From the NCBI GenBank assembly GCA_038231455.1, contig JBBRLI010000006.1:96001-160000 (forward strand): DNA of 64,000 nt, given 5' to 3'. Origin of the DNA: Vulcanimicrobiales bacterium (GTDB lineage: Bacteria; Vulcanimicrobiota; Vulcanimicrobiia; Vulcanimicrobiales; Vulcanimicrobiaceae). Of this stretch, positions 1 to 64,000 are shown piece after piece; within the stretch, counting starts at the first letter, position 1, and every line of letters begins with the position of its first letter. A model generated the notes under the pieces. It saw only the letters and a program-made list of their open reading frames with translations. It was not told where the DNA came from and did no database searches. A program made the translations under genes and the position numbers.

Positions 1-2
1 GG

Positions 3-278
3 CTTTTGAAAAAAGATCAGCAACCGCAGACCCATCAATTCCGCAAGAAAGGGTCGGGTATCTGGTGGGACATCGTGTACCGGAACCGGCCATCCGAGGT
101 GCGTGCCTCGAGCGGAAAACTCGTCGAGTACGGAGAGCGTGCCCGTGCCGACACGCGCCTGAACGCGAAGCTCAATTCGATGATCTATGAGATTGAGGCC
201 GGCGAGCGCCGACTCGGCTTTCACAATTTCGACGAACTTGAAGCGTACGTCGCATCGATCGGAAAGACGCTGCCGTGA
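3..278 (+). CDS. C-terminal part of a ketopantoate reductase (PanE/ApbA)-like protein, truncated by window edge
   Basis: Frame open from window start; SGIWWDIVYRNRPSEV...G.LVEYG...T.LN..L..MIYEIEAGER resembles the ApbA C-terminal domain; GTGA overlap with next gene. Confidence 0.55.
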   Translation, partial: LLKKDQQPQTHQFRKKGSGIWWDIVYRNRPSEVRASSGKLVEYGERARADTRLNAKLNSMIYEIEAGERRLGFHNFDELEAYVASIGKTLP

Positions 279-1378
279 GCGCGGCCCCGCTCGGCGTTGG
301 CGTGATCGGGGCGCACCGCTGGGCGGAAGAGGCGCATCTGCCCGGCTATGCCGCGTACGACCGAGCCAAGCTCGTCGCGATCTGCGATGTCGAGCGCGAC
401 CGCGCCGAGGCGATGGCCAAAGCGTTCGGGATTCCGCGCGTCTATACGGATCATCGCGCATTACTCGCCGATCCCGATGTTGCGATGGTCGATGTTTGCA
501 CGCCGACGCACACGCATCTGCCGCTGAGCCTCGATGCGATCGCCGCGGGTAAACACGTCTTGAGTGAGAAGCCGCTCGCCGACCACGCGCGCGATGCGTT
601 CGCCGCTGCTGCTGCCGCCGATGCGCGCGGCGTGCGGACGAAACTCGGGTTTACCTTTCGCTACTCGCCGGCGATGCGACGGCTACGCGAGTGGATCGCC
701 GATGGAACGCTCGGCGAAATTTTCCACATCCACGGTTTCGAGCAGAATTCGCAGTTTCTCGATCCAGATTTTCCGCTGCGCCAAGTACCGCCGGACGCCC
801 CGCGCGGGGAACTGATCCCCGCATCGATCGTCGGGTACGGTTCGCATCTCGTCGACTTGATGCGGTGGTGCGGCGGCGAACTCGCAGCGGTTTGCGGCAC
901 GATGCAAAACTTTATCCCCGAGCGAGTCATCCGCGGCACGCCCGGGCGCCAGCGCATCACAATTGAAGATGGCACCGTGGCAATTGTCGAGTTCGCCTCG
1001 GGCGCGCAAGGCCTCTTGCAAACATCGTTTATCGCCATCGGCAACTATCCGGGCGTCGAGATTCGCGTGTACGGGTCCAAAGGCGCTGCGATCGCTCGAT
1101 TGATCGCCGAACACGGCGTTGCGGAAACGCTGAGGTTTGCAAGTGCGGGTGACGTCGATTTTCGCAGCGTCCCGGCGGAACCCGCGAGTTTTCCGCCGGG
1201 AACCGATCTTGCAACACCCTGGCCCGAGCTGTACTACCGCAACCTCGTTCGGCACTTCGTCGACGAGATCGTCGATGAGCGCGCGCCCGAGTGCACGTTC
1301 TACGATGGAGCGAAGAGCCAAGAGATCGTCAATGCCGTTGTGCGTTCGCATCGAGAGCGGGCTTGGGTGACGATCTGA
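275..1378 (+). CDS. Gfo/Idh/MocA family NAD(P)-dependent oxidoreductase
   Basis: N-terminal GVGVIG Rossmann strand, AGKHVLSEKP motif, GFTFRYSP. Confidence 0.9.
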   Translation: MSAAPLGVGVIGAHRWAEEAHLPGYAAYDRAKLVAICDVERDRAEAMAKAFGIPRVYTDHRALLADPDVAMVDVCTPTHTHLPLSLDAIAAGKHVLSEKPLADHARDAFAAAAAADARGVRTKLGFTFRYSPAMRRLREWIADGTLGEIFHIHGFEQNSQFLDPDFPLRQVPPDAPRGELIPASIVGYGSHLVDLMRWCGGELAAVCGTMQNFIPERVIRGTPGRQRITIEDGTVAIVEFASGAQGLLQTSFIAIGNYPGVEIRVYGSKGAAIARLIAEHGVAETLRFASAGDVDFRSVPAEPASFPPGTDLATPWPELYYRNLVRHFVDEIVDERAPECTFYDGAKSQEIVNAVVRSHRERAWVTI

Positions 1379-2970
1379 GCGCGTTCGATTCGCTCGTCAC
1401 GGACGCGCTGCACGTTTTTTGGAGCCGACATCCGGTCGGTGCTTCGTTTGCAGGTGAAACGGCGTTCGACCACCGGTTGCCCGATGCGTCCGCGGGTGCG
1501 ATCGCAGAAGGCGATGCGCACGTGCGCGACATTCTTCGCCGCTTCGATGACGTTCCGACCCCGGATACGTCGGCGGCGCGCATCGATGCACGAATGCTCC
1601 GGTCGCACTTTGCCGTCGAACTCACGCCGTACGCGCGCCGGGCGCGCTATGAAAATCCCGCGTGGTATACGGGCGAGATCGCCTTTGGGATCATCGCGCA
1701 TCTGTTGCCGTCGGATGTGCCGCGCGACCCGGCGGGCTTGCGCGCGCGGATCGCGGAGATTCCCGACTTTCTGCGCGATGCCAGCGCGCATCTCGCCAAG
1801 CGGCCACTTCCGGCACCATGGGTCGAACGCGCACGCGGTGAAATCGCGGCGATCCGGCGGCTCTTGGAGAACGCGCTACCGCAGCATCCACTTGGGGCGC
1901 TTGTTGATTCCGGAACGACCGCAAACGCGCTCGACGCGCTCGGCCGGTTCGTTACAACGTTCGAGGATGCGCCGGATAGTGCGTTCGCAGCGGGCGAAGC
2001 ACATTTGCAACTCGTGATGCAGAAGCTGCACGCGATCGAGGAAACACCGCAGGCGCTGGAACGGCGCGCACGGCGCGCATTCGACGACGCGCTTGGCGCG
2101 CTCGAAGAGCGCGCGCGTGATCGCGATGCGTCGCGTCCCTGGCGCGATCAGATTCAGTCGATTGGCGAGATCGGTCCCGAGCGTTCCGGTGCCTTGCAAT
2201 CGTACGCGGATTGGCACGCGCGTGCGATGCGCGACGCTCAGACCTTGCTCTCACCCGCCGACGACTATGCCTTAAACTTCGCCGAATTGCCGGCGTGGGC
2301 GGCCCTTATCGCAAACGATTTATATTTCTTGTTCTACCGGTCGCCCGCGGCGCAAAATCCCGGTATTGGAAGCACCTACTGGGTCACACCGCTCGCTGCG
2401 AGCGACGATGAGATCCGCCGCGCACACAATACCGCAGCAGTCAAGCTGATTCACGCGGTGCATCACGGCAGCATCGGGCATCACACCCAAAACGCGCGCG
2501 CCCGCGTAGCTGGCGCGCGAACCGCTCGCATCGCCGGCACCGATGCGGCGAGCGGCATTGCCATGCTGGGTGCCGGAACGATGGTCGAGGGATGGGCGTG
2601 TTACGCCGAGGACCTGCTCGATGAAGTGCCGGGTTTTTATACGGACGGCGAGCAACTGATGCTCGCGTACTTCGAATTGCGGAACGCAGCGAGTTGCATT
2701 GCCGACATCCAACTGCATTTGCAGACGTGGACGCTTGCGGAGATGCGGCGGTTCTACCGTGAGGACGCGGCGTTTGCGCCGTCTCGAATCGGACCCGAGA
2801 CGATCCGCAATTCGATGTTTCCGGGCAGCCGCTTGATGTATTGGTACGGCACCGATGCGATCAAGTCGCTGCGTCGTTCCGTCCCGCTTGCGACAAAGAC
2901 GTTTCACGACACGCTCCTTGGATTTGGTTCGGCCCCCGTCGCCTCGATCGCTCGGGAGATGCTGCGCTGA
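1363..2970 (+). CDS. DUF885 family protein (metallopeptidase-like fold)
   Basis: HAVHHGSIGHH in place of the usual HExxPGHH, EGWACYAE, D.QLH; in-frame TTG at 1363 chosen as start. Confidence 0.75.
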   Translation: MGDDLSAFDSLVTDALHVFWSRHPVGASFAGETAFDHRLPDASAGAIAEGDAHVRDILRRFDDVPTPDTSAARIDARMLRSHFAVELTPYARRARYENPAWYTGEIAFGIIAHLLPSDVPRDPAGLRARIAEIPDFLRDASAHLAKRPLPAPWVERARGEIAAIRRLLENALPQHPLGALVDSGTTANALDALGRFVTTFEDAPDSAFAAGEAHLQLVMQKLHAIEETPQALERRARRAFDDALGALEERARDRDASRPWRDQIQSIGEIGPERSGALQSYADWHARAMRDAQTLLSPADDYALNFAELPAWAALIANDLYFLFYRSPAAQNPGIGSTYWVTPLAASDDEIRRAHNTAAVKLIHAVHHGSIGHHTQNARARVAGARTARIAGTDAASGIAMLGAGTMVEGWACYAEDLLDEVPGFYTDGEQLMLAYFELRNAASCIADIQLHLQTWTLAEMRRFYREDAAFAPSRIGPETIRNSMFPGSRLMYWYGTDAIKSLRRSVPLATKTFHDTLLGFGSAPVASIAREMLR

Positions 2971-4592
2971 TGTTTTGTCGTCCGATGCTGGCTTTGGCGA
3001 TGGCGCTGCTCGCGCTTGGCGGATGTTCGCCGGGGGGCAACACCGGACGTGACGGTCGCGCGCACTGGCTGCGAATCGCGACCGGTCTTGGCGACCCGAA
3101 CAGCCTTAACATTCACTTCGACCCATCGGGTACGACGGGTGACGTCGCCGAACTCACGCAGGCCTACTTCGTGCGCTACGATCGCTTCGCAAAACCGGTC
3201 CCCGAACTGATCACTGAAATACCGACGCAAGCAAATCACGGAATCAGTTCGGACGGCAAGACGATTACCTGGCACTTGCGTCAAGGTGTCAAATGGTCCG
3301 ATGGTGAGCCGTTCACCGGCGATGATGTGGTGTTCACGGTCAACGCGATCAACAATCCCGCAAACAACGAAGAACAAGGAACGTCGGGCTGGGAAGAGAT
3401 CGCATCGATGGATCAGCCGGGCACCTACACGGTGCGCTTCCATCTCAAGCGGTCGTACGGAAGTTACTTGCCGCTGTATTTTGGTACGGCGTCAAACGAA
3501 CCGTGCATTCTGCCGAAGCATCTCCTGGGTTCGTTGCCCAACATCAATACCGCAGCGTACAATGCCAAACCCGTTGGCATCGGTCCCTTTCGCATCACGG
3601 CGTGGCGGCGCGGCGATGCAATCGAGATGGAAGCCAATCCCAACTACTGGCGCGGAAAACCAAAACTCGCCGGCATCACCTTCAAGTTACTTGCGTCCCA
3701 AGAGACGCTCGTGACGCAGATGCAGACGGGCGAGGTCGATCTCTGGCCGCTCTTGCCGCCGAGCTACGCTGAGCGGCTGCGCGGCGTGCCATCGCTCACC
3801 GTGAAAACTGAGCCGAATTACCGCACCACCAATCTTGATTTCGTCTATACACGTCCGATCGTTGCGGATCTCCGCTTCCGTCAGGCGATACGCGCGGCGC
3901 TGGATCGCCCTCGCATGGTAAGAACCGTGCTGCATGGATACGGCTCCGTTCACGATGGCGTGGTGATTCCACTCGATCCGCCGGGCGAACATGACGCGAT
4001 CACAGCGTACGATCCGTCGAACGCGCGCCGTCTACTCGATTCGACGGGTTGGCATCTCGGCGCCGATGGCATTCGCGTCAAGAACGGCGAGCGACTCGTA
4101 ATGCATCTGGTGTATCAGATTGGAACCGTGGAGATCGAGCAGACCGTCGAAGACGTTCGTGCGATGCTCAAAGATGTCGGAGTTGAAGTTTCTTCGCGGA
4201 AGTATGCGCCCAATCTCTTCCGGGCACCGGCGAATATGGGCGGCATTCTCTATGGCGGGAAGTTCGAGATGGCGATCTATCCTCGCACGCTGCAAGCCGT
4301 CTCCGATGTCAACGGACTGTACGGATGTGCGACCGTGCCGCCGCACGGCGAGAATGCCACACGATATTGCAATCCGGCGGTCGACCGTCTGATCGTCGAT
4401 GTCGAGAACTCGTACGATGACGCGCTGCGACGCAAGCTCTTCGCGCACGTCCAGGAGAAAATCGTGACGGACGTTCCAACGATCATGCTCTACGTTTGGC
4501 GTGGTGGTTATGCGTACAATAAAAACGTGAAGGGTCTGCAGCCGCCCATCCTCACGCCGTTCGATGATATGATGAATGTCGATGTGGAGTAG
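2970..4592 (+). CDS. Peptide/nickel ABC transporter substrate-binding lipoprotein (SBP family 5)
   Basis: Lipobox LGGC; LRQGVKWSDGEPFTGDDVVFT signature; PVGIGPF; TGATG coupling to upstream gene. Confidence 0.9.
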   Translation: MFCRPMLALAMALLALGGCSPGGNTGRDGRAHWLRIATGLGDPNSLNIHFDPSGTTGDVAELTQAYFVRYDRFAKPVPELITEIPTQANHGISSDGKTITWHLRQGVKWSDGEPFTGDDVVFTVNAINNPANNEEQGTSGWEEIASMDQPGTYTVRFHLKRSYGSYLPLYFGTASNEPCILPKHLLGSLPNINTAAYNAKPVGIGPFRITAWRRGDAIEMEANPNYWRGKPKLAGITFKLLASQETLVTQMQTGEVDLWPLLPPSYAERLRGVPSLTVKTEPNYRTTNLDFVYTRPIVADLRFRQAIRAALDRPRMVRTVLHGYGSVHDGVVIPLDPPGEHDAITAYDPSNARRLLDSTGWHLGADGIRVKNGERLVMHLVYQIGTVEIEQTVEDVRAMLKDVGVEVSSRKYAPNLFRAPANMGGILYGGKFEMAIYPRTLQAVSDVNGLYGCATVPPHGENATRYCNPAVDRLIVDVENSYDDALRRKLFAHVQEKIVTDVPTIMLYVWRGGYAYNKNVKGLQPPILTPFDDMMNVDVE

Positions 4593-4595
4593 TCG

Positions 4596-5627
4596 TTGGT
4601 TGTCATGATTTCAAGCCCGCTCGAAGCGGAACTCGTCGAGCGCGTGCGCGCCGTCGATGGCGTGAGCGAAGTGCTGTACGATTCGGCGCTCCTACCCGAA
4701 ATTCGTTACCCAAACGATCATGGCGGACGACCGCGCAAGCGCGACGCTGCGGGTGACGCTAAATGGAATACGATGATCGCTCGCGCGAACGTCCTCTTCG
4801 GATACCCGGATGAGAGCAGCGCGGGGCTTCGGGAGTCGCTCGAACTCGGCCAAGCCGTTCGTTTCGTTCAAGGGACCTCCGCGGGCATGGGCGCCCACGT
4901 GCGCCGTGCACAGTTCGATGCAGCGACCCTTGCCCGCGTGCGATTTGCATCGGCCGCGGGGGTGCATGCGGGGATGCTTGCTGAATTCGTTTTTTACGGT
5001 TTGCTCGCGCTGCGAAAAGACGCCCGGCGGCTCCAGCGGATTCGAGACGCGCGTGGGTGGGATCATTTCGTCATGGGTGAGCTCGATGGCTCGACGATCG
5101 GAATTCTCGGAATGGGCCAGATCGGCGTCGCGATCGCGAAGCGTGCACGCGCTTTCGGGATGTCGGTGATCGCAGTGAACCGGACGGGTGCACCGCACGA
5201 CCTCGCTGATCGGACGGTCGCGATGAGCCAACTGCTCGCGATCGCTCCGGAATGTGATGCGATCGTCGTGACCTTACCAATTACCGATTTGACGACCGGA
5301 CTAGTAAATGCATCCGTTGTCGCCGCCCTTCCAAAACATGCGATCGTCGTAAATGTCGGGCGTGGTGCGGTAATCGATCAAATGGCGCTGATCGACGCGC
5401 TCACGGAAGGCCGACTTACGGGTGCCGTGCTCGATGTGTTCACGGAAGAGCCGCTTCCGGCGGACAATCCGCTGTGGACGATGGACAACGTGATTTTCAG
5501 TCCGCATACCGCTGCCATTTCGATGCGTGAGAACGTTCGTATCGTCGATGTATTCTGCGAGAATCTCAAGCGGTTACGGAACGGTGCAGCGTTGAAAAAC
5601 GCGCTTAATTTGACTGAGTTCTACTAG
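4596..5627 (+). CDS. D-2-hydroxyacid dehydrogenase family protein
   Basis: GMGQIG NAD motif, VNVGRG, LDVFTEEPL, SPHTA catalytic His. Confidence 0.9.
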   Translation: MVVMISSPLEAELVERVRAVDGVSEVLYDSALLPEIRYPNDHGGRPRKRDAAGDAKWNTMIARANVLFGYPDESSAGLRESLELGQAVRFVQGTSAGMGAHVRRAQFDAATLARVRFASAAGVHAGMLAEFVFYGLLALRKDARRLQRIRDARGWDHFVMGELDGSTIGILGMGQIGVAIAKRARAFGMSVIAVNRTGAPHDLADRTVAMSQLLAIAPECDAIVVTLPITDLTTGLVNASVVAALPKHAIVVNVGRGAVIDQMALIDALTEGRLTGAVLDVFTEEPLPADNPLWTMDNVIFSPHTAAISMRENVRIVDVFCENLKRLRNGAALKNALNLTEFY

Positions 5628-5830
5628 GGCGATTCGCTCGCTCGCTACGTTTCGTCTTGAAGTGCGGGGGTAGAAATCTTTCGCGACCACCACACGTACG
5701 ACGACAGCGGTAACAAGGGCCCGCGAGGCGTCGGCGGCGAGCAGGCTTTTCGTCCTTTCGACCTGCACGCAGTGGTGCGCATTCGATCCGCCGTGCCGCC
5801 CGCACGGCCCCTCTGAATCGAGGACGAACG

Positions 5831-6421
5831 ATGGACGAACAAGACGGACAGAGTGAGGGCAAGCGAGCCCGAGACGAGATACTCGACCGGGTCTTACTTC
5901 CCGCCTGGATTGCCTGCGGATTTATGGACTATCTCGTTCACCGTCGATCGCGAATCGAAACCACCAGCGGAACCCACGAATCGCTGACCCATCTGCTGAT
6001 GCTCGCGTCTGCGTCCAGCGGCGTGCTCGCTCGGTTATTCTTTGAATCGAATGAGTCGGTGATCGCAATCATGGGTGCCTCGGCGCTTGCACATGAGGCA
6101 ATCGTTCTGTGGGATATCGCGTACGCAACAAAAGCGCGACCACCGTCGGCGACCGAGCAGCACATACATAGCTTCCTCGAAGTACTGCCGTTCACGCAAT
6201 TGGCATTAACGGTGTGCGCGCATCCCAAACCAACCGCGGCACTCATCGGACTTGGCTTCCGGAAACGGCGGCTTGTTTTGCAGCCGAAGAAGGCGATCTT
6301 CACGCCGTTTAACGTGACGATCGTGTTAGCGGCGACGATCTTTCAAATCGTACCGTACGTGGAAGAATTCATTCGTTGCTATCGACATTGGCCGTCGCTT
6401 CTGCCGCGACGACTTGCCTGA
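5831..6421 (+). CDS. Hypothetical membrane protein with several His-containing segments
   Basis: GAGGA RBS; several hydrophobic helices; HRRSRIE..SG..ES..H and EQHIHSFLE segments. Confidence 0.65.
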   Translation: MDEQDGQSEGKRARDEILDRVLLPAWIACGFMDYLVHRRSRIETTSGTHESLTHLLMLASASSGVLARLFFESNESVIAIMGASALAHEAIVLWDIAYATKARPPSATEQHIHSFLEVLPFTQLALTVCAHPKPTAALIGLGFRKRRLVLQPKKAIFTPFNVTIVLAATIFQIVPYVEEFIRCYRHWPSLLPRRLA

Positions 6422-6608
6422 ATCGAAATGGTTCGCTCAGGAGACGCGCGCGATACTCCTCATCTTGCTTGAGAACGCTGTTTACGACGTCGCCTGCATT
6501 CAACGTGCACGCACAAGCCGCACCGAAATTCCGCATCGACGAGCATCCGTCGGCCGAATGGATGCCGATTGCATGGTGACAGGAGTTGCAAGTCAGTAAC
6601 GCATCCAT
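6369..6608 (-). CDS. Small Cys/His-rich putative zinc-binding protein
   Basis: AAGGA RBS before ATG 6608; C-x2-C-x-H-x4-H-x4-C-x9-C-x-C; 53-bp convergent overlap with upstream gene. Confidence 0.55.
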   Translation of the reverse strand: MDALLTCNSCHHAIGIHSADGCSSMRNFGAACACTLNAGDVVNSVLKQDEEYRARLLSEPFRFRQVVAAEATANVDSNE

Positions 6609-6751
6609 GGAGGCATCCTTTTGCGGCAAGAAAGTGATTGCTTCGTTCCCCTGAATCTAAAGTTTAAACACCTAGGGGGCGGTAGCCGCGTTTTTCGGCC
6701 CGGGCGCGAGCCAAACGCAAAAATGCGACGTGCCGATTCGTCGATCCAAAG

Positions 6752-7315
6752 CTATGAAGCTGGAATATCTTTTGCCGCGATAATCGCTCGAGATCCGAGA
6801 ATGATCGCGCGGGCAATATCCGCTGAGGTGCACGTTGTCGAATCGTCAAGCCAGGAGACGATCGGCGCGATTGTAACGGCGGCGATTTGCACTGCGACCA
6901 AGCGTAGCGGCAATCGCGGCTTCCCGCCGCCGGTCGCGCATCGGGCTCGCAAGCCTTCTTCGATAAGTTCTGTTAAAAGCGATAGGGCCAAGGTGTTCGC
7001 TGACCCGCTCAGCAGCGCGCTGGCAAGGCGGCGTTGTTCCCACATGTGGGCGATCATACGTTCGACGGCCACGATGTCGCCGTGCACGTGCGCGTTTGCA
7101 AGAATTGCGAGTAGCGGGACGAGACTCTCCCGCAGCATGTGTTCTTTATTTTCAAACTGTTCGTAAAACGTTGAGCGTCCAACGTCGGCGAGAGCGACGA
7201 TATCGAGAACCGTGACATCATCGTATCCGCGTTCGAGCAGCAGACGATCGAAAGCGGTTATGAGCGAATTGCGCGTTCGTTCGCTTCGGCGGTCTGCTTT
7301 TGGCGGCTTAAACAT
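6752..7315 (-). CDS. TetR/AcrR family transcriptional regulator
   Basis: DRRSERTR...GYDDVTVLDIVALADVGRSTFY HTH; start taken at ATG 7315. Confidence 0.9.
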   Translation of the reverse strand: MFKPPKADRRSERTRNSLITAFDRLLLERGYDDVTVLDIVALADVGRSTFYEQFENKEHMLRESLVPLLAILANAHVHGDIVAVERMIAHMWEQRRLASALLSGSANTLALSLLTELIEEGLRARCATGGGKPRLPLRLVAVQIAAVTIAPIVSWLDDSTTCTSADIARAIILGSRAIIAAKDIPAS

Positions 7316-7325
7316 CGGATTTACC

Positions 7326-7351
7326 CCGGACATTACGATGAATGTGTCCGG
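7326..7351. promoter_or_regulatory. Candidate TetR operator (inverted repeat)
   Basis: CCGGACA-N12-TGTCCGG between the divergent TetR and membrane-protein genes. Confidence 0.5.
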
Positions 7352-7438
7352 AAGCGGACAACCCATTCCTCACATTCTTGTTTCGCCGCAGAGACGCTGT
7401 TATCGTTTTCCCGAATCGCTAACGTCTGGAGACGAAGC

Positions 7439-8113
7439 ATGGAAGTATCGACCGAGCCGAGCGACGGGCTTCCGCGGGGACACGTGGCCGGGGTGGTGAT
7501 CCTCACGTGTACCGCGCTGACGCTCTTCGCAATCGCGCATCATCCGACCGTACGGCATTCCACAATCGAGACCGGGATCGTGCAGATCGTGCGACTAGCG
7601 TCGCTCGACCGTCTGGTCCATGGAGCCCTAATTACCATCACGCTAGCACTCGATTTTGCTTTCGTGGTGTTTGCGATACGTTGCGGCATCTACCGGCAGA
7701 GTGTGATCGCGGGCCTGATTGCCTACGCGGTCGGCTCCGCCGCGATTATCGGCGCGGCGCTCGTCGATGGTTTCGTCATTCCCCTGATCGCCGAGCAGTA
7801 CGTTTCGCTCTCCCGTGGGATGACGGCGGCTGCGATCATGTTTTCGTTCTGTTCCTTCGAGATCGAAGCGCTCACCCGGTTCGGTCTTATCGCGACGTCC
7901 GTGGCGATTTTTGCGTGGTCCGTCCCGTTGGCGCGTCGAGCTGGTTCACTCCGACCTGCTGGCGTTGCGGGCGTCCTTTCGGCGATTGTTTCTCTTGTGA
8001 TTTTGGCGATGACGCGCACACCGCTCGATCCGGCGACCCTGACGCTGCTTCTCGGCGCACAAGGCATTTGGAATGTAGCGGCGGCGGTCATGCTGTTACG
8101 ACGCAGTCTTTAA
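7439..8113 (+). CDS. Hypothetical integral membrane protein (about 6 TM)
   Basis: GGAG RBS; hydrophobic helices; AHHP and LVHG motifs; divergent from TetR. Confidence 0.7.
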   Translation: MEVSTEPSDGLPRGHVAGVVILTCTALTLFAIAHHPTVRHSTIETGIVQIVRLASLDRLVHGALITITLALDFAFVVFAIRCGIYRQSVIAGLIAYAVGSAAIIGAALVDGFVIPLIAEQYVSLSRGMTAAAIMFSFCSFEIEALTRFGLIATSVAIFAWSVPLARRAGSLRPAGVAGVLSAIVSLVILAMTRTPLDPATLTLLLGAQGIWNVAAAVMLLRRSL

Positions 8114-8133
8114 GTCATCGACGTCGCTTTCGG

Positions 8134-8526
8134 CTACTTGACGATTTCTTTGATGTTGGCAGTGCCGCTCTTTCCGCCGGCCATCACGTTTATTGCAAAG
8201 TCCCACTCGGTTGCATAGTTGAGCGTCGTCTGTACCGAATATGTGCCGTCGCCGTTATCCGTGGCGTTGAGTTTTGGGCCTGCCATCGACATCGTCGGCA
8301 TATCGCTTTTGATTGAGACGATCGCGTCCTTGAGTGGACTGCTGTTCGCGTCTTTGACCGTGAAGGTGATCGTCTCCGGGCCTTGCTTGGGCGGATCCGG
8401 CGAGAATTGGGTCGCGACTTTGAAGTCGCCGGCATCTTGAAACGTTGCCGTGGCGACATCGGACTTGGGCGAGCATGCTGACAAGACGCTCGCGAAGATC
8501 ACGGGGATAACGAGACGGGCATTCAT
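8134..8526 (-). CDS. YtkA/FixH-like lipoprotein, putative periplasmic metal chaperone
   Basis: Lipobox LSAC; PDPPKQG, DMPTMSM, GDGTY, EWDF; last gene of efflux operon (ATGA overlap). Confidence 0.75.
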   Translation of the reverse strand: MNARLVIPVIFASVLSACSPKSDVATATFQDAGDFKVATQFSPDPPKQGPETITFTVKDANSSPLKDAIVSIKSDMPTMSMAGPKLNATDNGDGTYSVQTTLNYATEWDFAINVMAGGKSGTANIKEIVK

Positions 8527-9809
8527 TCTGGTCGATCTCCTGGAGTGAGGGGAGGTGTGGTAAAATCGCCGGCGGCGTGCTGGACGGCTGATACGGCAAG
8601 ATCGTAGCGCGCAAGACTACGCACGACCGCTTCGCGCGCCGATGCAGTCACGGCGAGCGCATCGAGCGTCTCCGTTTCGATTGCCTTGCCAGCTTGCCGG
8701 CGTAAAAAAGAAAGTCGAAGCTGCTCTTCTGCATCGGTCTGGCCCGCGGTTGCCGTTGATAAATTTCGTGTCGCCGCCTCGAGCTCGCGCCACGCATCGG
8801 CGACATCGCGCTTGGTGGCGCTTCGCACTTGGTCGCGTGCAGTGACCGCTTTGTCGAAGTCGGCTTGCGCTTTCGAGCGTGTCGATTGCCGCGCCGAGCC
8901 ATCGAGCACCGGCAACGCGATCGTGAGTTGGAGTTGACTACCGCTTGGGCCGAGGTTCGGAACGGACCGCCCGTTATACGTTTGCACCGTAAGCGTCGCG
9001 TTCGGTGTGTATGCGGCGTGGGCGGATGCAATCGAACTTTGAAGCGCGCGTATCCGCTGCTCCGCGACGAGGATTCCCGGCCGTCGTGCAAGCGCACGGT
9101 CGAGCACCGCCGCGCGCGTTTGGTCAAACACGACGCGGGCAAGCGGATCGACGGAAAAATCCGTTCGGTCGAGATCGAGCACGGCGGCCAGGTCGAATGA
9201 TGCTTGATCGCGCTCCGCGCGCGCATCTTCGAGTCCTTGCCGCGCTGTCGCCAAGGCTGCCCGGCTGCGAAGGGTGGCGAATTTTGCGGACTTCCCCGCT
9301 GCGACGCGTTGCTCGGTAAGGCGAAGTTGCGCTTCTTGATCGGTGAGTGAAGCCGTCCGGCTAAGAACGATCGCATCGGCAAGTTGAATGCGGCGATAGG
9401 CGGCAATCGTCGTGAATACCGCGTCATTCGTCGATGCGTCAACACTTGCTTCGGCGGCGCGTGCATTCTGTACGGCCGCACGCGCTGCAAGCGCTGTCGC
9501 CGGTGTAAAGAGCGGGACCGAGAGCGTTGCTGCGCCGTAAGCTTGTCGCGCGATCGGTAATCCAAGTTGCGGCTCGTTCCCCGCTAACAGATTCGCGCTG
9601 ATGCCGATTTGCGGACGCAGCGTTGCAGCCGCAGCGTTGGCGTCCGCTCGGGCCGATGCCGCATCGGCACGCGCCATGCGAATGTCGAAGCCGGCGGAGC
9701 GAACGCGCGTGAGGGCCTCTTCGAGCGTAAAAGTATGCGGTGTCTGCGCTGAGAACGCCGGCAACGCGCAAACGAGAACAAAGACGCACGTGAAGGCAAT
9801 CCTACGCAT
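8523..9809 (-). CDS. TolC family outer membrane efflux protein
   Basis: Signal peptide MRRIAF..., FTLEEAL, two helical repeats, A.YD...A C-terminal pattern; start at ATG 9809. Confidence 0.85.
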   Translation of the reverse strand: MRRIAFTCVFVLVCALPAFSAQTPHTFTLEEALTRVRSAGFDIRMARADAASARADANAAAATLRPQIGISANLLAGNEPQLGLPIARQAYGAATLSVPLFTPATALAARAAVQNARAAEASVDASTNDAVFTTIAAYRRIQLADAIVLSRTASLTDQEAQLRLTEQRVAAGKSAKFATLRSRAALATARQGLEDARAERDQASFDLAAVLDLDRTDFSVDPLARVVFDQTRAAVLDRALARRPGILVAEQRIRALQSSIASAHAAYTPNATLTVQTYNGRSVPNLGPSGSQLQLTIALPVLDGSARQSTRSKAQADFDKAVTARDQVRSATKRDVADAWRELEAATRNLSTATAGQTDAEEQLRLSFLRRQAGKAIETETLDALAVTASAREAVVRSLARYDLAVSAVQHAAGDFTTPPLTPGDRPE

Positions 9810-12800
9810 GGGCACTCCGTTCATTCCGCGACCGAATCCGCAGACCCAGTTCGTCGAACCCGGCGTAGAGTACCGGCACGACAAAAAGCGTGAGGACCGT
9901 TGAGATCGACAAGCCGCCGATTATCACGGTCGCGAGCGGTGCGTATGCATCGATGCCCGTCTTCGGGAAGAACGCAACCGGAATGAGGACGACCAGGCTA
10001 ACAATCGTCGTCATGAGGATCGGTCGCAGACGTACGGGACCGGCTTGGAGGATGGCCTCGATTCGCGAGAGCCCCTTCGCGCGGTTGTGAATGATCAGAT
10101 CGAGCAGCAGAATGGCATTGCTGACCGCCATGCCATTCGCAACGACGATTCCGAGGATTGAGACCGTCGAGAGGTTTTGATGCGCGAGCATCAAGCCGCC
10201 AAAAACGCCGAGAAGTTCGAGCGGGATCGCAAGCAGCATCACGAGCGGGTGGGTAACCGAACGAAACTGCGCGACCAGTAAAAGAAACACAAAGACAATC
10301 GCGACTTTCATCGCACCCAGAAGCCGGTCGAACGATTGCGTCATCTCAGTCATGTCGCCGCGCATCGCGATCGCGTAGCCTTTCGGAAAGGTGACTTGTG
10401 CGATTGACCCCATGATCGTATCCATGTCGAGCGCCATCTCGCCACGTGCACCTTTGCGATAGTAGCCGAGAACCGCAACGCTCGGGCGAAGCCCGTCGTG
10501 TTCGATGAGCGTCGGGCCGTCGTGACGGTCGATTTGGGCAATCGTGGAGAGCGCGACACTCGTTCCGTTCTTGCCGACGATCTGAACGGCCGCAAGATCG
10601 GCGCTCGTCGCTCGATCGCTCGCGTCGTAGCGCAGCAAAATCGTGCTGTGACGGAGGTTTTGCTGATTGAAGTACTCCGTCGTGAGCCCGCCGTGCGTTG
10701 CATAGTACGCTTGCTGCGTCACCTCGTCGGGCGTAAGACCGAGTTGGGCTGCACGGGCGCGGTCGACCGTTATAACGCGCTGCGGCTGCAGCATACTTGA
10801 GGATGTCGAGACTTGCACCATACCGGGAACGCTCTTTGCGACGCCCGCGACCTGCGCGGCGAGACGCTCGACGACGGCGACGTCGGGTCCCGTGACCAGT
10901 AATTCGACAGGCGCGTCGTTACTCGCCATCACGTCGCTTCCCATTTCTTTGAGCGCCACGCGACGCAGGCCCGGGATGGTTCGCAACGTTTGTGCGTACA
11001 CCCCGTCCATGATCGACCAAATACTCCGCTTGCGCTCTTCTTTCGGCTTAAACGTTATCAAATAAGAAGCCGAATTGACGGTGCCCATTGCCGTTCCGGT
11101 GGCGTAACCACCGGCGGTCGCCTCACCGATCTCGCCCGAGACGCGCTGCACGTCCGGTTGGGCGAGCAGAATCTGCTCGAAACGTTTGGCCTTCTCCGAG
11201 GTCGCCGCAAACGACGTCCCCGCTGTCGTCTCGAAATAAGCCGATGCTTGGCCCGTATCGGCAAGCGGCATCATCTCGCTGCCGATCAGCGGCGCAAATT
11301 GGATTGCTGCGTACGTGAGAATCGCCGCAATCGCCAAGACCGCCGTTGTATTGCGTAAACTCCACTGCAGGCTCGAGCGGTAGCTCCCCTCGAGTTTGAC
11401 AAGCCCACGCCGCGTGGGTGCGAGGAGTCTGCGCACGCCGTCATCGATGCGCGAACGCCAGTGCGGTGCATGCTCACCTTCACCGTTGAAGAGATATGCC
11501 GCAAGGAGCGGCGTGAGTGTTACCGACACGATGAGCGAGGCGATAAGTGCGAAGACGATCGGCCACACGAGCCCCATAAACATGATCTGGGTGATGCCGC
11601 CGCTGAGGAGTAATGGCACGAGCGCGAGGACCATTACTCCGGTGGCAGCAGCGATTGGCAAGATCACTTCGCGTGTGCCTTCGATTGCCGCCTCGCGTGA
11701 TGTGCGACCTTCGCCGAGCTTGCGATGCACGGAGTGGATGACGACGATCGAGTCATCGACTAGCCGACCGATTGCAAGCAGCAAACCGATGAGTGTCGAG
11801 CTATTGATCGAGAGATGCATCGGGACGAACAGCAACACGGCCAGGCCCAAGCACGTCGGGATCGAGGTCATGACGATTGCCGTCGCGCTGACATCTTCGA
11901 GAAAGATCAGGAGCACGAAGCCTGCGAGCACGACGCTGACGATCAGCTCCTCGAGCATGTTGCGATTGAGGTCGGACACAAACCGTGCGTTGTCGTAAGC
12001 CGGCGTGAAGGAGAGACCGGGGTTTTCTGCTTCGATCGTTCTGAGTCGTTCGTTGACCGCTGCGATCACCTGCGGCGAACTCGCGTCGGGGTTTTCGACG
12101 ATCGAGACTTCGACGCTCTCTTTGCCGTTAAAGCGATAAGCTGCACGCTGTTCTGCTGCGCCGTCGCGAACGGCGGCGAGGTCGCGCACGAATATCGTTC
12201 GATCGCCACTCGTCATCACGGGCAAGTCCAGCACGTCTTGGGCCGAGCGGATGCGCTGATCGTCGCGGACGATCGTCTCACGGTTCTTGCCGGTGAGCGT
12301 TCCACCAGAGCGGCTGATGTTTTGCTTGTCGATGGCATCGCGAAGATCGACCATCGAGAGACCCGATGCGCCGAGCGCTGCACGATCGGCGATCACTTGC
12401 AGTTGACGTTGCAGCCCGCCGAAGGGGTACACGTTCTGCACGCCCTCGACGCCTTTCAACTCACGCACGACATCGTTTGCGATGAATTCGCGCAGGCGAA
12501 CGGGATCCCAGCCGATGCCGCTCACGGCGAGTTGCAGGACCGGCGTGTTGAGCGGGTCGACCGGTACGACGTAGGACGGTTTGAGATTCGCGCGATCGTA
12601 CGGCAGATCGCCTTCGGCTTGTTTGACGAGTTGCTGAACGTCCACGAGCGCGCGTTGCATGTCGGCGCCATAGGGAAATTGTAAGGTGACCGTTGAGAGA
12701 CCGTCTTGCGAAATCGATCGAACGAAGCGGACGCCTTTGAGGTCGGTCATGCGTTCTTCGATCGGTTTGGAAAAGTACGTCTCGGTTTCTTCTGCCGAGT

Positions 12801-12972
12801 AGCCGGGCGTCATCGTGACGACGGCGACGATCGGGCTTGGCACGTACGGCATCATACGGGTCGGAAGCAAGAAGATGACGGCTGCAATTGCCGCGATGAC
12901 GAGCGCAACGTATATCGCGATGACGGCGAACGGATTCTTGAGCGACCAGGCGGGGACGTCAAACGATTTCAC
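9802..12972 (-). CDS. RND efflux permease (AcrB/CusA/CzcA superfamily)
   Basis: 1056 aa; AIGRLVDDSIVV, RLRPILMTT, PLATVIIGGL. Confidence 0.95.
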   Translation of the reverse strand: MKSFDVPAWSLKNPFAVIAIYVALVIAAIAAVIFLLPTRMMPYVPSPIVAVVTMTPGYSAEETETYFSKPIEERMTDLKGVRFVRSISQDGLSTVTLQFPYGADMQRALVDVQQLVKQAEGDLPYDRANLKPSYVVPVDPLNTPVLQLAVSGIGWDPVRLREFIANDVVRELKGVEGVQNVYPFGGLQRQLQVIADRAALGASGLSMVDLRDAIDKQNISRSGGTLTGKNRETIVRDDQRIRSAQDVLDLPVMTSGDRTIFVRDLAAVRDGAAEQRAAYRFNGKESVEVSIVENPDASSPQVIAAVNERLRTIEAENPGLSFTPAYDNARFVSDLNRNMLEELIVSVVLAGFVLLIFLEDVSATAIVMTSIPTCLGLAVLLFVPMHLSINSSTLIGLLLAIGRLVDDSIVVIHSVHRKLGEGRTSREAAIEGTREVILPIAAATGVMVLALVPLLLSGGITQIMFMGLVWPIVFALIASLIVSVTLTPLLAAYLFNGEGEHAPHWRSRIDDGVRRLLAPTRRGLVKLEGSYRSSLQWSLRNTTAVLAIAAILTYAAIQFAPLIGSEMMPLADTGQASAYFETTAGTSFAATSEKAKRFEQILLAQPDVQRVSGEIGEATAGGYATGTAMGTVNSASYLITFKPKEERKRSIWSIMDGVYAQTLRTIPGLRRVALKEMGSDVMASNDAPVELLVTGPDVAVVERLAAQVAGVAKSVPGMVQVSTSSSMLQPQRVITVDRARAAQLGLTPDEVTQQAYYATHGGLTTEYFNQQNLRHSTILLRYDASDRATSADLAAVQIVGKNGTSVALSTIAQIDRHDGPTLIEHDGLRPSVAVLGYYRKGARGEMALDMDTIMGSIAQVTFPKGYAIAMRGDMTEMTQSFDRLLGAMKVAIVFVFLLLVAQFRSVTHPLVMLLAIPLELLGVFGGLMLAHQNLSTVSILGIVVANGMAVSNAILLLDLIIHNRAKGLSRIEAILQAGPVRLRPILMTTIVSLVVLIPVAFFPKTGIDAYAPLATVIIGGLSISTVLTLFVVPVLYAGFDELGLRIRSRNERSAHA

Positions 12973-14864
12973 GTGCGACTCTCGGTAATGGTCTGACCTT
13001 CTTGGAGCGTAGCGGCGCCTTCGACGACGACGCGCGCTTTCCGATCGAGGTCGCCGCTCACCGTAGCGCTACTGCCGTCATCGGAACGGACGCGCACGGG
13101 AACGCGATGCGCCGTTCCGTTAACATCCGTCCAGACCGCCGCATCGGAACCGGAGCCGATGATCGCCGCGCTCGGGACGGCGGTCGTGCCCGAAAACGCT
13201 CGGCGGCGTGCATGAATTGTCACGCGGACGAATCCGCCCGGCACGAATCCGTGCGCGCCGTTTTCCACGATTGCCTCGACGAGTGCCGTATGCGATGTCG
13301 CATCGGCGATCGGGGAGATCGACGTCACCCGACCGCGAACGAGCGTATCGTCCGCACGGCGCGCTTCGATCGGCGTCCCGACAACGATGTCCGGAAGATC
13401 TTGCTGCGCGACGTTTGCCTGGACGCGGAGCCGGCGAACGACGGCGATTCGTGCGATCGTTGTTCCCGCTTGCACGAACACACCGGGATCGACCAGTCTT
13501 TTGACGACGATCGCATCGTCGGGACTGACGACCGATGTAAATCCGGCCAAGGTCCGTTCGGTCAACGCTTGCGCCGCAGCTCGATCTGCGGCCGCGTGTG
13601 CGGCACTCGCTTGCGCGCGCATCTGCTCGACACCGGCACCCGCATCGGCTAGTTTTCTCGAAGAGACGATCACTTGTTGTTCGAGTGAGGCAACTTTTTC
13701 TGTCGCCGTGCGATACGCAGCGTCGGCAGCGGCTCGTTGGGCGCGCTCGTCTTGATAGTCTTGCATCGATACGGCGCCTTGATCGAGCAGCGACTTTTCA
13801 CGAAGGAGTTCGTTCTCCCAGTAGGAGCGGGATTCGGCCTTTGCCACGCGCTCGGACCGGGCGGCTACAAGATCGTGCGTCATCGCCGCGCGATCTGCTT
13901 GCGCGATTACCACGCCGTTTGGTGCATGGTGATTTGCCTCAACGTCTGCGGCCCGCGCAACGGCGGCTTGACTGGCGGCGTCGGCTGCCGCTGCGATTGC
14001 GCGGCTTTGCAGATCGGGCGCATCGAGTCGCGCGATCACTTGCCCCGCGCGAACGTCGTCGCCGGCATACACGGAGAAGTCGCGGAGAATACCGGGTGCA
14101 CGCGTGACGATATCTTGTATCAAGTACGGTGCAATCGAACCGGTCACATGAATGTCAGCGGATGCATCGCTTGATTGCACGGGGGCAAGCGTCACGGGAG
14201 TCGCCGCATTCCCGCTGATCGTCGACATCGCGGCCATATCCATCGCCGGTGCGGCATAGCGCGCGGAGACGAGTGCGAGAACCCCGATGAGGACCGTCGC
14301 GCCGCCGAGGATGCCAAGGGTGAGCGGTCGACGATCGCGCCGCATGACCACAAGGATGATGCCAGCGAGAAGAACGACGGCGAGGGCGATCGCTGCAACG
14401 CGCCACGCATCGGGATTTCCGGGAGATGATGACATGCTGCCCATCGCAGCCGTCGCGCCGGCGCCTTCTCCGGCAACGGCGAATCGATACGTCGCCGTGC
14501 CGGTTACGCCGCCGGAAAAGTGGACGGTAATGGCCCACGTCGTCGCCATCGCCACGGACATCCCGATTGTCCACTGCCCGGGACCCGTTTTATGAAGATC
14601 GCCGCTTGGACCATTCATCGACATCGTGGGCATCGCCGAGGAGAACGACGCGGTCGTTCGTGCGATTGCGTCGGCCGGCGCGCCGATGAGTTGGAGCGTC
14701 CCGGTGATGTGTCCCGTAGTCGGCGGATCGGGAAACAATTCGAGCGTCGCCTGCGCAGCGCCGACCGACACAACCATTGTCGATGCCATCGCAGAACTCG
14801 GCACGAGCGCGAGTACCAAAGCGAAGATCGCAACGACGAATTGGCTGGAGACAAGTCGATTCAA
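12969..14864 (-). CDS. RND periplasmic adaptor with N-terminal YtkA-like Met-rich domain and extra TM helices
   Basis: TTG 14864 with AAGGA RBS; AMPTMSM domain, two TMs, then lipoyl-like VYAGDDVRAGQVIARL, coiled coil and beta-barrel. Confidence 0.85.
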   Translation of the reverse strand: MNRLVSSQFVVAIFALVLALVPSSAMASTMVVSVGAAQATLELFPDPPTTGHITGTLQLIGAPADAIARTTASFSSAMPTMSMNGPSGDLHKTGPGQWTIGMSVAMATTWAITVHFSGGVTGTATYRFAVAGEGAGATAAMGSMSSSPGNPDAWRVAAIALAVVLLAGIILVVMRRDRRPLTLGILGGATVLIGVLALVSARYAAPAMDMAAMSTISGNAATPVTLAPVQSSDASADIHVTGSIAPYLIQDIVTRAPGILRDFSVYAGDDVRAGQVIARLDAPDLQSRAIAAAADAASQAAVARAADVEANHHAPNGVVIAQADRAAMTHDLVAARSERVAKAESRSYWENELLREKSLLDQGAVSMQDYQDERAQRAAADAAYRTATEKVASLEQQVIVSSRKLADAGAGVEQMRAQASAAHAAADRAAAQALTERTLAGFTSVVSPDDAIVVKRLVDPGVFVQAGTTIARIAVVRRLRVQANVAQQDLPDIVVGTPIEARRADDTLVRGRVTSISPIADATSHTALVEAIVENGAHGFVPGGFVRVTIHARRRAFSGTTAVPSAAIIGSGSDAAVWTDVNGTAHRVPVRVRSDDGSSATVSGDLDRKARVVVEGAATLQEGQTITESRT

Positions 14865-14899
14865 AGTGCTACGTTCCTTAGCAGATGCGTTCAAAAAAA

Positions 14900-15877
14900 T
14901 TACATGACCATGTGCGATGAGGCGGCATGATCGCACGGCGTCGGGTTGATGAGCGACGCTGCTGCCGGTGCGATGCCGAAGAGCATGACGGCGACGATGA
15001 TCGTCGAGACATACACGCGATTCCATGCGGACAATGCGACCGGCCGATCGCCTTGCACGAGCAAAGCGCGCAGACGTCGGCGAAAGCTGGAGTTTCCATG
15101 CAGGGCCGCCATGTTTGCTACGCGGCTGCGAGTGCAGGTAAAGGTCAACAATGCCCCGGCGAGATCTTCGGGCGATGCGTGACGCAGAGCGTGTGCGTCA
15201 GCAGCGAATTCGCGTGCGTCGCGGTAGATCGAAACGAACGCCGACGATGGCATCGGAAAAAGATCGACAAGAAAGGCGATCGCCGCTGCGACGGCTTGAT
15301 CGCCACGCCGTGCGTGACCGCGTTCGTGAAGAAGTGCCGCCGCAAGCTCCGCATCGTTCATATCGCGTAGCGTGCGCGACGAGACGATGACCGCCGGGCG
15401 GTGGACACGAGCGAGCGCGCAGAATGGCTCGTCGAGCGGTAACTCGCGCACGGAGACGGCAATCTGCAAAGCGATCTTGGCGAGTCGATCCGACGGTGCA
15501 ACGGTGATGCGCAGAAGTGCGCTCGATTCCGCCGCGCGCCGACGCGCGAGAACGGTTGCTCGGAGGAGGGAGAGGACGAGAACGGTCGCGATGATGGCGT
15601 AAAGCACGCGTCCGGCCTCAGTTTGGAAACATGCCGCATGCACGCCACCGATCAAAGCAGCGACCGCGAGCGCGAGGACGAGCGTTCCGGGAAGAATCGC
15701 CGCAATCGATGCGAGCGCCGCTTGCCAAGTCGCGTCGCCGGACATCTTACGTAGCGAACCAAGCGCGAGCCGCAATGCCGCCCACGCGGCAAGCGGAACC
15801 ACGAGGAGCGCGCAGGCGGACGAGAGCAGCACGCCGCTGCGAAAGCAGTCGGCAAAAAATAAGCCGAAGTCAGGCAC
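14900..15877 (-). CDS. M56/M48 family membrane zinc peptidase (BlaR1-like, no penicillin-binding domain)
   Basis: LLHERGHARRGD (HExxH), REFAADAHA; directly follows BlaI-like gene. Confidence 0.85.
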   Translation of the reverse strand: MPDFGLFFADCFRSGVLLSSACALLVVPLAAWAALRLALGSLRKMSGDATWQAALASIAAILPGTLVLALAVAALIGGVHAACFQTEAGRVLYAIIATVLVLSLLRATVLARRRAAESSALLRITVAPSDRLAKIALQIAVSVRELPLDEPFCALARVHRPAVIVSSRTLRDMNDAELAAALLHERGHARRGDQAVAAAIAFLVDLFPMPSSAFVSIYRDAREFAADAHALRHASPEDLAGALLTFTCTRSRVANMAALHGNSSFRRRLRALLVQGDRPVALSAWNRVYVSTIIVAVMLFGIAPAAASLINPTPCDHAASSHMVM

Positions 15878-16304
15878 GGCGTGCCTCGGCGCGTTTGGCG
15901 GCTAAGAGCTTGGCAAATTCTTCGTAGCTCTCATCATCGTTTGCGAGTTCGCCCGCAATATGCGCGAGGAGCGGATTGCGCTGGCTTCTATAGAGAGGGC
16001 GAAGCACGTCGCCGATCACCGATGCTTGGAACGCTTCACGCGAAATCGCCGGGATAAACAGGTTCGCTCGCCCGGCCGACTTTTTGTTCAGGTGGAGCTT
16101 ATTTACGAGATTCTGCATGATCGTCTTGACCGTCGAATAGGCGAGCGTCTTACCCTCACCGGACTTCTCGATTTCGGTCATCACATCGCTGACGGCCATC
16201 CAATCGCCATATGCCCACATGATCTCGATCACGCGAGATTCGAGTGGGCCAAGGGCGCTGGCCGTATCGTCGGCGCCACCGATGCGGATCGTACGCAAAC
16301 TCAT
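15870..16304 (-). CDS. BlaI/MecI/CopY family repressor
   Basis: LGPLESRVIEIMW, LAYSTVKTIMQNL..K. Confidence 0.9.
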   Translation of the reverse strand: MSLRTIRIGGADDTASALGPLESRVIEIMWAYGDWMAVSDVMTEIEKSGEGKTLAYSTVKTIMQNLVNKLHLNKKSAGRANLFIPAISREAFQASVIGDVLRPLYRSQRNPLLAHIAGELANDDESYEEFAKLLAAKRAEARRA

Positions 16305-16378
16305 CTGCTAAGGACGCTAGCATATGCCTCGCAGCCGGTCAATCGGATATCATGCAGCGTACGTTCCGCAGTCCTGTA

Positions 16379-16421
16379 TTGACTTAATTGGATACAAGGC
16401 ATAGAATCGAAATATGTCGAT
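16379..16421 (+). promoter_or_regulatory. sigma70-type promoter with overlapping ArsR-type operator
   Basis: TTGACT(16379)-17 nt-TAGAAT(16402); palindrome ATCGA-N6-TCGAT at 16406-16421 spans the ATG. Confidence 0.7.
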
Positions 16422-16746
16422 ACAACGTTGTTGCCCGCCGGCCGTCGTCGATGACTCGGATCGCTCGGAGCAGTCCAGCCTTTTTAAGGCGCTCGGAGAT
16501 CCCCATCGCCTGGCCATGCTCGCGACGCTAGCGCGGACGGATGACGAGGTCTGCGTTTGCGACTTCACCAGCGCCTTGCCCTTAGAGCAACCGACGATAT
16601 CACACCACCTCCGATTGCTTCGCGACGCACGCTTGGTTACGTCCGAGCGACGCGGTACATGGGTGTACTATCGCCTGGCAAGCGATGCGTCTGAACGCAT
16701 TGACGCCGCACTACGCTCGGTACTTCCGCAGAAAGTTCTTGCATGA
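16414..16746 (+). CDS. arsR: ArsR/SmtB arsenic-responsive repressor
   Basis: FKALGDPHRL, EVCVCD metal box, QPTISHHL, N-terminal CC. Confidence 0.9.
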   Translation: MSIQRCCPPAVVDDSDRSEQSSLFKALGDPHRLAMLATLARTDDEVCVCDFTSALPLEQPTISHHLRLLRDARLVTSERRGTWVYYRLASDASERIDAALRSVLPQKVLA

Positions 16747-17144
16747 AGATGCATCTGAACCTCGCGACGCGCGACCTCGAAGGCAGCATCGCATTTTACT
16801 CAACGCTCTTTGCCGCCAAGCCGTCCAAGCAACTCCCCGATTACGCGCTCTTTATCACCGAGCACCCGGGACTCGAATTGGCGCTCGATCTCGACCTCGG
16901 CGCTCGAATCGGTGTCAGTGAGCATTTCGGTATCGTTGTCGATTCGCCGCACGAAGTCGATGCTCAGATCGAGCGATTGCGGAATGCCGGCTACGCAGTC
17001 GATATCGAACGTGGCGAGACGTGCTGCTATGCAAATCAAACGAAAGTTTGGGCGAGTGACCCGGAAGGGCGACGTTGGGAGACCTACTTCGTTCACGAAG
17101 AAACCGAGGCGCGCGACGACGATCAGACATCATGCTGCACCTAG
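16743..17144 (+). CDS. arsI: ArsI/CadI family VOC protein (putative C-As lyase)
   Basis: MHLNL, HFGI, TCCYA vicinal Cys pair, W..DPEG.RWE, C-terminal CC. Confidence 0.8.
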   Translation: MKMHLNLATRDLEGSIAFYSTLFAAKPSKQLPDYALFITEHPGLELALDLDLGARIGVSEHFGIVVDSPHEVDAQIERLRNAGYAVDIERGETCCYANQTKVWASDPEGRRWETYFVHEETEARDDDQTSCCT

Positions 17145-17163
17145 GTCTCGATTTGGAGAAGGT

Positions 17164-17880
17164 GTGAATTATCGCGCAGTCGCCGCCGAATTTTTTGGCT
17201 CGGTCTTCTTGCTCTTGGCCGTCGTCGGGTCGGGAATTATGGCGGAACGGCTTAGCGGCGGAAACGTCGGCGTCGCGCTCCTTGCGAACACCATCGCGAC
17301 CGGTGGAGCCCTCATCGCGCTTATTTTAGCTTTCGGACCCGTATCCGGCGCGCACTTCAATCCAGCCGTGACCCTGGCCGATGCGTGGCAACGCGGACTC
17401 GCTTGGTCGATGGTCATGCCGTATTTTATCGCTCAGATCGCTGGCGCAATACTTGGGACGGCGCTTGCGAACACGCTGTTCGGCCTGCCGGTTTTTTTTG
17501 CTTCGCACCACTCGCGCTCGGGCGCGGTCCTGCTCGTTAGTGAGTTCGTCGCGACCTTTGGGCTGCTCGCCGTCATCTGGGGCTGCGTACGCTCGCGCCC
17601 ATCGGTAACTCCGTTTGCCGTCGCCGCATATATCGTTGGGGCATACTGGTTCACGCCGTCCACCTCGTTCGCAAATCCCGCTGTGACGATCGCTCGTTCA
17701 CTCACCGATACGTTCGCGGGGATTCGGCCGCAAGATGCCCCGGGTTTTATCATCGTTCAGTTCGCCGGTGCAATCGCGGCGACCGCGCTCTTCGCCTGGC
17801 TAGCCCCGATCTCTTCGGCCACGGCAAAAGCCGTTGTCGTCCCACATTCGAAGGAGAGCCGTGAACTTGTCAGCCGCTAA
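17164..17880 (+). CDS. MIP/aquaporin family channel (AqpS-like, putative arsenite channel)
   Basis: SGAHFNPAVT and STSFANPAVT NPA motifs; inside ars operon; GTG 17164 with GGAG RBS. Confidence 0.88.
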   Translation: MNYRAVAAEFFGSVFLLLAVVGSGIMAERLSGGNVGVALLANTIATGGALIALILAFGPVSGAHFNPAVTLADAWQRGLAWSMVMPYFIAQIAGAILGTALANTLFGLPVFFASHHSRSGAVLLVSEFVATFGLLAVIWGCVRSRPSVTPFAVAAYIVGAYWFTPSTSFANPAVTIARSLTDTFAGIRPQDAPGFIIVQFAGAIAATALFAWLAPISSATAKAVVVPHSKESRELVSR

Positions 17881-18280
17881 CCAGACGCCATTCGTGTTGT
17901 TCGTTTGTCGGCACAACACCGGCCGTTCGCAGATGGCGGAAGCGTATCTGCGGCACTTCGCGGGCGATAAAATCGAAGTCGCCTCAGCGGGAACGATCGC
18001 CGCCGCGGTCCCCGATCCGCGCGTTGTCGCGATCATGGCGGAGGATGGTATCGATATCAGTGCTGCGCGGCCAAAACTGCTCGACGCGGAGAAAGCCAAG
18101 ATCGCCGATCGCATTATAACGATGGGTTGCGATGTTGAAGGCGTGCCTCGGATCGATGCAGATTGGGGTCTTGCCGATCCCAAAGGTCAGCCGCCTGAGG
18201 CCGTTCGCGAGATTCGGAACACGATCAAAGAAAAAGCCCGCGAGTTAGCGGCCGCCCTACTTGGAACGAACAAAGCTTAG
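17861..18280 (+). CDS. arsC: LMW-PTP-fold arsenate reductase
   Basis: VCRHNTGRSQMAE P-loop, ITMGC, W.L.DP; AAGGAG RBS before GTG 17861. Confidence 0.8.
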   Translation: MNLSAANQTPFVLFVCRHNTGRSQMAEAYLRHFAGDKIEVASAGTIAAAVPDPRVVAIMAEDGIDISAARPKLLDAEKAKIADRIITMGCDVEGVPRIDADWGLADPKGQPPEAVREIRNTIKEKARELAAALLGTNKA

Positions 18281-18330
18281 ACTCGGTGGGGTCTGCCCCG
18301 ACGCCGACTTGCAAGGACCGTGCATCACCT

Positions 18331-21300
18331 TTAAACGGTGATCGCCATTCCGCGATAAATACGCGAACGATAGCGACTGTCGTCGGCGGCGGGTAGTGGG
18401 CCGGATTCAAGGACGAGCGCGCGCGCGAAACGGTCGAGTTCTTCTTGTTGCTCGCTCGTATTACGCGGTTCTTCGCTTTGCACACGGCGCGTGACGTTGA
18501 TCTGATTGACCGGCACTTCATGCACGAGACGTTCGTTCTCGACGGCAATCGTTGCGGTAAGGGCGTGCAGTGTGGTCTTGATGAAATTCGCCAGCGCAAA
18601 TTCCACCGGGTTGCCGCCAAATGGAACGTCGGGGGAGACGAAGACCAGTCGCACGTCTTCGAGCAGTGACACCGTTCGTGCGACGCGAAAGTGATTGGTG
18701 ATATTCTCCTCGATCATCGCTTCGAATCCGGGTCCATCGAGAGCGTGATCGCCTTCGAAAAGCGCGTTCGGTAAGAGACCGAGCGGCATGGAGACGACAG
18801 CCGCCGGGTTCGGATATTCGCTCAGTGCGCGATCGAGCCCGGTCTCGAGGTCCGCGCCGATGACGATGTCGACGATGCGTTCCGCGATCGTCGATCCGAC
18901 GCGTTGACGGACGTGTTTTACTGCTTGTTGCGTGCACGTGATTAGCACCACGCGATCGACGCCGCACTCTTCGACATACGCACGGGCCGCGCGCACCATG
19001 TGTTCGATCGGATGCTCGCCGACGATCCAGACGTTTCGCCCGCGCAGTTGCGCCACGCGCTCGTCCTTCGAGCGACCGAAGAGTTCTCGCTCGGTAATCG
19101 AGCGTTCTTGGCGCAGACCGCCCGAGGGTTGAAACGTTTCGCCCGAGACGGCGCGATCGGCAAGGAAGTACACCGTCGCAAGCGCGACTTCGAGTTCGCT
19201 CGGCATATGCTGCAAATGCAGCATTTTTAGCACCCCCGACCGCACTTTTTCCGCTTCGCGTTCGACCTCGCGCGGTGCAAAGAATGGTTCGGCGGGACGT
19301 TGTGCGATGCCGCATTTGACGTCATCTGAGAGACGATGGCTGCGCTGCAAACGCTCGCAAAGCTTTCGTGAGATATCTTCGTCCATCAGCGCCGTAGCGA
19401 ATGATGAACCTTCGCTTGCGGCCGCCCCCTTCACGATTGCATCGCAGAGATTGCGCAGCGTCGCGGGCGTTGAAGGATCAGCGATGATCTCCGCAATGTC
19501 GTTCCGCATTGCCGCCTGCAGGAACAGATGCGTTTCGCCGCCCGTGCGCACGTGCGCGATCGCCGCGGCGTAGATTGCATTCAGTCTCTTTGCGGCTAAA
19601 ATCAGCTTGCCGCGGCGTTCGAAGAGACCCGGTCCGCCGCCCGTGCCGGCGAGACGGTCGCCCGCAACCGGTCCTGGGGCGATTGCGTTGATTTGAATTT
19701 CGGGACCGACGAATTGCGCGAGCGTCTCGACGATTGCGCGCTGCCCGGCTTTGGATACGGCATAGTCGCTTCGATTGGGATAGGCGACGGCAACGTATTT
19801 CTCTCCGCCGAAGTACGAGCTAACGTTAAGAATGTAGCCGCTGCCGCGCTTTTTCATCTCTGGAACGACGCGCGCCATCAGCGCAAAGTTCGAGATCAGG
19901 TTGGCTTTGAGCGTTCGGCGCCAGCTCTCGAGCGGCATATCGACGACCATTTGTTCGGCCCCCGCTATCCCGGCATTGTTAATGAGATAGTCGATCGAAC
20001 CGAACCGGGAAAGACCACGATCGATCGCAAGGGCGAGCGTCGCGTCGTCTGCGACATCGACGCCGTCGAGTGTTTCGATTCGCGCCGCGGCGTCGTCGTA
20101 GCCGATGGCCGTGAGTTCGCTAACGATATTCTTGCGCATCGTTGCGAGTTGATCCGCACGACGCGCAGCGATGATCACCCGCGCGCCCGCGATTGCCAGC
20201 AGTCGAGCGATCTGGCCGCCAATACCGGCGGAACCTCCCGTAATGAAGGCGACTTTGCCGCGATGGAGGCCGATGAGGCTCTCGCTTGCGCCAAACGTAG
20301 CGCGGGTCGCGCCCGTGCCTTCGCCAAGCGAATCGGGTAAGTACAGATTCACGGGCTTCGTGCGCCGGTTGGTGTAAAGAAGTTTCGCTGTCCACGCCGC
20401 TGCGAACCGCAGCCCTTCGTCTTCGGTATTCGTCCAGCGCACGATTTGATTTGACCAGTCGGCAAAGGGCCGTTTACCAGCCGACGCGTCGAGTTCCGAT
20501 TCGTCACGCCAAACGCGCACGAGCTGTTCTACCGCGGCGCGCCAGATATCGCCATAGACGTTGCCGCGACCGTCGTCTCCGTTCCCGAGAAAAACGACGC
20601 GCGGGTTAGCGCCGATGCGGGCGGTACTCCAATACCGTCCGAGTTCGCGCGCAATCACGATCGCGCCCACGATCTCGCCGTCCAAGAACGCGTCGACGTC
20701 CTCATCGCTGGCGTCGGCCAGCGGCTTGGTGAAATGCTTGGGACCGAACGCGGGCAAAATGACGGCGCCGTGCACGGCACCCGATGTGCGCCGCAACATC
20801 GTTGCGACCGCGTCGGGATCGCGCCGGTCGAGTGCGAGCGTGCGAATGTTGCGATCGAGTTCCAAGTCTCCGAGCTTCGAAGATGCGCTCGTGAGCGCCG
20901 CGTCGTTTGGGACGCTAAGCAAGACCGTAGCTCCGCATTCCGCGTGCGCTCGTGCAACGGCGATGCCGGCTTCGACATCTTCGCCTGAGACGACAAGCAC
21001 GGTACGTCCCGACGCATCGACGATGCGTAGACCGGGACGTGCGGTAAACGTGCTGCGACTTTCCTGTCGCACAAGCATGCCGTGCGTGATCTCGAAGTTG
21101 TGTCCGCTGATCGCGCCCGAATCGTCACTGCCGAGAAAAACCGTCGTGGATGCCACATCGCCAATCGTCGGAAACGGTGTGGCAGGAATGGCGTCCGTGC
21201 CGCCGTTCCGTGAGAGCGTCATCATATCGGTGATCTCGTTTGCCGTGGTGCCGGAAGGCGCGCTGCGGAGGGCGTCCATCGAAGCAAATACGCTATGGAT

Positions 21301-21966
21301 GCGCTCGCTCTCGATCGGGCCGGGAAAGACGGTATTCACGCGAATGCCGCGCTCGCCAAGTTCGTATGCCAGGCGCCGCGACCACGCATTGAGTGCAGCC
21401 TTTGGTACGACGTACCCCGCGCGTCCGAAATAGGCCGTGCGCGAAAAAATTGTGGAAATATTAATGATCGAGGCACCCGGCGCCAAATGTGGAGCTGCGG
21501 CGCGTACGACATTCCATGCCACGCCGAAAAGGTTTCGAGCGGCATCGCCGACCGTCTCGGTGTCGCTTGCACCACCCGCTCGCAGACGCTCGAGATCCGC
21601 GTTCGATATCGGCACGTTTTCGAGTTGTTGGCGTGGTCCGGCGGACCCGGCATTATTCACCAGGACGTCAATTCGGCCGAAGTGCTCGAGGATGCGTGCA
21701 ATACCCGCACGCGCTTGCACGGGATCGCCTGCGTCAAATGGGCTCACGAAGATGCGATCGGCATCAACGTCGGTCTCGGCGATCAGCTTGATTCGGGCGT
21801 TGGCAAGTTTGTCGCCGTCACGCCCGACCATGGCAATCCGTGCTCCCTCAGCAAGGTAACGGCGCGATATTTCGCCGCCAATATTGCCCGCGGCTCCCGT
21901 GATGACCGCGACCTTGCCCGCAAGTCGCAAAACGGGGAGAGACCGGACCGAGTCGACTGAAGCCAT
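18331..21966 (-). CDS. mcr: Bifunctional malonyl-CoA reductase (3-hydroxypropionate-forming), Chloroflexus type
   Basis: About 1210 aa tandem-SDR protein collinear with Chloroflexus Mcr as I recall it: RLAGKVAVITGAAGNIG, NNAGSAG, YVVPK, ESLIGLH.GKVAFITGGSAGIGGQI, SSYFGGEK..YPNRSDYAVSKAGQR, FALANFIKTTLHA, ends RIYRGMAITV; alternative start 21984. Confidence 0.93.
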   Translation of the reverse strand: MASVDSVRSLPVLRLAGKVAVITGAAGNIGGEISRRYLAEGARIAMVGRDGDKLANARIKLIAETDVDADRIFVSPFDAGDPVQARAGIARILEHFGRIDVLVNNAGSAGPRQQLENVPISNADLERLRAGGASDTETVGDAARNLFGVAWNVVRAAAPHLAPGASIINISTIFSRTAYFGRAGYVVPKAALNAWSRRLAYELGERGIRVNTVFPGPIESERIHSVFASMDALRSAPSGTTANEITDMMTLSRNGGTDAIPATPFPTIGDVASTTVFLGSDDSGAISGHNFEITHGMLVRQESRSTFTARPGLRIVDASGRTVLVVSGEDVEAGIAVARAHAECGATVLLSVPNDAALTSASSKLGDLELDRNIRTLALDRRDPDAVATMLRRTSGAVHGAVILPAFGPKHFTKPLADASDEDVDAFLDGEIVGAIVIARELGRYWSTARIGANPRVVFLGNGDDGRGNVYGDIWRAAVEQLVRVWRDESELDASAGKRPFADWSNQIVRWTNTEDEGLRFAAAWTAKLLYTNRRTKPVNLYLPDSLGEGTGATRATFGASESLIGLHRGKVAFITGGSAGIGGQIARLLAIAGARVIIAARRADQLATMRKNIVSELTAIGYDDAAARIETLDGVDVADDATLALAIDRGLSRFGSIDYLINNAGIAGAEQMVVDMPLESWRRTLKANLISNFALMARVVPEMKKRGSGYILNVSSYFGGEKYVAVAYPNRSDYAVSKAGQRAIVETLAQFVGPEIQINAIAPGPVAGDRLAGTGGGPGLFERRGKLILAAKRLNAIYAAAIAHVRTGGETHLFLQAAMRNDIAEIIADPSTPATLRNLCDAIVKGAAASEGSSFATALMDEDISRKLCERLQRSHRLSDDVKCGIAQRPAEPFFAPREVEREAEKVRSGVLKMLHLQHMPSELEVALATVYFLADRAVSGETFQPSGGLRQERSITERELFGRSKDERVAQLRGRNVWIVGEHPIEHMVRAARAYVEECGVDRVVLITCTQQAVKHVRQRVGSTIAERIVDIVIGADLETGLDRALSEYPNPAAVVSMPLGLLPNALFEGDHALDGPGFEAMIEENITNHFRVARTVSLLEDVRLVFVSPDVPFGGNPVEFALANFIKTTLHALTATIAVENERLVHEVPVNQINVTRRVQSEEPRNTSEQQEELDRFARALVLESGPLPAADDSRYRSRIYRGMAITV

Positions 21967-22020
21967 CCTGAACGTGATCCCCACAAGAGAAGAAGCCGTT
22001 GGTCGCCAGAAGCCCCCTTA

Positions 22021-22060
22021 TAATACCCAACCATTGATGAATAGCAACCCATCCAATGGT
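22021..22060 (-). promoter_or_regulatory. Putative mcr promoter with overlapping inverted repeat
   Basis: Minus strand TTGCTA-16 nt-TATTAT; ACCATTG-N17-CAATGGT at 22030-22060. Confidence 0.5.
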
Positions 22061-22179
22061 AGAATCTTTGGCGGGGTCTGCCTGAACCGGAAAAAATCTT
22101 CCGGGGGAGGACGCCTGTCGGTAGCCGGGCGAGTCGGGCTGCCGGATACCGAGAACCGAATAGACATCAACGGCGCCCG

Positions 22180-24702
22180 CTACGGGAGATGTAGACGGAT
22201 CGCGTGCCAGACGAGGCCCGGCTCGTACCGGTGGGTCACGACGCCCGTCTCGTGATCCATGGCGTAGAGTCGTAGCCAGCGATTATCGACCAGGTTGCGG
22301 ACCGAATCGTGCTTCGCGATAACGGCATCCATCGCGGCCGTTGGAGCAGCGATGATCACATTGAGACGTTGCGGCTCGTGCATGAACCGCTCCCCATCGT
22401 GCACCGATTGCCAGGGAAGCCCAACCCGAAGATCGCCAGCGTTCCCTTCGAGCACCCCAAGACACCCGGTGACGTTGTGTAAGACCTTATTGCCGGCGCC
22501 GAAGAGTCGATTGTTCACGACCGAACCGTAATATTGAAGATTGATCCAGCTTGCAACGACCATCGGCGCCACCATGATCAGTTCGAGGACGCCGCGGGTC
22601 GTGTCGAGATCGAAGCGGTAATCGTGCAAAAAGGCGCGGCCTTCGAAATCGATGCCGCGCGTGAACTCACGCGGCGCGGCGATGAATGCCGCGTTGTTTG
22701 CCAGTGCCCATTCGGGCCGCACTTGCGCCCAATCGCGGCTACGCACCAGCACGCGACGGTCCGTGTTCTCATCGACCGGGATACCCATGAGCGGCGCGCG
22801 TTCGCGCCGCGTGATCGCGCTCGAGGTTCGAAGCCACCCGTGAACGTCGGTAATTAGCGGGCGATGCGAGCTTGGCAACCGATCCTCATCGTAGATCGTA
22901 ATTTCATCGGTCGTTGTGTCGTGCAGGCAGCCTAGGAACCATGTATCATCTGGAATATCGATTCCGCGGCTACGCAGGCCGACGCGAACACCCGGATCGT
23001 TGCAGATGTCCGCTGCCACGCGCGCGTTGGCCTCGCCGGTATGCCCGCCACATGCTCCGCAATCGAGTCCCGATGCGTGCGGGTTGTTGACGGTCGTGCT
23101 ACCGTGACCGACCATCATGACCAGCGGCGCGAAGTTTCCTTTCATTGACATCGCGCCGAGCACGGCTTCCGCCATGTCGATCTTTTTTTCATCGGTAAAT
23201 CCGGTCGGGCTTCCGCCATCGTTACGCGCCTCGATTTCGGGACCGAGCTTTTGAATCGTCGTCGCGTCAAGACCGTCCGTATTGGGGTCGGTGGTCGGTC
23301 GCGTGAGTGCAAGGCTATCGGTCAGAATTTTACCCGCGAACAAGATGCCGCCGGTTTTGACGAAAATGAACGATGAAACAGCCGAGAGTTTAAACGACTT
23401 CCAGGCCTTATACGCGCGTCGTCGCAAGAGCCGCAGACCGAGGATCTCGGCGTTATCATCGCGCGAGACGCTTTGAACGACTTGTCGTACCGTAAATGCG
23501 GGCGTGAGCAGGACGGGACACTGCGCACCTCCGCGCAGGTGTCCGATCGGCACGTACTCGATCGGGTAGCCAAAGAAACCCGCAAATCCAATCGTTTGCA
23601 CACCCGGCGCTACGCTCTCTAAGGCCCGCCGGTACACTTCGGAACGAACGTCGATGCAGAAAGCCGCTTGCAACTGCGGGCGCGCAGCAACTGCAACGAC
23701 GGCGGGGGATCCGAGCTTCGCGAGAAGCCGCCGCTCGTACGCCGCCTCGTATGCTTCTTGCGCAAGAATATCGATGCTCAGTTCGGGATCATCCCCGAGT
23801 CGCTCGTCCAGCGGAATTGAGGCAGCGTCGTGCATCGCGCGCTCCCAAGCAGAACGGAATTCCGTATCGGAGCGTTGCATGAAAAGCGCGTATCCCCAAA
23901 CCACGCGGATCGCGAGCAACTGAACCAGTGCATCGTTGGTGCCGCCGTAGAGTTCGCTCTCCCAGACGAGATACCGCGCGTACGATGCCCAACCCGCGAT
24001 GTCGAGGAGCGTTTGATGCAAGTACTCGACGAGTGCACGCGGTGGGACGCCGAGCTTCTCGACGACTTCCGCGATAGCTGCGACGGGATCAGCCGGCATG
24101 CTTGCCACGATCCGGCGGAAGCCGGCGATGCCCATGACTTCGGGATTGCGATCGTACTGCATTGCTGCGCGCCACGCGGCAAACGGTCGTAGTTCGCGCT
24201 CGGGTAATTGCCAGACCGTCTGTCCTTCATCAAAATACGCCGCGCTGAATCGTGAAATCTCATCGATCATGAACGCGGTGCCCGAGACCTGGCGATTGCC
24301 CTCGGCGAGCGCGTCGATGATCTCCGCGACACTAGCGACGTGCGCGGGGTGCTTTCTGCGTGCACCTTCCTCCAGCGCGAGCGACTCTTTGAATTCCGCT
24401 ACCGTCTTGGGTGCCTGCCATTCGTGCGGCGCAGCGAAGAGCGCCGTCGCGATATCGGCGTCTTCGATTCGTCCGCTCGCGAGCGCTTCGCGGTAGAACG
24501 AGCGCGGCATCAGCATATCGGCACGCGCCACCCGGTACATCGTGGCGCACGTCGCGTGAAAGCTTTGGTGCGTGAATCCAAGAAATGGATTGACGGCGAC
24601 AAAGTGTTTGAGCGGCCAGAGCGGCGCAATGCGATTGCAGGCTTGTGCGATCACCGATTCGAGATCGATTGTCTTGAGCGTTTCGGGAACGTTGAGGGTC
24701 AT
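22180..24702 (-). CDS. dabA: DabA (DUF2309) beta-carbonic-anhydrase-like subunit of DAB inorganic carbon pump
   Basis: APLWPLKHFVAVNPF, FCIDVRSE, GFAGFFG, GHGS, LDCGACGG (Cys/Asp/His/Cys Zn-site residues present), RPEWAL. Confidence 0.95.
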   Translation of the reverse strand: MTLNVPETLKTIDLESVIAQACNRIAPLWPLKHFVAVNPFLGFTHQSFHATCATMYRVARADMLMPRSFYREALASGRIEDADIATALFAAPHEWQAPKTVAEFKESLALEEGARRKHPAHVASVAEIIDALAEGNRQVSGTAFMIDEISRFSAAYFDEGQTVWQLPERELRPFAAWRAAMQYDRNPEVMGIAGFRRIVASMPADPVAAIAEVVEKLGVPPRALVEYLHQTLLDIAGWASYARYLVWESELYGGTNDALVQLLAIRVVWGYALFMQRSDTEFRSAWERAMHDAASIPLDERLGDDPELSIDILAQEAYEAAYERRLLAKLGSPAVVAVAARPQLQAAFCIDVRSEVYRRALESVAPGVQTIGFAGFFGYPIEYVPIGHLRGGAQCPVLLTPAFTVRQVVQSVSRDDNAEILGLRLLRRRAYKAWKSFKLSAVSSFIFVKTGGILFAGKILTDSLALTRPTTDPNTDGLDATTIQKLGPEIEARNDGGSPTGFTDEKKIDMAEAVLGAMSMKGNFAPLVMMVGHGSTTVNNPHASGLDCGACGGHTGEANARVAADICNDPGVRVGLRSRGIDIPDDTWFLGCLHDTTTDEITIYDEDRLPSSHRPLITDVHGWLRTSSAITRRERAPLMGIPVDENTDRRVLVRSRDWAQVRPEWALANNAAFIAAPREFTRGIDFEGRAFLHDYRFDLDTTRGVLELIMVAPMVVASWINLQYYGSVVNNRLFGAGNKVLHNVTGCLGVLEGNAGDLRVGLPWQSVHDGERFMHEPQRLNVIIAAPTAAMDAVIAKHDSVRNLVDNRWLRLYAMDHETGVVTHRYEPGLVWHAIRLHLP

Positions 24703-24705
24703 TTG

Positions 24706-26316
24706 CTACAACGGCCTCGCGGTGGATGAGAGCGGTTTTGGCGCGGGCGCCGGCCAGAGGCGCACGACGATACGGTTCGCTAGCGTGTTGACATACAGGC
24801 CGTTTGCAACGTGGGCATACATCGCGCGCCATCGGGGCGAAGTAAAGCGGCCCGGCACCCAGTTTTGCAAAAACACGATAACGGCAAAGGCCACGATGAC
24901 CGCTCCGACCAGGGCGATGTCGAGCGGGCCGCGGGCAGGCGCCGCCGGCACCGCGCCGGCAAGCAGAAATTCCATCGTGTACTGGAGGCCAAAATACGCC
25001 GCTGCGATCGCGATGGCCGTCAGCACGGTCCGGCCGACAACGTAGAAGTTGGGCCGGTTTTCAATGCTGCGCGCGAGCAGGTGGACGATGCTGAGCAGCA
25101 GCGTTGCGCCGAGCGCGAACACGCCCGGCTTTTCGGCGATGTCCGCGCCGAAGAGGCGCCCGACGATCGCGACCGCAGCAATGACCATGATGATGACGAA
25201 AATCAAACGCCCCGCGTTCGGTTTGCCTTCGGGCTTTGGCGTGTACGAAGCGCGGGAGATGTCGATCACGCTACCCGAGGATAAGAACGCGTGTGCTTTG
25301 TAGCATGAGTGCGCGACGATGTGCAGGAGCGCTGCGGGAAACGCTCCGATTCCGCACTCGAAGAGCATAAATCCCATCTGCGCCACCGTCGAGTACGCGA
25401 GTGTCACCTTGATGGAACTCTGGGTTAGCATCACCACCGAGCCAAAGAGCGCGGTGAAGCCGCCCACGATGACCAGCGTGTCGAGCGCAGGCAGCGAGAG
25501 CACGATTAAACCGGCAAAGCGCAAGACAAGAAAACCACCGGCATTGATGATGCCGGCGTGCAGCAGCGAAGAAACGGGTGTCGGCGTTTCCATCACTTCG
25601 ATCAGCCAACCGTGTGTCGGGAATTGGGCCGAGGTGAGCAGTGCCGCTAGCACCAGCAACATCGCGGCAACCGAGATGCCGCCGGGCACCGTTGCACCGT
25701 GCAACGCGGCGACGCCGGCGAATACCACACCGTAATCGAGGCTCCCGAAATTGAAGTAGATGAGCACGGCGGCTGCGACGATGCACGTCTCAGCAAGCCG
25801 GCTGACAATAAACTTCTTGCGTCCGGCGAGCACGGCTGCGGGACGGCCGGGATAGAACAAGAGTAATTGCTGCAGGCAGAGCGCCGTCGCGATCCAGGCG
25901 AAGGCGAGCAGCGCTACGTTTCCGGCAATAATTGCGATCAGAATCGAGGCGAGCGTGAGGCAGAGGAATCGCGTGAAACGTACATGCGCCGGATCGCCGT
26001 CGAGGTAGTTCTTGCTGTACAGCGTGACGATGACGCCGACGAAAGCAACGAGGCAATACATCGTGGCGCTAAGCGAGTCGAGGTAGAGTGCCAAGCCGAC
26101 CCCATTCGCACCGAGTGTCTCGGTGTGGAGCGGCCCCTTCGCAACAACCGCGACCGCCGCCGAAACGGCGGTAAGTAGCGCGACGCCGGCGGCCGCAATC
26201 GCGAGCCGATTATACCGTACGGCGGCGCGCAATTTCCGTTCTCCGGGTAGCAGTCCGACCAAGAGCAAACCAATTGGCCCCGCAGCGGCCAGCCACAAGC
26301 TATTCACCCAAGTCAA
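24706..26316 (-). CDS. dabB: DabB NuoL/MrpA-like membrane subunit of DAB pump
   Basis: SAQFPTHGWLIEVMETPTPVSSLLHAGIINAGG, LAYSTVAQMGFM, HSCYKAHAFL; 3 bp from dabA. Confidence 0.93.
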   Translation of the reverse strand: MTWVNSLWLAAAGPIGLLLVGLLPGERKLRAAVRYNRLAIAAAGVALLTAVSAAVAVVAKGPLHTETLGANGVGLALYLDSLSATMYCLVAFVGVIVTLYSKNYLDGDPAHVRFTRFLCLTLASILIAIIAGNVALLAFAWIATALCLQQLLLFYPGRPAAVLAGRKKFIVSRLAETCIVAAAVLIYFNFGSLDYGVVFAGVAALHGATVPGGISVAAMLLVLAALLTSAQFPTHGWLIEVMETPTPVSSLLHAGIINAGGFLVLRFAGLIVLSLPALDTLVIVGGFTALFGSVVMLTQSSIKVTLAYSTVAQMGFMLFECGIGAFPAALLHIVAHSCYKAHAFLSSGSVIDISRASYTPKPEGKPNAGRLIFVIIMVIAAVAIVGRLFGADIAEKPGVFALGATLLLSIVHLLARSIENRPNFYVVGRTVLTAIAIAAAYFGLQYTMEFLLAGAVPAAPARGPLDIALVGAVIVAFAVIVFLQNWVPGRFTSPRWRAMYAHVANGLYVNTLANRIVVRLWPAPAPKPLSSTARPL

Positions 26317-26435
26317 CGTACGCCACGCCTTTCGTTTAAAACACTCGTGATGGAGTTAATCAAAGCGAGGCCGCCTAAAAGGGAGGCGACGATCACTCGA
26401 ACGAGCCCTGCAGGGACTGGACACACGAATCGCAT

Positions 26436-26467
26436 AACATGAACTCTATTGCATGTTTTGATACCAT
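26436..26467. promoter_or_regulatory. Candidate operator and extended -10 between dabB and its divergent regulator
   Basis: AACATG-N10-CATGTT (26436-26457); TGaTACCAT ending 6 nt before GTG 26474. Confidence 0.5.
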
Positions 26468-26473
26468 AGTCGC

Positions 26474-26782
26474 GTGAGTGTCGTCAAGAAGCGCGCCGTC
26501 GGATCCGAGGCGCGAACCGGCTGGACGTTTTTGACCAATCACGCGCATGTCTTGATCGCGCTTACGCGCGACCCGTTAGCGCGTGTTCGAGACCTCGCGC
26601 TCTCGGTTGGCATCACCGAGCGAGCGATTTTGCAAATCCTTTCCGACCTCGAAGCGGGCGGCGTGATCGAGCGCCTGCGCGAGGGCCGCCGGAACACCTA
26701 CCGGATCAATAAAGAGGTCCGTTTGCGACACCCGCTCGAGTCCAACCACCGAATCGATGAGCTTCTGACGCTCGCGCGATAA
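26474..26782 (+). CDS. Winged-helix (MarR/ArsR-like) transcriptional regulator
   Basis: WTFLTNHAHVL, VGITERA..IL.DL, R.GRRN.Y, LRHPLE. Confidence 0.88.
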   Translation: MSVVKKRAVGSEARTGWTFLTNHAHVLIALTRDPLARVRDLALSVGITERAILQILSDLEAGGVIERLREGRRNTYRINKEVRLRHPLESNHRIDELLTLAR

Positions 26783-26942
26783 GCCGCATCGCGAATGGCG
26801 AGGCAAATCCAGAACCGGTTCGCTCACTGATGTAAATCGCGGCTTCGCCATATTCTGATTCAGGCGCAGCACGTCGGTGTCGGCAGCTTCCTGAGTTCAT
26901 TTGTCGCGTCGCTCGATGGCGGCTCCGCGGTGGACACAACAC

Positions 26943-27005
26943 TTGCCCTGGGGAGGCCCGAGGGCGTATAGTGGGTGAAAGTGGTGTCTAGTGGGAGCTA
27001 GTGGG
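26943..27005 (+). promoter_or_regulatory. dcw promoter and MraZ-binding direct repeats
   Basis: TTGCCC-18 nt-TATAGT; four AGTGG repeats with exact 10-bp period at 26970, 26980, 26990, 27000. Confidence 0.85.
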
Positions 27006-27013
27006 GATATTTT

Positions 27014-27460
27014 TTGGCCGCCGATCGACCGCTCTTTACCGGGTCAGTCGAACACAGCCTTGACGACAAGGGTCGCCTCGTCGTGCCCGCCCGCTTCCGC
27101 GAACGCCTCGGCGCCGGCTTCTTCTTAACGATCGCCGAGCCCGACCCGTGCCTCGCCCTCTACCCGGCCCCGACGTGGGCCGAGTTCTGCGCCAAGCTCG
27201 AAGCCGCGCCGACTAAGGACGCGCGCTACCGGAGCTTCGTCCGGCACGTCTTCGCGAATACGGAAGAACTCTCGTGCGATAACCAGGGACGCCTCGTCAT
27301 CCCCGGTCATCTGCGTGCCCACGCGAAAATCGAAAAAGACGTTGTCTCCGTTGGTTCGCTCACGCGTATCGAAGTCTGGGGTCGCGAACGCTATAAAGAG
27401 CAAGCCAAGGCTGCGGCGACGGAGTTGTTCGACTTCGCCACCGAGCTTGGGCTGTATTAG
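27014..27460 (+). CDS. mraZ: Transcriptional regulator MraZ
   Basis: LDDKGRLVVPARFR and CDNQGRLVIP repeats. Confidence 0.95.
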   Translation: MAADRPLFTGSVEHSLDDKGRLVVPARFRERLGAGFFLTIAEPDPCLALYPAPTWAEFCAKLEAAPTKDARYRSFVRHVFANTEELSCDNQGRLVIPGHLRAHAKIEKDVVSVGSLTRIEVWGRERYKEQAKAAATELFDFATELGLY

Positions 27461-27463
27461 TGC

Positions 27464-28345
27464 GTGGGGCACGTCTCCGTATTGCCCGCCGAGTCAATCG
27501 CGGCGCTTGCTCTCGTCCCGGACGGCACGTATGTCGATGCGACGTTCGGAGCGGGCGGTCATACGGCGTTGATGCTCGCGGCACTCTCGCCCGCGGGGCG
27601 GATCGTTGCCTTCGATGCGGATCCCGACGCGCGCGAGCGCGATCTGCGGGACCCGCGCGTGACGCTCGTGCATGCAAACTTTCGCGCGTTGCGCTCGGAA
27701 TTGGAAGCGCGTGGGATCTCACAGATCGATGGGATTCTCTACGACTTGGGGACGAGTTCGATGCAACTCGATAGCGCCGATCGCGGCTTCTCGTTTCGCG
27801 AAGACGCGCCGCTCGATATGCGCATGGATCCGACGCAAGGCGAATCGGTCGCCGAACTTCTTGCCGAGCGCGAAGAAAAAGAAATCGCCGACATCATCTT
27901 TGAATTCGGCGACGAACGCGCAGCGCGCCGCATCGCGCGCGCGATCGTCCAGAAGCGTACGATTGGCCGCGTGCCGACGACGACGGGAGAACTCGCTTCG
28001 CTCGTCTCGGGCGTCGTGCATCAAGCGGGCAAGCGCGAACGCACGCATCCCGCAACGCGCACCTTTCAGGCGCTCCGTATTGCGGTCAACGACGAACTCG
28101 GCGCGTTACGCGACTCGCTCGATGCAGCGATGGGCGTCGTGAAACCCGATGGTCGGATCGCCGTCATCAGCTTTCACTCCCTCGAAGACCGCATCGTGAA
28201 GACGACCTTCCGTGACGATCCGCGCGTCGCGCGGGTGACGCGCAAACCGATCGTGCCCACAGGTGAAGAAACCGCCGCCAATCCCCGTTCGCGTAGCGCG
28301 AAGCTCCGCGTTGCCGCCGTTCTTGCTCAGGAGTCCGACGCATGA
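27464..28345 (+). CDS. rsmH: 16S rRNA m4C1402 methyltransferase
   Basis: DATFGAGGHT, DLGTSSMQLD, PLDMRM, FHSLEDR, NPRSRSAKLR. Confidence 0.97.
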   Translation: MGHVSVLPAESIAALALVPDGTYVDATFGAGGHTALMLAALSPAGRIVAFDADPDARERDLRDPRVTLVHANFRALRSELEARGISQIDGILYDLGTSSMQLDSADRGFSFREDAPLDMRMDPTQGESVAELLAEREEKEIADIIFEFGDERAARRIARAIVQKRTIGRVPTTTGELASLVSGVVHQAGKRERTHPATRTFQALRIAVNDELGALRDSLDAAMGVVKPDGRIAVISFHSLEDRIVKTTFRDDPRVARVTRKPIVPTGEETAANPRSRSAKLRVAAVLAQESDA

Positions 28346-28776
28346 TTGCCCCGCAGCGAGTTCCCCAATACGAGATCCCGCGTTCGCGCGAACGCGCAAA
28401 ACAGGCTACCCGCCGACGGTCGACGCGCGCCAAAGCGCGTGCGTACGTCGGTCTTGGGCGTATCGCGGTTGCCGTCGGCCTCATCGTCGTTCCGCTCATG
28501 GTGTATGTGATGCTCACGGCGAACCTCACGGGCATGCACTATGCGGTCGCGCGCGCGGAGACGCAGCGTACGACGCTCACGGATGAAACGCAGCGCCTCG
28601 ACGATAAAATTGCGCAGCTCGAATCGCGCGAACGCCTCTCGGCCGTCGCCGCAAAACTCCATATGCACGATCCGCGCGAGTACGCGGTCGTCGCCTTACC
28701 GAATCCCGCCGCGAAGCCGAAACCCAAAGGCATTGCGTTTCTCGGGAGCATGGGCGACTGGTTCAGTCGGCAGTAG
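28342..28776 (+). CDS. ftsL: FtsL-like cell division protein
   Basis: Basic N-terminus, one TM, coiled coil; canonical position between rsmH and PBP. Confidence 0.7.
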   Translation: MIAPQRVPQYEIPRSRERAKQATRRRSTRAKARAYVGLGRIAVAVGLIVVPLMVYVMLTANLTGMHYAVARAETQRTTLTDETQRLDDKIAQLESRERLSAVAAKLHMHDPREYAVVALPNPAAKPKPKGIAFLGSMGDWFSRQ

Positions 28777-30528
28777 GTGGCCGCACGTTCGTTTTCGCGC
28801 GTCGCTCCCGGGCGCGCGAAGATCACGTTCTACGCGATCGTCGGGATCGCGCTTTTTCTTTCTTGGCGGCTCTATGACGTCCAGATCCGTCAAGGTCCGC
28901 ATTTAGCGGCGATCGCCCAAAGCCAGCGTTCCGATACGGTCGAACTCTTTGCCAAGCGCGGCACCATCACCGATCGCGAGGGCAACGTGCTCGTGCGCTC
29001 GATGCCCTCCGAGAGCGTCTCCGCCGTCCCGACGAATATCGTCGATCCGCTCAAGACCGCAACGGAACTCGCGCCGATCCTCGGCATGAAAGCGCACGAT
29101 ATCGAGCTTGCGCTGCGCGATCGTTCGCAGTTCCGCTGGCTAGCGCGAAAAATCTCGCACGACGTCGCGCTTCGCGTCGCCGCGCTCAATGTTACCGGTA
29201 TCGCGATCGTTCGGGAAGAGACGGGCACGCGCTTTACGCCTGCCGGTCATCTCGCATCGACCGTGCTTGGCTTTGTCGGCGTCGATGAATCCGGGCTCGA
29301 GGGGCTCGAGTCGGCATTCGATACGTATCTGAGAGGCACGACCGGAAAGATGAAAATCGAGGCCGATCAGTTCGGCCGTGCGATTCCATTTGCCGAGACG
29401 CGGATCATCGAAAAAGCGCACCCCGGTCGCCACATCCAACTCGCGCTCGATTCGTACTTGCAGTTCGCAACGGAACGCGCGCTGCGCGACCGCGTGCACG
29501 AATCGCACGCGCGCAGCGGCACGGCGATCGTCATGGATCCGAACACGGGCGAGATTCTCGCGCTTGCAAACGCGCCCGATTACGAGCCCGCGCACTTCTA
29601 CCGCTTTTCGGCCGACGCCAGGCGCGACCGCGCAGTGATGGATGCCTACGAGCCGGGTTCGACGTTTAAATTGATAACGGCGGCCGCCGCGCTCGAGTCG
29701 CACCATATCGGACCCAATGCCATGTTTCCAGCGCTCGATTCGCTTGAAGTCGGCGGCCGGGTCATTCACAATGCCGAGGACGGCCTGATGGCGGGCGGCG
29801 GCGGAAGCGAATCGCTCGAGCAGATCATCGCGCTCTCGCACAATGTCGGCGCGGCCGAGATCGGCATCGCGACAGGTCCGCGCGATCTTTATAAAACGAT
29901 CCGCGCGTTTGGCTTCGGCGACCCCACCAACATCGAACTTCCCGGTGAAAATCCGGGCATCGTGCCGCCGCCCGATCAGTGGAGCGGCAGCTCCACCGCG
30001 ACGATTTCGTTTGGCCATGGGATCTCGACGACGCCGATCGCGCTCGTGCGCGCGTATGCCGCAATCGCCAACGGCGGTTTGCTGCTGCGCCCGCGTATCG
30101 TACACGCACTCATCGGTGAAGACGGCGCCCCGTTCTTCACCTACCCAACGGAAATCGAACACCGCGCGATCTCTGTGCAGACCGCGGCGACCTTGCGCCG
30201 CTATCTCCGGGCCGTCGTCATGCGCGGCACCGGGAAAGACAACGCGCAAATTCCCGGGTATACGACGGCTGGGAAAACCGGCACCGCGCAAGTGGTCGAA
30301 AACGGACGCTACGAACCGGGCGAATACATCGCCTCGTTTATCGGGTATGTCCCGGCGGAACGTCCGAAGTTCGTGATTTTTGTGAAGATCGAGCGGCCGC
30401 GCGGCGTGTACTACGGCGGCACGGTCGCAGCACCGGTGTTCGCGCAACTCGCGCGCATTGCAATGCTGCATGCGGGCGTCTTGCCGACGGCGGCGGCAAA
30501 ATCGCGGCTCGCGGCGAAAGCGCCGTAA
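28777..30528 (+). CDS. ftsI: Class B penicillin-binding protein (FtsI/SpoVD-like)
   Basis: RGTITDR, EPGSTFK (SxxK), SHN (SxN), KTGTAQ. Confidence 0.92.
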   Translation: MAARSFSRVAPGRAKITFYAIVGIALFLSWRLYDVQIRQGPHLAAIAQSQRSDTVELFAKRGTITDREGNVLVRSMPSESVSAVPTNIVDPLKTATELAPILGMKAHDIELALRDRSQFRWLARKISHDVALRVAALNVTGIAIVREETGTRFTPAGHLASTVLGFVGVDESGLEGLESAFDTYLRGTTGKMKIEADQFGRAIPFAETRIIEKAHPGRHIQLALDSYLQFATERALRDRVHESHARSGTAIVMDPNTGEILALANAPDYEPAHFYRFSADARRDRAVMDAYEPGSTFKLITAAAALESHHIGPNAMFPALDSLEVGGRVIHNAEDGLMAGGGGSESLEQIIALSHNVGAAEIGIATGPRDLYKTIRAFGFGDPTNIELPGENPGIVPPPDQWSGSSTATISFGHGISTTPIALVRAYAAIANGGLLLRPRIVHALIGEDGAPFFTYPTEIEHRAISVQTAATLRRYLRAVVMRGTGKDNAQIPGYTTAGKTGTAQVVENGRYEPGEYIASFIGYVPAERPKFVIFVKIERPRGVYYGGTVAAPVFAQLARIAMLHAGVLPTAAAKSRLAAKAP

Positions 30529-31967
30529 TGCTCGACATGGGGACGCTTGCTGCGTTCGTTCCCGAGGGTCGTCTCGTCGGTTCTCCCGATATCGCCATCT
30601 CGGCGCTGGCGACGGACTCGCGCCGCGTTACGCCGGGAACGGTGTTCGTTGCGCTGCGCGGCGCGCATGTGGATTCGCATGCGTTCGTCGGTCAGGCAAT
30701 CGAGCGCGGTGCCGTCGGTGTCGTTCTCGAACAAGAGCAAGCGCTCGCCGTCCCGCAACTGATCGTACCGGATGCAACGCTCGCGCTCTCAACCTTGAGT
30801 GCAAAATTCTTTGGCGATCCCTCGGCGCGCATGCACGTCGTGGGCATTACCGGAACCAACGGCAAGACAACGACGACGCACCTCGTTCGAGCAATTCTCG
30901 AGGCGGCCGGCCGTTCGTGCGGCGTGATCGGAACGCTTGGCGCTTCGCTCGGCGGTCGCGCGTGGTCGCTTGAAAACACGACGCCGCTCGCGCTCGAACT
31001 CCAGGGTCTCCTGGCGACGATGCGCGACGGCGGCGCGTCGGCGGTCGCAATGGAAGTCTCTTCGCACGCGCTCGCGCTGCACCGCGTCGATGACGTGCAT
31101 TTCGCCGTCGCGGCATTCACGAATCTCACGCGCGATCATCTCGACTTCCACGCGACGCCCGAAGCCTACGAAGCTGCGAAGCGGCGTTTGTTCGACCTCG
31201 CACCGATTGCCGTCGTCAACGTCGATGACGCCGCGGGCGTGCGGCTGGCCGAAGACCTGCGCGCGCGCGGCACGCAGACGATTGCGTACGCTATCCGTGC
31301 GAAGAATGCGGATCTCATCGCGCGCGACGTTGTCGTTCGGAGCGAAGGCTCGACCTTCACGCTCGATGACCGTTTCGTGAAACTCTCGCTTCCCGGCCGG
31401 TTCAACGTTGAGAATGCGCTCGCCGCAATCGGCATCGCCGATGCGCTCGGGATCGCGCGTTCGGTTGCGATCGAAGCACTTGCCGATGTCGCTGCGCCGC
31501 CTGGGCGCATGGAACGCATCGCAAGCGACGGCATCGATGTTATCGTCGACTATGCCCATACGCCCGATGCCCTGAGTAACGTGCTGCAAGCCGCACGCGA
31601 GGGCACGCGCGGGCGCCTGGTCGTCGTCTTCGGTTGCGGCGGCGACCGCGATCCGGGCAAGCGCCCGCAAATGGGCGCGATTGCCGCGCGGCTTGCCGAT
31701 CGCGCCATCGTGACCTCGGATAATCCACGCAGCGAAAATCCGCAAGCGATCGCCGATGCGATCCTCGTCGGTGGCAAAGGCGAGGTCGAACTCGACCGCG
31801 GCGCGGCGATCCGTCGCGCGATCGCCGATGCGCGTGCGGGCGACGTCGTGGTGATCGCGGGCAAAGGTCATGAAACATACCAGATCATCGGCGATCAGAC
31901 GCGTCACTTCGACGATCGAGAAGAAGTGCGCGCCGCGTTGGTCGCACGTTCGGCGGGTGCCGTATGA
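30528..31967 (+). CDS. murE: UDP-MurNAc-dipeptide:meso-DAP ligase
   Basis: GITGTNGKTT, MEVSSH, DYAHTPD, SDNPR (DAP specificity), AGKGHE. Confidence 0.96.
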   Translation: MLDMGTLAAFVPEGRLVGSPDIAISALATDSRRVTPGTVFVALRGAHVDSHAFVGQAIERGAVGVVLEQEQALAVPQLIVPDATLALSTLSAKFFGDPSARMHVVGITGTNGKTTTTHLVRAILEAAGRSCGVIGTLGASLGGRAWSLENTTPLALELQGLLATMRDGGASAVAMEVSSHALALHRVDDVHFAVAAFTNLTRDHLDFHATPEAYEAAKRRLFDLAPIAVVNVDDAAGVRLAEDLRARGTQTIAYAIRAKNADLIARDVVVRSEGSTFTLDDRFVKLSLPGRFNVENALAAIGIADALGIARSVAIEALADVAAPPGRMERIASDGIDVIVDYAHTPDALSNVLQAAREGTRGRLVVVFGCGGDRDPGKRPQMGAIAARLADRAIVTSDNPRSENPQAIADAILVGGKGEVELDRGAAIRRAIADARAGDVVVIAGKGHETYQIIGDQTRHFDDREEVRAALVARSAGAV

Positions 31968-33343
31968 TCGTGCGTTTTGCCGAGGCGATCTCGGCGCTCG
32001 ATGCGCGCATTCTTGGCGCCGGCGTGCCGCCGCGTTCACTCGAAATCACGACCGATACGCGCGCCGTCATACCGGGTCAAACATTTCTTGCCTTACGCGG
32101 CGAACGCTTCAACGGACACGACTTTGTCGCGCAGGCACTGGCCGCGGGCGCTGCCTGCGCGATCGTTTCCGATGCAAGCGTCATCCCGCCCGAGGCGTGT
32201 GGTTTGCTCGTTGCCGACACGCTCGTGGCGTACATGACGCTTGCGGCGCTCGCCCGCGGTCAGCGGCACGGAACGGTGATCGCGATTACCGGCAGCACGG
32301 GTAAGACGACGACGAAGTCGTTCTTGCGCGATCTCATCGCCCGCTGCGGCCACGACGTTCAAGCGACGCCGGAAAATGAAAACAACGAGATCGGTGTGAG
32401 CAAGTTTCTCCTGAGTCTGTCACCGGGCGAAGACGAGTCGGTTGCCATCGTCGAGATGGGTGCGCGTCACGCGGGCGACATCGCGCCGCTGGCACAGATG
32501 GCTCGACCGCACGTCGGTATCCTTACCAATATCGGCGAGGCGCACTTGGAGATTATGGGCTCGCGCGAAGCAATTGCCGAAACGAAGTGGGGCCTCTTCG
32601 CAAGTGGTGCGCGCGCGGTCATCGGCCTTGCCGATGCGGCGTCGCGCGCGCGTGCGGCCAGTCTGCCCCAGGTGCCGCAGTGGTTCGGCATCGACGATGA
32701 AAGCGTCCCGGCAACCGAACATGCCGCAATCGTCAATGGCACGCATGAACTCGTCGTCCACGAACGCGGCAGCACGACGCGCTATCCGATCGACGTGCGC
32801 GTACCGGGCGATCACAATCGTGCCAACATCGCTGCGGCGATCGCGGGCGCGATCGCGGTCGGCATCGATCCGGCGCAGCTCGCGCCGCATGTTGGCGCAC
32901 TCGAACTCCCGCACGGCCGTTACGAGAAATTCATCGCCGGTGATGTGACGATCGTTTTCGATGCGTACAACGCCTCGATGAGCGGTACGCTTGCGACGCT
33001 TTCGGCATTCGCTGCGGAGTCTGCGGAGCGGCGGATCGCGGTCCTCGGCTCGATGGCCGAGCTCGGTCCGGATGCCGCCTCCATGCACGAACTCGTCGGT
33101 GAAGCGGCCGCGCACAGCAACCTCGACGCGCTGATCGTCGGCGGTGCTTTTGCGGATGCGATCGCTCGCGGCGCGCGTCGGAGCGGTTTTTCCTCAGATG
33201 CCATTCACTCGTACGAAGACAACATCCATGCAGCAAAGCTTCTGCGCGAGCTCGCCCGGCCCGGTGATATCGTGCTGCTTAAAGGCTCCCGGATGTACAA
33301 GATGGAGCAAATCGCGGAGGCGTTTGGGGTGAGCGTCCGATGA
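31964..33343 (+). CDS. murF: UDP-MurNAc-tripeptide:D-Ala-D-Ala ligase
   Basis: ITGSTGKTTTK, NNEIG, DAYNAS, LGSMAELG, LLKGSR. Confidence 0.96.
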   Translation: MIVRFAEAISALDARILGAGVPPRSLEITTDTRAVIPGQTFLALRGERFNGHDFVAQALAAGAACAIVSDASVIPPEACGLLVADTLVAYMTLAALARGQRHGTVIAITGSTGKTTTKSFLRDLIARCGHDVQATPENENNEIGVSKFLLSLSPGEDESVAIVEMGARHAGDIAPLAQMARPHVGILTNIGEAHLEIMGSREAIAETKWGLFASGARAVIGLADAASRARAASLPQVPQWFGIDDESVPATEHAAIVNGTHELVVHERGSTTRYPIDVRVPGDHNRANIAAAIAGAIAVGIDPAQLAPHVGALELPHGRYEKFIAGDVTIVFDAYNASMSGTLATLSAFAAESAERRIAVLGSMAELGPDAASMHELVGEAAAHSNLDALIVGGAFADAIARGARRSGFSSDAIHSYEDNIHAAKLLRELARPGDIVLLKGSRMYKMEQIAEAFGVSVR

Positions 33344-34032
33344 TGCCGCTGGCCGTTCACGAACCGCCGCTACCCGATGGCCTCGTCGCGATCCCCGTGC
33401 GCACGCGCCTTGTCGGCGCCGGCGACGATTTGCTCGCACTCGTGCGCGAAGCGCTGCGCGGCATCGCCAAACCCGGCGACGTCGTGGCGATCGCGGAAAC
33501 CGCTGTTGCGATCGCCCAGCGCCGCTTCGTGCCTGCCGAATTCGTGCGACCCTCGATGCTTGCATATCAGCTCTCGCGCCGAGCCGGGGCGCTTGCGACC
33601 GTGAGCCAACCGGAATCGCTGCAGATTGTGATCGATCAAGTCGGCACGTGGCGCGTGGTGTACGCCGCCGCCGCGCACGTCGTGGGTCGACTGCTCGGCA
33701 AGCACGGGATGTTTTATGAAATTCTGGGCGAGGCGATTGCGGCAATCGACGGCTACACCGGCACGCTTCCGCCGTACGAACGCGCGATTGTCTTCGGTCC
33801 GCTCGAACCCGATCGCGTCTGCGCGGAGTTTGCCGCAGCGCTCGACATGGGCGTTGCGATCGTTGATGCCAACGATCTGCGTAAGGCCAAAGCCTTAGGC
33901 GTCTCGCCGAACCTCGTGCGCACGCACGTGGAACTGGCACTGCTCGGCAACCCGCACGGCAATTCCGACGAGCAAACGCCGCTCGTCGTCTTGACGTGGC
34001 GCGGCGCGGGAAAGAATCCGCTCTGCGCATGA
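33340..34032 (+). CDS. CofE-like (F420-0:gamma-glutamyl ligase fold) protein of unknown function
   Basis: IPVRTRLV..GDDL, GDVVAIAETAVAIAQ.R, AIDG.TGT.PPY...IV.GP, VAIVDANDL, NP.GN.DEQTP.V; ATGA overlaps with murF and mraY. Confidence 0.8.
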   Translation: MMPLAVHEPPLPDGLVAIPVRTRLVGAGDDLLALVREALRGIAKPGDVVAIAETAVAIAQRRFVPAEFVRPSMLAYQLSRRAGALATVSQPESLQIVIDQVGTWRVVYAAAAHVVGRLLGKHGMFYEILGEAIAAIDGYTGTLPPYERAIVFGPLEPDRVCAEFAAALDMGVAIVDANDLRKAKALGVSPNLVRTHVELALLGNPHGNSDEQTPLVVLTWRGAGKNPLCA

Positions 34033-35027
34033 ATGTCGCCGCGCTCGCCGCCTTGCTCATCACCTTCGGCATCGCATACGCGCTCGCGCCACTGCTGATC
34101 GAACGGCTGCATGCGCTCAAATACGGACAGCTTGCCTACGAAGATGCGCCGAAGACGCACCTAAAGAAATCCGGCACGCCGACGATGGGCGGGTTGCTCT
34201 TCCTCATCGCGCCGCTCGTGCTGCTCGTTTTCGATCGGAGCCGTAGCGCCATCGGCCTTGCGGTGCTGGTAATCGGAATGGCGACGATCGGCTTCCTCGA
34301 TGACTACGCGTCGATCAAAGCGGGACGCAACCGCGGTTTGCGCGCGCGCGAAAAGTTTCTTGCGACCGCTGTTATTGCTGCCGCGTTTCTCTGGATCGTC
34401 GGCGGTGAAGCCTTTACCGGCGCGTGCGGTCTGCGGCCGCTGCAAGCGAGCGGCCTGTATTGGTTCGGACACGCGTGCGGACTTGCGGTGCCCCTCTGGC
34501 TCTGGTGGGCGCTCGGCATCCTTGCGATCACGGGCTCGACACACGCCGTGAATTTGACCGACGGTCTGGACGGACTCGCGGCGGGAACGATCGTGCCGCC
34601 GCTGATCGTTCTGTTTCTCTTCGCGCAGTTCTTCGCGGGTACGACGAGCGCGGCGACGCTATGTGCGGCAAGTTTGGGCGCGATCGGCGCGTTCCTGATT
34701 TTTAATCGTCACCCTGCGCGCGTCTTCATGGGCGATACCGGATCGCTCGCGCTCGGCGGCTTGCTCGCCGGGACGGCAATCGTCAGCGGGGCGACGTTGA
34801 TCGTTCCCATCATCGGCGCGGTGTTCGTTGCCGAAGCACTCTCCGTTATGATACAAGTGGCATCGTTCAAAATGACCAAACGTCGCGTTTTCCGTATGAG
34901 CCCGCTTCACCATCACTTCGAACTCGGCGGCTGGCCGGAGACGAAAGTCACGCGCCGCTTCTGGACGGCATCGGTCGCCGTCTCGGCGCTCGCACTCGTC
35001 CTTGCCTTTGCGGTGAGGAGCGCATGA
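34029..35027 (+). CDS. mraY: Phospho-MurNAc-pentapeptide transferase
   Basis: KSGTPTMGG, GFLDDY, NLTDGLDGLA, FMGDTGS, PLHHHFE. Confidence 0.97.
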   Translation: MNVAALAALLITFGIAYALAPLLIERLHALKYGQLAYEDAPKTHLKKSGTPTMGGLLFLIAPLVLLVFDRSRSAIGLAVLVIGMATIGFLDDYASIKAGRNRGLRAREKFLATAVIAAAFLWIVGGEAFTGACGLRPLQASGLYWFGHACGLAVPLWLWWALGILAITGSTHAVNLTDGLDGLAAGTIVPPLIVLFLFAQFFAGTTSAATLCAASLGAIGAFLIFNRHPARVFMGDTGSLALGGLLAGTAIVSGATLIVPIIGAVFVAEALSVMIQVASFKMTKRRVFRMSPLHHHFELGGWPETKVTRRFWTASVAVSALALVLAFAVRSA

Positions 35028-36439
35028 ACGATCGTCCAACCGGAACGTTCGATCGCGACGAGCACGTCCTGGTCATCGGTCTTGGCCGCAGCGGACGCGC
35101 GAGCGCCGAAGTGCTGCGCGAACGCGTCGGCTCGCTGATCATTACGGATGAAAAACCCGAAAGCGAGCTGCGCGAGGCAATTGCCGACCTAGCAGCGCTC
35201 GGCGTGCGTTTCTTCGCACCCGACCAACTCGGCCCCGAGCTTGCGTCGATCACCGCCGCCGTGCTCTCGCCGGGTATCCCGCTCAACGGCGAACTCGTGC
35301 GCCGAATTCAGAGCGCGGGTATCCCGGTCTTCAGCGAAGTTGAAGTGGCCTATCGCATTTGCAAAGCGCCGATCGTCGCGGTTACCGGCACCAAAGGAAA
35401 GACGACGACGACAACGCTGATCGGCGAAATTTTCAAACGCGCCGGCAAGACCACCTTTGTCGGCGGCAATATTGGCAATGCGCTCATTCACGAGACGGCG
35501 ATTGCGACGGCAAACGACTGGATCATCGCCGAGGTGAGTTCGTTCCAACTCGAAACGATTCGTTCGTTCAAACCGAAAATTTCGGCGATCACCAACCTCT
35601 CACCCGACCATCTCGATCGCTACCACTCGATGGACGAGTACGCGGAAGCAAAGTTTCGCATCTTTGCAAATCAAGGCCCGGGCGACACGTTCGTCGGCAA
35701 TTTCGATGACGAGCGCATCGCTGCGCTCCTGGCCGGCGGCGAAGACGAACGCTCGCGTATCCATACGCAAGCACGCTGGTTCGCGCGCGAACCGCACCGT
35801 GAGACGGCGCTCTATCTGCGCAACGAGCACACGATCGTCTACGCGCCGCCGACGGGCGATCCGCGTCCGGTTGAGATCATGGACGTCGCCGAGATCCCGC
35901 TGCTCGGCAACCACAATATCGAAAACGTGATGGCCGCGATTCTCGTCGGTCTCTCCGCGGGTCTCGAGCGCGAAGCGATCGCTTCGGCCGTGCGCGACTT
36001 TCAAGCGCTCTCGCACCGGCTCGAAACCGTCGCCGATGCGGGCGGCGTACTCTACGTCGACGATTCGAAGGCCACCAATCCCGGGAGCGTGATCGCGGCG
36101 CTGCGTTCGTTCGGGCGTCCGATCGTGCTCATCGCCGGCGGCAAAGCCAAAGGCACGGACTTTGCCGAACTCGGCCGCGTCGCAAGCTCGCGCACGAAAG
36201 CCGTCGTCCTCATCGGCGAGGCGGGCCCCGAGATCGCAAAGTCGGTCAAGCGTGCGGCGGTGTCGTTTGCCGACTCGATGGCAGACGCCGTCGAGCAGGC
36301 GATGAAGATCGCAACATCGGGCGATGTCGTGCTGCTCTCACCGGGCTGCGCGTCATTCGATATGTTCCGTTCGGCGGAAGACCGCGGCGAACAGTTCGCC
36401 GCTGCCGTGCGCGATCGCGTCGGTGTTCGTGTACCCTAG
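35024..36439 (+). CDS. murD: UDP-MurNAc-L-Ala:D-Glu ligase
   Basis: GLGRSG, VTGTKGKTTTT, EVSSFQL, DDSKATN, LSPGCASFD. Confidence 0.97.
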   Translation: MNDRPTGTFDRDEHVLVIGLGRSGRASAEVLRERVGSLIITDEKPESELREAIADLAALGVRFFAPDQLGPELASITAAVLSPGIPLNGELVRRIQSAGIPVFSEVEVAYRICKAPIVAVTGTKGKTTTTTLIGEIFKRAGKTTFVGGNIGNALIHETAIATANDWIIAEVSSFQLETIRSFKPKISAITNLSPDHLDRYHSMDEYAEAKFRIFANQGPGDTFVGNFDDERIAALLAGGEDERSRIHTQARWFAREPHRETALYLRNEHTIVYAPPTGDPRPVEIMDVAEIPLLGNHNIENVMAAILVGLSAGLEREAIASAVRDFQALSHRLETVADAGGVLYVDDSKATNPGSVIAALRSFGRPIVLIAGGKAKGTDFAELGRVASSRTKAVVLIGEAGPEIAKSVKRAAVSFADSMADAVEQAMKIATSGDVVLLSPGCASFDMFRSAEDRGEQFAAAVRDRVGVRVP

Positions 36440-37595
36440 CGCGCGAGCAGGCCGGGTCGCAGGCCGAGACCGCGAGCCTGCCGCGAAGCTGCATCAAAGC
36501 GCGCTTGGGCCGCCCGATGCGCTGTTGTTCGCCGTCGTCGCGGCGCTCATCGGTATTGGTCTTGTGATGATCTACAGCGCGTCGAGTGCGACGGCGTATG
36601 CCGATTTCCACGACACCGCGCACTATCTCAAGCGCCAATCGATGTGGCTCGTCGTCGGCCTTGTGGTGTCGTTTGCCGCGTATCGCTGCGACTACCGCAA
36701 ACTCAAGGCGCTCGCGCCATTTGCCGTCGGCGTAACCGTCGTCGCGCTACTGCTCACGCTGATCCCGCACATCGGCTTTTCGGTCGGCGGCGCACGGCGC
36801 TGGCTTGGGATCGGCCCGCTCAGCTTTCAGCCCTCGGAGTTTGCGAAGCTGGCTCTCGTTCTCTATCTTGCAACGGCGCTCGGAAACTGGGGCGAGCGCG
36901 TGCGGTCGCTCTCGCGCGGTGTCTTTCCGATCATGTGCGTCGCGCTCGCGCTCGCACTTCCGATTCTCGTCGAACCCGATATGGGAACGGCCTCGCTGCT
37001 CATCTTCACGACGTTCGTGATGCTCTTCGTTGCGGGCGCACGCGTCGAGCACATCCTCATGGTGGTCCTTGCAATGCTGCCCGCCGTTGCGATCACGATT
37101 GGTGCGAGCGCGTACAAACGCGCGCGCATCCTTGCTTTTCTCGATCCTTGGAAAGACGCGCAGAACGCCGGCTTCCACATCGTTCAATCGCTTTTGGCGC
37201 TTGGCAGCGGCGGGGCACTTGGCGTTGGTCTCGGCGCCTCGCGTCAAAAGTTTTTCTATCTGCCCGAGCAGTTCAACGACTTCATCTTTGCGATCATCGG
37301 CGAGGAACTCGGACTGCTCGGAACGATCTCGGTGGTCATTCTTTTCCTGTTGCTTGCATATCGCGCCGTGCGGATCGCCCTGAATGCGCCGGATCGTTTC
37401 GGATTTTTCCTCACGATCGGCTGCACGTGCATCATCATCATTCAGGCCTTCATCAATATCGGGGTGGTAACGTCATCGTGGCCGGTCACCGGCGTGCCGC
37501 TCCCGTTCATTTCTGAGGGCGGGACGTCGCTCATCGTTTCGATGATCGCCGTCGCCCTCATCATCAACGTCGGCCGACACCGCTCCACCCGATGA
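36429..37595 (+). CDS. ftsW: SEDS peptidoglycan polymerase FtsW
   Basis: GARRW, QPSEFAK, EPDMG, YLPE..NDFIFAIIGEELG, PVTGVPLPFIS.GG; start approximate. Confidence 0.95.
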   Translation: MYPSARAGRVAGRDREPAAKLHQSALGPPDALLFAVVAALIGIGLVMIYSASSATAYADFHDTAHYLKRQSMWLVVGLVVSFAAYRCDYRKLKALAPFAVGVTVVALLLTLIPHIGFSVGGARRWLGIGPLSFQPSEFAKLALVLYLATALGNWGERVRSLSRGVFPIMCVALALALPILVEPDMGTASLLIFTTFVMLFVAGARVEHILMVVLAMLPAVAITIGASAYKRARILAFLDPWKDAQNAGFHIVQSLLALGSGGALGVGLGASRQKFFYLPEQFNDFIFAIIGEELGLLGTISVVILFLLLAYRAVRIALNAPDRFGFFLTIGCTCIIIIQAFINIGVVTSSWPVTGVPLPFISEGGTSLIVSMIAVALIINVGRHRSTR

Positions 37596-38755
37596 AACTG
37601 CGTGTGGCCTTTGCGGGCGGCGGAACGGGCGGCCATATCTATCCGGCGCTTGGGATCGACGATGCCATACGCGCCCAGTTCGCACCGGAGGCGTACGAGG
37701 CGGAATTTTTCGGAAACGCGGGCGGCCTCGAACGCGATCTCGTGCCGAGCTTCATCCCGCTTGCGTTCGTTCCGAGCGCGCCGTTGCAGCGCAAGTTTTC
37801 GTTCGGCACGCTACGCACGATCGCGCTGAACGCCGCAGGCGTTGTTGCAGCGATGGCACAGCTTGCGCGTTTCAAACCACTCATGGTCATCGCAACGGGT
37901 GGATATGTCTGTTTCCCTGTCGTCGTAGCCGCGCGGATATTACGGACGTTGCGCGTCGTACGCTGTGGTATTGCGCTGCTTGAAATCAACGCGACTCCCG
38001 GCTTGACGAATCGACTGCTCGCGCCGCTGGTCGATGAAGTGTGGATCACGTATGCAGCATCGGCCGCGCTTTTCGGCAAGAAAGCGGTCCTCACCGGAAC
38101 GCCTACGCGCGCGTCGCTGCGCCGGCGTCACGTCGCCTCCGAAGCGCGCGCGCGGCTTGGTTTGAGTCCGACGAAGACCACGATCGTTGCGATGGGCGGA
38201 AGCCAAGGCGCGCGCTCGATCAACGAAGCGATCGCGGCCCTTGTGACGCGCCGTAGTCTTCAATCGAATTGGCAAGTGCTGCACGTCAGCGGTGCGCGCG
38301 ATTATGCTTACATGCAGGCGGAAGAACGCGAGCTTGCCGAGGGCAACACCGTGCGGCTCGTCGAGTATCTCGCCGACCCGACCGATGCGTATGCAGCCGC
38401 CGATGTTGTGATCGCGCGCGCGGGTGCCTCGACGCTCGCCGAACTTGCCGTGACGGGTACGCCCGCCATCCTTATCCCCTATCCGTTCGCCGCTGAGGCG
38501 CACCAGCAGAAAAACGCCGAACTTTTTGCGGCAGCCGGTGCCGCAACGATCGTTGATGATGGCAAGCTCGATGGCGACAAACTGTGGTGGGCGCTCCTTG
38601 AGGTGCTCGCGCCGGAAGAACAGCGCACGATGCGTGCGGCGATGCGCGCGCTTGCGCCGGCGGATGCGGGAGCCGCGATTGTGAGCCGGATTCAAACCTT
38701 AATTCCCGCGCGGGTGATCGAGAAGACCCCTTCGAACGAGACATCCCGTGGTTAA
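37592..38755 (+). CDS. murG: Lipid I N-acetylglucosaminyltransferase
   Basis: GGGTGGHIYP, GGY, GGSQGA, RAGAST..E, HQ..NA. Confidence 0.97.
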   Translation: MKLRVAFAGGGTGGHIYPALGIDDAIRAQFAPEAYEAEFFGNAGGLERDLVPSFIPLAFVPSAPLQRKFSFGTLRTIALNAAGVVAAMAQLARFKPLMVIATGGYVCFPVVVAARILRTLRVVRCGIALLEINATPGLTNRLLAPLVDEVWITYAASAALFGKKAVLTGTPTRASLRRRHVASEARARLGLSPTKTTIVAMGGSQGARSINEAIAALVTRRSLQSNWQVLHVSGARDYAYMQAEERELAEGNTVRLVEYLADPTDAYAAADVVIARAGASTLAELAVTGTPAILIPYPFAAEAHQQKNAELFAAAGAATIVDDGKLDGDKLWWALLEVLAPEEQRTMRAAMRALAPADAGAAIVSRIQTLIPARVIEKTPSNETSRG

Positions 38756-40133
38756 CGGAGGGGTCCATCTCGTCGGAATCGGCGGGATCGGCATGAGCGC
38801 GATCGCGCGCCTGCTACTCGCAACGGGCGAGCGCGTGTACGGTTCGGATGTGCGACGCACGCCGCTAATCGAGGCGCTCGAACGCGAAGGTGCCAAGATT
38901 GCGATCGGTCACCGCGCGGAGAACGTCGGCGACGTACGTTTACTCGTCGTCAGTTCGGCGATTCGGCCGGACAACCCGGAGTATATGGCCGCACAGCAGC
39001 GCCAGATTCCGATCGTCGTACGGGGCGAAATGCTCGCGCGGATCATCGGCCCGCGACAGACGCTCGCCATCGCCGGAACGCACGGCAAGACGACGACGAC
39101 CGCCATGGCCGCCTCGATTTTTGAAGACGCCGGATTCGATCCGACGATCGCCGTCGGGGGCGAACGCATCGATACACAGAACAACGCGCGCGCCGGTGCC
39201 GGTGTGTGGTTCATCACCGAAGCCGATGAGAGCGACGGAACGTTTCTCGCGCTTTCCCCGACGATCGCCGTCGTCACGAATATCGAGAACGACCATATCG
39301 CAAACGATACCGAGATGGCCGGACTGATCGATCAGTTCATGACGTTTCTTGGCAAAGTTCCGGAAGCGGGCTCGGCGGTCGTCGGGATCGATAACCGCCA
39401 TTCCGCCGCACTTGCCGCAAAGCTGAAAGCGCCCAACGTGCGGACGTTCGCAACGCGCGATTCGGCAGCGACCTATTTTGCGCGAAACATTCGATACGAT
39501 GGACTCGGTTCGCGCTTCGAGCTTATCGAGCGCGGCGAATTGCTCGGTGAGATCGACCTGCGCGTCCCCGGCGAGATCAACGTGATGAATGCGCTTGCAG
39601 CCGCGGCCGTGTCCCGCGCGGCCGGTGTGGATTTTGCGAGTATCGCGCGCGCCCTCGCGGGTTTTGGCGGTGTGCGGCGGCGCTTTGAGGTCGTCGGACG
39701 CTCGGAGCGCATGACCGTCATCGATGATTACGCGCACCATCCGACGGCCGTCGAACAGACGATTGCCGCCGCGCGCCGGGTGACGACGGCGAAAATCGTC
39801 GTCGCATTTCAGCCGCACCGCTATACGCGCACGAAGTATCTGGCCGCTGATTTCGCGCGCGCGCTTTCCGGCGCCGACTGCGTCTATCTCGCGCCGGTCT
39901 ACGCCGCGGCGGAAGATCCGATTCCCGGCGTGAGCGAACGCTCGATCGGCGATCCGCTTGCAGCGGCTGGGACCGATGTTCGGTACGTCGAGGATGTCGA
40001 AGCCCTTATTCCGACGTTGAGGGCCGAAGCGCCGTCGGGCGCACTCGTACTCATGCTCGGCGCCGGTTCGATTTCGAACGTCGCACACCGACTCGGTGAG
40101 GCGATCGATGCGCCGCGAGCCGTGGCTCCGTGA
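38748..40133 (+). CDS. murC: UDP-MurNAc:L-Ala ligase
   Basis: GIGGIGMS, GTHGKTTTT, EADESD, DDYAHHPT, FQPHRYTR. Confidence 0.97.
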   Translation: MVNGGVHLVGIGGIGMSAIARLLLATGERVYGSDVRRTPLIEALEREGAKIAIGHRAENVGDVRLLVVSSAIRPDNPEYMAAQQRQIPIVVRGEMLARIIGPRQTLAIAGTHGKTTTTAMAASIFEDAGFDPTIAVGGERIDTQNNARAGAGVWFITEADESDGTFLALSPTIAVVTNIENDHIANDTEMAGLIDQFMTFLGKVPEAGSAVVGIDNRHSAALAAKLKAPNVRTFATRDSAATYFARNIRYDGLGSRFELIERGELLGEIDLRVPGEINVMNALAAAAVSRAAGVDFASIARALAGFGGVRRRFEVVGRSERMTVIDDYAHHPTAVEQTIAAARRVTTAKIVVAFQPHRYTRTKYLAADFARALSGADCVYLAPVYAAAEDPIPGVSERSIGDPLAAAGTDVRYVEDVEALIPTLRAEAPSGALVLMLGAGSISNVAHRLGEAIDAPRAVAP

Positions 40134-41086
40134 CCGCTGCAACGACGGCAAACCCGAGCGTGCTCGAGCCGCGCGACCGCGACGAACTCCGCGCGTACTT
40201 CGGCGATCGCGCGCGATTCGACGAACCGCTCGCAGCCTACACCTGGTGGAAAATCGGCGGCCCTGCCGATGCCTACATCAGCGTTGAAACCAGCGACGAT
40301 CTCGCGTTCGTCATGCGCCTATGCCTGCGTCGTCGGCTGCCGTGGTTCGTGCTCGGAAACGGTTCGAACGTGCTCGTCGGCGACGGTGGGATGCGGGGTC
40401 TGGTCTTGCGACTAGGCGGCGACTTTGGCGCGATCGATTTTGCGGACGGCGATGACGCCAAGGTCGTCGTGACCGCCGGTGCATCCGCCTCGTTGCCGCA
40501 GCTCGTCGCGCAAGCGGCCTCGCGCGGCGCGATCGGCATCGATGGACTCGCGGGCGTGCCCGGCACGGTTGGCGGCTCGCTCTTCATGAACGCCGGGACG
40601 GATCGCGAGATCGGCGAGTTCGTGCGCGAAGTGCACGTGCATACGCTCAATAAACCCGACGCACATCCGGTGAGCGTGCAGTATTACTACCGCCACACCA
40701 CGCTCGAACGCGACGCGATCGTCTCGCGCGTGGTGCTCGCCTTCGATCGCGGCGAGGTCGCGGAGGTTCGCGAGCGTCTACAAGACCGGCTGATCCGCCG
40801 CAAGGCCACGCAGCCGCTGCAGTGGCCCAATGCCGGGTCGTGTTTTCGAAATCCGGCAGGCGATAAGGCCGGGCGGCTCATTGAGGCCGTCGGGGCAAAG
40901 GGCTGGCGCGTCGGTGGGTCGGAAGTCTCCGGTGTGCACGCCAACTTCATCGTCAACACCGGTGGCGCTTCGGCCTTGGATGTGACCACGCTCCTCGCGC
41001 GCGTGCGCCGCGCCGTCGGCGATAAGTTCGGCATCGACTTACAACTCGAAGTGCATCTTGTCGGAGAATTCGTTGCCGAAACGTAA
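40130..41086 (+). CDS. murB: UDP-N-acetylenolpyruvoylglucosamine reductase
   Basis: KIGGPAD, GNGSNVL, PGTVGG..MNAG, AGSCFRNP, HANFIVN. Confidence 0.96.
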   Translation: MTAATTANPSVLEPRDRDELRAYFGDRARFDEPLAAYTWWKIGGPADAYISVETSDDLAFVMRLCLRRRLPWFVLGNGSNVLVGDGGMRGLVLRLGGDFGAIDFADGDDAKVVVTAGASASLPQLVAQAASRGAIGIDGLAGVPGTVGGSLFMNAGTDREIGEFVREVHVHTLNKPDAHPVSVQYYYRHTTLERDAIVSRVVLAFDRGEVAEVRERLQDRLIRRKATQPLQWPNAGSCFRNPAGDKAGRLIEAVGAKGWRVGGSEVSGVHANFIVNTGGASALDVTTLLARVRRAVGDKFGIDLQLEVHLVGEFVAET

Positions 41087-42005
41087 GATCGCCGTCGTCA
41101 TGGGCGGTCCGAGTGCCGAACGTGAAGTCTCGATCGCAACGGGGAACGGCGTTATGCGCGCGCTCGATAAACTCGGGTACGATGCGCGTTCGCTCGACTT
41201 CGATGCGCGCTTCATCGAAGCGCTGCGCGAACTCGAACCCGATGTCGTCTTTAACGCGTTGCACGGCAAAGGCGGCGAAGACGGTCAACTGCAAGGCATC
41301 CTCGAGTGGATGGGACTTGCCTACACCGGCAGTGACCTTGCGGGCTGCGCCCTTGCAATGGACAAGCACAACACCAAGAAGTTACTCGCCGCCGAAGGTC
41401 TGCCGACGCCGGCTTGGGACACCTATGACTTGCGCGGCGGTACGCTGCCGTTGCTGCCGGGTTCGCTGAATTTGCCGCTCGTCGTAAAACCGCGCGCGGA
41501 TGGATCGAGCGTCGGCGTTACGATGGTGAAGACGCACGAACAGTGGACGGCCGCGATGATCGGCGCTGCCGCGCGCACGAACGACGTGCTCGCGGAAGAA
41601 TATATTCCGGGCCGCGAATTCTCGTGCGGGATTTTGGGCGAAGAAGCGCTGCCGGTCGTCGAGATTGCCGCGAGCGACGAGTTTTATACGTACGACGCAA
41701 AATACAAGCCCGGCGGCAGCCGCCATTACGTTCCCGCGCCGATCGATCCGGATCTCGCATCGCGCTTGCAGATGCTCGCGCTCTCGGTGCATCGCCTCAT
41801 CGGCCTGCGTGACTATTCACGCACCGATTTCATCGTGACCAAAGAAGGCCGCCCGTATATTTTGGAGATCAACGCACTGCCGGGCCTGACGCCCTCGAGC
41901 CTCTTGCCCGATGAGTGCAACGCGATCGGCATTTCATACGAAGCGCTCATCGATCGCCTCGTCGGATATGCCGACGGCCGGAGAAGCATCGCGCTAACGA
42001 CCTAA
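41073..42005 (+). CDS. ddl: D-alanine--D-alanine ligase
   Basis: GGPSAEREVS, LHG..GEDG, GSSVG, FYTYDAKY, LEINALPGLT; TTG 41073 with GGAG RBS. Confidence 0.96.
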   Translation: MPKRKIAVVMGGPSAEREVSIATGNGVMRALDKLGYDARSLDFDARFIEALRELEPDVVFNALHGKGGEDGQLQGILEWMGLAYTGSDLAGCALAMDKHNTKKLLAAEGLPTPAWDTYDLRGGTLPLLPGSLNLPLVVKPRADGSSVGVTMVKTHEQWTAAMIGAAARTNDVLAEEYIPGREFSCGILGEEALPVVEIAASDEFYTYDAKYKPGGSRHYVPAPIDPDLASRLQMLALSVHRLIGLRDYSRTDFIVTKEGRPYILEINALPGLTPSSLLPDECNAIGISYEALIDRLVGYADGRRSIALTT

Positions 42006-42006
42006 T

Positions 42007-42576
42007 GTGATTTTCAAGATCGCGGCTTTCGTCATCCCGCTTGGATTCGATACGCTGGCGGTTGCAATTGCGTTGGGTCTGCGGCGGGTGCCGCCGCTTC
42101 GCCCTGCGATTGCGTTCGCATTTTTCGAGGCATTCATGCCGCTCGTCGGATTGATCCTGGGGTATTTCGTTGGGGCACGATTCGAATCGATCGCAACAAT
42201 CGCCGGCGGCGTCGTGCTGCTCGGGGTCGCCGCGTATGTGTTCAAAGAGTTTCTTGATGATGACGATGAGTCCGAAGCGATGTCGTTTGACTCGGTCCGG
42301 GGAGCGATGCTCGCCGGGGTTGGCATTTCGCTCGACGAGCTTGCGATCGGTTTCCCCATGGGCACGATCGGCGTTCCGATCGCACTCACGCTGGCGGCGA
42401 TCGCCGCCCAAGCGTTCACGGTTACGTTCATCGGTATTGCGATCGGGAAGAAAATCGGTGAGGCCTTCGGTAAGCGTGCCGGCAAAATCGCAACGCTGGC
42501 CGCAGCGGTATGCTTCGGGGCGCTTGGTGCGTATCTCATCGCGCAGCGGATCGTCCCGGGTTTGCCGCAGATCTAA
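42007..42576 (+). CDS. mntP: MntP family manganese efflux pump
   Basis: Two D.LA(V/I) repeats (GFDTLAVA, SLDELAIG), FE..MP.VG, about 6 TM. Confidence 0.8.
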   Translation: MIFKIAAFVIPLGFDTLAVAIALGLRRVPPLRPAIAFAFFEAFMPLVGLILGYFVGARFESIATIAGGVVLLGVAAYVFKEFLDDDDESEAMSFDSVRGAMLAGVGISLDELAIGFPMGTIGVPIALTLAAIAAQAFTVTFIGIAIGKKIGEAFGKRAGKIATLAAAVCFGALGAYLIAQRIVPGLPQI

Positions 42577-42680
42577 CCGGCGAGCGGCGGATACACTGTC
42601 CGAGCCGCCTGCTTCAATTGGCAGGCAGGGTAGCTGAAATTGGATGGATTCCCTACCGGGCACCGAATTTTCCGCACGTT

Positions 42681-43907
42681 ATGCCAGGTACAATCGTCGA
42701 TCGTGGTCTTGAAGGCGTCATCGTTGGAAATACGGAGCTCTCGAACGTCGAGGGTATCGAGGGTCGCCTCACCTATCGCGGGTTCGATATTCACGATCTC
42801 GCCCCGAGCGCCAGCTTCGAAGAAGTCGCCTATTTGCTGCTCTTCGGTCAGCTGCCGAACAAGTTCCAACTCGAAGATCTCAAAGTGCGCCTGGCGGCCA
42901 ACCGCATGTTGCCGCAACCGCTGATCGATATGATGCACGCAATTCCGAAGTCGGCCTGGCCGATGGACGTTCTGCGCTCGATGATCTCCTCGATCGCGCA
43001 CTTCGTTCCGCATCTCGAAGACGGTTCGCACGCCTCCAACCCGCGTCAGGCCATTCACCTAATCGCGAAGACGCCGACGATCGTCGCTGCTTGGGATCGT
43101 ATCCGTCGCGGACTCGAGCCGATCGAACCGCGTCTCGAGCTCTCGACCGCCGCGAACTTCCTCTACATGCGCACGGGTGAAGTGCCGCTGAAGGCCGCCG
43201 AGCGCGCGCTCGACACGTATTTCGTGCTGCTTGCCGATCACTCGTACAACGCCTCGACCTTCGCAGCGCGCGTGTGTGCCTCGACCCGTGCTGACATTTT
43301 TGCCGCTGCAACCAGTGCCGTCGCAACGCTCGAAGGCGATCTGCACGGTGGTGCGCCGGGCAAAGTGATGAGCATGCTTCTCGAAATCGGCAAGCCCGAA
43401 CGTGCTGAAATCTACGTGCGCGATTTGCTCGCGCGCGGCGAGAAAATCATGGGCATGGGCCACCGCGAGTACAAAATTCGTGACCCCCGTGCGCAGCATC
43501 TCGAAGTGATGGCCAAGGCCCTTGGAGAGGCGACCGATCCGCGCTGGTTCGAAATCGCGCGTGCACTCGAAGATGCCTCGAATAAAGTGCTGCAAGAAGT
43601 CAAACCGGGCCGCCGCATTTACGCAAACGTCGAATTCTACACCGCGCCGACACTCTTTAGCCTGGGCATCCCGGCCGATGAATTCACGTGTATGTTTGCC
43701 TGCGGCCGCATGGCGGGCTGGACGGCCCACATCCTCGAACAACTTGGCGACAACCGCCTGATCCGTCCCCAAGCAACGTACGTCGGCCCGCCGCTCATGC
43801 CGTGGGTTCCGATCGAAAACCGCGGCCGCTCGACCTTTACCGGCACGCCGGCCTCGGTCGGTGCGGGCAACGGAAATGGCCATGCGAAAGCCGAGGTCGC
43901 GTCCTGA
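42681..43907 (+). CDS. Citrate/2-methylcitrate synthase family protein (CitA-like)
   Basis: GLEG, LTYRG, ADHSYNASTF, LHGGA, GMGHR, DPR, NVEFY. Confidence 0.92.
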   Translation: MPGTIVDRGLEGVIVGNTELSNVEGIEGRLTYRGFDIHDLAPSASFEEVAYLLLFGQLPNKFQLEDLKVRLAANRMLPQPLIDMMHAIPKSAWPMDVLRSMISSIAHFVPHLEDGSHASNPRQAIHLIAKTPTIVAAWDRIRRGLEPIEPRLELSTAANFLYMRTGEVPLKAAERALDTYFVLLADHSYNASTFAARVCASTRADIFAAATSAVATLEGDLHGGAPGKVMSMLLEIGKPERAEIYVRDLLARGEKIMGMGHREYKIRDPRAQHLEVMAKALGEATDPRWFEIARALEDASNKVLQEVKPGRRIYANVEFYTAPTLFSLGIPADEFTCMFACGRMAGWTAHILEQLGDNRLIRPQATYVGPPLMPWVPIENRGRSTFTGTPASVGAGNGNGHAKAEVAS

Positions 43908-44494
43908 TCGATTCACGCACCGCCACTATCGAACGCGCCACCAAAGAGACGCAGATTACGCTGCGCCTCGCGCTCGACGGCGGCCCCATCGCCATCGACA
44001 CGGACGTGTCATTTCTCAATCACATGCTCGATGCGTTTGCCAAACACAGTGGCTGCGGTCTGACGATCACGGCGCGCGGCGACGGCATGGACCATCACCA
44101 CGTGATTGAGGACGTCGGCATCGCGCTTGGCAAAGCGATCTACGATGCGCTCGGCGAGAAGCGCGGCATCGCACGATTTGGCTCCTGCCTTGTGCCGCTC
44201 GACGATGCGCTCGTCGCAGCGAGTATCGATCTTTCCGGCCGCGCCTACCTGAATTTCAACGTGAAGTTCACCGGCGTTGAGAATCTCGGCGATCTCAAAA
44301 CCGAGATGATTCGCGAGTTTTTCCGCGCCCTCACCGATAACGGCCGGTTCAATCTGCACCTCGTGCAGATGAACGGCGACGTTGCGCACCATCTATGCGA
44401 GGCCAGCTTCAAAGCCTTTGCCCGCGCGTTCGCGCAGGCAAAGGCACTCACCGGTACCGGTGAGGTTCTCTCCACCAAAGGCCTGCTGGAGTAG
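43904..44494 (+). CDS. hisB: Imidazoleglycerol-phosphate dehydratase
   Basis: R.TKETQI, FLNHML, DHHHVIEDVGI, HHLCEA.FKA, STKG; no ATG/GTG/TTG at the expected start (CTG 43904 or ATC 43907). Confidence 0.93.
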   Translation: MIDSRTATIERATKETQITLRLALDGGPIAIDTDVSFLNHMLDAFAKHSGCGLTITARGDGMDHHHVIEDVGIALGKAIYDALGEKRGIARFGSCLVPLDDALVAASIDLSGRAYLNFNVKFTGVENLGDLKTEMIREFFRALTDNGRFNLHLVQMNGDVAHHLCEASFKAFARAFAQAKALTGTGEVLSTKGLLE

Positions 44495-44512
44495 ACGCTC
44501 GCGGCAACGTCG

Positions 44513-45670
44513 CTACTTCGCTGAGGTCGGTCGGATGCGGTAGATTTTGCCGCCTTTATCATCGGAGACGAAGAGGTCGCCTTTGGGTCCGACCGCAACG
44601 CCCGTCGGGCGCATCGCACGGGAGCCATCGCTCATCTGCAAACCGCCGACGAATTCCGTCCACTGCGTGTCGGGATTCGACCAGTCCACCGCTTTACTCG
44701 GTTCGTCGCCGTGCATCGCGATGAACGCTACGCGCGGCGGTACGGCGGGTTTGTGCCACGAGCCGTGCAGTGCAACGAAAAGTCCGCCGCGATAGGCTTT
44801 GGGAAATGCATGCGGACCATCCATCTTCGCGGGATAGAACGTCGCGCCGATCGGCGTGTCGTACGCCGGAAGCACGACGCGCGGCACGACGACATCGCCA
44901 CACGCGCGTTTTGCATTTGGTACGCTCTTGCGATCTTCGTAACAGTAGGGCCAGCCGTAGTCGGCCGTTCCCGGATGCGCGGTCACGGCATCGACGATTT
45001 CATACGGATGGCCGTGCGGCTGAATCTCGTCTTGTCCGGCAACGCCCGCCCAGAGCATCCCCGAATCCGGATTGACCGCAAGTGCGATCGCGTTGCGAAT
45101 GTGTTCGGCGCGCGGATGAATCCCCGAACCATCCGGTTTCATCTCTTGAATGGTTGCGCGCGTTGCGTCGAGTTCGGGATCGCATACGTTGCACGACGAG
45201 CCAACGCTCGCAAAGAGATTGCCGCCGGTAAATGCAAGCGTCGTGGTCACGTGATCGCTCGACACGCCATTCGTGCGAACCGACGCGATCTTTACCGCCG
45301 GACCGCGCGGCGTGCGGTCGCCGACTTTATACGGAAGCCGATAGACGCCGAACTGACCGCCGATGTAGAGCCAATCGCCGTGCACGAGCACGCCCGCGGT
45401 CGGGCTATCCTCGATCGTCGTGAACTCTTTTGCCTCACCCGGCGTCTCGTCGGCGCTGGGCACGACGTAGACGCTGTTCTTGTACGTCCCGACGAACAGG
45501 TCGCCGTTGGGTGCAACGCTGAGTTCGCGTGCGTTTGGGACGTTCGCGATCGCGGTGATCGTGAATCCCGCCGGAACTTTCGGAAATTGCTCCTGCGCGA
45601 GTGCGGGGCGTTGCGGGCCGAGGGTCGCGGCAAGCGCGGTAAGGGCTACAAGTGTAAGAAGTCGACGCAT
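44513..45670 (-). CDS. Secreted glucose/sorbosone dehydrogenase-like beta-propeller protein
   Basis: Signal peptide; VPAGF, SVGSSCN, IRNA, DYGWPYC, ALHGSW, RPTGV..G..GDLFVSDD. Confidence 0.88.
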   Translation of the reverse strand: MRRLLTLVALTALAATLGPQRPALAQEQFPKVPAGFTITAIANVPNARELSVAPNGDLFVGTYKNSVYVVPSADETPGEAKEFTTIEDSPTAGVLVHGDWLYIGGQFGVYRLPYKVGDRTPRGPAVKIASVRTNGVSSDHVTTTLAFTGGNLFASVGSSCNVCDPELDATRATIQEMKPDGSGIHPRAEHIRNAIALAVNPDSGMLWAGVAGQDEIQPHGHPYEIVDAVTAHPGTADYGWPYCYEDRKSVPNAKRACGDVVVPRVVLPAYDTPIGATFYPAKMDGPHAFPKAYRGGLFVALHGSWHKPAVPPRVAFIAMHGDEPSKAVDWSNPDTQWTEFVGGLQMSDGSRAMRPTGVAVGPKGDLFVSDDKGGKIYRIRPTSAK

Positions 45671-45730
45671 GCACTGAATGTACCCGAAAGATGCCCCGGA
45701 ACTCCTCGCTCGGTGGCGAAAAAGTCGAGC

Positions 45731-46342
45731 GTGAACGACGATCGGATTGCTGTCATCGACTATGGCGGCGGGAACATGGGCTCGCTGCGTTCTGCGCTAG
45801 CGCGCCGGCAGGCGCAATTTTTCATCACCGAGGATCCGGCGCAACTCGCGCACGCACGCGCGGCGATCCTCCCGGGCGATGGCGCCTTCGGTGCGACGAT
45901 GGCGGCCTTGGCGGAGCGCGGTCTCGATCGCGCGATCGTCGCGCACATCGCGAGGGGGAAACCGTTCCTCGGTATCTGCGTTGGCATGCAAGTGCTCTTT
46001 GCCGAGAGTGACGAGTACGGTGGACATGCGGGACTGAACATTTTTCCGGGTGTCGTTCGCCGCTTCGTCGATGCGCCGCGCGTGCCGCACATGGGCTGGA
46101 ACGATCTGCGCGTCGACCGTTCGCATCCGTTCGTCACCGGCGTCGCAAGCGGCGACTATGCGTATTTCTTGCATTCGTATCGTGTGGTGGAAAGCGATGT
46201 GACGCTTGCCTCGTGCGAATACGGGGAGCGTTTCGCGGCAATCGTCGCGCGCGACAACGTGATGGCAACGCAATTTCATCCCGAGAAAAGTCAGACAACG
46301 GGGGCGATCTTGCTCGATAACTTCATTCGGATCGCGGCTTGA
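45731..46342 (+). CDS. hisH: Imidazole glycerol phosphate synthase, glutaminase subunit
   Basis: IDYGGGN, LPGDGAF, LGICVGMQ, PHMGWN, QFHPEKS. Confidence 0.96.
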   Translation: MNDDRIAVIDYGGGNMGSLRSALARRQAQFFITEDPAQLAHARAAILPGDGAFGATMAALAERGLDRAIVAHIARGKPFLGICVGMQVLFAESDEYGGHAGLNIFPGVVRRFVDAPRVPHMGWNDLRVDRSHPFVTGVASGDYAYFLHSYRVVESDVTLASCEYGERFAAIVARDNVMATQFHPEKSQTTGAILLDNFIRIAA

Positions 46343-47070
46343 GAGCGCTCACGATCGTGCCCGCGATCGACCTGCGCGGCGGCCGCTGCGTGCGTCTCGA
46401 ACGCGGCGATCCCAACCGCGAGCGCAGCTACGGCGACGATCCGGTCGCCCGTGCTCGCACCTTCATCGACGCGGGAGCGCAGCGGCTGCACGTCGTCGAT
46501 CTCGACGGCGCATTCGGTACGGGTGAAAATCTCGAAGCGTTGCGCGCGATCTGCGCTGCAGTCGACGTTCCGGTGCAAACCGGCGGCGGTATTCGTCGTG
46601 CCGAAGACGTGCAGACGAAGATCGACGCGGGCGCAACCGCGGTGATCGTGGGGACGCTGCTCGTCGAAGCGCCGGATGTCGTCCGCGAACTCATCGCGAT
46701 GCATCCCGGCCGCATCATCGCGGGCATCGACGCGCGCGGCGACCGCGTCGCGACGCGCGGCTGGCTTGCGGATGCCGAGCGTTCGCGCGATGAACTCGTT
46801 CGGGACGTGGCAGCGTGGGGAATCGATCGCGTGATTTACACGGAAATCGCGCGCGACGGTATGGGCAGCGGATACGATCTCGCCGCGCTCGCACACGTCG
46901 CCGGACTCTCGCCGATGCGCGTTACGGCTAGCGGCGGCGCAAAATCACTCGACGATCTGCGCGCGCTCGCAGAGCAAACCCCGGCAAGCGTCGATCACGC
47001 GATTGTCGGCCGTGCGCTCTATGAAGGCACGCTCGACCTCCGCGAAGCGCTCGCGGCGCTCGCGAGTTAG
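46339..47070 (+). CDS. hisA: ProFAR isomerase
   Basis: PAIDL.GG.CVRL, LHVVDLDGA, QTGGGIR, T.I.RDG, SGG, GRALY. Confidence 0.96.
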   Translation: MRALTIVPAIDLRGGRCVRLERGDPNRERSYGDDPVARARTFIDAGAQRLHVVDLDGAFGTGENLEALRAICAAVDVPVQTGGGIRRAEDVQTKIDAGATAVIVGTLLVEAPDVVRELIAMHPGRIIAGIDARGDRVATRGWLADAERSRDELVRDVAAWGIDRVIYTEIARDGMGSGYDLAALAHVAGLSPMRVTASGGAKSLDDLRALAEQTPASVDHAIVGRALYEGTLDLREALAALAS

Positions 47071-48176
47071 TTCACGTACGTTCGCGGTAACTGTGCGGGC
47101 AGACGCGCGGCCATTTCGTAGTTGATCGTATTCGACCACGTACCCCAGTCATCGAGTGTGATCTGCGCATCGCCGTCGGTGCCGACCAGCGTTACCGTCA
47201 TTCCCGGATGGGCGCCCGGCACATCGGTCACATCGACCATGGTCATATTCATACACACGCGTCCCGCAATCGGGCATTGGACGCCACCGACGAGCACGAA
47301 GCCGCGGTTCGATGCAGCCCGCGGGATGCCTTCGGCATAGCCGATGGGGAGCACGCCGATACGCGATGTGCTATTGGCACGATAGGTGCGGCCGTACCCG
47401 ACGGACGTCTCGGGCTTGATGTCGTGCACGAGAACGAGTTCGCTTTCCCAGCGTAGAGCCGGCTGCAGCGTAAAGCCGCGCTCTTCCATCACCGTTTTTG
47501 TTTGCGCCGAGGGCCACAGTCCGTAGAGCGCGATCCCGGCGCGGACGCTCGTGAGTCGCGTACGCGTGAAGAGCATCGCAGCGGCAGACGCGGCGATATG
47601 TCGATCGATCTCCGCACCGAGCGGTCTTGTGATCCGAAGAAACCGTTCGATTTGAATGTCGGTGAAAGAAGCGTCGAGTTCTTCTGCTGCCGCTAAATGC
47701 GAGAACACGCCCGCAAGCGTGATCGCATCGCTATCGTGGTAGCGCTTGAGCACCGTGGGCGCATTCGCAATCGACATGCCCAGGCGCGTGACGCCGGTAT
47801 CGACCTTCGCGTGGACGATCGCGGGATCGCCGTGTGCGCGCGCGGCGCGTTCCAAATCGGCAAGATAGGCACCATCATCCCACAGCGTCAGTTCGACGGC
47901 ATGCGCGAGTGCTTCGCCAATGCGCGCCGCCGGCACCGGTCCAAGGACGTGGATGCGCGCACGGATCGACGCCGCGCGTAACGCGAGGGCTTCATCCAAT
48001 TCATACACGCACAGGCGATCGACATCTTCAGCGAGCGTTCGTCCGACTTCGATGAGTCCGTGTCCATACGCATTCGATTTGATGACCGCGGCCAGCCGCG
48101 CGGGAACGACCAACATGCGCATGGCGGCGGCGTTTGCGCGAATTGCCGCGCGGTCGACGATCGCGCGCGCAAGCAT
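47067..48176 (-). CDS. alr: Alanine racemase
   Basis: AVIKSNAYGHG PLP lysine, KVDTG..RLG, VGYG, GRVCM, TINYE. Confidence 0.96.
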   Translation of the reverse strand: MLARAIVDRAAIRANAAAMRMLVVPARLAAVIKSNAYGHGLIEVGRTLAEDVDRLCVYELDEALALRAASIRARIHVLGPVPAARIGEALAHAVELTLWDDGAYLADLERAARAHGDPAIVHAKVDTGVTRLGMSIANAPTVLKRYHDSDAITLAGVFSHLAAAEELDASFTDIQIERFLRITRPLGAEIDRHIAASAAAMLFTRTRLTSVRAGIALYGLWPSAQTKTVMEERGFTLQPALRWESELVLVHDIKPETSVGYGRTYRANSTSRIGVLPIGYAEGIPRAASNRGFVLVGGVQCPIAGRVCMNMTMVDVTDVPGAHPGMTVTLVGTDGDAQITLDDWGTWSNTINYEMAARLPAQLPRTYVN

Positions 48177-48647
48177 TTACGTGCGCTTCGCGAGACGCGC
48201 GACGATGGTCGCGACGGGGACGCCGAAGAAAAACGAACAACCGATGAGCCCGAGTACCGCGTTATTTGGGCCCGGCTGTACGAATGCATTGACCGCAACG
48301 AAGATCAACTGCATGAAGAAAAAGATGATGACACCGAACCCGATGCCCGAGGTGATGGGTCGCGCGATGAGTTGGCGCTGCGACTGCGCGACGAACGCAA
48401 AGCCAATTCCCCACCCGGCGGCAACGAGCAGCGTGACGAAGGCAACAAGCGAGATGCTCCCGGTCTCAAGCGGCGTGCCGGGGCCGACGATCGCGCGCGC
48501 GGCGTATGCGAGTGTCAATGCCGAAGAAGCGCCCGGTGCGAGGCCGTGGGCGATGCCGACGATGAGCCCGTAGAGCGAGATGACGATGAGGCCGGCGATC
48601 CCGGCAAGAATTCCGGCGCTCAGAACGGCGCGATTGAGTGCGGTCAC
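48177..48647 (-). CDS. Hypothetical membrane protein (about 4 TM)
   Basis: Hydrophobic ORF whose stop abuts the alr start. Confidence 0.7.
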   Translation of the reverse strand: MTALNRAVLSAGILAGIAGLIVISLYGLIVGIAHGLAPGASSALTLAYAARAIVGPGTPLETGSISLVAFVTLLVAAGWGIGFAFVAQSQRQLIARPITSGIGFGVIIFFFMQLIFVAVNAFVQPGPNNAVLGLIGCSFFFGVPVATIVARLAKRT

Positions 48648-48679
48648 GATGTCGACTCGTTCTCACCGCGGCGAGGCGA

Positions 48680-50260
48680 TTACTCCACGTGCACCGCGGC
48701 CGCTCCGCCCCTCCCGGTGTCTTTTCCGTTCAGAAGAAACACCGTTGGAATCGCGAGGATGAAGAGAATCCCGCAAAACCGGAAGAGGTCGTTGTACGAA
48801 ATCGCATCGGCATTGGCTTGAACGATGCTCATGATCTGTTGCACCGCATCCGGCTTGACGGTCGTGCCGACCATGGAATTCACCGCCGGATTTGCAAGCG
48901 TCACCGCTGCGGCTAAATTCGCATACGCCGTGGCTTGATCGCGCTGCTGGATCACTTGCAAGAGCGCGATCCCAAAGCTCCCGCCGAGTTGACGCACGAG
49001 CGTATAGAGGCCCGTCGCGTTTCCCATCGCCGCGCGCGAGATGCCGCTGAGCGTCGCCGTGGTGAGGGGCACGAAGAGAAAGCCGAGTGCGAATCCCTGA
49101 ATCGTGCGCGGCCAGAAGATATCCCAGAAGCCGGCATTCATATTGAGATAACTCATCAGGTACGAGCCAACGCCGAACATCCCAAGACCGATCGCGATCG
49201 ACACGCGTGCATCCACGAAGGCGGTGAGGCGTCCGGCGATCGGCATGCTCAGCGCCGTCGCGATCGCACCCGGCAACAGCGCGACGCCGGTCTGCCACGC
49301 ATCGAAGTGCAGGACGCCTTGGAAAAAGAGCGGCAGCACTAAATTGAGTCCAAAGAGTCCGAAGCCGCTCACGACGCCGATGATGTTGCCGGCTGTAAAC
49401 GAGGGCGACTTGAAAACACGCAAGTCGACGAACGGCGCTTTATCGTGCAGCGAGCGCCAAATAAACGTGGCGATGCCGCCGATGCCCACGACGAGCATCA
49501 GATCGATCGTGCCGGAGCTGAACCAATCGTCCCGTTGCCCGCGTTCGAACACATACTGCATCGCGGAGAGTCCGACCGTCATCATGCCGAGGCCGAACCA
49601 ATCGATCGAGCCTTCGGGCTTTTTGATGTACGCGGGATCGCGAATGAACGCCATCGTCATGAAAAACGCGACGATCCCAATTGGGATATTGATGTAAAAG
49701 ATGATCGGCCACGAGAAGTTATCGACGATGTAGCCACCGAGCGTCGGTCCGATCGCCGGACCCACCATCGCGCCAAGACCGAAAATCGTCATCGCCTGGC
49801 CGCGCTTTTCCGGCGGATATGATTCGAAGAGAATCGACTGGGCCGTCGGCTGCAGCGCGCCGCCGCCGAGTCCTTGCAGCACGCGCCAGAGCACGAGCAC
49901 CCACACGTTCGTCGCGGTACCGCATAAGAACGATGTAATCGTAAAGACGGCGATGCACGTTGCGTAGTAGCGCTTGCGCCCGAAGTACGCGGTCAGCCAG
50001 CCGTTGAGCGGCATGATAACGACGTTCGCGAGAATGTAACCCGTCGCGACCCACGAGATCTCATCGATCGTGGAGCCGAGGTTGCCCGCCATATTGTTGA
50101 GGGCGACGTTGACGATCGACGTATCGATGATCGCCATGATGAGCCCGAGCATGACGGTCGCCGTGACCAGGGCAACCGGCGGGTCTTTTTTCGCAACCGG
50201 CGCGCGCGCGACGGGGGCGACTGAGCGCCCCGTAATGCGAGGCAGCGAGAGAGTTGCGAT
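48680..50260 (-). CDS. DHA2 (EmrB/QacA) family MFS efflux transporter
   Basis: IDTSIVNVAL, WVATGY, RVLQGLGGG, GPTLGG, RQLGGSFG; first ATG (50152) lies inside TM1, frame open to ATC 50260 with GGAG RBS. Confidence 0.92.
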   Translation of the reverse strand: MATLSLPRITGRSVAPVARAPVAKKDPPVALVTATVMLGLIMAIIDTSIVNVALNNMAGNLGSTIDEISWVATGYILANVVIMPLNGWLTAYFGRKRYYATCIAVFTITSFLCGTATNVWVLVLWRVLQGLGGGALQPTAQSILFESYPPEKRGQAMTIFGLGAMVGPAIGPTLGGYIVDNFSWPIIFYINIPIGIVAFFMTMAFIRDPAYIKKPEGSIDWFGLGMMTVGLSAMQYVFERGQRDDWFSSGTIDLMLVVGIGGIATFIWRSLHDKAPFVDLRVFKSPSFTAGNIIGVVSGFGLFGLNLVLPLFFQGVLHFDAWQTGVALLPGAIATALSMPIAGRLTAFVDARVSIAIGLGMFGVGSYLMSYLNMNAGFWDIFWPRTIQGFALGFLFVPLTTATLSGISRAAMGNATGLYTLVRQLGGSFGIALLQVIQQRDQATAYANLAAAVTLANPAVNSMVGTTVKPDAVQQIMSIVQANADAISYNDLFRFCGILFILAIPTVFLLNGKDTGRGGAAAVHVE

Positions 50261-50303
50261 GACGAAGCTCCAGGAAAGTGTCGGTGTCGTAGGTAATTCT
50301 TAA

Positions 50304-50319
50304 ATGACGCTCACGTCAT
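50304..50319. promoter_or_regulatory. Candidate TetR operator
   Basis: Perfect ATGACG-N4-CGTCAT palindrome between the divergent MFS and TetR genes. Confidence 0.6.
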
Positions 50320-50347
50320 CTTACCCCGTCTCCGTTGGAATCGCAAC

Positions 50348-51091
50348 ATGGCATATGAAGTAACGAAGCTCGTTCGTGGCCGGCCGTATCGCTATCGGGT
50401 GGAGAGTTTCCGCGATGCCGAGACCGGCAAGGCGCGCGGTAAGTGGACCTATCTCGGCCCGGCCGATCGGGTCGCGCCCAGCGCCGAGCCGAAGCCGGAG
50501 CCGCGCGCCGCACGCGGCGCGGCGACTCGCGAGCGTTTACTCACCGCGCTCGAAACGCTCGCGCTGCAAGCCGACTGGTCGAAGCTTACGGCCTCAGCGA
50601 TTGCCGATGCGGCGGGCGTCGCGCACGGCACGTTTTACGTTCACTTTAAAAATAAAGACGAAGCCCTGCGCGCAGCGGCGGAACGCGTGCGCGAGGCGAT
50701 CGGATCGCCGGCTGCCGTCTTTGCGGAGACGCTGCCAACGGTCGCGGACGAACGCGCGCGTTTGCGCGGCTGGCTCGGCGGCATCCTCGACCAACCGCGC
50801 CAAATGTCCGGCGTATTGCGCGCGCTCTACACGATCGCCGCGAACGATCCGAACGTTGCGGCGCTGCGAGCAAAAAAACAGTGTCTGGCGCGCGCGGAAA
50901 TCGAGGCGTATCTTGTGCGTCTGCAGCAAGACGGTCGCACGACGGCGCATCCGGCCGGGACGGCAGCGCTCTTGTGGTGTTCGATCGATTCGTCGATGCG
51001 GCGGCTGGCGCTCGAGGATACGCCGCTCGATGCCGATGAACGCGATGGCTTAGTGAGCGCGGTCGAGCGCGCGATCTTTGGCGATGGTTGA
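50348..51091 (+). CDS. TetR family regulator with extra N-terminal beta-rich domain
   Basis: TRERLL...LTASAIADAAGVAHGTFYVHFKNK HTH starting near residue 58. Confidence 0.88.
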   Translation: MAYEVTKLVRGRPYRYRVESFRDAETGKARGKWTYLGPADRVAPSAEPKPEPRAARGAATRERLLTALETLALQADWSKLTASAIADAAGVAHGTFYVHFKNKDEALRAAAERVREAIGSPAAVFAETLPTVADERARLRGWLGGILDQPRQMSGVLRALYTIAANDPNVAALRAKKQCLARAEIEAYLVRLQQDGRTTAHPAGTAALLWCSIDSSMRRLALEDTPLDADERDGLVSAVERAIFGDG

Positions 51092-52605
51092 TACCGCGCG
51101 TGCCCGTGCTCATCGTCGGCGCCGGTCCGACGGGACTCGTGCTCGCGCTCTGGCTGACCAAAGCCGGCGTGCCCGTGCGCATCGTTGACAAAAATGCAAC
51201 GCCCGCGTTGGAGTCGCGTGCACTTGCAATCGCGGCGCGAACACTCGAATACTACGATCAACTCGGAATCGCCGCGCGCGTCATTGCAGCGGGTGCGCCG
51301 TTTCACGGAGCCAACGTCTGGAACGAACGTGGACGTGCGGCGCACGTCTCCTTCGGCGATATCGGCGGTGGAATTAGCCCGTATCCCTTCGCACTCGTCT
51401 ATCCGCAAAACGAGCACGAACGGCTGCTGGTCGACGAATTGGAGCGCGCGGGCACGCGCATCGAGCGTTCCGTCGAGTGCATCGGGCTCGCGCAAGGTGC
51501 CCGTGGCGTGGACGTAACCCTCCGCCATGCGGACGGCACGCTGGAAAGCGTCGAGCCCGACTATGTCGCGGCGTGCGACGGCGCGCATTCGCCAATTCGT
51601 ACAGAGCTTGGTATCGGTTTTGAAGGCGGGACGTACGAGCGGCTTTTTTATGTCGCCGATATTGCCGGCAGCGGCGGTGCGATCAACGGTGAAGTCAACG
51701 TCGGCCTCGGCAGCAACGACTTCATCGCGGCATTCCCAATGAAAGAAGCGGGACACGCGCGTTTAGTTGGAACGGTCGAGCCGACATCGACACTCGGCCA
51801 CGAGCCAACCTGGGATGACGTCGATCGGGCAACGCTCGCCTTGCTCGATCTCAAAGTCGATCGCGTTGCCTGGTTCGCGTCCTACCGGGTGCACCACCGC
51901 GTCGCCGCCGCGTTTCGCGACCGACGCGTTTTCTTGCTCGGCGATGCGGCACACGTGCACAGTCCGCTTGGCGGACAAGGCATGAATACGGGCATCGCCG
52001 ATGCCGTCGACCTCGGCTGGCGTCTTGCCGACGTGATTCACGAACGCTCACACGAGCGCGTGTTGGCAAGTTACGAGACCGAGCGGATCGCCTTCGCGCG
52101 CCGACTCGTTGAGACGACGGACCGCGCGTTCGCCGTCATCGCAAGCCCCGAGGATGGCGCCCGTACGGCGCGAGCGATCCTCCCACGCCTGGCGGCATTT
52201 GCATCGCGGCTGCGGCCGATCCGGCGGCAGCTCTTTCGGGCGATCTCGCAGACTGCGGTCAATTATCGGATGAGTGCGATCAGCACGGGCGAGTTCCTCA
52301 GCGTCCACGGCGGCGATCGCCTCCCGTGGCTCGCCGCGGACGATTTGGATGGGCCGGGCGATAACTACGCTCCGCTTGCCGCGCGTCGCTGGCATCTCCA
52401 AGCCTACGCCCCGGTTACCCCGGACGTGCGCGCCTTTTGCGATGGCCACGGCGTGCCCGTGCACGAATTCCGCCTGCGGCGCGGCACTCGAACCCCACTC
52501 TCGCCCGCGGCGATCTACCTCGTGCGCCCCGATGGCTATCTTGGACTCGTTGCCGAGCGCAATGCAGTGGACCGGCTCGAAGAATACTGGCGCCCGCTGC
52601 TCTGA
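51088..52605 (+). CDS. FAD-dependent monooxygenase (PheA/TfdB family)
   Basis: GAGPTGL, ACDGAHS..R, LGDAAHVHSPLGGQGMNTG, LVRPDGY. Confidence 0.93.
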   Translation: MIPRVPVLIVGAGPTGLVLALWLTKAGVPVRIVDKNATPALESRALAIAARTLEYYDQLGIAARVIAAGAPFHGANVWNERGRAAHVSFGDIGGGISPYPFALVYPQNEHERLLVDELERAGTRIERSVECIGLAQGARGVDVTLRHADGTLESVEPDYVAACDGAHSPIRTELGIGFEGGTYERLFYVADIAGSGGAINGEVNVGLGSNDFIAAFPMKEAGHARLVGTVEPTSTLGHEPTWDDVDRATLALLDLKVDRVAWFASYRVHHRVAAAFRDRRVFLLGDAAHVHSPLGGQGMNTGIADAVDLGWRLADVIHERSHERVLASYETERIAFARRLVETTDRAFAVIASPEDGARTARAILPRLAAFASRLRPIRRQLFRAISQTAVNYRMSAISTGEFLSVHGGDRLPWLAADDLDGPGDNYAPLAARRWHLQAYAPVTPDVRAFCDGHGVPVHEFRLRRGTRTPLSPAAIYLVRPDGYLGLVAERNAVDRLEEYWRPLL

Positions 52606-52632
52606 TGCGGTCCTCCGAGGGCGGGATTCCCC

Positions 52633-52697
52633 CTTGCACTCGTCGCCGGAGTCTGCTAATCTAGGCGTTGCTGGCAGTCATCTGCCACGAGTGCCAG
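52633..52697 (+). promoter_or_regulatory. groESL promoter with two CIRCE (HrcA) operators
   Basis: CTTGCACTC-N9-GTCTGCTAA (52633-52659) over TTGCAC-17 nt-TAATCT; CTGGCAGTC-N9-GAGTGCCAG (52671-52697). Confidence 0.88.
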
Positions 52698-52725
52698 TCT
52701 TATCTATTTTTGAGGAGCTAATCAA

Positions 52726-53034
52726 GTGAATTTGAAGCCACTGGGCGATCGTGTGGTCGTCGAGCACGTGGAACAGGCCGAGAAAACCGCCGGCGGCGTG
52801 TTTCTCCCCGACACGGCCAAAGAAAAGCCGCAAGAAGGTCGCGTTCTCGCCGTCGGCTCCGGCCGCACGCTCGACAATGGCACGAAGCTCGCCATGGACG
52901 TCAAGGTCGGCGACAAGATCATCTACTCGAAATACTCGGGTAGCGAAGTAAAAGTCGACGGCAAAGAAGTTCTGATCATTTCAGAAAAAGACGTGCTCGC
53001 GATTATGAGCGAAGAACTCGCAGGAGTGAAGTAA
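52726..53034 (+). CDS. groES: Co-chaperonin GroES
   Basis: [29 protein letters not shown]. Confidence 0.98.
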
Positions 53035-54687
<1,653 letters not shown>

Positions 54688-54708
54688 TTCGCGCAAGCGA
54701 ATGAATCA

Positions 54709-54746
54709 AGAAAGACCCCGGCAGAAATGCTGGGGTCTTTCTATTT
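54709..54746 (+). terminator. Intrinsic terminator after groEL (probably bidirectional)
   Basis: AGAAAGACCCCGGCA-GAAA-TGCTGGGGTCTTTCT hairpin followed by T-rich bases. Confidence 0.88.
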
Positions 54747-54758
54747 CACTGCGGGTGA

Positions 54759-55190
54759 TTATGGCGGGAACGGATCTCCGCGTCGTACGCCAAAACAATC
54801 AAAGCCGGGCAAATCTCCTGACTGATTCGTGGCCGTGAACGCATACGAGCCGTCCGCATTCCGTTTGAGTTTTGGGTCGCGGACATTTTTCGTCGGGTGC
54901 GACCAACAGATCCGCCAGCGCGGTTTGAGCGCATCGTAGCGTTGCCGATCGATCACAAAGCCGACTGACTCTTCGAATGTGCCGGCCGGTGGGAGAATCA
55001 GGCTCTTGTCCGTTCCGAATGATTGCCATTCGTTGACGAACGCCGAAAGCAAATGTTGCGGCTCGGCGACCATCGCATCTCCGGACTCGATGATCCCGCT
55101 GGCGGGATATTTCAGATACGGCGTCTCCCTCGAACCGTATCGTACACCGTACGAGATGAGAATGAAGATGAACGTCGCGACTCACGTCAT
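54759..55190 (-). pseudogene. Possible exported-protein gene with in-frame TGA at codon 3
   Basis: ATG ACG TGA then open frame VATFIFILISYG... continuous with ORF 54759..55073. Confidence 0.3.
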
Positions 55191-55259
55191 CCGTCTTGCA
55201 AGCGAGCGGCCCGCGCACCTGGTCCGGCTACGTCTGCGTCGGCGTCTTTTTCTCGTCGC

Positions 55260-55652
55260 CTACCGAAGCAACTGCATGCCGGGCGCCGTTTTTGCAGCCC
55301 TTCGATCGAATGTCAGCGTTGACCGACACGTTTGCGCGAGGTTACTCTCGGTAACGAGAGCGTCTGCAAAGTCTGCACCAGCACGATACAAGCGCGTTGC
55401 TCGTCGAACGACGGAAGCGTCTTCGACCGTGATGGTCTCAAGGTCGAGGAGAACGTCGATCGCATCCGCTATTATTGTCGCCTCATAGCTATACGCACTC
55501 TCAAGAACCCAGACGAGTTCGAGAACTGTCGCACGATTTACGAAAGCGACTTCCTTCGCGTTCGTACCGAGAGTACTTCGCGCGAGAGCGGCCTGCTGTT
55601 CGTCGTCGCGCGTAATAAGTCGGACCAAAACGTTGGTATCGAGGCCAATCAT
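55260..55652 (-). CDS. vapC: PIN-domain toxin VapC
   Basis: GLDTNVLVR, ELVWVL, ADFADAL, TFD acidic tetrad. Confidence 0.93.
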   Translation of the reverse strand: MIGLDTNVLVRLITRDDEQQAALARSTLGTNAKEVAFVNRATVLELVWVLESAYSYEATIIADAIDVLLDLETITVEDASVVRRATRLYRAGADFADALVTESNLAQTCRSTLTFDRRAAKTAPGMQLLR

Positions 55653-55888
55653 GAACGCTTGCGCGCACGCAAACGCACGGCCGTATCCATTTCCTCGATC
55701 GTCCGCTTACGGCTCGCTTGCGGACAAACATTCATCAGGTCCTCGAGCGTCGCTTTCGCTCGGGTTAGCACGGCACCGCCGTCTTTGATTTCAACGGTGA
55801 ATCGATCGCCCTCGTGCCAGCCTAAGCGGTCCCGGATCTCTTTTGGCAGCGTTAACTGCCCTTTCGACGTAAGCGTTGTACGAGCCAT
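55649..55888 (-). CDS. vapB: AbrB/MazE-type antitoxin
   Basis: TLTSKGQLTLPKEIRDRLG...GD; AAGGA RBS; ATGA overlap with vapC; tandem GTAAGGA repeat upstream. Confidence 0.9.
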   Translation of the reverse strand: MARTTLTSKGQLTLPKEIRDRLGWHEGDRFTVEIKDGGAVLTRAKATLEDLMNVCPQASRKRTIEEMDTAVRLRARKRS

Positions 55889-56044
55889 TTCCTTACGAGC
55901 CTCCTTACCACTGTATTCTATCGCCTCTTCGGGACCAAATCCAACGATCGCCCTCGCGGCATAAGGCGGCGCTGACCCGTACCGCGTGCGAGCGAGCGAT
56001 TCGTGGGTAGGAGGCACTATTCGCACTTCTTTGGAGTACCGATC

Positions 56045-56389
56045 ATGTCACTCTCACGCATCGTGACCGTCGCGGCGATTGCCGGCGGCGTCATTGTCTC
56101 AAGCCAGCCCGCGTTCGCGAAAACCTCGATTTTCGAGGGCATCACCCGGCACGTCTCGACCAACAACATTAAGGTCGAAAACCCCAAGACGAAACAAACG
56201 CTGTCCTTTGAGATCTTGCCGAAGTTCAATCAAGTCTTCTCCAGCGACGGCAAAACGACGGCGCAGATGGACAAGATCAAGGCTGGCCAGTACGTCAAAA
56301 TCTACTTCGACCAGAAGTTTCTCGGCATGCGCCATGCGGATAAAATCCTCATCATGACGAGCCGCGATGCGGTCATGCGCAAAGAGTAA
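56045..56389 (+). CDS. Hypothetical secreted small basic beta-rich protein
   Basis: GGAG RBS, signal peptide ending PAFA. Confidence 0.7.
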   Translation: MSLSRIVTVAAIAGGVIVSSQPAFAKTSIFEGITRHVSTNNIKVENPKTKQTLSFEILPKFNQVFSSDGKTTAQMDKIKAGQYVKIYFDQKFLGMRHADKILIMTSRDAVMRKE

Positions 56390-56400
56390 CTGACCGAGCG

Positions 56401-56985
56401 GTGAAGAAGCGCGCGCTCATGCGTTTGCTTTCCGTTACCGCCCTCGCCGCGATGCTCGCCGTTTGTTCGACGAGCATCGCATCGGCCGCTGATGTCTTCA
56501 ATATTTCATCGCCCGCGTTTAAAGACGGCGATCTCGTGCAGACGAAATCGTATCTTGGTAATCGCGTGTTGAGTGATGGCTCGCAGTGCGGTGGTTCCGA
56601 CGTTTCACCGCCGGTCGCGTGGGCGAATCCGCCTGCTGGGACGCTGAGTTTTGCGCTCACGATCATCGATGTCGATGGCGGTATGGGCCAGACGTCGATT
56701 CATTGGGTGACCTACAACATTCCGCCAACCCAGATGTCGATCGCCGAGAATGCATGGCGTCAACCGACGTTGCCATTTGCGCAGGGGAAGCTCGCAAGCG
56801 GCTTCACCGGCTATCGTGGCTTCTGCCCGCTGAAGACCGATGCAGCGCATCATTACGTGTTGACGGTCTACGCGCTCGATCTACCGCCGACGTTTGGTGC
56901 CGACATGACGCGCACCGATCTCCTCGCCGCGGTCAATAAGCATTCGCTCGGGGTTGCATCGATGGTCGCGCGCATCGCGCGCTGA
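56401..56985 (+). CDS. Secreted YbhB/YbcL (PEBP) family protein
   Basis: CGG.DVSPP..W...PAGT.SFAL, IHWV.YNIP, GY.G.CP, HHY.LTVYALD. Confidence 0.9.
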   Translation: MKKRALMRLLSVTALAAMLAVCSTSIASAADVFNISSPAFKDGDLVQTKSYLGNRVLSDGSQCGGSDVSPPVAWANPPAGTLSFALTIIDVDGGMGQTSIHWVTYNIPPTQMSIAENAWRQPTLPFAQGKLASGFTGYRGFCPLKTDAAHHYVLTVYALDLPPTFGADMTRTDLLAAVNKHSLGVASMVARIAR

Positions 56986-57062
56986 TCGCGTCAGCTTAAC
57001 GTCATGTTAAAGCAACATTACCATTCACAACGAATTGTGGATGATGTGGATGGATTCTTGTC

Positions 57063-57488
57063 TTAGGCGTCCGGCGCGAGATTCGAACCGAGCGTAAAAG
57101 CCACCAGATCCTCGATCACGGCGACAACCGTGTCGGGGATTTTTTCCGCCGCCGAAACGCGGATGCGCTCGCCCACAAACGACCCGGCGATGGCCCCAAG
57201 AGCCCCAAGGCCAATCGCGATCCGGCGGTCGACATCCTCGACCCCCTGTGTGACAATCGCACCGCTGACGCCCCCGGAGATCGCGCGTACCACGAGCGGT
57301 GCGATCATCGTGCGTGAGGGTGTAAACGGCAACTTATCGACAAGCATCTCACCGAGCATCGCCATTGTCAGCACGGCCGAAATATTGTCTTTGGTCTTTG
57401 CGCGCGCAATCGCCGGTGCAGCCATCGAGCGCAGCCCCGCAACAACACCAATGCCGAAAGCACGTAAATACGCCGACGTCACATCCAT
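57063..57488 (-). CDS. DUF4126-like membrane protein
   Basis: G.VAGLRSM.AP, GEM.VDKLP.TPSR, A..ED.VA. Confidence 0.75.
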   Translation of the reverse strand: MDVTSAYLRAFGIGVVAGLRSMAAPAIARAKTKDNISAVLTMAMLGEMLVDKLPFTPSRTMIAPLVVRAISGGVSGAIVTQGVEDVDRRIAIGLGALGAIAGSFVGERIRVSAAEKIPDTVVAVIEDLVAFTLGSNLAPDA

Positions 57489-57534
57489 GACGTCGGCGTA
57501 CCCGTGCCTGGCGCCAGCGAAACGCTACGCGCGC

Positions 57535-58689
57535 TTACTGAGCGTGGTTGAAGAACGCGTTCAGGAAGCCGAAATTGTTGTTCGCGTTGTGCAGCACGTT
57601 GAGCGTAATCTGCTGCTGGAGTTGCGTTGCGGCGAACTGCGTAGCGGCCTGACCGACGTTCAGATCGGTGATGTTCGAGGCGGACTGCTGCAAGTTCACC
57701 GAGGCGATGTTGCTGTTGTTGATGTCATTTTGGATCGAGACTTCTTGGGCGCCGACCTGGGCGCGTGCGCTCGAGAGATTCTGCAGTGCCGAGTTGATCT
57801 GGCCTTGGGCGTTGGTGGCCGTCTGGCTCGAAGAGAAGTCGATATTGACCAGGCCGAGTGCGCTCGAGCTGCCGTTGGGGAGCGTGAGCTGAGTCGTCGC
57901 GCCTTGGTTTGCGCCGGTCTGAACCGTCGCGCCGGTGCCGGTCGTGCCGGCCGTAGCGCCAGTGACCTGGATGGTCGAGCTGGTGCCGACGTCAAGTGAA
58001 CTCAGGGTGCCGACGGTGAACGTCGTGCCGTTGACGGTGGTCGTCGCGCCCGAGGAAAGCAACGGGCCGGCCGTGACCGTGCCGGTCGCGGTGTCGGTGG
58101 TGGTGACCTGGGCCTGAATCACGCCGCCGCCGCTGTCCACGACGCTCAGACCAATCGTCTGGGCCGTCGCTGCCGGAGCGGCGCTGACGGCATTGGCAAG
58201 TTGTCCGCCGCCCGAGAGCGAGGCGTTTGCGGTAACCGCAGCCGCAGCCGGCGTCGCCGGAGTCGTGCCTTGGAAGCTTCCGTCGAGCAGGTTGTTGCCG
58301 TTGAACTGCGTGTTCTGGGCGTTCGTGTTGATCTGCTGGACGAGCTGGTTGGCTTCGGTCTGGAGGCTCCCGCGCTGGGTGGGGCTCAGGAAATCGTTCG
58401 AGGCTTGAATCGCGAGCTGCGAGAGGCGCTGCAGCGAATCGCTCGTTGAGGACAGCCCGCCTTCAGCGACGGCGGCGGCGTTGCCGGCGTCTTGCGCATT
58501 CGATGCGGCCTGGTCAAAGCCGTTGACTTGCGCTTGAAGGGAAGCGGCGATCGCGATACCCGAGGGGTCCGAGGCGGCCGACGTGATCCGCTTACCGCTC
58601 GAGAGCTGATTGCTCTGATCGAGCAGGCGCTGCTGATACTGGGCGAGGGGTGTAAGGGCGGCGTTTGCCGCTCCGATTCCAAATGACAT
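57535..58689 (-). CDS. Flagellin-like protein (stand-alone)
   Basis: LSSGKRI.SAA.DPSG.AI, AEGGL, T.FNG..LLDG, RA.VGA, S.I.D; GGAGG RBS. Confidence 0.88.
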   Translation of the reverse strand: MSFGIGAANAALTPLAQYQQRLLDQSNQLSSGKRITSAASDPSGIAIAASLQAQVNGFDQAASNAQDAGNAAAVAEGGLSSTSDSLQRLSQLAIQASNDFLSPTQRGSLQTEANQLVQQINTNAQNTQFNGNNLLDGSFQGTTPATPAAAAVTANASLSGGGQLANAVSAAPAATAQTIGLSVVDSGGGVIQAQVTTTDTATGTVTAGPLLSSGATTTVNGTTFTVGTLSSLDVGTSSTIQVTGATAGTTGTGATVQTGANQGATTQLTLPNGSSSALGLVNIDFSSSQTATNAQGQINSALQNLSSARAQVGAQEVSIQNDINNSNIASVNLQQSASNITDLNVGQAATQFAATQLQQQITLNVLHNANNNFGFLNAFFNHAQ

Positions 58690-58748
58690 TGACGTCCTCC
58701 GTGCGGGGGCGACCGGGCCCCGGTTGCTCGCTTCTGCTAGCTTATCAG

Positions 58749-58776
58749 ATATCGGCGCTTGAGGGCCAGAGCGTTA
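58749..58776 (-). promoter_or_regulatory. Putative sigma28 (FliA/SigD) promoter of flagellin
   Basis: Minus strand TAAC-N16-GCCGATAT. Confidence 0.65.
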
Positions 58777-58898
58777 GGGGGCTCGCTCCCTTGTCGCTTA
58801 AGGTGTGACGGTCGTCCGCAGGAGGCGGCGTCGCACAGCGTCCCTTGCACGAACGTCTAGCCAATGGGCCAAGTGAACCTCAGGCGAAGCGACGGAAC

Positions 58899-60350
58899 GT
58901 GAGCGACACGATGCAGTCTCTTCTGGAACACTACGCACGCGTCGACTATTACGACGAATTCACCGACGATCGGGGCGTCCCGCGGCCGCACTACCGGCAG
59001 CTCGCGCAAACGCTCGCCGGGATCGATTGGGCGGATTTTCAGCACCGCGTGCAAGTCGTCAATAATGTTTTGCTGCAACGCGGCGTGACGTTCACCGTGT
59101 ATGCCGATTCGCGCGGTACCGAGCGCATTTTGCCGTTCGATCTCATCCCGCGGATCGTCTCCAAAGACGAGTGGTCGCCGATCAAAGCCGGGATCGCGCA
59201 ACGCGTGCGCGCGCTTAACGAATTTTTGCGCGACGTCTACGGCGAGCAGCGCATCCTCCACGACGGCAAGATCCCGTGGCAGTTGATCTATTCATCGCGC
59301 TTCTTCAACCGCGAGATGATTGGCATCGTGCCGCCGCATGGCGTGTACATTCACGTCTCGGGCGTCGATCTGATTCGCGGTCGCGACGGCACGGCGTACG
59401 TGCTCGAAGATAACTTGCGCACGCCCTCGGGCATTTCGTACGTGCTCGAGAATCGCGAAGTGCTCAAACGTTCGTTCCCGCAGCTCTTCGAGCATTATTC
59501 GCCCCGGCCGGTTGACGACTATCCGCGCCGCCTACGCGATGCGCTGCGCTATTCGGCGCCTATCGGCGTGAGCGATCCGACGATCGTGCTCCTCACGCCC
59601 GGCATCTACAACTCGGCGTATTTCGAACACACGATGCTCGCGCGGCGGATGGGCGTGGAACTCGTCGAGGGCCCCGATCTGCTCGTGCGCGACAACGTCG
59701 TGTATATGAAGACGACCAAAGGGCTCACACGCGTCGATGTGATCTACCGCCGCATCGACGATGATTTTCTCGACCCACTTTACTTCCGCGCCGACTCCAC
59801 GCTCGGCGTCGCGGGTCTGATGAACGCCTATCGCGCGGGTAACGTCACGGTCGCCAATGCCGTTGGCACCGGTGTCGCCGATGATAAAGCGGTGTATCCG
59901 TTCGTCCCGGCGATGATTCGCTACTATCTGCGCGAGGAGCCGATTCTGCCGAACGTCCCAACGTACGATTGCACCGATCCGCTCGACCGCTCGTACGTGC
60001 TCGAGCACCTCGATGAACTCGTCGTGAAGAATACGAACCAGTCCGGCGGATACGGCATGCTGATGGGTCCGCAGTCGACCGGCAGCGAGCGCGACAAATT
60101 TGCCAAGGCCATCACGGACAACCCGCGCGAGTTCATCGCGCAGCCGATCATCCCGCTCTCGTGCCACCCAACGGTGTGCGGCGAATCTATCGCGCCGCGG
60201 CATTTAGACTTGCGTCCGTTCGTGCTCTTCGGTGAGGATGTCGACGTGCCGCCGGCAGCGCTCACGCGCGTCGCGCTGACGGAGGGGTCGCTCGTCGTGA
60301 ACTCCTCGCAAGGCGGCGGCAGCAAAGATACCTGGATCTTGGAAGACTAG
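58899..60350 (+). CDS. Circularly permuted type 2 ATP-grasp protein
   Basis: GVTF.VY, PFDLIPR, VLEDNLRTPSG.SY, NSAYFEH, YRRIDD, VVNSSQGGGSKDTW; start GTG 58899 or ATG 58911. Confidence 0.95.
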   Translation: MSDTMQSLLEHYARVDYYDEFTDDRGVPRPHYRQLAQTLAGIDWADFQHRVQVVNNVLLQRGVTFTVYADSRGTERILPFDLIPRIVSKDEWSPIKAGIAQRVRALNEFLRDVYGEQRILHDGKIPWQLIYSSRFFNREMIGIVPPHGVYIHVSGVDLIRGRDGTAYVLEDNLRTPSGISYVLENREVLKRSFPQLFEHYSPRPVDDYPRRLRDALRYSAPIGVSDPTIVLLTPGIYNSAYFEHTMLARRMGVELVEGPDLLVRDNVVYMKTTKGLTRVDVIYRRIDDDFLDPLYFRADSTLGVAGLMNAYRAGNVTVANAVGTGVADDKAVYPFVPAMIRYYLREEPILPNVPTYDCTDPLDRSYVLEHLDELVVKNTNQSGGYGMLMGPQSTGSERDKFAKAITDNPREFIAQPIIPLSCHPTVCGESIAPRHLDLRPFVLFGEDVDVPPAALTRVALTEGSLVVNSSQGGGSKDTWILED

Positions 60351-60353
60351 CCG

Positions 60354-61292
60354 ATGCTCAGCCGTGTTGCCGAATCGATGTACTGGCTTAGCCGCAATAT
60401 CGAGCGCGCCGAAACGCTCGCGCGTATTCTCGATGTCAATTACAACCGCACGATGGACCGGAGTGGCGCAAACCAAGCCGGCACGCGTCGCATTTGGGAG
60501 AGCGTCCTTGAAATCTGCGGCGCCACGGTCGAAGTCGATCTCTGGGATCCGGAGAAAATCGCGACCAATGCGTTTGAATTCTGCACGTTCTCAACGGAGA
60601 ACCGCACCTCGATCCTCTCGTGCATCCGCATCGCACGCGCAAATGCGCTGAGCGTCCGCGCGGAACTCTCAACCGAAGTGTGGGAGACGATCAATAGCCT
60701 CTACCTTTTCGTTGAGGCGCAATCGCCGCGCTCGATTGCGCGCGAGGGGCCATCGTCGTTTCTGCGTTCGCTGCGCGACACATCGCAAGCTTTCGGCGGC
60801 GTCGTCGATGCGACGATCATGCACGATGATGAGTGGAATTTCTTGCAGGTCGGCCGGTTTGCCGAACGTGCCGCGATGACGACGCGGATCATCCGCGCGC
60901 AAGACGTCAGCGACCAATCCGCGCACGAGTGGCAACGTCTGCTCGAAATGTGCTGCGCAAGCGAACCGTTTGCGAAGTCGCAGCGCCTCACATCCGAGCC
61001 GAGCGAAGTCCTGGGCTTCCTGTTCTTACACCCAAGCTTTCCGCGCTCGACGCGCTTCTGCGTGCACGAAGTCGATAACGCTCTCCACCGCCTCTCGGAG
61101 ACGCCGAAGGCGAACTTCAGCAACGAGGCCGAGCGGATGACGGGGCGCCTCGCGGCAATGCTCGACTTCGTGCAGCTCGACGAAATACTCGAGGAAGGCA
61201 GTACGCGCTTTGCCACTCGCGTCGGCGAGCGCTTCGATGGCGTTGGTGCGGCGATCGAAACCGCTTATTTCCCCCGCGTCCCGGTGATGTAA
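60354..61292 (+). CDS. Alpha-E domain protein (DUF403)
   Basis: MLSRVAES.YW..R..ERAE..AR, GR..ERA, FPRS. Confidence 0.95.
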   Translation: MLSRVAESMYWLSRNIERAETLARILDVNYNRTMDRSGANQAGTRRIWESVLEICGATVEVDLWDPEKIATNAFEFCTFSTENRTSILSCIRIARANALSVRAELSTEVWETINSLYLFVEAQSPRSIAREGPSSFLRSLRDTSQAFGGVVDATIMHDDEWNFLQVGRFAERAAMTTRIIRAQDVSDQSAHEWQRLLEMCCASEPFAKSQRLTSEPSEVLGFLFLHPSFPRSTRFCVHEVDNALHRLSETPKANFSNEAERMTGRLAAMLDFVQLDEILEEGSTRFATRVGERFDGVGAAIETAYFPRVPVM

Positions 61293-62138
61293 ATGGACTA
61301 CACGATCCTCCACTCCACAATGTATCGCTATCCGAAGAAAATCCACGAATCGTATTCGATCGTGCATCTGCAGCCGCGGAGCGATCAGTTTCAGTATTGC
61401 ACGAAGTTCGAATTGATCGTTGCACCGCGCACGCGGGTCTTCTCGTACTTGGATCGCTTCGCAAACGACGTGCAGCATTTCGCCGTGCTTCCGGATCACG
61501 ACGTTCTCACGGTGACGGCGCGCTCCAACGTGATGACGGTGCGTCCGCACGAGACGCCGATTCCCACACCCGTCACGCGAGCGATGCTCGCGGGCGATTC
61601 CGTGGTCGATACCTTGTACGATTTTCTGCACGAGAGTCGGTACGTCGAATTCGGTACGGCGCTTCACGCGCTCAACGCGGAGATCGGCACGCCCGGTGAG
61701 GATCTTGTCGCCTGGTATCTGCACGCTGGAAAATTCATTCGCGAACGATTCACCTACGATAAGGAAGCAACGACCGTTCATGCAACGGTCGAAGAATCAA
61801 TCGATCGCCGGGCCGGTGTCTGCCAAGACTTCGCGCACATCCTCGTCGCGCTGTGCCGCTACAATCGCATCCCCGCGCGCTATGTGAGCGGCTATATCTT
61901 TGGCGGAAGCTCGATTCTCGGTGCCGACGCCTCACACGCCTGGTGCGAGGCGTACTTCCCGCCGCACGGTTGGGTGGGTCTCGATCCCACCAACGACAAG
62001 CTTATCAACGATGAGTTTGTGAAAATCGGCGTCGGCCGCGACTATCGCGACGTAAGCCCGGTGCGCGGCGTGTACAAAGGCCTCGCGCAAAGCGTGATGT
62101 CGGTCAACGTCGCGATGGAGGCGCTCTCGAACCAGTAG
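61293..62138 (+). CDS. Transglutaminase-like protein
   Basis: GVCQDFAH, ARYVSGY, SHAW.E, LDPTN, GRDY.DV.P (Cys-His-Asp triad). Confidence 0.95.
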   Translation: MDYTILHSTMYRYPKKIHESYSIVHLQPRSDQFQYCTKFELIVAPRTRVFSYLDRFANDVQHFAVLPDHDVLTVTARSNVMTVRPHETPIPTPVTRAMLAGDSVVDTLYDFLHESRYVEFGTALHALNAEIGTPGEDLVAWYLHAGKFIRERFTYDKEATTVHATVEESIDRRAGVCQDFAHILVALCRYNRIPARYVSGYIFGGSSILGADASHAWCEAYFPPHGWVGLDPTNDKLINDEFVKIGVGRDYRDVSPVRGVYKGLAQSVMSVNVAMEALSNQ

Positions 62139-62152
62139 GCGCAAAGCGCCGG

Positions 62153-63004
62153 ATGCGTACACTCGAAGAACGTCGCGTGATCGGCGGCGCACAAACGGCG
62201 CTTGCGACTGTCGCGACCGGCCCTCTCGATGCTCGGCCGATTGTTTTCATCCACGGCTGGTCGCAGTCGATGCACGCCTGGGACGGTTTGTTGCAGTCCT
62301 CGCTTGCGAACGACTATCGCCTTGTCGCTCTGGACATGCGCGGTCATGGGCGCAGCGATCGTCCAGAGCCGGTCGGATCGTACCGAGAGAGTTTGCTGTG
62401 GGCAGACGACGTCGCCGCCGTGATCGCCGCGCACGATCTCACAAAGCCGATTCTCGTCGGCTGGTCGTACGGCGGCTACGTGATCGCCGACTACCTCCGC
62501 CACTATGGCGAGGGCAACGTCGGGGGCGTCCTCTTTGCAGGCGCGATCACCCAGCGGGCGACCGAGAAAACGAAGCGTTACCGCAACGGCGAGAGCGGTG
62601 CGCGGTTCAAAGCCGCAACGACCCCGGGCGGAAACGACCGGGAGGCGGCGCGCGATTTTCTGCGGCTCTGCACCTTTGATCCGCTGCCGTCCGCCCGGGC
62701 CGAATTCTTGATCGACGAGATGGCGCTCGTGCCGGTCGACGTACGCGCCGCGCTTTTCGACCGCCCGACCGTCGACAACGACGACGTGCTCTCCAAGCTG
62801 ACGATCCCCGTGACCGTCGTGCACGGCGCCGAGGACCGGATCGTGTTGCCTGCATCCGCCGAGGACCATGCGGAGGTCATCCCGGGAACAACCCTGAGGA
62901 TCTACCCGGGCGTCGGGCATATGCCGTTCGAAGAGGCGCCCGAGGCGTTCGAAGCCGACCTGCGGGCGCTTGCCAAGCGGGCCGCCGGGGGTGCATCCCC
63001 CTAG
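62153..63004 (+). CDS. Alpha/beta hydrolase
   Basis: FIHGW, DMRGHGRS, GWSYG nucleophile elbow, HG.ED, GH.P. Confidence 0.92.
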   Translation: MRTLEERRVIGGAQTALATVATGPLDARPIVFIHGWSQSMHAWDGLLQSSLANDYRLVALDMRGHGRSDRPEPVGSYRESLLWADDVAAVIAAHDLTKPILVGWSYGGYVIADYLRHYGEGNVGGVLFAGAITQRATEKTKRYRNGESGARFKAATTPGGNDREAARDFLRLCTFDPLPSARAEFLIDEMALVPVDVRAALFDRPTVDNDDVLSKLTIPVTVVHGAEDRIVLPASAEDHAEVIPGTTLRIYPGVGHMPFEEAPEAFEADLRALAKRAAGGASP

Positions 63005-63005
63005 A

Positions 63006-63035
63006 CTAGCAGTGTGTTCATGAGAGTGCTAATAT
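63006..63035 (+). promoter_or_regulatory. CIRCE operator overlapping hsp20-lon promoter
   Basis: CTAGCAGTG-N9-GAGTGCTAA (63006-63032); TGcTAATAT extended -10. Confidence 0.82.
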
Positions 63036-63057
63036 CTCTTGAAAGGATCGAAGCAAC

Positions 63058-63483
63058 GTGAGACAAGGCGGCGACGAGTTCGACCTAGCCTTCGCCGAAT
63101 TCGCGACACGGTCGTGGAGCGGGCGCTACGAACCCAACACCGACGTCTTCTTCGATGATGCCGGCGAGCGGATCGTGGTCCACGTGGAACTTGCGGGCAT
63201 CGATTCGGATAGCTTACGCGTGGGGGTGGACGAGCGCCACTTGGTGATCGTCGGGTCTCGCTCCCAAAGTTCGACCGCACGCAACGGCTCGATCCTCCAA
63301 AAAGAAATTCAATACGGCGAATTCGTGAAAAAAATTCGCCTGCCGGTGCCCATCTCATACGGAGATGCAAGCGCCCTCTACCGCGACGGCATCCTCACAA
63401 TCGAATTGCCGGTCTCTGCCGCCAGTCATTTCCCGACGCACCGGACCGAAATCCGGATGATCGTCAGAAGGACCCCCGCCTAA
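63058..63483 (+). CDS. Hsp20/alpha-crystallin small heat shock protein
   Basis: P..DVF, VELAG, EI.YG.F.K.I.LP, A.YRDGIL.I.LP. Confidence 0.92.
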   Translation: MRQGGDEFDLAFAEFATRSWSGRYEPNTDVFFDDAGERIVVHVELAGIDSDSLRVGVDERHLVIVGSRSQSSTARNGSILQKEIQYGEFVKKIRLPVPISYGDASALYRDGILTIELPVSAASHFPTHRTEIRMIVRRTPA

Positions 63484-64000
63484 TGGCATCCCGTATAAAA
63501 ACGCCTGACATCATCGGAATTCTGCCGCTGCAAGAAGCGGTGCTCTTCCCGAATACCGTGATTCCGCTCGCCGTCGTGAAGCGGCCGGGCATCGCGCTCG
63601 TTGAAGAAGCGCTGCGCGAAGGCAAGCAGATCGGCCTCGTCGTTCTTAAAGATAAAGAGACCGACGATCCGGGACCGGGCGACATCCGTCGTTACGGCAC
63701 GATCGGCACGATTCAGAAAATGCTCAAGGTGCCGGACGGCACGCTGCGCTGCATCGTTGCGGGTGGCGATGTATTCCGCATCGATGACTACGTGCAGACC
63801 GAGCCCTATCTTGCGGCCACCTACACGACGATGCCGGATATCACCAAAGAATCCGACGATCTCGTTGCGATGCAGCGCAATCTCGGCACGCTCTTTCAGA
63901 AGTTGCTCGGCTACCTTCCCCAAGCTCCGCGCGAGATGGAGATGGAAGTCAACAATATCAACGACCCGAACCTGCTGACGTATTTCGTCGCAAGCTCGAT
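63483..64000 (+). CDS. lon: Lon protease N-terminal domain (runs off window)
   Basis: TAATG coupling; MASRIKTPDIIGILPLQEAVLFPNTVIPL...GTIGTI.KMLKVPDGT; ATPase and protease domains not visible. Confidence 0.85.
   Translation, partial: MASRIKTPDIIGILPLQEAVLFPNTVIPLAVVKRPGIALVEEALREGKQIGLVVLKDKETDDPGPGDIRRYGTIGTIQKMLKVPDGTLRCIVAGGDVFRIDDYVQTEPYLAATYTTMPDITKESDDLVAMQRNLGTLFQKLLGYLPQAPREMEMEVNNINDPNLLTYFVASS

Follow-up and report, generated by a model that had tools for sequence, protein, structure and literature searches.

The window analyzed in this work, i.e., a stretch of 64,000 nucleotides of the genome under study (hereinafter G000, a metagenome bin of 106 contigs that is 93.7% complete), harbors a gene for a winged-helix regulator (ArsR/MarR-like) on the plus strand (26474-26782; 102 aa; HTH_24, 23.5 bits, plus DUF7343). 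Divergently from it, the minus strand carries dabB (24706-26316; 536 aa; Proton_antipo_M, 122.7 bits; Proton_antipo_N, 39.9 bits; NF006029, 383.5 bits), coding for the membrane (NuoL/Mrp-type) subunit of a DAB pump, dabA (22180-24702; 840 aa; PF10070, 889.5 bits), coding for the cytoplasmic beta-carbonic-anhydrase-like subunit, and, beyond an intergenic gap of 213 nt (21967-22179), mcr, coding for a bifunctional malonyl-CoA reductase (from 18331 to the ATG at 21966 or to the GTG at 21984). A preliminary description of this DNA had assigned the four genes and their arrangement in the same way; all of them lie where it placed them, and the spacing of about 210 bp that it gave between dabA and mcr corresponds to the 213 nt separating the ATG at 21966 from the dabA stop at 22180. 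An arsenic-resistance-like operon (arsR, a glyoxalase-fold protein, a MIP channel and a LMW phosphatase/ArsC-type protein; HTH_5, Glyoxalase, LMWPc and MIP matches) occupies positions 16414-18280 on the plus strand; it is convergent on mcr and is a neighbor, outside the module that had been proposed.

Given that G000 is a metagenome bin of many contigs, the dabA-mcr junction might in principle derive from a mis-assembly or mis-binning that joined the DNA of two organisms, a possibility that we consider extremely remote. Indeed, a 19,190-nt Logan contig covers positions 16000-28000 with 0 differences and a flat depth of ~15x, and thus the junction is not a binning or scaffolding artefact; this contig comes from a different assembler but from the only run holding the locus, which is maybe the window's own source, and does not represent independent data. 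Moreover, the GC content is even throughout the region, and the sequences on either side, namely the dcw cluster and C6:80766-92059, find their counterparts in the sister species of the same genus (G001) at 83-86%.

The regulator gene is separated from dabB by 157 nt and was counted as part of the dab cassette, since it accompanies dabBA in G001 too (74% nucleotide identity); its match to HTH_metalloreg (ArsR/SmtB-like) is under the cut-off (26 bits). A second dab operon, on contig C16, is also preceded by a similar wHTH gene. The end of dabB is located 4 nt upstream of the dabA start, so that DabA has the adjoining NuoL/Mrp-type partner typical of DABs. DabA spans positions 1-747 of the 747 of the PF10070 profile and aligns with the solved DabA2 structure 9rd0 (E = 1e-185). 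Its residues C349, D351, H533 and C548 align with C351, D353, H524 and C539 of Halothiobacillus neapolitanus DabA2, and therefore the Type II beta-CA-like zinc site is complete; the zinc-site role of these residues, with the mutational evidence for it, is described in the original DAB preprint (10.1101/476713). As inferred from family homology, the pump would use a cation gradient to hydrate CO2 vectorially, yielding HCO3- in the cytosol. The cassette thus resembles the known DAB/DAC/MpsAB pumps, such as H. neapolitanus DabA2B2, in its two-gene dabB-dabA unit, in the full-length PF10070 domain with the four zinc-site residues and in the adjoining NuoL-like DabB. It differs from DabA2B2 in lying outside a carboxysome/RuBisCO locus, in a genome where no shell gene was found, in having its own small wHTH regulator and in occupying different sites in two congeners.

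As for mcr, the ORF opens at the GTG at 21984 (1217 aa), whereas the in-frame ATG at 21966, yielding ~1211 aa, agrees with the N-termini of Mcr homologues. Over residues 18-1217 the protein aligns with two full-length malonyl-CoA reductases of known structure, 8hi4 and 8hjw (E = 0), and it also matches the separate domain structures 6k8v (N-terminal, the alcohol-forming half) and 6k8s (C-terminal, the aldehyde-forming half), with two SDR domains; because both solved halves align, the protein has the single-chain, two-half architecture of Mcr. It shares this ~1200-aa organization with the Mcr of Chloroflexus/Roseiflexus (8hjw, 8hi4) and with those of the proteobacterial and Gemmatimonadota pcs-mcr systems, with 48-58% identity over the full length; unlike those systems, no pcs was found in the G000 genome and the host encodes the Calvin cycle. 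All the invariant columns of an 18-sequence alignment are retained, although the list of columns was built relative to the G000 protein and the retention is by construction. They include T29/G30/G36, Y191/K195, T582-G589 and Y741, plus the near-invariant K745 (numbering of the G000 protein), positions that we take to be the nucleotide-binding glycine-rich motifs and the catalytic Y-x-x-x-K motifs of the two SDR halves. The enzyme is predicted to reduce malonyl-CoA to 3-hydroxypropionate (3-HP) using NADPH.

The gene is rare. It was detected in 3/348 genomes of the family (G000 included), in one other of 400 genomes of the phylum and in none of 60 relatives (0/60). In a quick tree the G000 sequence falls in an 11-row clade (SH-aLRT 100) together with the genes of two family genomes (G191 and G403) and of locus L127; in these other three contexts mcr is monocistronic and surrounded by unrelated genes, with neither pcs nor dab beside it. 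Elsewhere, pcs lies directly upstream of mcr in 6/10, 51/52 and 25/25 of the loci having the flank, the exceptions being four Chloroflexaceae loci and L127, so that outside the Chloroflexaceae the pair occurs in 82 of 83 such loci. The preliminary description had called for a search for propionyl-CoA synthase, the fused ligase-hydratase-reductase of ~1850 aa. No pcs was found by a genome search in G000, G191, G403 and G001; in G000, tblastn with three Pcs sequences retrieved only partial matches of 27-41% to generic Acs/ECH genes, and Pcs is not among the five longest ORFs. The only gene able to serve a 3-HP route was a generic YhdH/AcuI-type reductase.

The lack of pcs in G000 and the rare and patchy distribution of mcr in the family might suggest that the gene is a decaying or silent leftover of a transferred pcs-mcr operon, devoid of any present function. 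We deem this very improbable. Indeed, the ORF is intact (~1211 aa) and retains the invariant columns, including both nucleotide-binding and both Y-x-x-x-K motifs, and the orphan clade comprises full-length genes from at least three genera, with identities of 59-90%, a pattern that speaks for purifying selection on mcr. The gene would rather represent a monocistronic "orphan", and the small clade of Eremiobacterota to which it belongs would have lost the pcs-mcr operon that is usual elsewhere.

In the dabA-mcr gap, a sigma-70-like motif (TTGCTA-16-TATTAT, 22047-22020) scores 9/12, and the four promoter-like sites of the gap region compare with 3.3 expected from shuffles, a weak signal. The terminator-like match at 22182-22168, which overlaps the dabA stop, is also weak (six pairs, three of them G-C), and such matches are not in excess (13 vs. 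12.2 in shuffles); no Rfam match was found in the gap, and its fold z-score is -0.16. Since the two genes lie on the same strand and no convincing terminator separates them, transcription may run on from dabA into mcr. The dabB-dabA pair and mcr might be co-expressed. If so, the HCO3- would feed acetyl-CoA carboxylase, and Mcr would pull malonyl-CoA to 3-HP as a light-/NADPH-driven electron and carbon sink; otherwise, 3-HP would be converted into propionyl-CoA via a stand-alone Acs-like ligase, an enoyl-CoA hydratase and AcuI, and then processed by PCC and methylmalonyl-CoA mutase. In our opinion such a coupling is possible but rather unlikely; besides the weak promoter-like motif in the gap, the monocistronic state of mcr in its other three contexts speaks against it.

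The comparison with G001 is also at odds with this coupling. The homology between G000 and G001 is limited to positions 22207-26230 and 26423-26781 of the window, ending at 22207, ~27 nt inside the 3' end of dabA; that is, the boundary falls exactly at the end of dabA, and the regulator, dabB and dabA form a discrete 4.6-kb cassette that would represent a self-contained and movable unit. In G001, whose DabA is 87-88% identical and which lacks mcr, the cassette is found at another site, with a SpoIIE-type phosphatase gene on one side and a bioB-like gene on the other; the G000 orthologues of these two genes are directly contiguous (C5:162190-162195). At the site of the window, contig C16 of G001 matches contig C6 of G000 up to position 92059 and the match resumes at window position 26942 (C6:122942), so that the matching flanks enclose ~31 kb in G000 and ~3.8 kb in G001. 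This variable region also holds an RND efflux system, a BlaI/BlaR-like pair and the ars-like operon.

The conservation of the dab-mcr synteny, which the preliminary description had proposed to survey, is not supported either. Apart from the different location of the G001 cassette, the two other Mcr-positive genomes of the family have no dab near mcr; dabA is close to mcr in 1/119 other mcr loci, and mcr lies beside dabA in 0/12 other dabA loci of the family, as judged by contig. On these counts (1/119 and 0/12), dabBA-mcr is not a conserved gene order. Looking at whole genomes, DAB occurs in two of the three Mcr-positive genomes of the family vs. 14/348 overall (the remaining one, G403, has a completeness of only 68%), and G191 (94% complete) harbors DAB and Mcr without any RuBisCO match at E <= 1e-60; both findings favor the coupling of the two activities, even though these are very small numbers from mutually related genomes. 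At the level of the family, DAB goes with RuBisCO. At the same threshold (E <= 1e-60), RuBisCO is found in 8/14 DAB-positive genomes vs. 47/348 overall; in G255 dabBA is embedded in a cbbL-CsoS2-CsoSCA (alpha-carboxysome) locus, and in G377 a dab copy lies ~7 kb from cbbL. The DabA of the window is 68% identical to the nearest family copies, including those of G255 and G377.

The single case of proximity is that of Novosphingobium acidiphilum DSM 19966 (L009), where a LysR gene is divergent from dabB-dabA-PII-x, which is in turn convergent on pcs-mcr. The two loci share a dabB-dabA operon adjoining mcr, and no RuBisCO was found in the N. acidiphilum genome. They differ in that the N. acidiphilum units converge and are separated by ~1.4 kb, mcr is accompanied by pcs, a LysR and a PII-like gene replace the wHTH regulator of G000, and the DabA is only ~33% identical to that of the window. 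The independent appearance of the pairing in a RuBisCO-less sphingomonad favors coupling, since roughly 0.05 loci would be expected by chance in ~1.3 Mb of flanking sequence, a figure that we infer rather than one obtained by a computed test; however, the pairing is absent from 25/25 relatives of the same family.

The metabolic context is that of a phototroph. G000 encodes pufLM, form I RuBisCO, cbbR, PRK and glpX; the last four indicate that the Calvin cycle is encoded, and a full 3-HP bicycle is therefore unsupported. The full 3-HP route previously suggested does not agree with this finding or with the failure to find pcs, and G000, which the names of its homologues assign to the Eremiobacterota, would be a phototroph encoding the Calvin cycle and not the bicycle. 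Conversely, the idea of a pump operating without a carboxysome fits the data, as no BMC shell gene (PF00936) was matched in G000 or G001 (0 matches); thus, the classic RuBisCO-carboxysome role is not the whole story in this genus, a point which also favors coupling. ACC, the source of the substrate of Mcr, uses HCO3-. Among six Carboxyl_trans matches in G000, one is a complete gene (643 bits) and one is split across contig ends; besides the accA/accD-like matches there are two large acyl-CoA carboxyltransferase genes, so that HCO3--dependent acetyl-/propionyl-CoA carboxylases are available, although they are housekeeping and not pathway-specific. Together with a YhdH/AcuI-family match (349 bits; cut-off 297) and three methylmalonyl-CoA-mutase-family genes, they provide candidate downstream enzymes for the coupled route; however, all belong to generic housekeeping families, and the same Acs and ECH matches occur in the Mcr-negative G001.

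On the whole, we suggest that dab and mcr are probably two ordinary units lying side by side in a ~31-kb lineage-specific variable region, that is, accessory genes that accreted without forming a dedicated module; the carbon-concentrating 3-HP module initially envisaged is only weakly supported. Of the three outcomes that the preliminary description had named as speaking against its module, two, i.e., an adjacency not shared by relatives and a missing pcs, were observed or nearly so. Since no carboxysome shell gene was found, the most likely role of the pump, judging from the gene content, would be to raise the general cytosolic bicarbonate pool. This pool would serve biotin carboxylases (ACC and PCC-type enzymes) and would also reach RuBisCO through slow or CA-aided dehydration, ACC followed by Mcr being one possible consumer among several. 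We note that the observations counting against accretion are the possible read-through from dabA into mcr, the occurrence of DAB in two of the three Mcr-positive genomes with the RuBisCO-less G191 among them, the N. acidiphilum pairing and the lack of a shell gene in G000/G001.

The idea of a functional link between DAB and hydroxypropionate chemistry is not new in itself. A 2024 minireview (PMC10880623) ties DAB ("DAC") to the use of HCO3- by the hydroxypropionate bicycle, reporting two HP-bicycle Chloroflexota with finished genomes that possess DAC and SbtA and no CA, which is in line with the coupling of pump and Mcr, and the original preprint (10.1101/476713) connects DABs with biotin carboxylases. 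The claim that the pairing had not been described stands insofar as our literature search found no paper naming both "malonyl-CoA reductase" and "DabA"; it does not extend to the bicarbonate link between DAB and hydroxypropionate, which the minireview had already made. G000 resembles the bicycle organisms of that minireview in combining a DAB-type pump, Mcr and HCO3--using carboxylases in one genome. Those organisms have the complete bicycle, and what connects pump and Mcr is their co-occurrence in two finished Chloroflexota genomes; G000 does not encode the bicycle, and the connection consists in the physical adjacency in one genome.

A bolder scenario, which we regard as doubtful, is that in this carboxysome-less Calvin-cycle phototroph the bicarbonate supplied by DAB is channelled via acetyl-CoA carboxylase and the orphan Mcr to 3-HP, as a redox/carbon sink or as the entry to a non-canonical, pcs-free route to propionyl-CoA, and that the pairing arose twice independently, in the Eremiobacterota and in an acidophilic sphingomonad. 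If this idea was correct, it would suggest that supplying bicarbonate to 3-HP chemistry has been selected for repeatedly in settings where most of the inorganic carbon pool is CO2.

The locus consists of a predicted DAB CO2-to-bicarbonate pump and a bifunctional malonyl-CoA reductase gene (mcr), and its gene map as drawn in the preliminary description was reproduced exactly by the ORF list and the family scans. The pump is encoded on the minus strand by dabB (24706-26316, Proton_antipo_M and Proton_antipo_N domains) and dabA (22180-24702, covering the entire PF10070 profile at 889.5 bits), while a winged-helix regulator of 102 aa (26474-26782, plus strand) lies divergent from dabB with 157 nt between them. 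DabA matched structure 9rd0, that of H. neapolitanus DabA2, with E = 1e-185, and in the alignment its zinc site is complete (4/4 residues), C349, D351, H533 and C548 corresponding to C351, D353, H524 and C539 of DabA2, the residues named in the available part of 10.1101/476713. The mcr ORF (18331-21984, minus strand, 1217 aa) is composed of two SDR halves; it aligned from residue 18 to the C-terminal end with the structures of full-length malonyl-CoA reductases, 8hi4 and 8hjw (E = 0), also matches the separately solved N- and C-domain structures, and retains all the columns that are invariant among 18 aligned Mcr sequences. A start at the in-frame ATG at 21966 agrees with the N-termini of Mcr homologues, leaving 213 nt up to the dabA stop. 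The database entry for this protein (P0001) has 1166 aa, and its start (region 21832-21984, minus strand), which would fall past the first glycine-rich nucleotide-binding motif, was probably called too far downstream, since the ATG at 21966 agrees with the homologues. Roughly 1100 Mcr homologues were found; the Mcr homologue P0002 and the DabA homologue P0122, both at 90-91%, would represent a close, unbinned relative. A binning or scaffolding artefact is excluded, since a 19,190-nt contig from a second assembler covers 16000-28000 with 0 differences, although it derives from the sole sequencing run listed for this stretch, a DNA and not an RNA run and possibly the genome's own source, and so does not represent independent data.

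The juxtaposition had been proposed to represent a carbon-concentrating module for 3-hydroxypropionate (3-HP) chemistry. Such an adjacency is not conserved in relatives, being absent from the sister species G001, from the other mcr loci of the family and from 25/25 relatives of Novosphingobium acidiphilum. The genus has one further genome, G001, in which dabA is 87-88% identical and occurs without mcr; nucleotide homology around the cassette between G001 and the genome of the window (G000) is limited to 22207-26230 and 26423-26781, that is, to regulator-dabB-dabA, and stops about 27 nt short of the 3' end of dabA. The G001 cassette (locus L094, G001:C1:40000-59999, at 12698-17252) is flanked by a SpoIIE-type phosphatase gene on one side and a bioB-like (radical-SAM/BATS) gene on the other, and neither a transposase nor flanking repeats were seen there. 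In G000, the orthologues of these two genes are immediate neighbours (C5:162190-162195), the site between them being empty; therefore, the cassette occupies different sites in the two congeners. On this genomic comparison, regulator-dabB-dabA behaves as a movable unit of 4.6 kb. As a side observation, a class I/II aminotransferase (bioF-like) gene comes next after the bioB-like one in L094, and the placement of a predicted bicarbonate pump next to genes for biotin synthesis is suggestive, HCO3- being a substrate of biotin carboxylases.

The surroundings of mcr are also variable. About 31 kb upstream of mraZ, including the left part of the window, are absent from G001, whose contig C16 matches G000:C6 up to 92059 and resumes at C6:122942, the interval in G001 being only about 3.8 kb. 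This stretch embeds, at 9802-16304 on the minus strand, an AcrB-type RND efflux pump of 1056 aa with a long adaptor (685 aa), after which come an M56 BlaR1-like peptidase and a BlaI-type repressor, and it also contains a TetR regulator, a solute-binding protein and dehydrogenases. Convergent on mcr there is an arsenic-resistance-like operon (16414-18280, plus strand) coding for ArsR, a glyoxalase-fold protein, an AqpS-like MIP channel and an ArsC-type LMW phosphatase; the idea that the MIP channel might serve as a CO2 or 3-HP channel was rejected because it belongs to this operon. Directly past the dab regulator begins a plus-strand run of division and cell-wall genes (27014-43907, with MraZ, RsmH and MurE identified), 86% identical to G001:C16 across 26942-31900. 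No tRNA was found in 1-30000, a search of 15500-27500 for flanking repeats, direct or inverted, gave nothing convincing, and the ORFs scanned in 275-18280 include neither an integrase nor a transposase.

The dabA-mcr gap itself carries a sigma-70-like motif, the motif evidence being no better than in shuffled sequences. No convincing terminator was found in it (one weak match overlaps the dabA stop, and the count in the region does not exceed that of shuffles), its RNA fold is not unusual (z = -0.16 vs shuffles), and an Rfam search of 16000-27600 gave nothing near the gap, the sole match being a sub-threshold isrQ inside mcr. Since the conserved unit is regulator-dabB-dabA with mcr outside it, mcr is solitary elsewhere in the phylum and the gap contains no known RNA element, we favour, with some confidence, the interpretation that two ordinary units were brought together in a variable region. 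Overall, the evidence points to coincidental neighbours rather than to a functional pairing.

The distribution of mcr was surveyed in 119 other loci (12 + 80 + 25, plus those of G191 and G403, the other two Mcr-positive genomes of the family), with about 1.3 Mb of flanking sequence. In a first scan of genome contigs, 12/80 kept loci were true mcr, a single generic SDR motif being too unspecific, and the survey was repeated on metagenome contigs using a C-terminal Mcr alignment. In other phyla, a propionyl-CoA synthase gene (pcs) encoding about 1850 aa immediately precedes mcr in the same orientation; AMP-binding, ECH and ADH_zinc_N domains were confirmed in one of these ORFs. Counting only loci that include the mcr N-terminus plus 600 nt or more of upstream sequence, this arrangement was found in 6/10 assembled-genome loci (the four exceptions being Chloroflexaceae), in 51/52 metagenome loci (the exception being L127) and in all 25 loci from the N. 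acidiphilum family.

The search for pcs in G000 (3.71 Mb, 106 contigs, 93.7% complete), which the preliminary description had suggested, did not reveal this gene: a tblastn with three Pcs queries retrieved only partial matches of 27-41% to ordinary acyl-CoA synthetases and enoyl-CoA hydratases, the reductase part was unmatched, and Pcs is not among the five longest ORFs. Genome searches likewise did not find pcs in G191, G403 or the Mcr-negative G001. G000 possesses a YhdH/AcuI-family gene (349 bits vs a curated cut-off of 297), three methylmalonyl-CoA-mutase-family genes and two large acyl-CoA carboxyltransferase genes in addition to accA/accD-like matches; judging from these genes, all of generic families, a pcs-free 3-HP route may be conceivable.

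Within Eremiobacterota, mcr was detected in 0/60 relatives, in one other of 400 genomes sampled phylum-wide, and in 3/348 family genomes, G000 included. The G191 copy (66% identity) is located mid-contig on C4 among DprA, ketopantoate-reductase-like, esterase and GST genes, and its dabA is on another contig, C3; the G403 copy (59% identity), on a contig of 7 kb, adjoins a Kup potassium transporter gene, and the search of G403 for dabA gave no match. The metagenome copy of L127 (62% identity) has neither pcs nor dab within its 9.7 kb. According to a quick ML tree, these orphan mcr genes, i.e., those without an adjoining pcs, form one clade (11 rows, SH-aLRT 100) sitting inside the pcs-linked bacterial Mcr, apart from the Chloroflexaceae sequences. 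The clade is rare in Eremiobacterota and appears to be unreported within the literature searched, since the sole paper joining Eremiobacterota and malonyl-CoA reductase concerns, by its listing, a Chloroflexi isolate. In the G191 locus (L208, G191:C4:66000-85900, at 10934-17618), mcr lies about 2 kb from the ketopantoate-reductase-like (PanE/ApbA) gene, and a role of malonate semialdehyde as a precursor of beta-alanine and pantothenate in this genome is a speculation.

Among the 119 loci, dabA was close to mcr only in Novosphingobium acidiphilum DSM 19966 (L009, 4468-19907), where a LysR gene is divergent from a dabB-dabA-PII-like-unknown cluster that converges on a pcs-mcr operon; this genome gave no RuBisCO match, and the arrangement is absent from the 25 mcr loci of the same family, one of which has an Mcr 85% identical. 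This second juxtaposition, in an unrelated, acidophile-named sphingomonad, lends some weight to a reduced form of the original idea, according to which the pump feeds ACC and ACC feeds Mcr. We infer a rough chance expectation of about 0.05 such loci, taking roughly 15% of genomes to carry DAB and each locus to have about 11 kb of flank. The otherwise rare DAB is, moreover, present in 2/3 Mcr-positive family genomes, one of which (G191) lacks RuBisCO, and G000 has no carboxysome. The counts speaking for coupling are small and the genomes mutually related. We regard this possibility as rather unlikely, the assembly of two ordinary units remaining our preferred interpretation.

The affiliation of the window is reflected in its MurE, whose named homologues belong to Candidatus Eremiobacterota, including Vulcanimicrobium alpinum (61% identity), Ca. 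Elarobacter, Velthaea and Tumulicola. G000 encodes pufL and pufM as well as a form I-type RuBisCO large subunit (459.6 bits), located on contig C27, as are phosphoribulokinase, a glpX-type FBPase and, in divergent orientation, a LysR (CbbR-like) gene. These genes represent the pattern of a Calvin-cycle phototroph previously described for Eremiobacterota, which are reported, in the available part of PMC6664022, to be without the 3-HP bicycle. A beta-carbonic anhydrase profile gave one partial match in G000, to a 164-aa ORF, over positions 2-66 of 156 only. In the same genome, an ORF of 1980 aa (L103, G000:C5:112403-118342, minus strand) codes for a class II ribonucleotide reductase with an intein that includes a LAGLIDADG endonuclease domain.

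In the family, DabA was found in 14/348 genomes and RuBisCO, at E <= 1e-60, in 47/348, a tally that takes in the unpublished genomes G009 and G288 (a separate 17/61 tally takes in G009 and G059). Both occur in eight genomes (G000, G001, G377, G307, G018, G096, G255 and G025); the DAB-positive G023 has a RuBisCO fragment at a contig edge, and five DAB-positive genomes (G127, G123, G191, G159 and G265) are without RuBisCO. An alpha-carboxysome-type locus of G255 (L227, G255:C60:1-20000, at 5338-17209) contains cbbL, CsoS2 and CsoSCA with dabB-dabA a few kb downstream, and in G377 dabA and cbbL are about 7 kb apart. The DabA of the window is 68% identical to the copies of G255, G377, G307 and G096 and 59% to that of G191. 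No BMC shell genes were found in G000 or G001; thus, the predicted pump of this genus works without a carboxysome, which fits the role proposed for the DABs of heterotrophs in the available part of 10.1101/476713, i.e., the supply of bicarbonate to biotin carboxylases. G000 harbors a second dab operon (L095, G000:C16:53000-72000, at 9297-18261) with its own wHTH gene ahead; the DabA of this operon (905 aa) shares 43% identity with that of the window's first operon, and the DabB has 502 aa. The neighbours of the second operon, a GntR regulator, a 3-hydroxyisobutyrate-dehydrogenase-family gene and a 587-aa TPP enzyme, could represent a glyoxylate/tartronate-semialdehyde route.

Concerning novelty, no publication joining malonyl-CoA reductase and DabA was found, and none on such a dab-mcr locus appeared by title or abstract among the matches listed, but the concept has already been published: in the available part of a 2024 minireview (PMC10880623), the two finished genomes of hydroxypropionate-bicycle organisms are described as having DAC (as DAB is named there) and SbtA and no CA, its section 7, in that part, giving no example of HP-pathway co-location. 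The genes of the window add new members to known families. Were the pairing functional, it would offer a ready-made design for engineered 3-HP production and would represent the first gene-level link of DAB to a carbon route that depends on bicarbonate and does not involve RuBisCO. Three settings of DAB are found in this phylum: within alpha-carboxysome loci, in Calvin-cycle phototrophs that lack a carboxysome, and in genomes without RuBisCO.

Follow-up and report, generated by a model that had tools for sequence, protein, structure and literature searches.

A lone malonyl-CoA reductase gene in phototrophic Vulcanimicrobiaceae and its possible role in acetate and bicarbonate assimilation

Malonyl-CoA reductase in described systems and in the window

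Malonyl-CoA reductase (Mcr) of Roseiflexus castenholzii (PDB 8HI4; K14468) has a four-SDR layout, and its functional residues are listed in the structure paper (PMC10470521). Surveys take mcr (K14468) as a marker of the 3-hydroxypropionate (3-HP) bicycle, described in the consulted part of one source as unshared with other pathways (10.64898/2026.09.02.748891). In Cereibacter sphaeroides, conversion of 3-HP to succinyl-CoA via AcuI by separate enzymes is established, the reductive route running through 3-HP-CoA, acrylyl-CoA, AcuI, PCC and mutase according to the available portion of the report (PMC12632250). The aerobic anoxygenic phototrophs, whose Mcr proteins are the nearest named relatives of the one studied here (53-59% identity) and are likewise phototroph-associated, usually carry mcr beside pcs, whereas pcs is neither adjacent to the Vulcanimicrobiaceae copies nor elsewhere in their genomes. 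In other phyla, pcs adjoins mcr at 47 of the 66 loci examined, or at 47 of 57 if the count is limited to those whose upstream DNA is usable, and seven Chlorobiales and three Burkholderiales loci are without an adjacent pcs, a count of adjacency only. The solved chain PDB 8HJW we take to be the Mcr of Chloroflexus aurantiacus.

The window, a stretch of 64,000 nt, contains a single minus-strand open frame that covers 18331-21984 if read from GTG. As the ATG at 21966 gives an Mcr of 1211 aa and a homologue with 90% identity, P0002, also starts with MASVDS, the coordinates 18331-21966 of the initial annotation are right.

18331..21966, minus strand: mcr, bifunctional malonyl-CoA reductase, 1211 aa (open reading frame; full-length match to 8HI4 and 8HJW; start by P0002)
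21400..21453, minus strand: N-terminal active site T172, Y179, R182, Y185, K189 (Roseiflexus T165, Y172, R175, Y178, K182)
19750..19818, minus strand: C-terminal active site S717, Y729, R732, Y735, K739 (Roseiflexus S731, Y743, R746, Y749, K753)
18529..19656, minus strand: malonyl-CoA/CoA-binding residues R771, L781, R785, K793, K907, R1146, predicted by alignment (Roseiflexus R785, L795, R799, K807, K919, R1164, in that order)

SDR1-SDR2 make up the alcohol dehydrogenase half and SDR3-ED-SDR4 the CoA-acylating aldehyde dehydrogenase half. The protein matches two solved full-length chains end to end (ORF residues 18-1217), with 1184 bits for 8HI4 and 1134 bits for 8HJW, which is far beyond chance, whereas generic SDRs reach at most 89 bits in the same comparison. 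The Gly-rich loops TGAAGNIG (aa 23-30, 21900-21877) and TGGSAGIG (aa 576-583, 20241-20218), the SDR motifs YVVPK (aa 185-189, 21414-21400) and YAVSK (aa 735-739, 19764-19750) and the C-terminus YRGMAITV, ending at 18334, were all located in the 1211-aa frame; the gene is thus intact, as first annotated.

All 20 functional residues from the Roseiflexus structure paper (PMC10470521) are conserved, the equivalences being counted by hand in the alignment. They comprise the SDR1 Thr-Tyr-Lys triad with the YxxRxxY motif, the SDR3 Ser-Tyr-Lys set and Tyr-Arg pair, the malonyl-CoA-binding arginines of ED and SDR4 (R771, R785, R1146) and the NADP(H)-binding residues R49, S579, R602 and D637 (Roseiflexus R41, S593, R616, D651). 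Together with the full-length matches, this confirms the assignment as a bifunctional Mcr, and in length class, layout and listed residues the protein is a standard member of the family. The dN/dS of mcr is about 0.19-0.26 against three relatives. The gene very probably encodes a working NADPH-dependent malonyl-CoA reductase, an activity that we infer from sequence.

The description "Chloroflexus-type" does not hold in the phylogenetic sense. The window Mcr and the copies of two other family genomes form a fully supported clade among Gemmatimonadota and proteobacterial Mcr proteins, and P0241 (1732 bits to 8HJW), the one proxy representing the Chloroflexus branch, falls outside the 100/100 branch holding the window Mcr; an AU test rejects their grouping (p=2e-6). 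Mcr of Gemmatimonas groenlandica is 57% identical, and the halves of Porphyrobacter dokdonensis Mcr (PDB 6K8S-6K8W) score 572 and 745 bits, in sum above either Chloroflexales chain. By tree placement, all three Vulcanimicrobiaceae copies belong to one old clade, which also includes P0002, P0003, P0005, P0007, P0008, P0009 and P0015. None of the nine clade proteins is truncated, and their catalytic motifs are conserved over 59-90% identity, except for one Thr-to-Ser change in P0011; identities are 59-67% between subgroups and at most 63% to the outside sequences compared. This divergent clade adds candidates, known from sequence, for 3-HP biocatalyst screening.

Host genomes and surroundings of mcr

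GroEL is 93-94% identical to that of Ca. Velthaea and Ca. Lustribacter and 91% to a Vulcanimicrobiaceae entry, which places the host (G000) in Vulcanimicrobiaceae of the Eremiobacterota, a phylum that has received little study, rather than in Chloroflexales and agrees with the lineage initially proposed as possible. The assembly is 93.7% complete and carries pufLM, form I-level RuBisCO, CbbR and PRK. Of the 348 family genomes, three (G000, G161 and G403) have Mcr, and all three are among the 30 with pufLM (Fisher p=6e-4, related genomes not being independent). A metagenome pattern scan gave two loci, of which L095 is unrelated and L094 is a real fourth mcr copy, two genes from bchP-bchG. A form I-level RuBisCO match is missing in two of the three carriers versus 5 of 27 non-carriers (p=0.13). 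G161 combines Mcr, DAB and pufLM and has no isocitrate lyase (ICL), and G403, which is 68% complete, has both Mcr and ICL. This distribution is best explained if phototrophic Vulcanimicrobiaceae carry Mcr as an accessory trait encoded by one gene, outside any 3-HP bicycle. We found no report of Mcr in Eremiobacterota in the literature searched, as far as which both the phylum and the setting (no Pcs; one host also with RuBisCO) are new.

1..26941, no strand: window portion of the mcr-containing variable region, 30.8 kb in all (contig C6, 92178-122941)
8134..16304, minus strand: heavy-metal RND efflux block (BlaI/CopY-like, M56, CusB, CusA, OEP, YtkA), co-passenger
16414..18280, plus strand: arsenic-resistance-type genes (ArsR, glyoxalase-family, aquaporin, ArsC-like), convergent with mcr, co-passengers
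22020..22047, minus strand: possible sigma-70-like mcr promoter TTGCTA-16-TATTAT, weak, within the 213-nt dabA-mcr gap
22180..24702, minus strand: dabA, zinc/carbonic-anhydrase-like DAB subunit (PF10070, 889 bits; C349, D351, H533, C548)
24706..26316, minus strand: dabB, membrane subunit of the DAB pump (PF00361 and PF00662)
26474..26782, plus strand: small winged-helix regulator, divergent from dabB and beside dabB also in G283 and G161

Lateral movement of mcr is likely, as the gene is patchy and G283, the sole congener, lacks the approximately 31-kb region at the syntenic position and has 2.6 kb of other genes there, just upstream of mraZ. The GC content is 0.605 in the variable region and 0.617 on each flank; no tRNA or long direct repeat was found at its ends, no notable repeats in 17800-27100 and no Rfam match in 15000-28000. 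In contrast, a recent import from another phylum was rejected, since the codon usage of mcr is ordinary for the host (63rd of 144 long ORFs by distance; GC3 0.68 versus a median of 0.72) and the family copies are monophyletic. Lateral acquisition, initially called plausible, thus stands except as a fresh cross-phylum import. The reported adjacency to a metal-resistance block is correct, but a functional link was discarded: mcr lies at four unrelated sites, with dabA and arsC as neighbours in G000 and unrelated genes, none for metal resistance and none of them pcs, in G161, G403 and L094. The RND block sits elsewhere in G283, with 72% DNA identity.

The dabB-dabA pair immediately upstream of mcr on the same strand was overlooked in the initial annotation, whose statement that the window holds no other 3-HP gene is upheld. 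Adjacent PF00361 and PF10070 genes and a Cys-Asp-His-Cys zinc site mark a DAB pump; the gene pair and the four zinc-site residues are shared with Halothiobacillus neapolitanus DabA/DabB (active-site residues C351/D353/H524/C539; 10.1101/476713), but the DAB of G000 adjoins mcr rather than carboxysome genes. A second DAB locus of G000 also has a winged-helix regulator next to dabB, and in G376 and G238 no more than about 7-8 kb separates a DabA from RuBisCO. Conservation gives no support to a dedicated DAB-mcr operon, as the adjacency does not recur in the other carriers: the DAB of G161 is on another contig and no DabA was found in G403. G283 has DAB and no mcr, and among the 66 outside loci DAB is convergent to pcs-mcr in two close relatives, L043 and L049. 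We consider it rather unlikely that the adjacency is functional. The candidate promoter is suggestive by position only because the scan gave a chance-level count (3 sites in 9.3 kb versus 2.8 expected); the terminator scan was likewise at chance level (12 versus 10.5 expected).

Metabolic setting of Mcr

Trifunctional Pcs was not found in G000, where the best matches are 29-47% over single domains, or in any of the 30 family phototrophs. A query presumed to be Mcl because it sits within a cluster of 3-HP genes, with no family match behind the label, had no match in G000 at E<1 and none in the three carriers at E<=1e-5. In G000, the best E was 0.16 for an Mct-like query (TIGR04253, 533 bits) and 2e-5 over 132 aa for an Mch-like query, not counted as Mch. 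These absences indicate that there is no 3-HP bicycle and bear out the earlier caution that 3-HP autotrophy is not shown. The protein thus differs from the Roseiflexus and Chloroflexus Mcr in its branch of the family and in a host that has RuBisCO and none of Pcs, Mcl, Mct and Mch. If mcr is scored alone, the Vulcanimicrobiaceae clade would be a false positive for the bicycle.

G000 has ACC (accC, accD, accA), methylmalonyl-CoA epimerase and mutase above cut-off; the mutase, also present in 3/3 non-carriers tested, is not diagnostic. The PCC-like alpha and beta subunits are assigned by similarity only, below the curated cut-offs for PCC. A protein of the AcuI family TIGR02823 (349 bits, cut-off 297), encoded at C1:160470, does not reach the more stringent cut-off of the AcuI equivalog (317 versus 440), and the family occurs in 4 of 21 genomes (G000, G283, G045 and G126), being missing from carriers G161 and G403. 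Three acetate-CoA-ligase-like genes, at C3:187588, C1:306620 and C11:79955 and two of them above a cut-off, and several hydratases are present; the three ligases checked as MatB were all below cut-off, and the neighbourhood of mcr contains no candidate gene for a 3-HP-CoA synthetase or dehydratase. Neither ICL nor Ccr was found in G000, another gene occupying the ICL locus between conserved flanks. ICL loss does not require Mcr, as 5 of 18 well-assembled phototrophs lack both (Fisher p=0.11). Malonate-semialdehyde dehydrogenase (MMSDH, MmsA-type) is above cut-off in G000 and G161 and also occurs in non-carriers. Malonate decarboxylase is present in G000, which suggests that the host handles C3 acids, as is a 2-oxoacid:ferredoxin oxidoreductase of unassigned substrate. 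Class I PhaC was found in 5/5 genomes tested, including G000 and G161, and in non-carriers.

Possible roles of a lone Mcr

As the other marker genes of the 3-HP pathway are missing, G000 probably uses Mcr for acetate and bicarbonate uptake or for disposal of surplus reductant and not for life on CO2. The best reading, to which we give a probability of about 0.4, is light-linked assimilation of acetate and bicarbonate via Mcr and separate enzymes. ACC would carboxylate acetyl-CoA, and the NADPH-dependent C-terminal and N-terminal halves of Mcr would then convert malonyl-CoA to malonate semialdehyde and on to 3-HP, in a direction that we infer. An acyl-CoA synthetase and an enoyl-CoA hydratase, both putative participants, and the AcuI-family reductase may convert 3-HP to propionyl-CoA, from which PCC, epimerase and mutase would form succinyl-CoA. 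By the stoichiometry of the first 3-HP cycle, acetyl-CoA, 2 HCO3- and 3 NADPH yield succinyl-CoA. Such a split route might replace the lost glyoxylate shunt and spend light-made ATP and surplus reductant, with bicarbonate possibly supplied by the DAB pump.

In support, all functional residues are kept under the low dN/dS, the Mcr carriers are all phototrophs with the L094 copy near bchP-bchG, G000 has ACC, AcuI-family, PCC-like, epimerase and mutase genes with candidate ligases and hydratases and lacks ICL, Ccr and Mcl, and G161 likewise joins Mcr, DAB and pufLM to the lack of ICL. The AcuI-family and methylmalonyl-CoA genes recall the reductive route of C. sphaeroides; in the accessible portion of that report, however, 3-HP is external and acetate enters via the ethylmalonyl-CoA pathway, whereas Mcr could make 3-HP from acetyl-CoA in G000, which has no Ccr (PMC12632250). 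Against assimilation, the absence of AcuI from the other two carriers and its score in G000 mean that the split route cannot be claimed for the clade as a whole. ICL is kept together with Mcr in G403 and is lost elsewhere without Mcr, the 3-HP-CoA synthetase and dehydratase are not specifically identified, PCC is below its curated cut-offs, MMSDH could short-circuit the route, and the 2-oxoacid:ferredoxin oxidoreductase and the Calvin cycle offer alternatives. Extended to phototrophic Eremiobacterota at large, the proposal is speculative: a natural Pcs-free pathway of ACC, a laterally exchanged Mcr and split enzymes might lead to succinyl-CoA, so that in the light two bicarbonates would be fixed with each acetate and the glyoxylate shunt would be replaced. 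In G000, DAB might have been recruited beside mcr as the bicarbonate supply, with a Calvin cycle operating alongside. The lone Mcr of a phototroph is a testable case of either acetate assimilation without ICL, Ccr and Pcs or reductant disposal.

Disposal as a redox and carbon overflow valve is possible but less probable than assimilation. In the light, Mcr would burn 2 NADPH per acetyl-CoA and bicarbonate, and 3-HP would be excreted or enter polyhydroxyalkanoate with no need for downstream assimilation. This accounts for a lone travelling gene kept only by phototrophs and for the dispensability of AcuI in G161 and G403. The Calvin cycle is described as an electron sink in the consulted part of one study (PMC8307300), and the more frequent lack of a form I-level RuBisCO match in carriers is as expected if Mcr replaces that sink; class I PhaC in every genome tested is also in line. 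However, G000 already has RuBisCO and PRK, G403 is incomplete, PhaC is shared with non-carriers, no conserved exporter gene lies beside mcr, and excretion of C3 acids would presumably be costly for an oligotroph.

Two further explanations are improbable to a similar degree. Mcr might scavenge external 3-HP, oxidising it with NADP+ to malonate semialdehyde and then malonyl-CoA, or to acetyl-CoA via the MmsA-type dehydrogenase, which would suit the MMSDH of G000 and G161 and the malonate decarboxylase. C. sphaeroides is known to oxidise 3-HP by way of malonate semialdehyde, but as far as the available portion of the report goes that route employs a GMC-type dehydrogenase instead of Mcr (PMC12632250). 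Moreover, the entire C-terminal half and all CoA-binding residues are kept though not needed for scavenging, MMSDH also occurs in non-carriers, and the restriction to phototrophs is left unexplained. Alternatively, mcr may be a passenger, the remnant of a pcs-mcr unit drifting between genomes with no steady role, as the frequent pcs-mcr adjacency in other phyla and the presence of mcr in 1% of family genomes at four unrelated sites would suggest. The full-length clade proteins with conserved motifs and a dN/dS of about 0.2 argue against drift, and as none of the 30 phototrophs has pcs, the clade apparently diverged without Pcs.

A complete 3-HP bicycle for autotrophy is largely refuted and hardly credible: the genome does encode Mcr, ACC, PCC-like subunits, epimerase and mutase, and a few genes may be unassembled at 93.7% completeness, but Pcs, Mct, Mcl and Mch are missing, no family phototroph has Pcs, and form I-level RuBisCO, CbbR and PRK are in place. 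A role in beta-alanine supply as a PanD bypass was also rejected, PanD being present in both G000 and G161.

The mcr gene and its host

The bifunctional malonyl-CoA reductase gene mcr is a single unbroken frame on the minus strand, preceded on the same strand by the genes of the DAB inorganic-carbon pump, in which DabA has the conserved Cys-Asp-His-Cys site known from the available text of 10.1101/476713.

21966 (ATG) to 18331, minus strand: mcr, 1211 aa
22180-24702, minus strand: dabA, upstream of mcr
24706-26316, minus strand: dabB, upstream of mcr

The mcr frame extends upstream, uninterrupted, to a GTG at 21984. As P0002, a homolog 90% identical to the window Mcr, begins with the same residues as the product from ATG 21966, the start and end assigned by the initial annotation are right. 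The gene had also been called intact there, and the four motifs named in support, together with the C-terminus, were all located where it had placed them. Over its whole length the protein can be aligned with the solved Mcr structures of full-length chains 8HI4 (1184 bits) and 8HJW (1134 bits), compared with at most 89 bits for generic SDRs. When 20 catalytic, NADP(H)-binding or CoA-binding residues of Roseiflexus Mcr (available text of PMC10470521) were mapped by hand on the alignments, all 20 were identical. A simple Nei-Gojobori count against three relatives, with dS near saturation, gave a dN/dS of ~0.19-0.26. Purifying selection acts on this intact gene, whose product is probably an active enzyme, judging from the sequence. 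In codon usage, mcr is typical of the host (rank 63 of 144; GC3 0.68 vs. a median of 0.72). About ten proteins of 1100-1280 aa among P0244 and P0247-P0261 cover most of Mcr at 32-42% identity with differing C-termini, and probably represent a distant Mcr-like group.

The best named matches to the window GroEL were Ca. Velthaea (94%), Ca. Lustribacter (93-94%) and a Vulcanimicrobiaceae entry (91%). An organism was named for 5 of the 120 matches listed, and all five are Vulcanimicrobiaceae, the family to which we take both Candidatus genera to belong. This comparison, proposed in the initial annotation, places the host in Vulcanimicrobiaceae and not in Chloroflexales. The available text of PMC9758169 assigns Velthaea to Eremiobacterota. 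The genome (G000; 93.7% complete, 0.16% contamination) carries pufL, pufM, bchP, bchG and bchB, two DabA genes, and a RuBisCO large subunit with CbbR, PRK and GlpX. This gene set agrees with the cultured Vulcanimicrobium alpinum, whose only autotrophic pathway, according to the same text, is that of its type IE RuBisCO.

Phylogeny and distribution of mcr

Trees of 79, 48 and 26 Mcr sequences were built from selections of 66 loci, 120 homologs and 150 representatives. Three copies from the family and six further proteins formed one clade (SH-like 1.0), seven members of which were retained in the IQ-TREE run with a support of 100/100. Together with Mcr of Gemmatimonadota and proteobacteria, this clade sits in a branch supported at 100/100, and its nearest outside neighbors are the homologs P0015 and P0007. 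P0241, the sole Chloroflexus-type proxy in the trees (1732 bits against 8HJW), fell outside this branch, and joining it with the clade was rejected by the AU test (p=2e-6). Thus, the initial description of the enzyme as Chloroflexus-type is correct for its architecture but wrong for its lineage. The window Mcr is genuine and intact, and adds a new clade to an enzyme family that is already known. The available texts of PMC9802188 and 10.64898/2026.09.02.748891 report Mcr beyond Chloroflexota in Proteobacteria, Actinobacteriota and Gemmatimonadota, and the term 'Eremiobacter' does not occur in that of the former. Our search of openly accessible literature found no report that links Eremiobacterota or Vulcanimicrobiaceae to malonyl-CoA reductase or hydroxypropionate; tables of genome surveys may include mcr from this phylum.

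A search of 401 genomes sampled across the phylum detected Mcr in 2; among 348 Vulcanimicrobiaceae genomes it was detected in 3, namely the host, G161 (66%) and G403 (59%; genome 68% complete), and not in G283, the sole congener of the host. All three carriers are among the 30 of these 348 genomes with a type II reaction centre (Fisher p=6e-4, counting kin that are not independent and phototrophs that are clustered). Two or three pufLM copies were seen in the family genomes G045, G126, G130 and G139. A metagenome pattern scan returned two loci, one of them unrelated; the other, L094, contains a fourth mcr copy.

L094:3076-6831: mcr (product P0006), two genes from bchP-bchG, inserted at one edge of the photosynthesis gene cluster

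At the DNA level, the flanks of this copy share 78-82% identity with the G000 photosynthesis cluster, where mcr is missing from the corresponding position. Between L094 and G000, BchP identity is 93%, whereas the L094 Mcr shares only 62% with the window Mcr. L094 belongs to a close relative of the host carrying a different Mcr variant, accompanied by what is presumably a haloperoxidase-like ORF, which had no family match. The four copies occupy four unrelated genomic sites, and we infer that mcr has been exchanged as a single gene among phototrophs of Vulcanimicrobiaceae.

Possible roles of Mcr

Outside the phylum, 47 of 66 mcr loci have the propionyl-CoA synthase gene pcs alongside; the other 19 comprise nine with <200 bases upstream, seven from Chlorobiales and three from Burkholderiales with other 3-HP genes adjacent. 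Pcs queries against G000 matched only separate ligases and hydratases (29-47%), and a Pcs-level match occurred in none of the 30 family phototrophs, while the same query, run separately on the outside loci, recovered Pcs there. Mct-, Mcl- and Mch-like queries gave nothing convincing in G000, the Mcl-like query had no match in any of the three carriers, and Ccr was below the cut-off in all six genomes examined for it. The novelty lies in a phylum for which we found no report of Mcr and in this unusual Pcs-free setting tied to phototrophy.

Among the 191 family genomes of at least 90% completeness, 118 have isocitrate lyase (ICL, aceA), a count that takes in G245 and G230, both flagged as unpublished and probably also among the 348; ICL was not found in G000 or G161. 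The loss in G000 is real, because the sequences on either side of aceA in G283 are both conserved on a single G000 contig, with another gene between them.

G000 C29:36411-37528: frameshifted serine-hydrolase-like gene in place of aceA (compare L096:8125-9372)
G000 C18:29701-34600 (L124): malonate decarboxylase gene cluster

G000 retains malate synthase at another site. The genome also has accA, accC, accD, an AcuI-family reductase, PCC-like subunits, methylmalonyl-CoA epimerase and mutase, acetate-CoA ligases, crotonases, class I PhaC, MMSDH and PanD. Malonate decarboxylase yields acetate from malonate and would therefore raise the need for acetyl-CoA assimilation.

The best-supported reading, to which we give a probability of about 0.4, is forward use of Mcr. 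Acetyl-CoA and bicarbonate would give malonyl-CoA, Mcr would convert this to 3-HP, and separate enzymes would lead through propionyl-CoA to succinyl-CoA, filling the gap left by aceA and using up reductant in the light. C. sphaeroides likewise converts 3-HP to propionyl-CoA and succinyl-CoA by separate enzymes (available text of PMC12632250), but there 3-HP is external. Forward use is weakened because just 4 of 21 genomes have AcuI, with G161 and G403 not among them, because G403 has both Mcr and ICL, and because ICL occurs in 13 of 20 well-assembled phototrophs (cross-reading the ICL and reaction-centre surveys) while five of the seven without it also lack Mcr (p=0.11). The main rival, somewhat unlikely on present evidence, is an overflow valve with 3-HP excreted or stored, for which a single gene suffices; a RuBisCO match is missing in two of the three carriers vs. 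5 of 27 others (p=0.13). Forward assimilation and overflow can operate together. Oxidative scavenging is improbable, and a functionless passenger equally so. Of the trio diagnostic for the full 3-HP bicycle, Mcr, Pcs and MMC lyase (available text of PMC5459899), Mcr alone is represented here; the bicycle appears to be absent and is a most improbable explanation. Any role assigned to Mcr here has the standing of a testable hypothesis and not of a finding.

Genomic neighborhood and the DAB pump

Arsenic- and metal-efflux genes lie 3′ of mcr in convergent orientation, and a winged-helix gene is divergent from dabBA. In G283, the sequence to the left of contig position 92177 and that to the right of 122942 (window 26942, upstream of mraZ) lie 2.6 kb apart; in G000 the distance is 30.8 kb. 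G283 has parts of the 30.8-kb region at other locations, among them the regulator-dabBA unit and, at 72% identity, the efflux block; with one congener for comparison, the difference may reflect gain or loss. The regulator-dabB-dabA unit is located at differing sites in G000, G283 and G161, each time with the same small winged-helix gene.

Window 22180-26782: regulator-dabB-dabA unit
L083:12689-17250: regulator-dabB-dabA unit
L085:8259-12714: regulator-dabB-dabA unit
L087:10297-15061: regulator-dabB-dabA unit
G000 C16:62299-71260 (L087, L127): second dabBA pair of the host, next to genes for tartronate-semialdehyde reductase and glyoxylate carboligase

The unit moves as a block, and the winged-helix gene may be a DAB-specific regulator. 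Its adjacency to mcr is not conserved, DAB being on a separate contig in G161 and not found in G403; DabA is present in 8 of 30 family phototrophs. G161, a 94% complete phototroph, has Mcr and DAB and no match to RuBisCO, ICL, Ccr, Pcs or AcuI. In 2 of the 66 outside loci, from related Caulobacterales MAGs (L043:13702-17665 and L049:13705-17604), dabB-dabA is convergent to pcs-mcr, an independent DAB-Mcr neighborhood; our literature search found no report joining DabA with malonyl-CoA reductase. The dabA-mcr gap holds a promoter-like site, with the promoter scan at chance level. Of three active-site motifs sought in the second DabA of G000, only one was present, and the second pair possibly links bicarbonate pumping with glyoxylate salvage. 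Further along the window, an F420:gamma-glutamyl ligase-like gene (33340-34032) is part of the dcw cluster, with murF on one side and mraY on the other.
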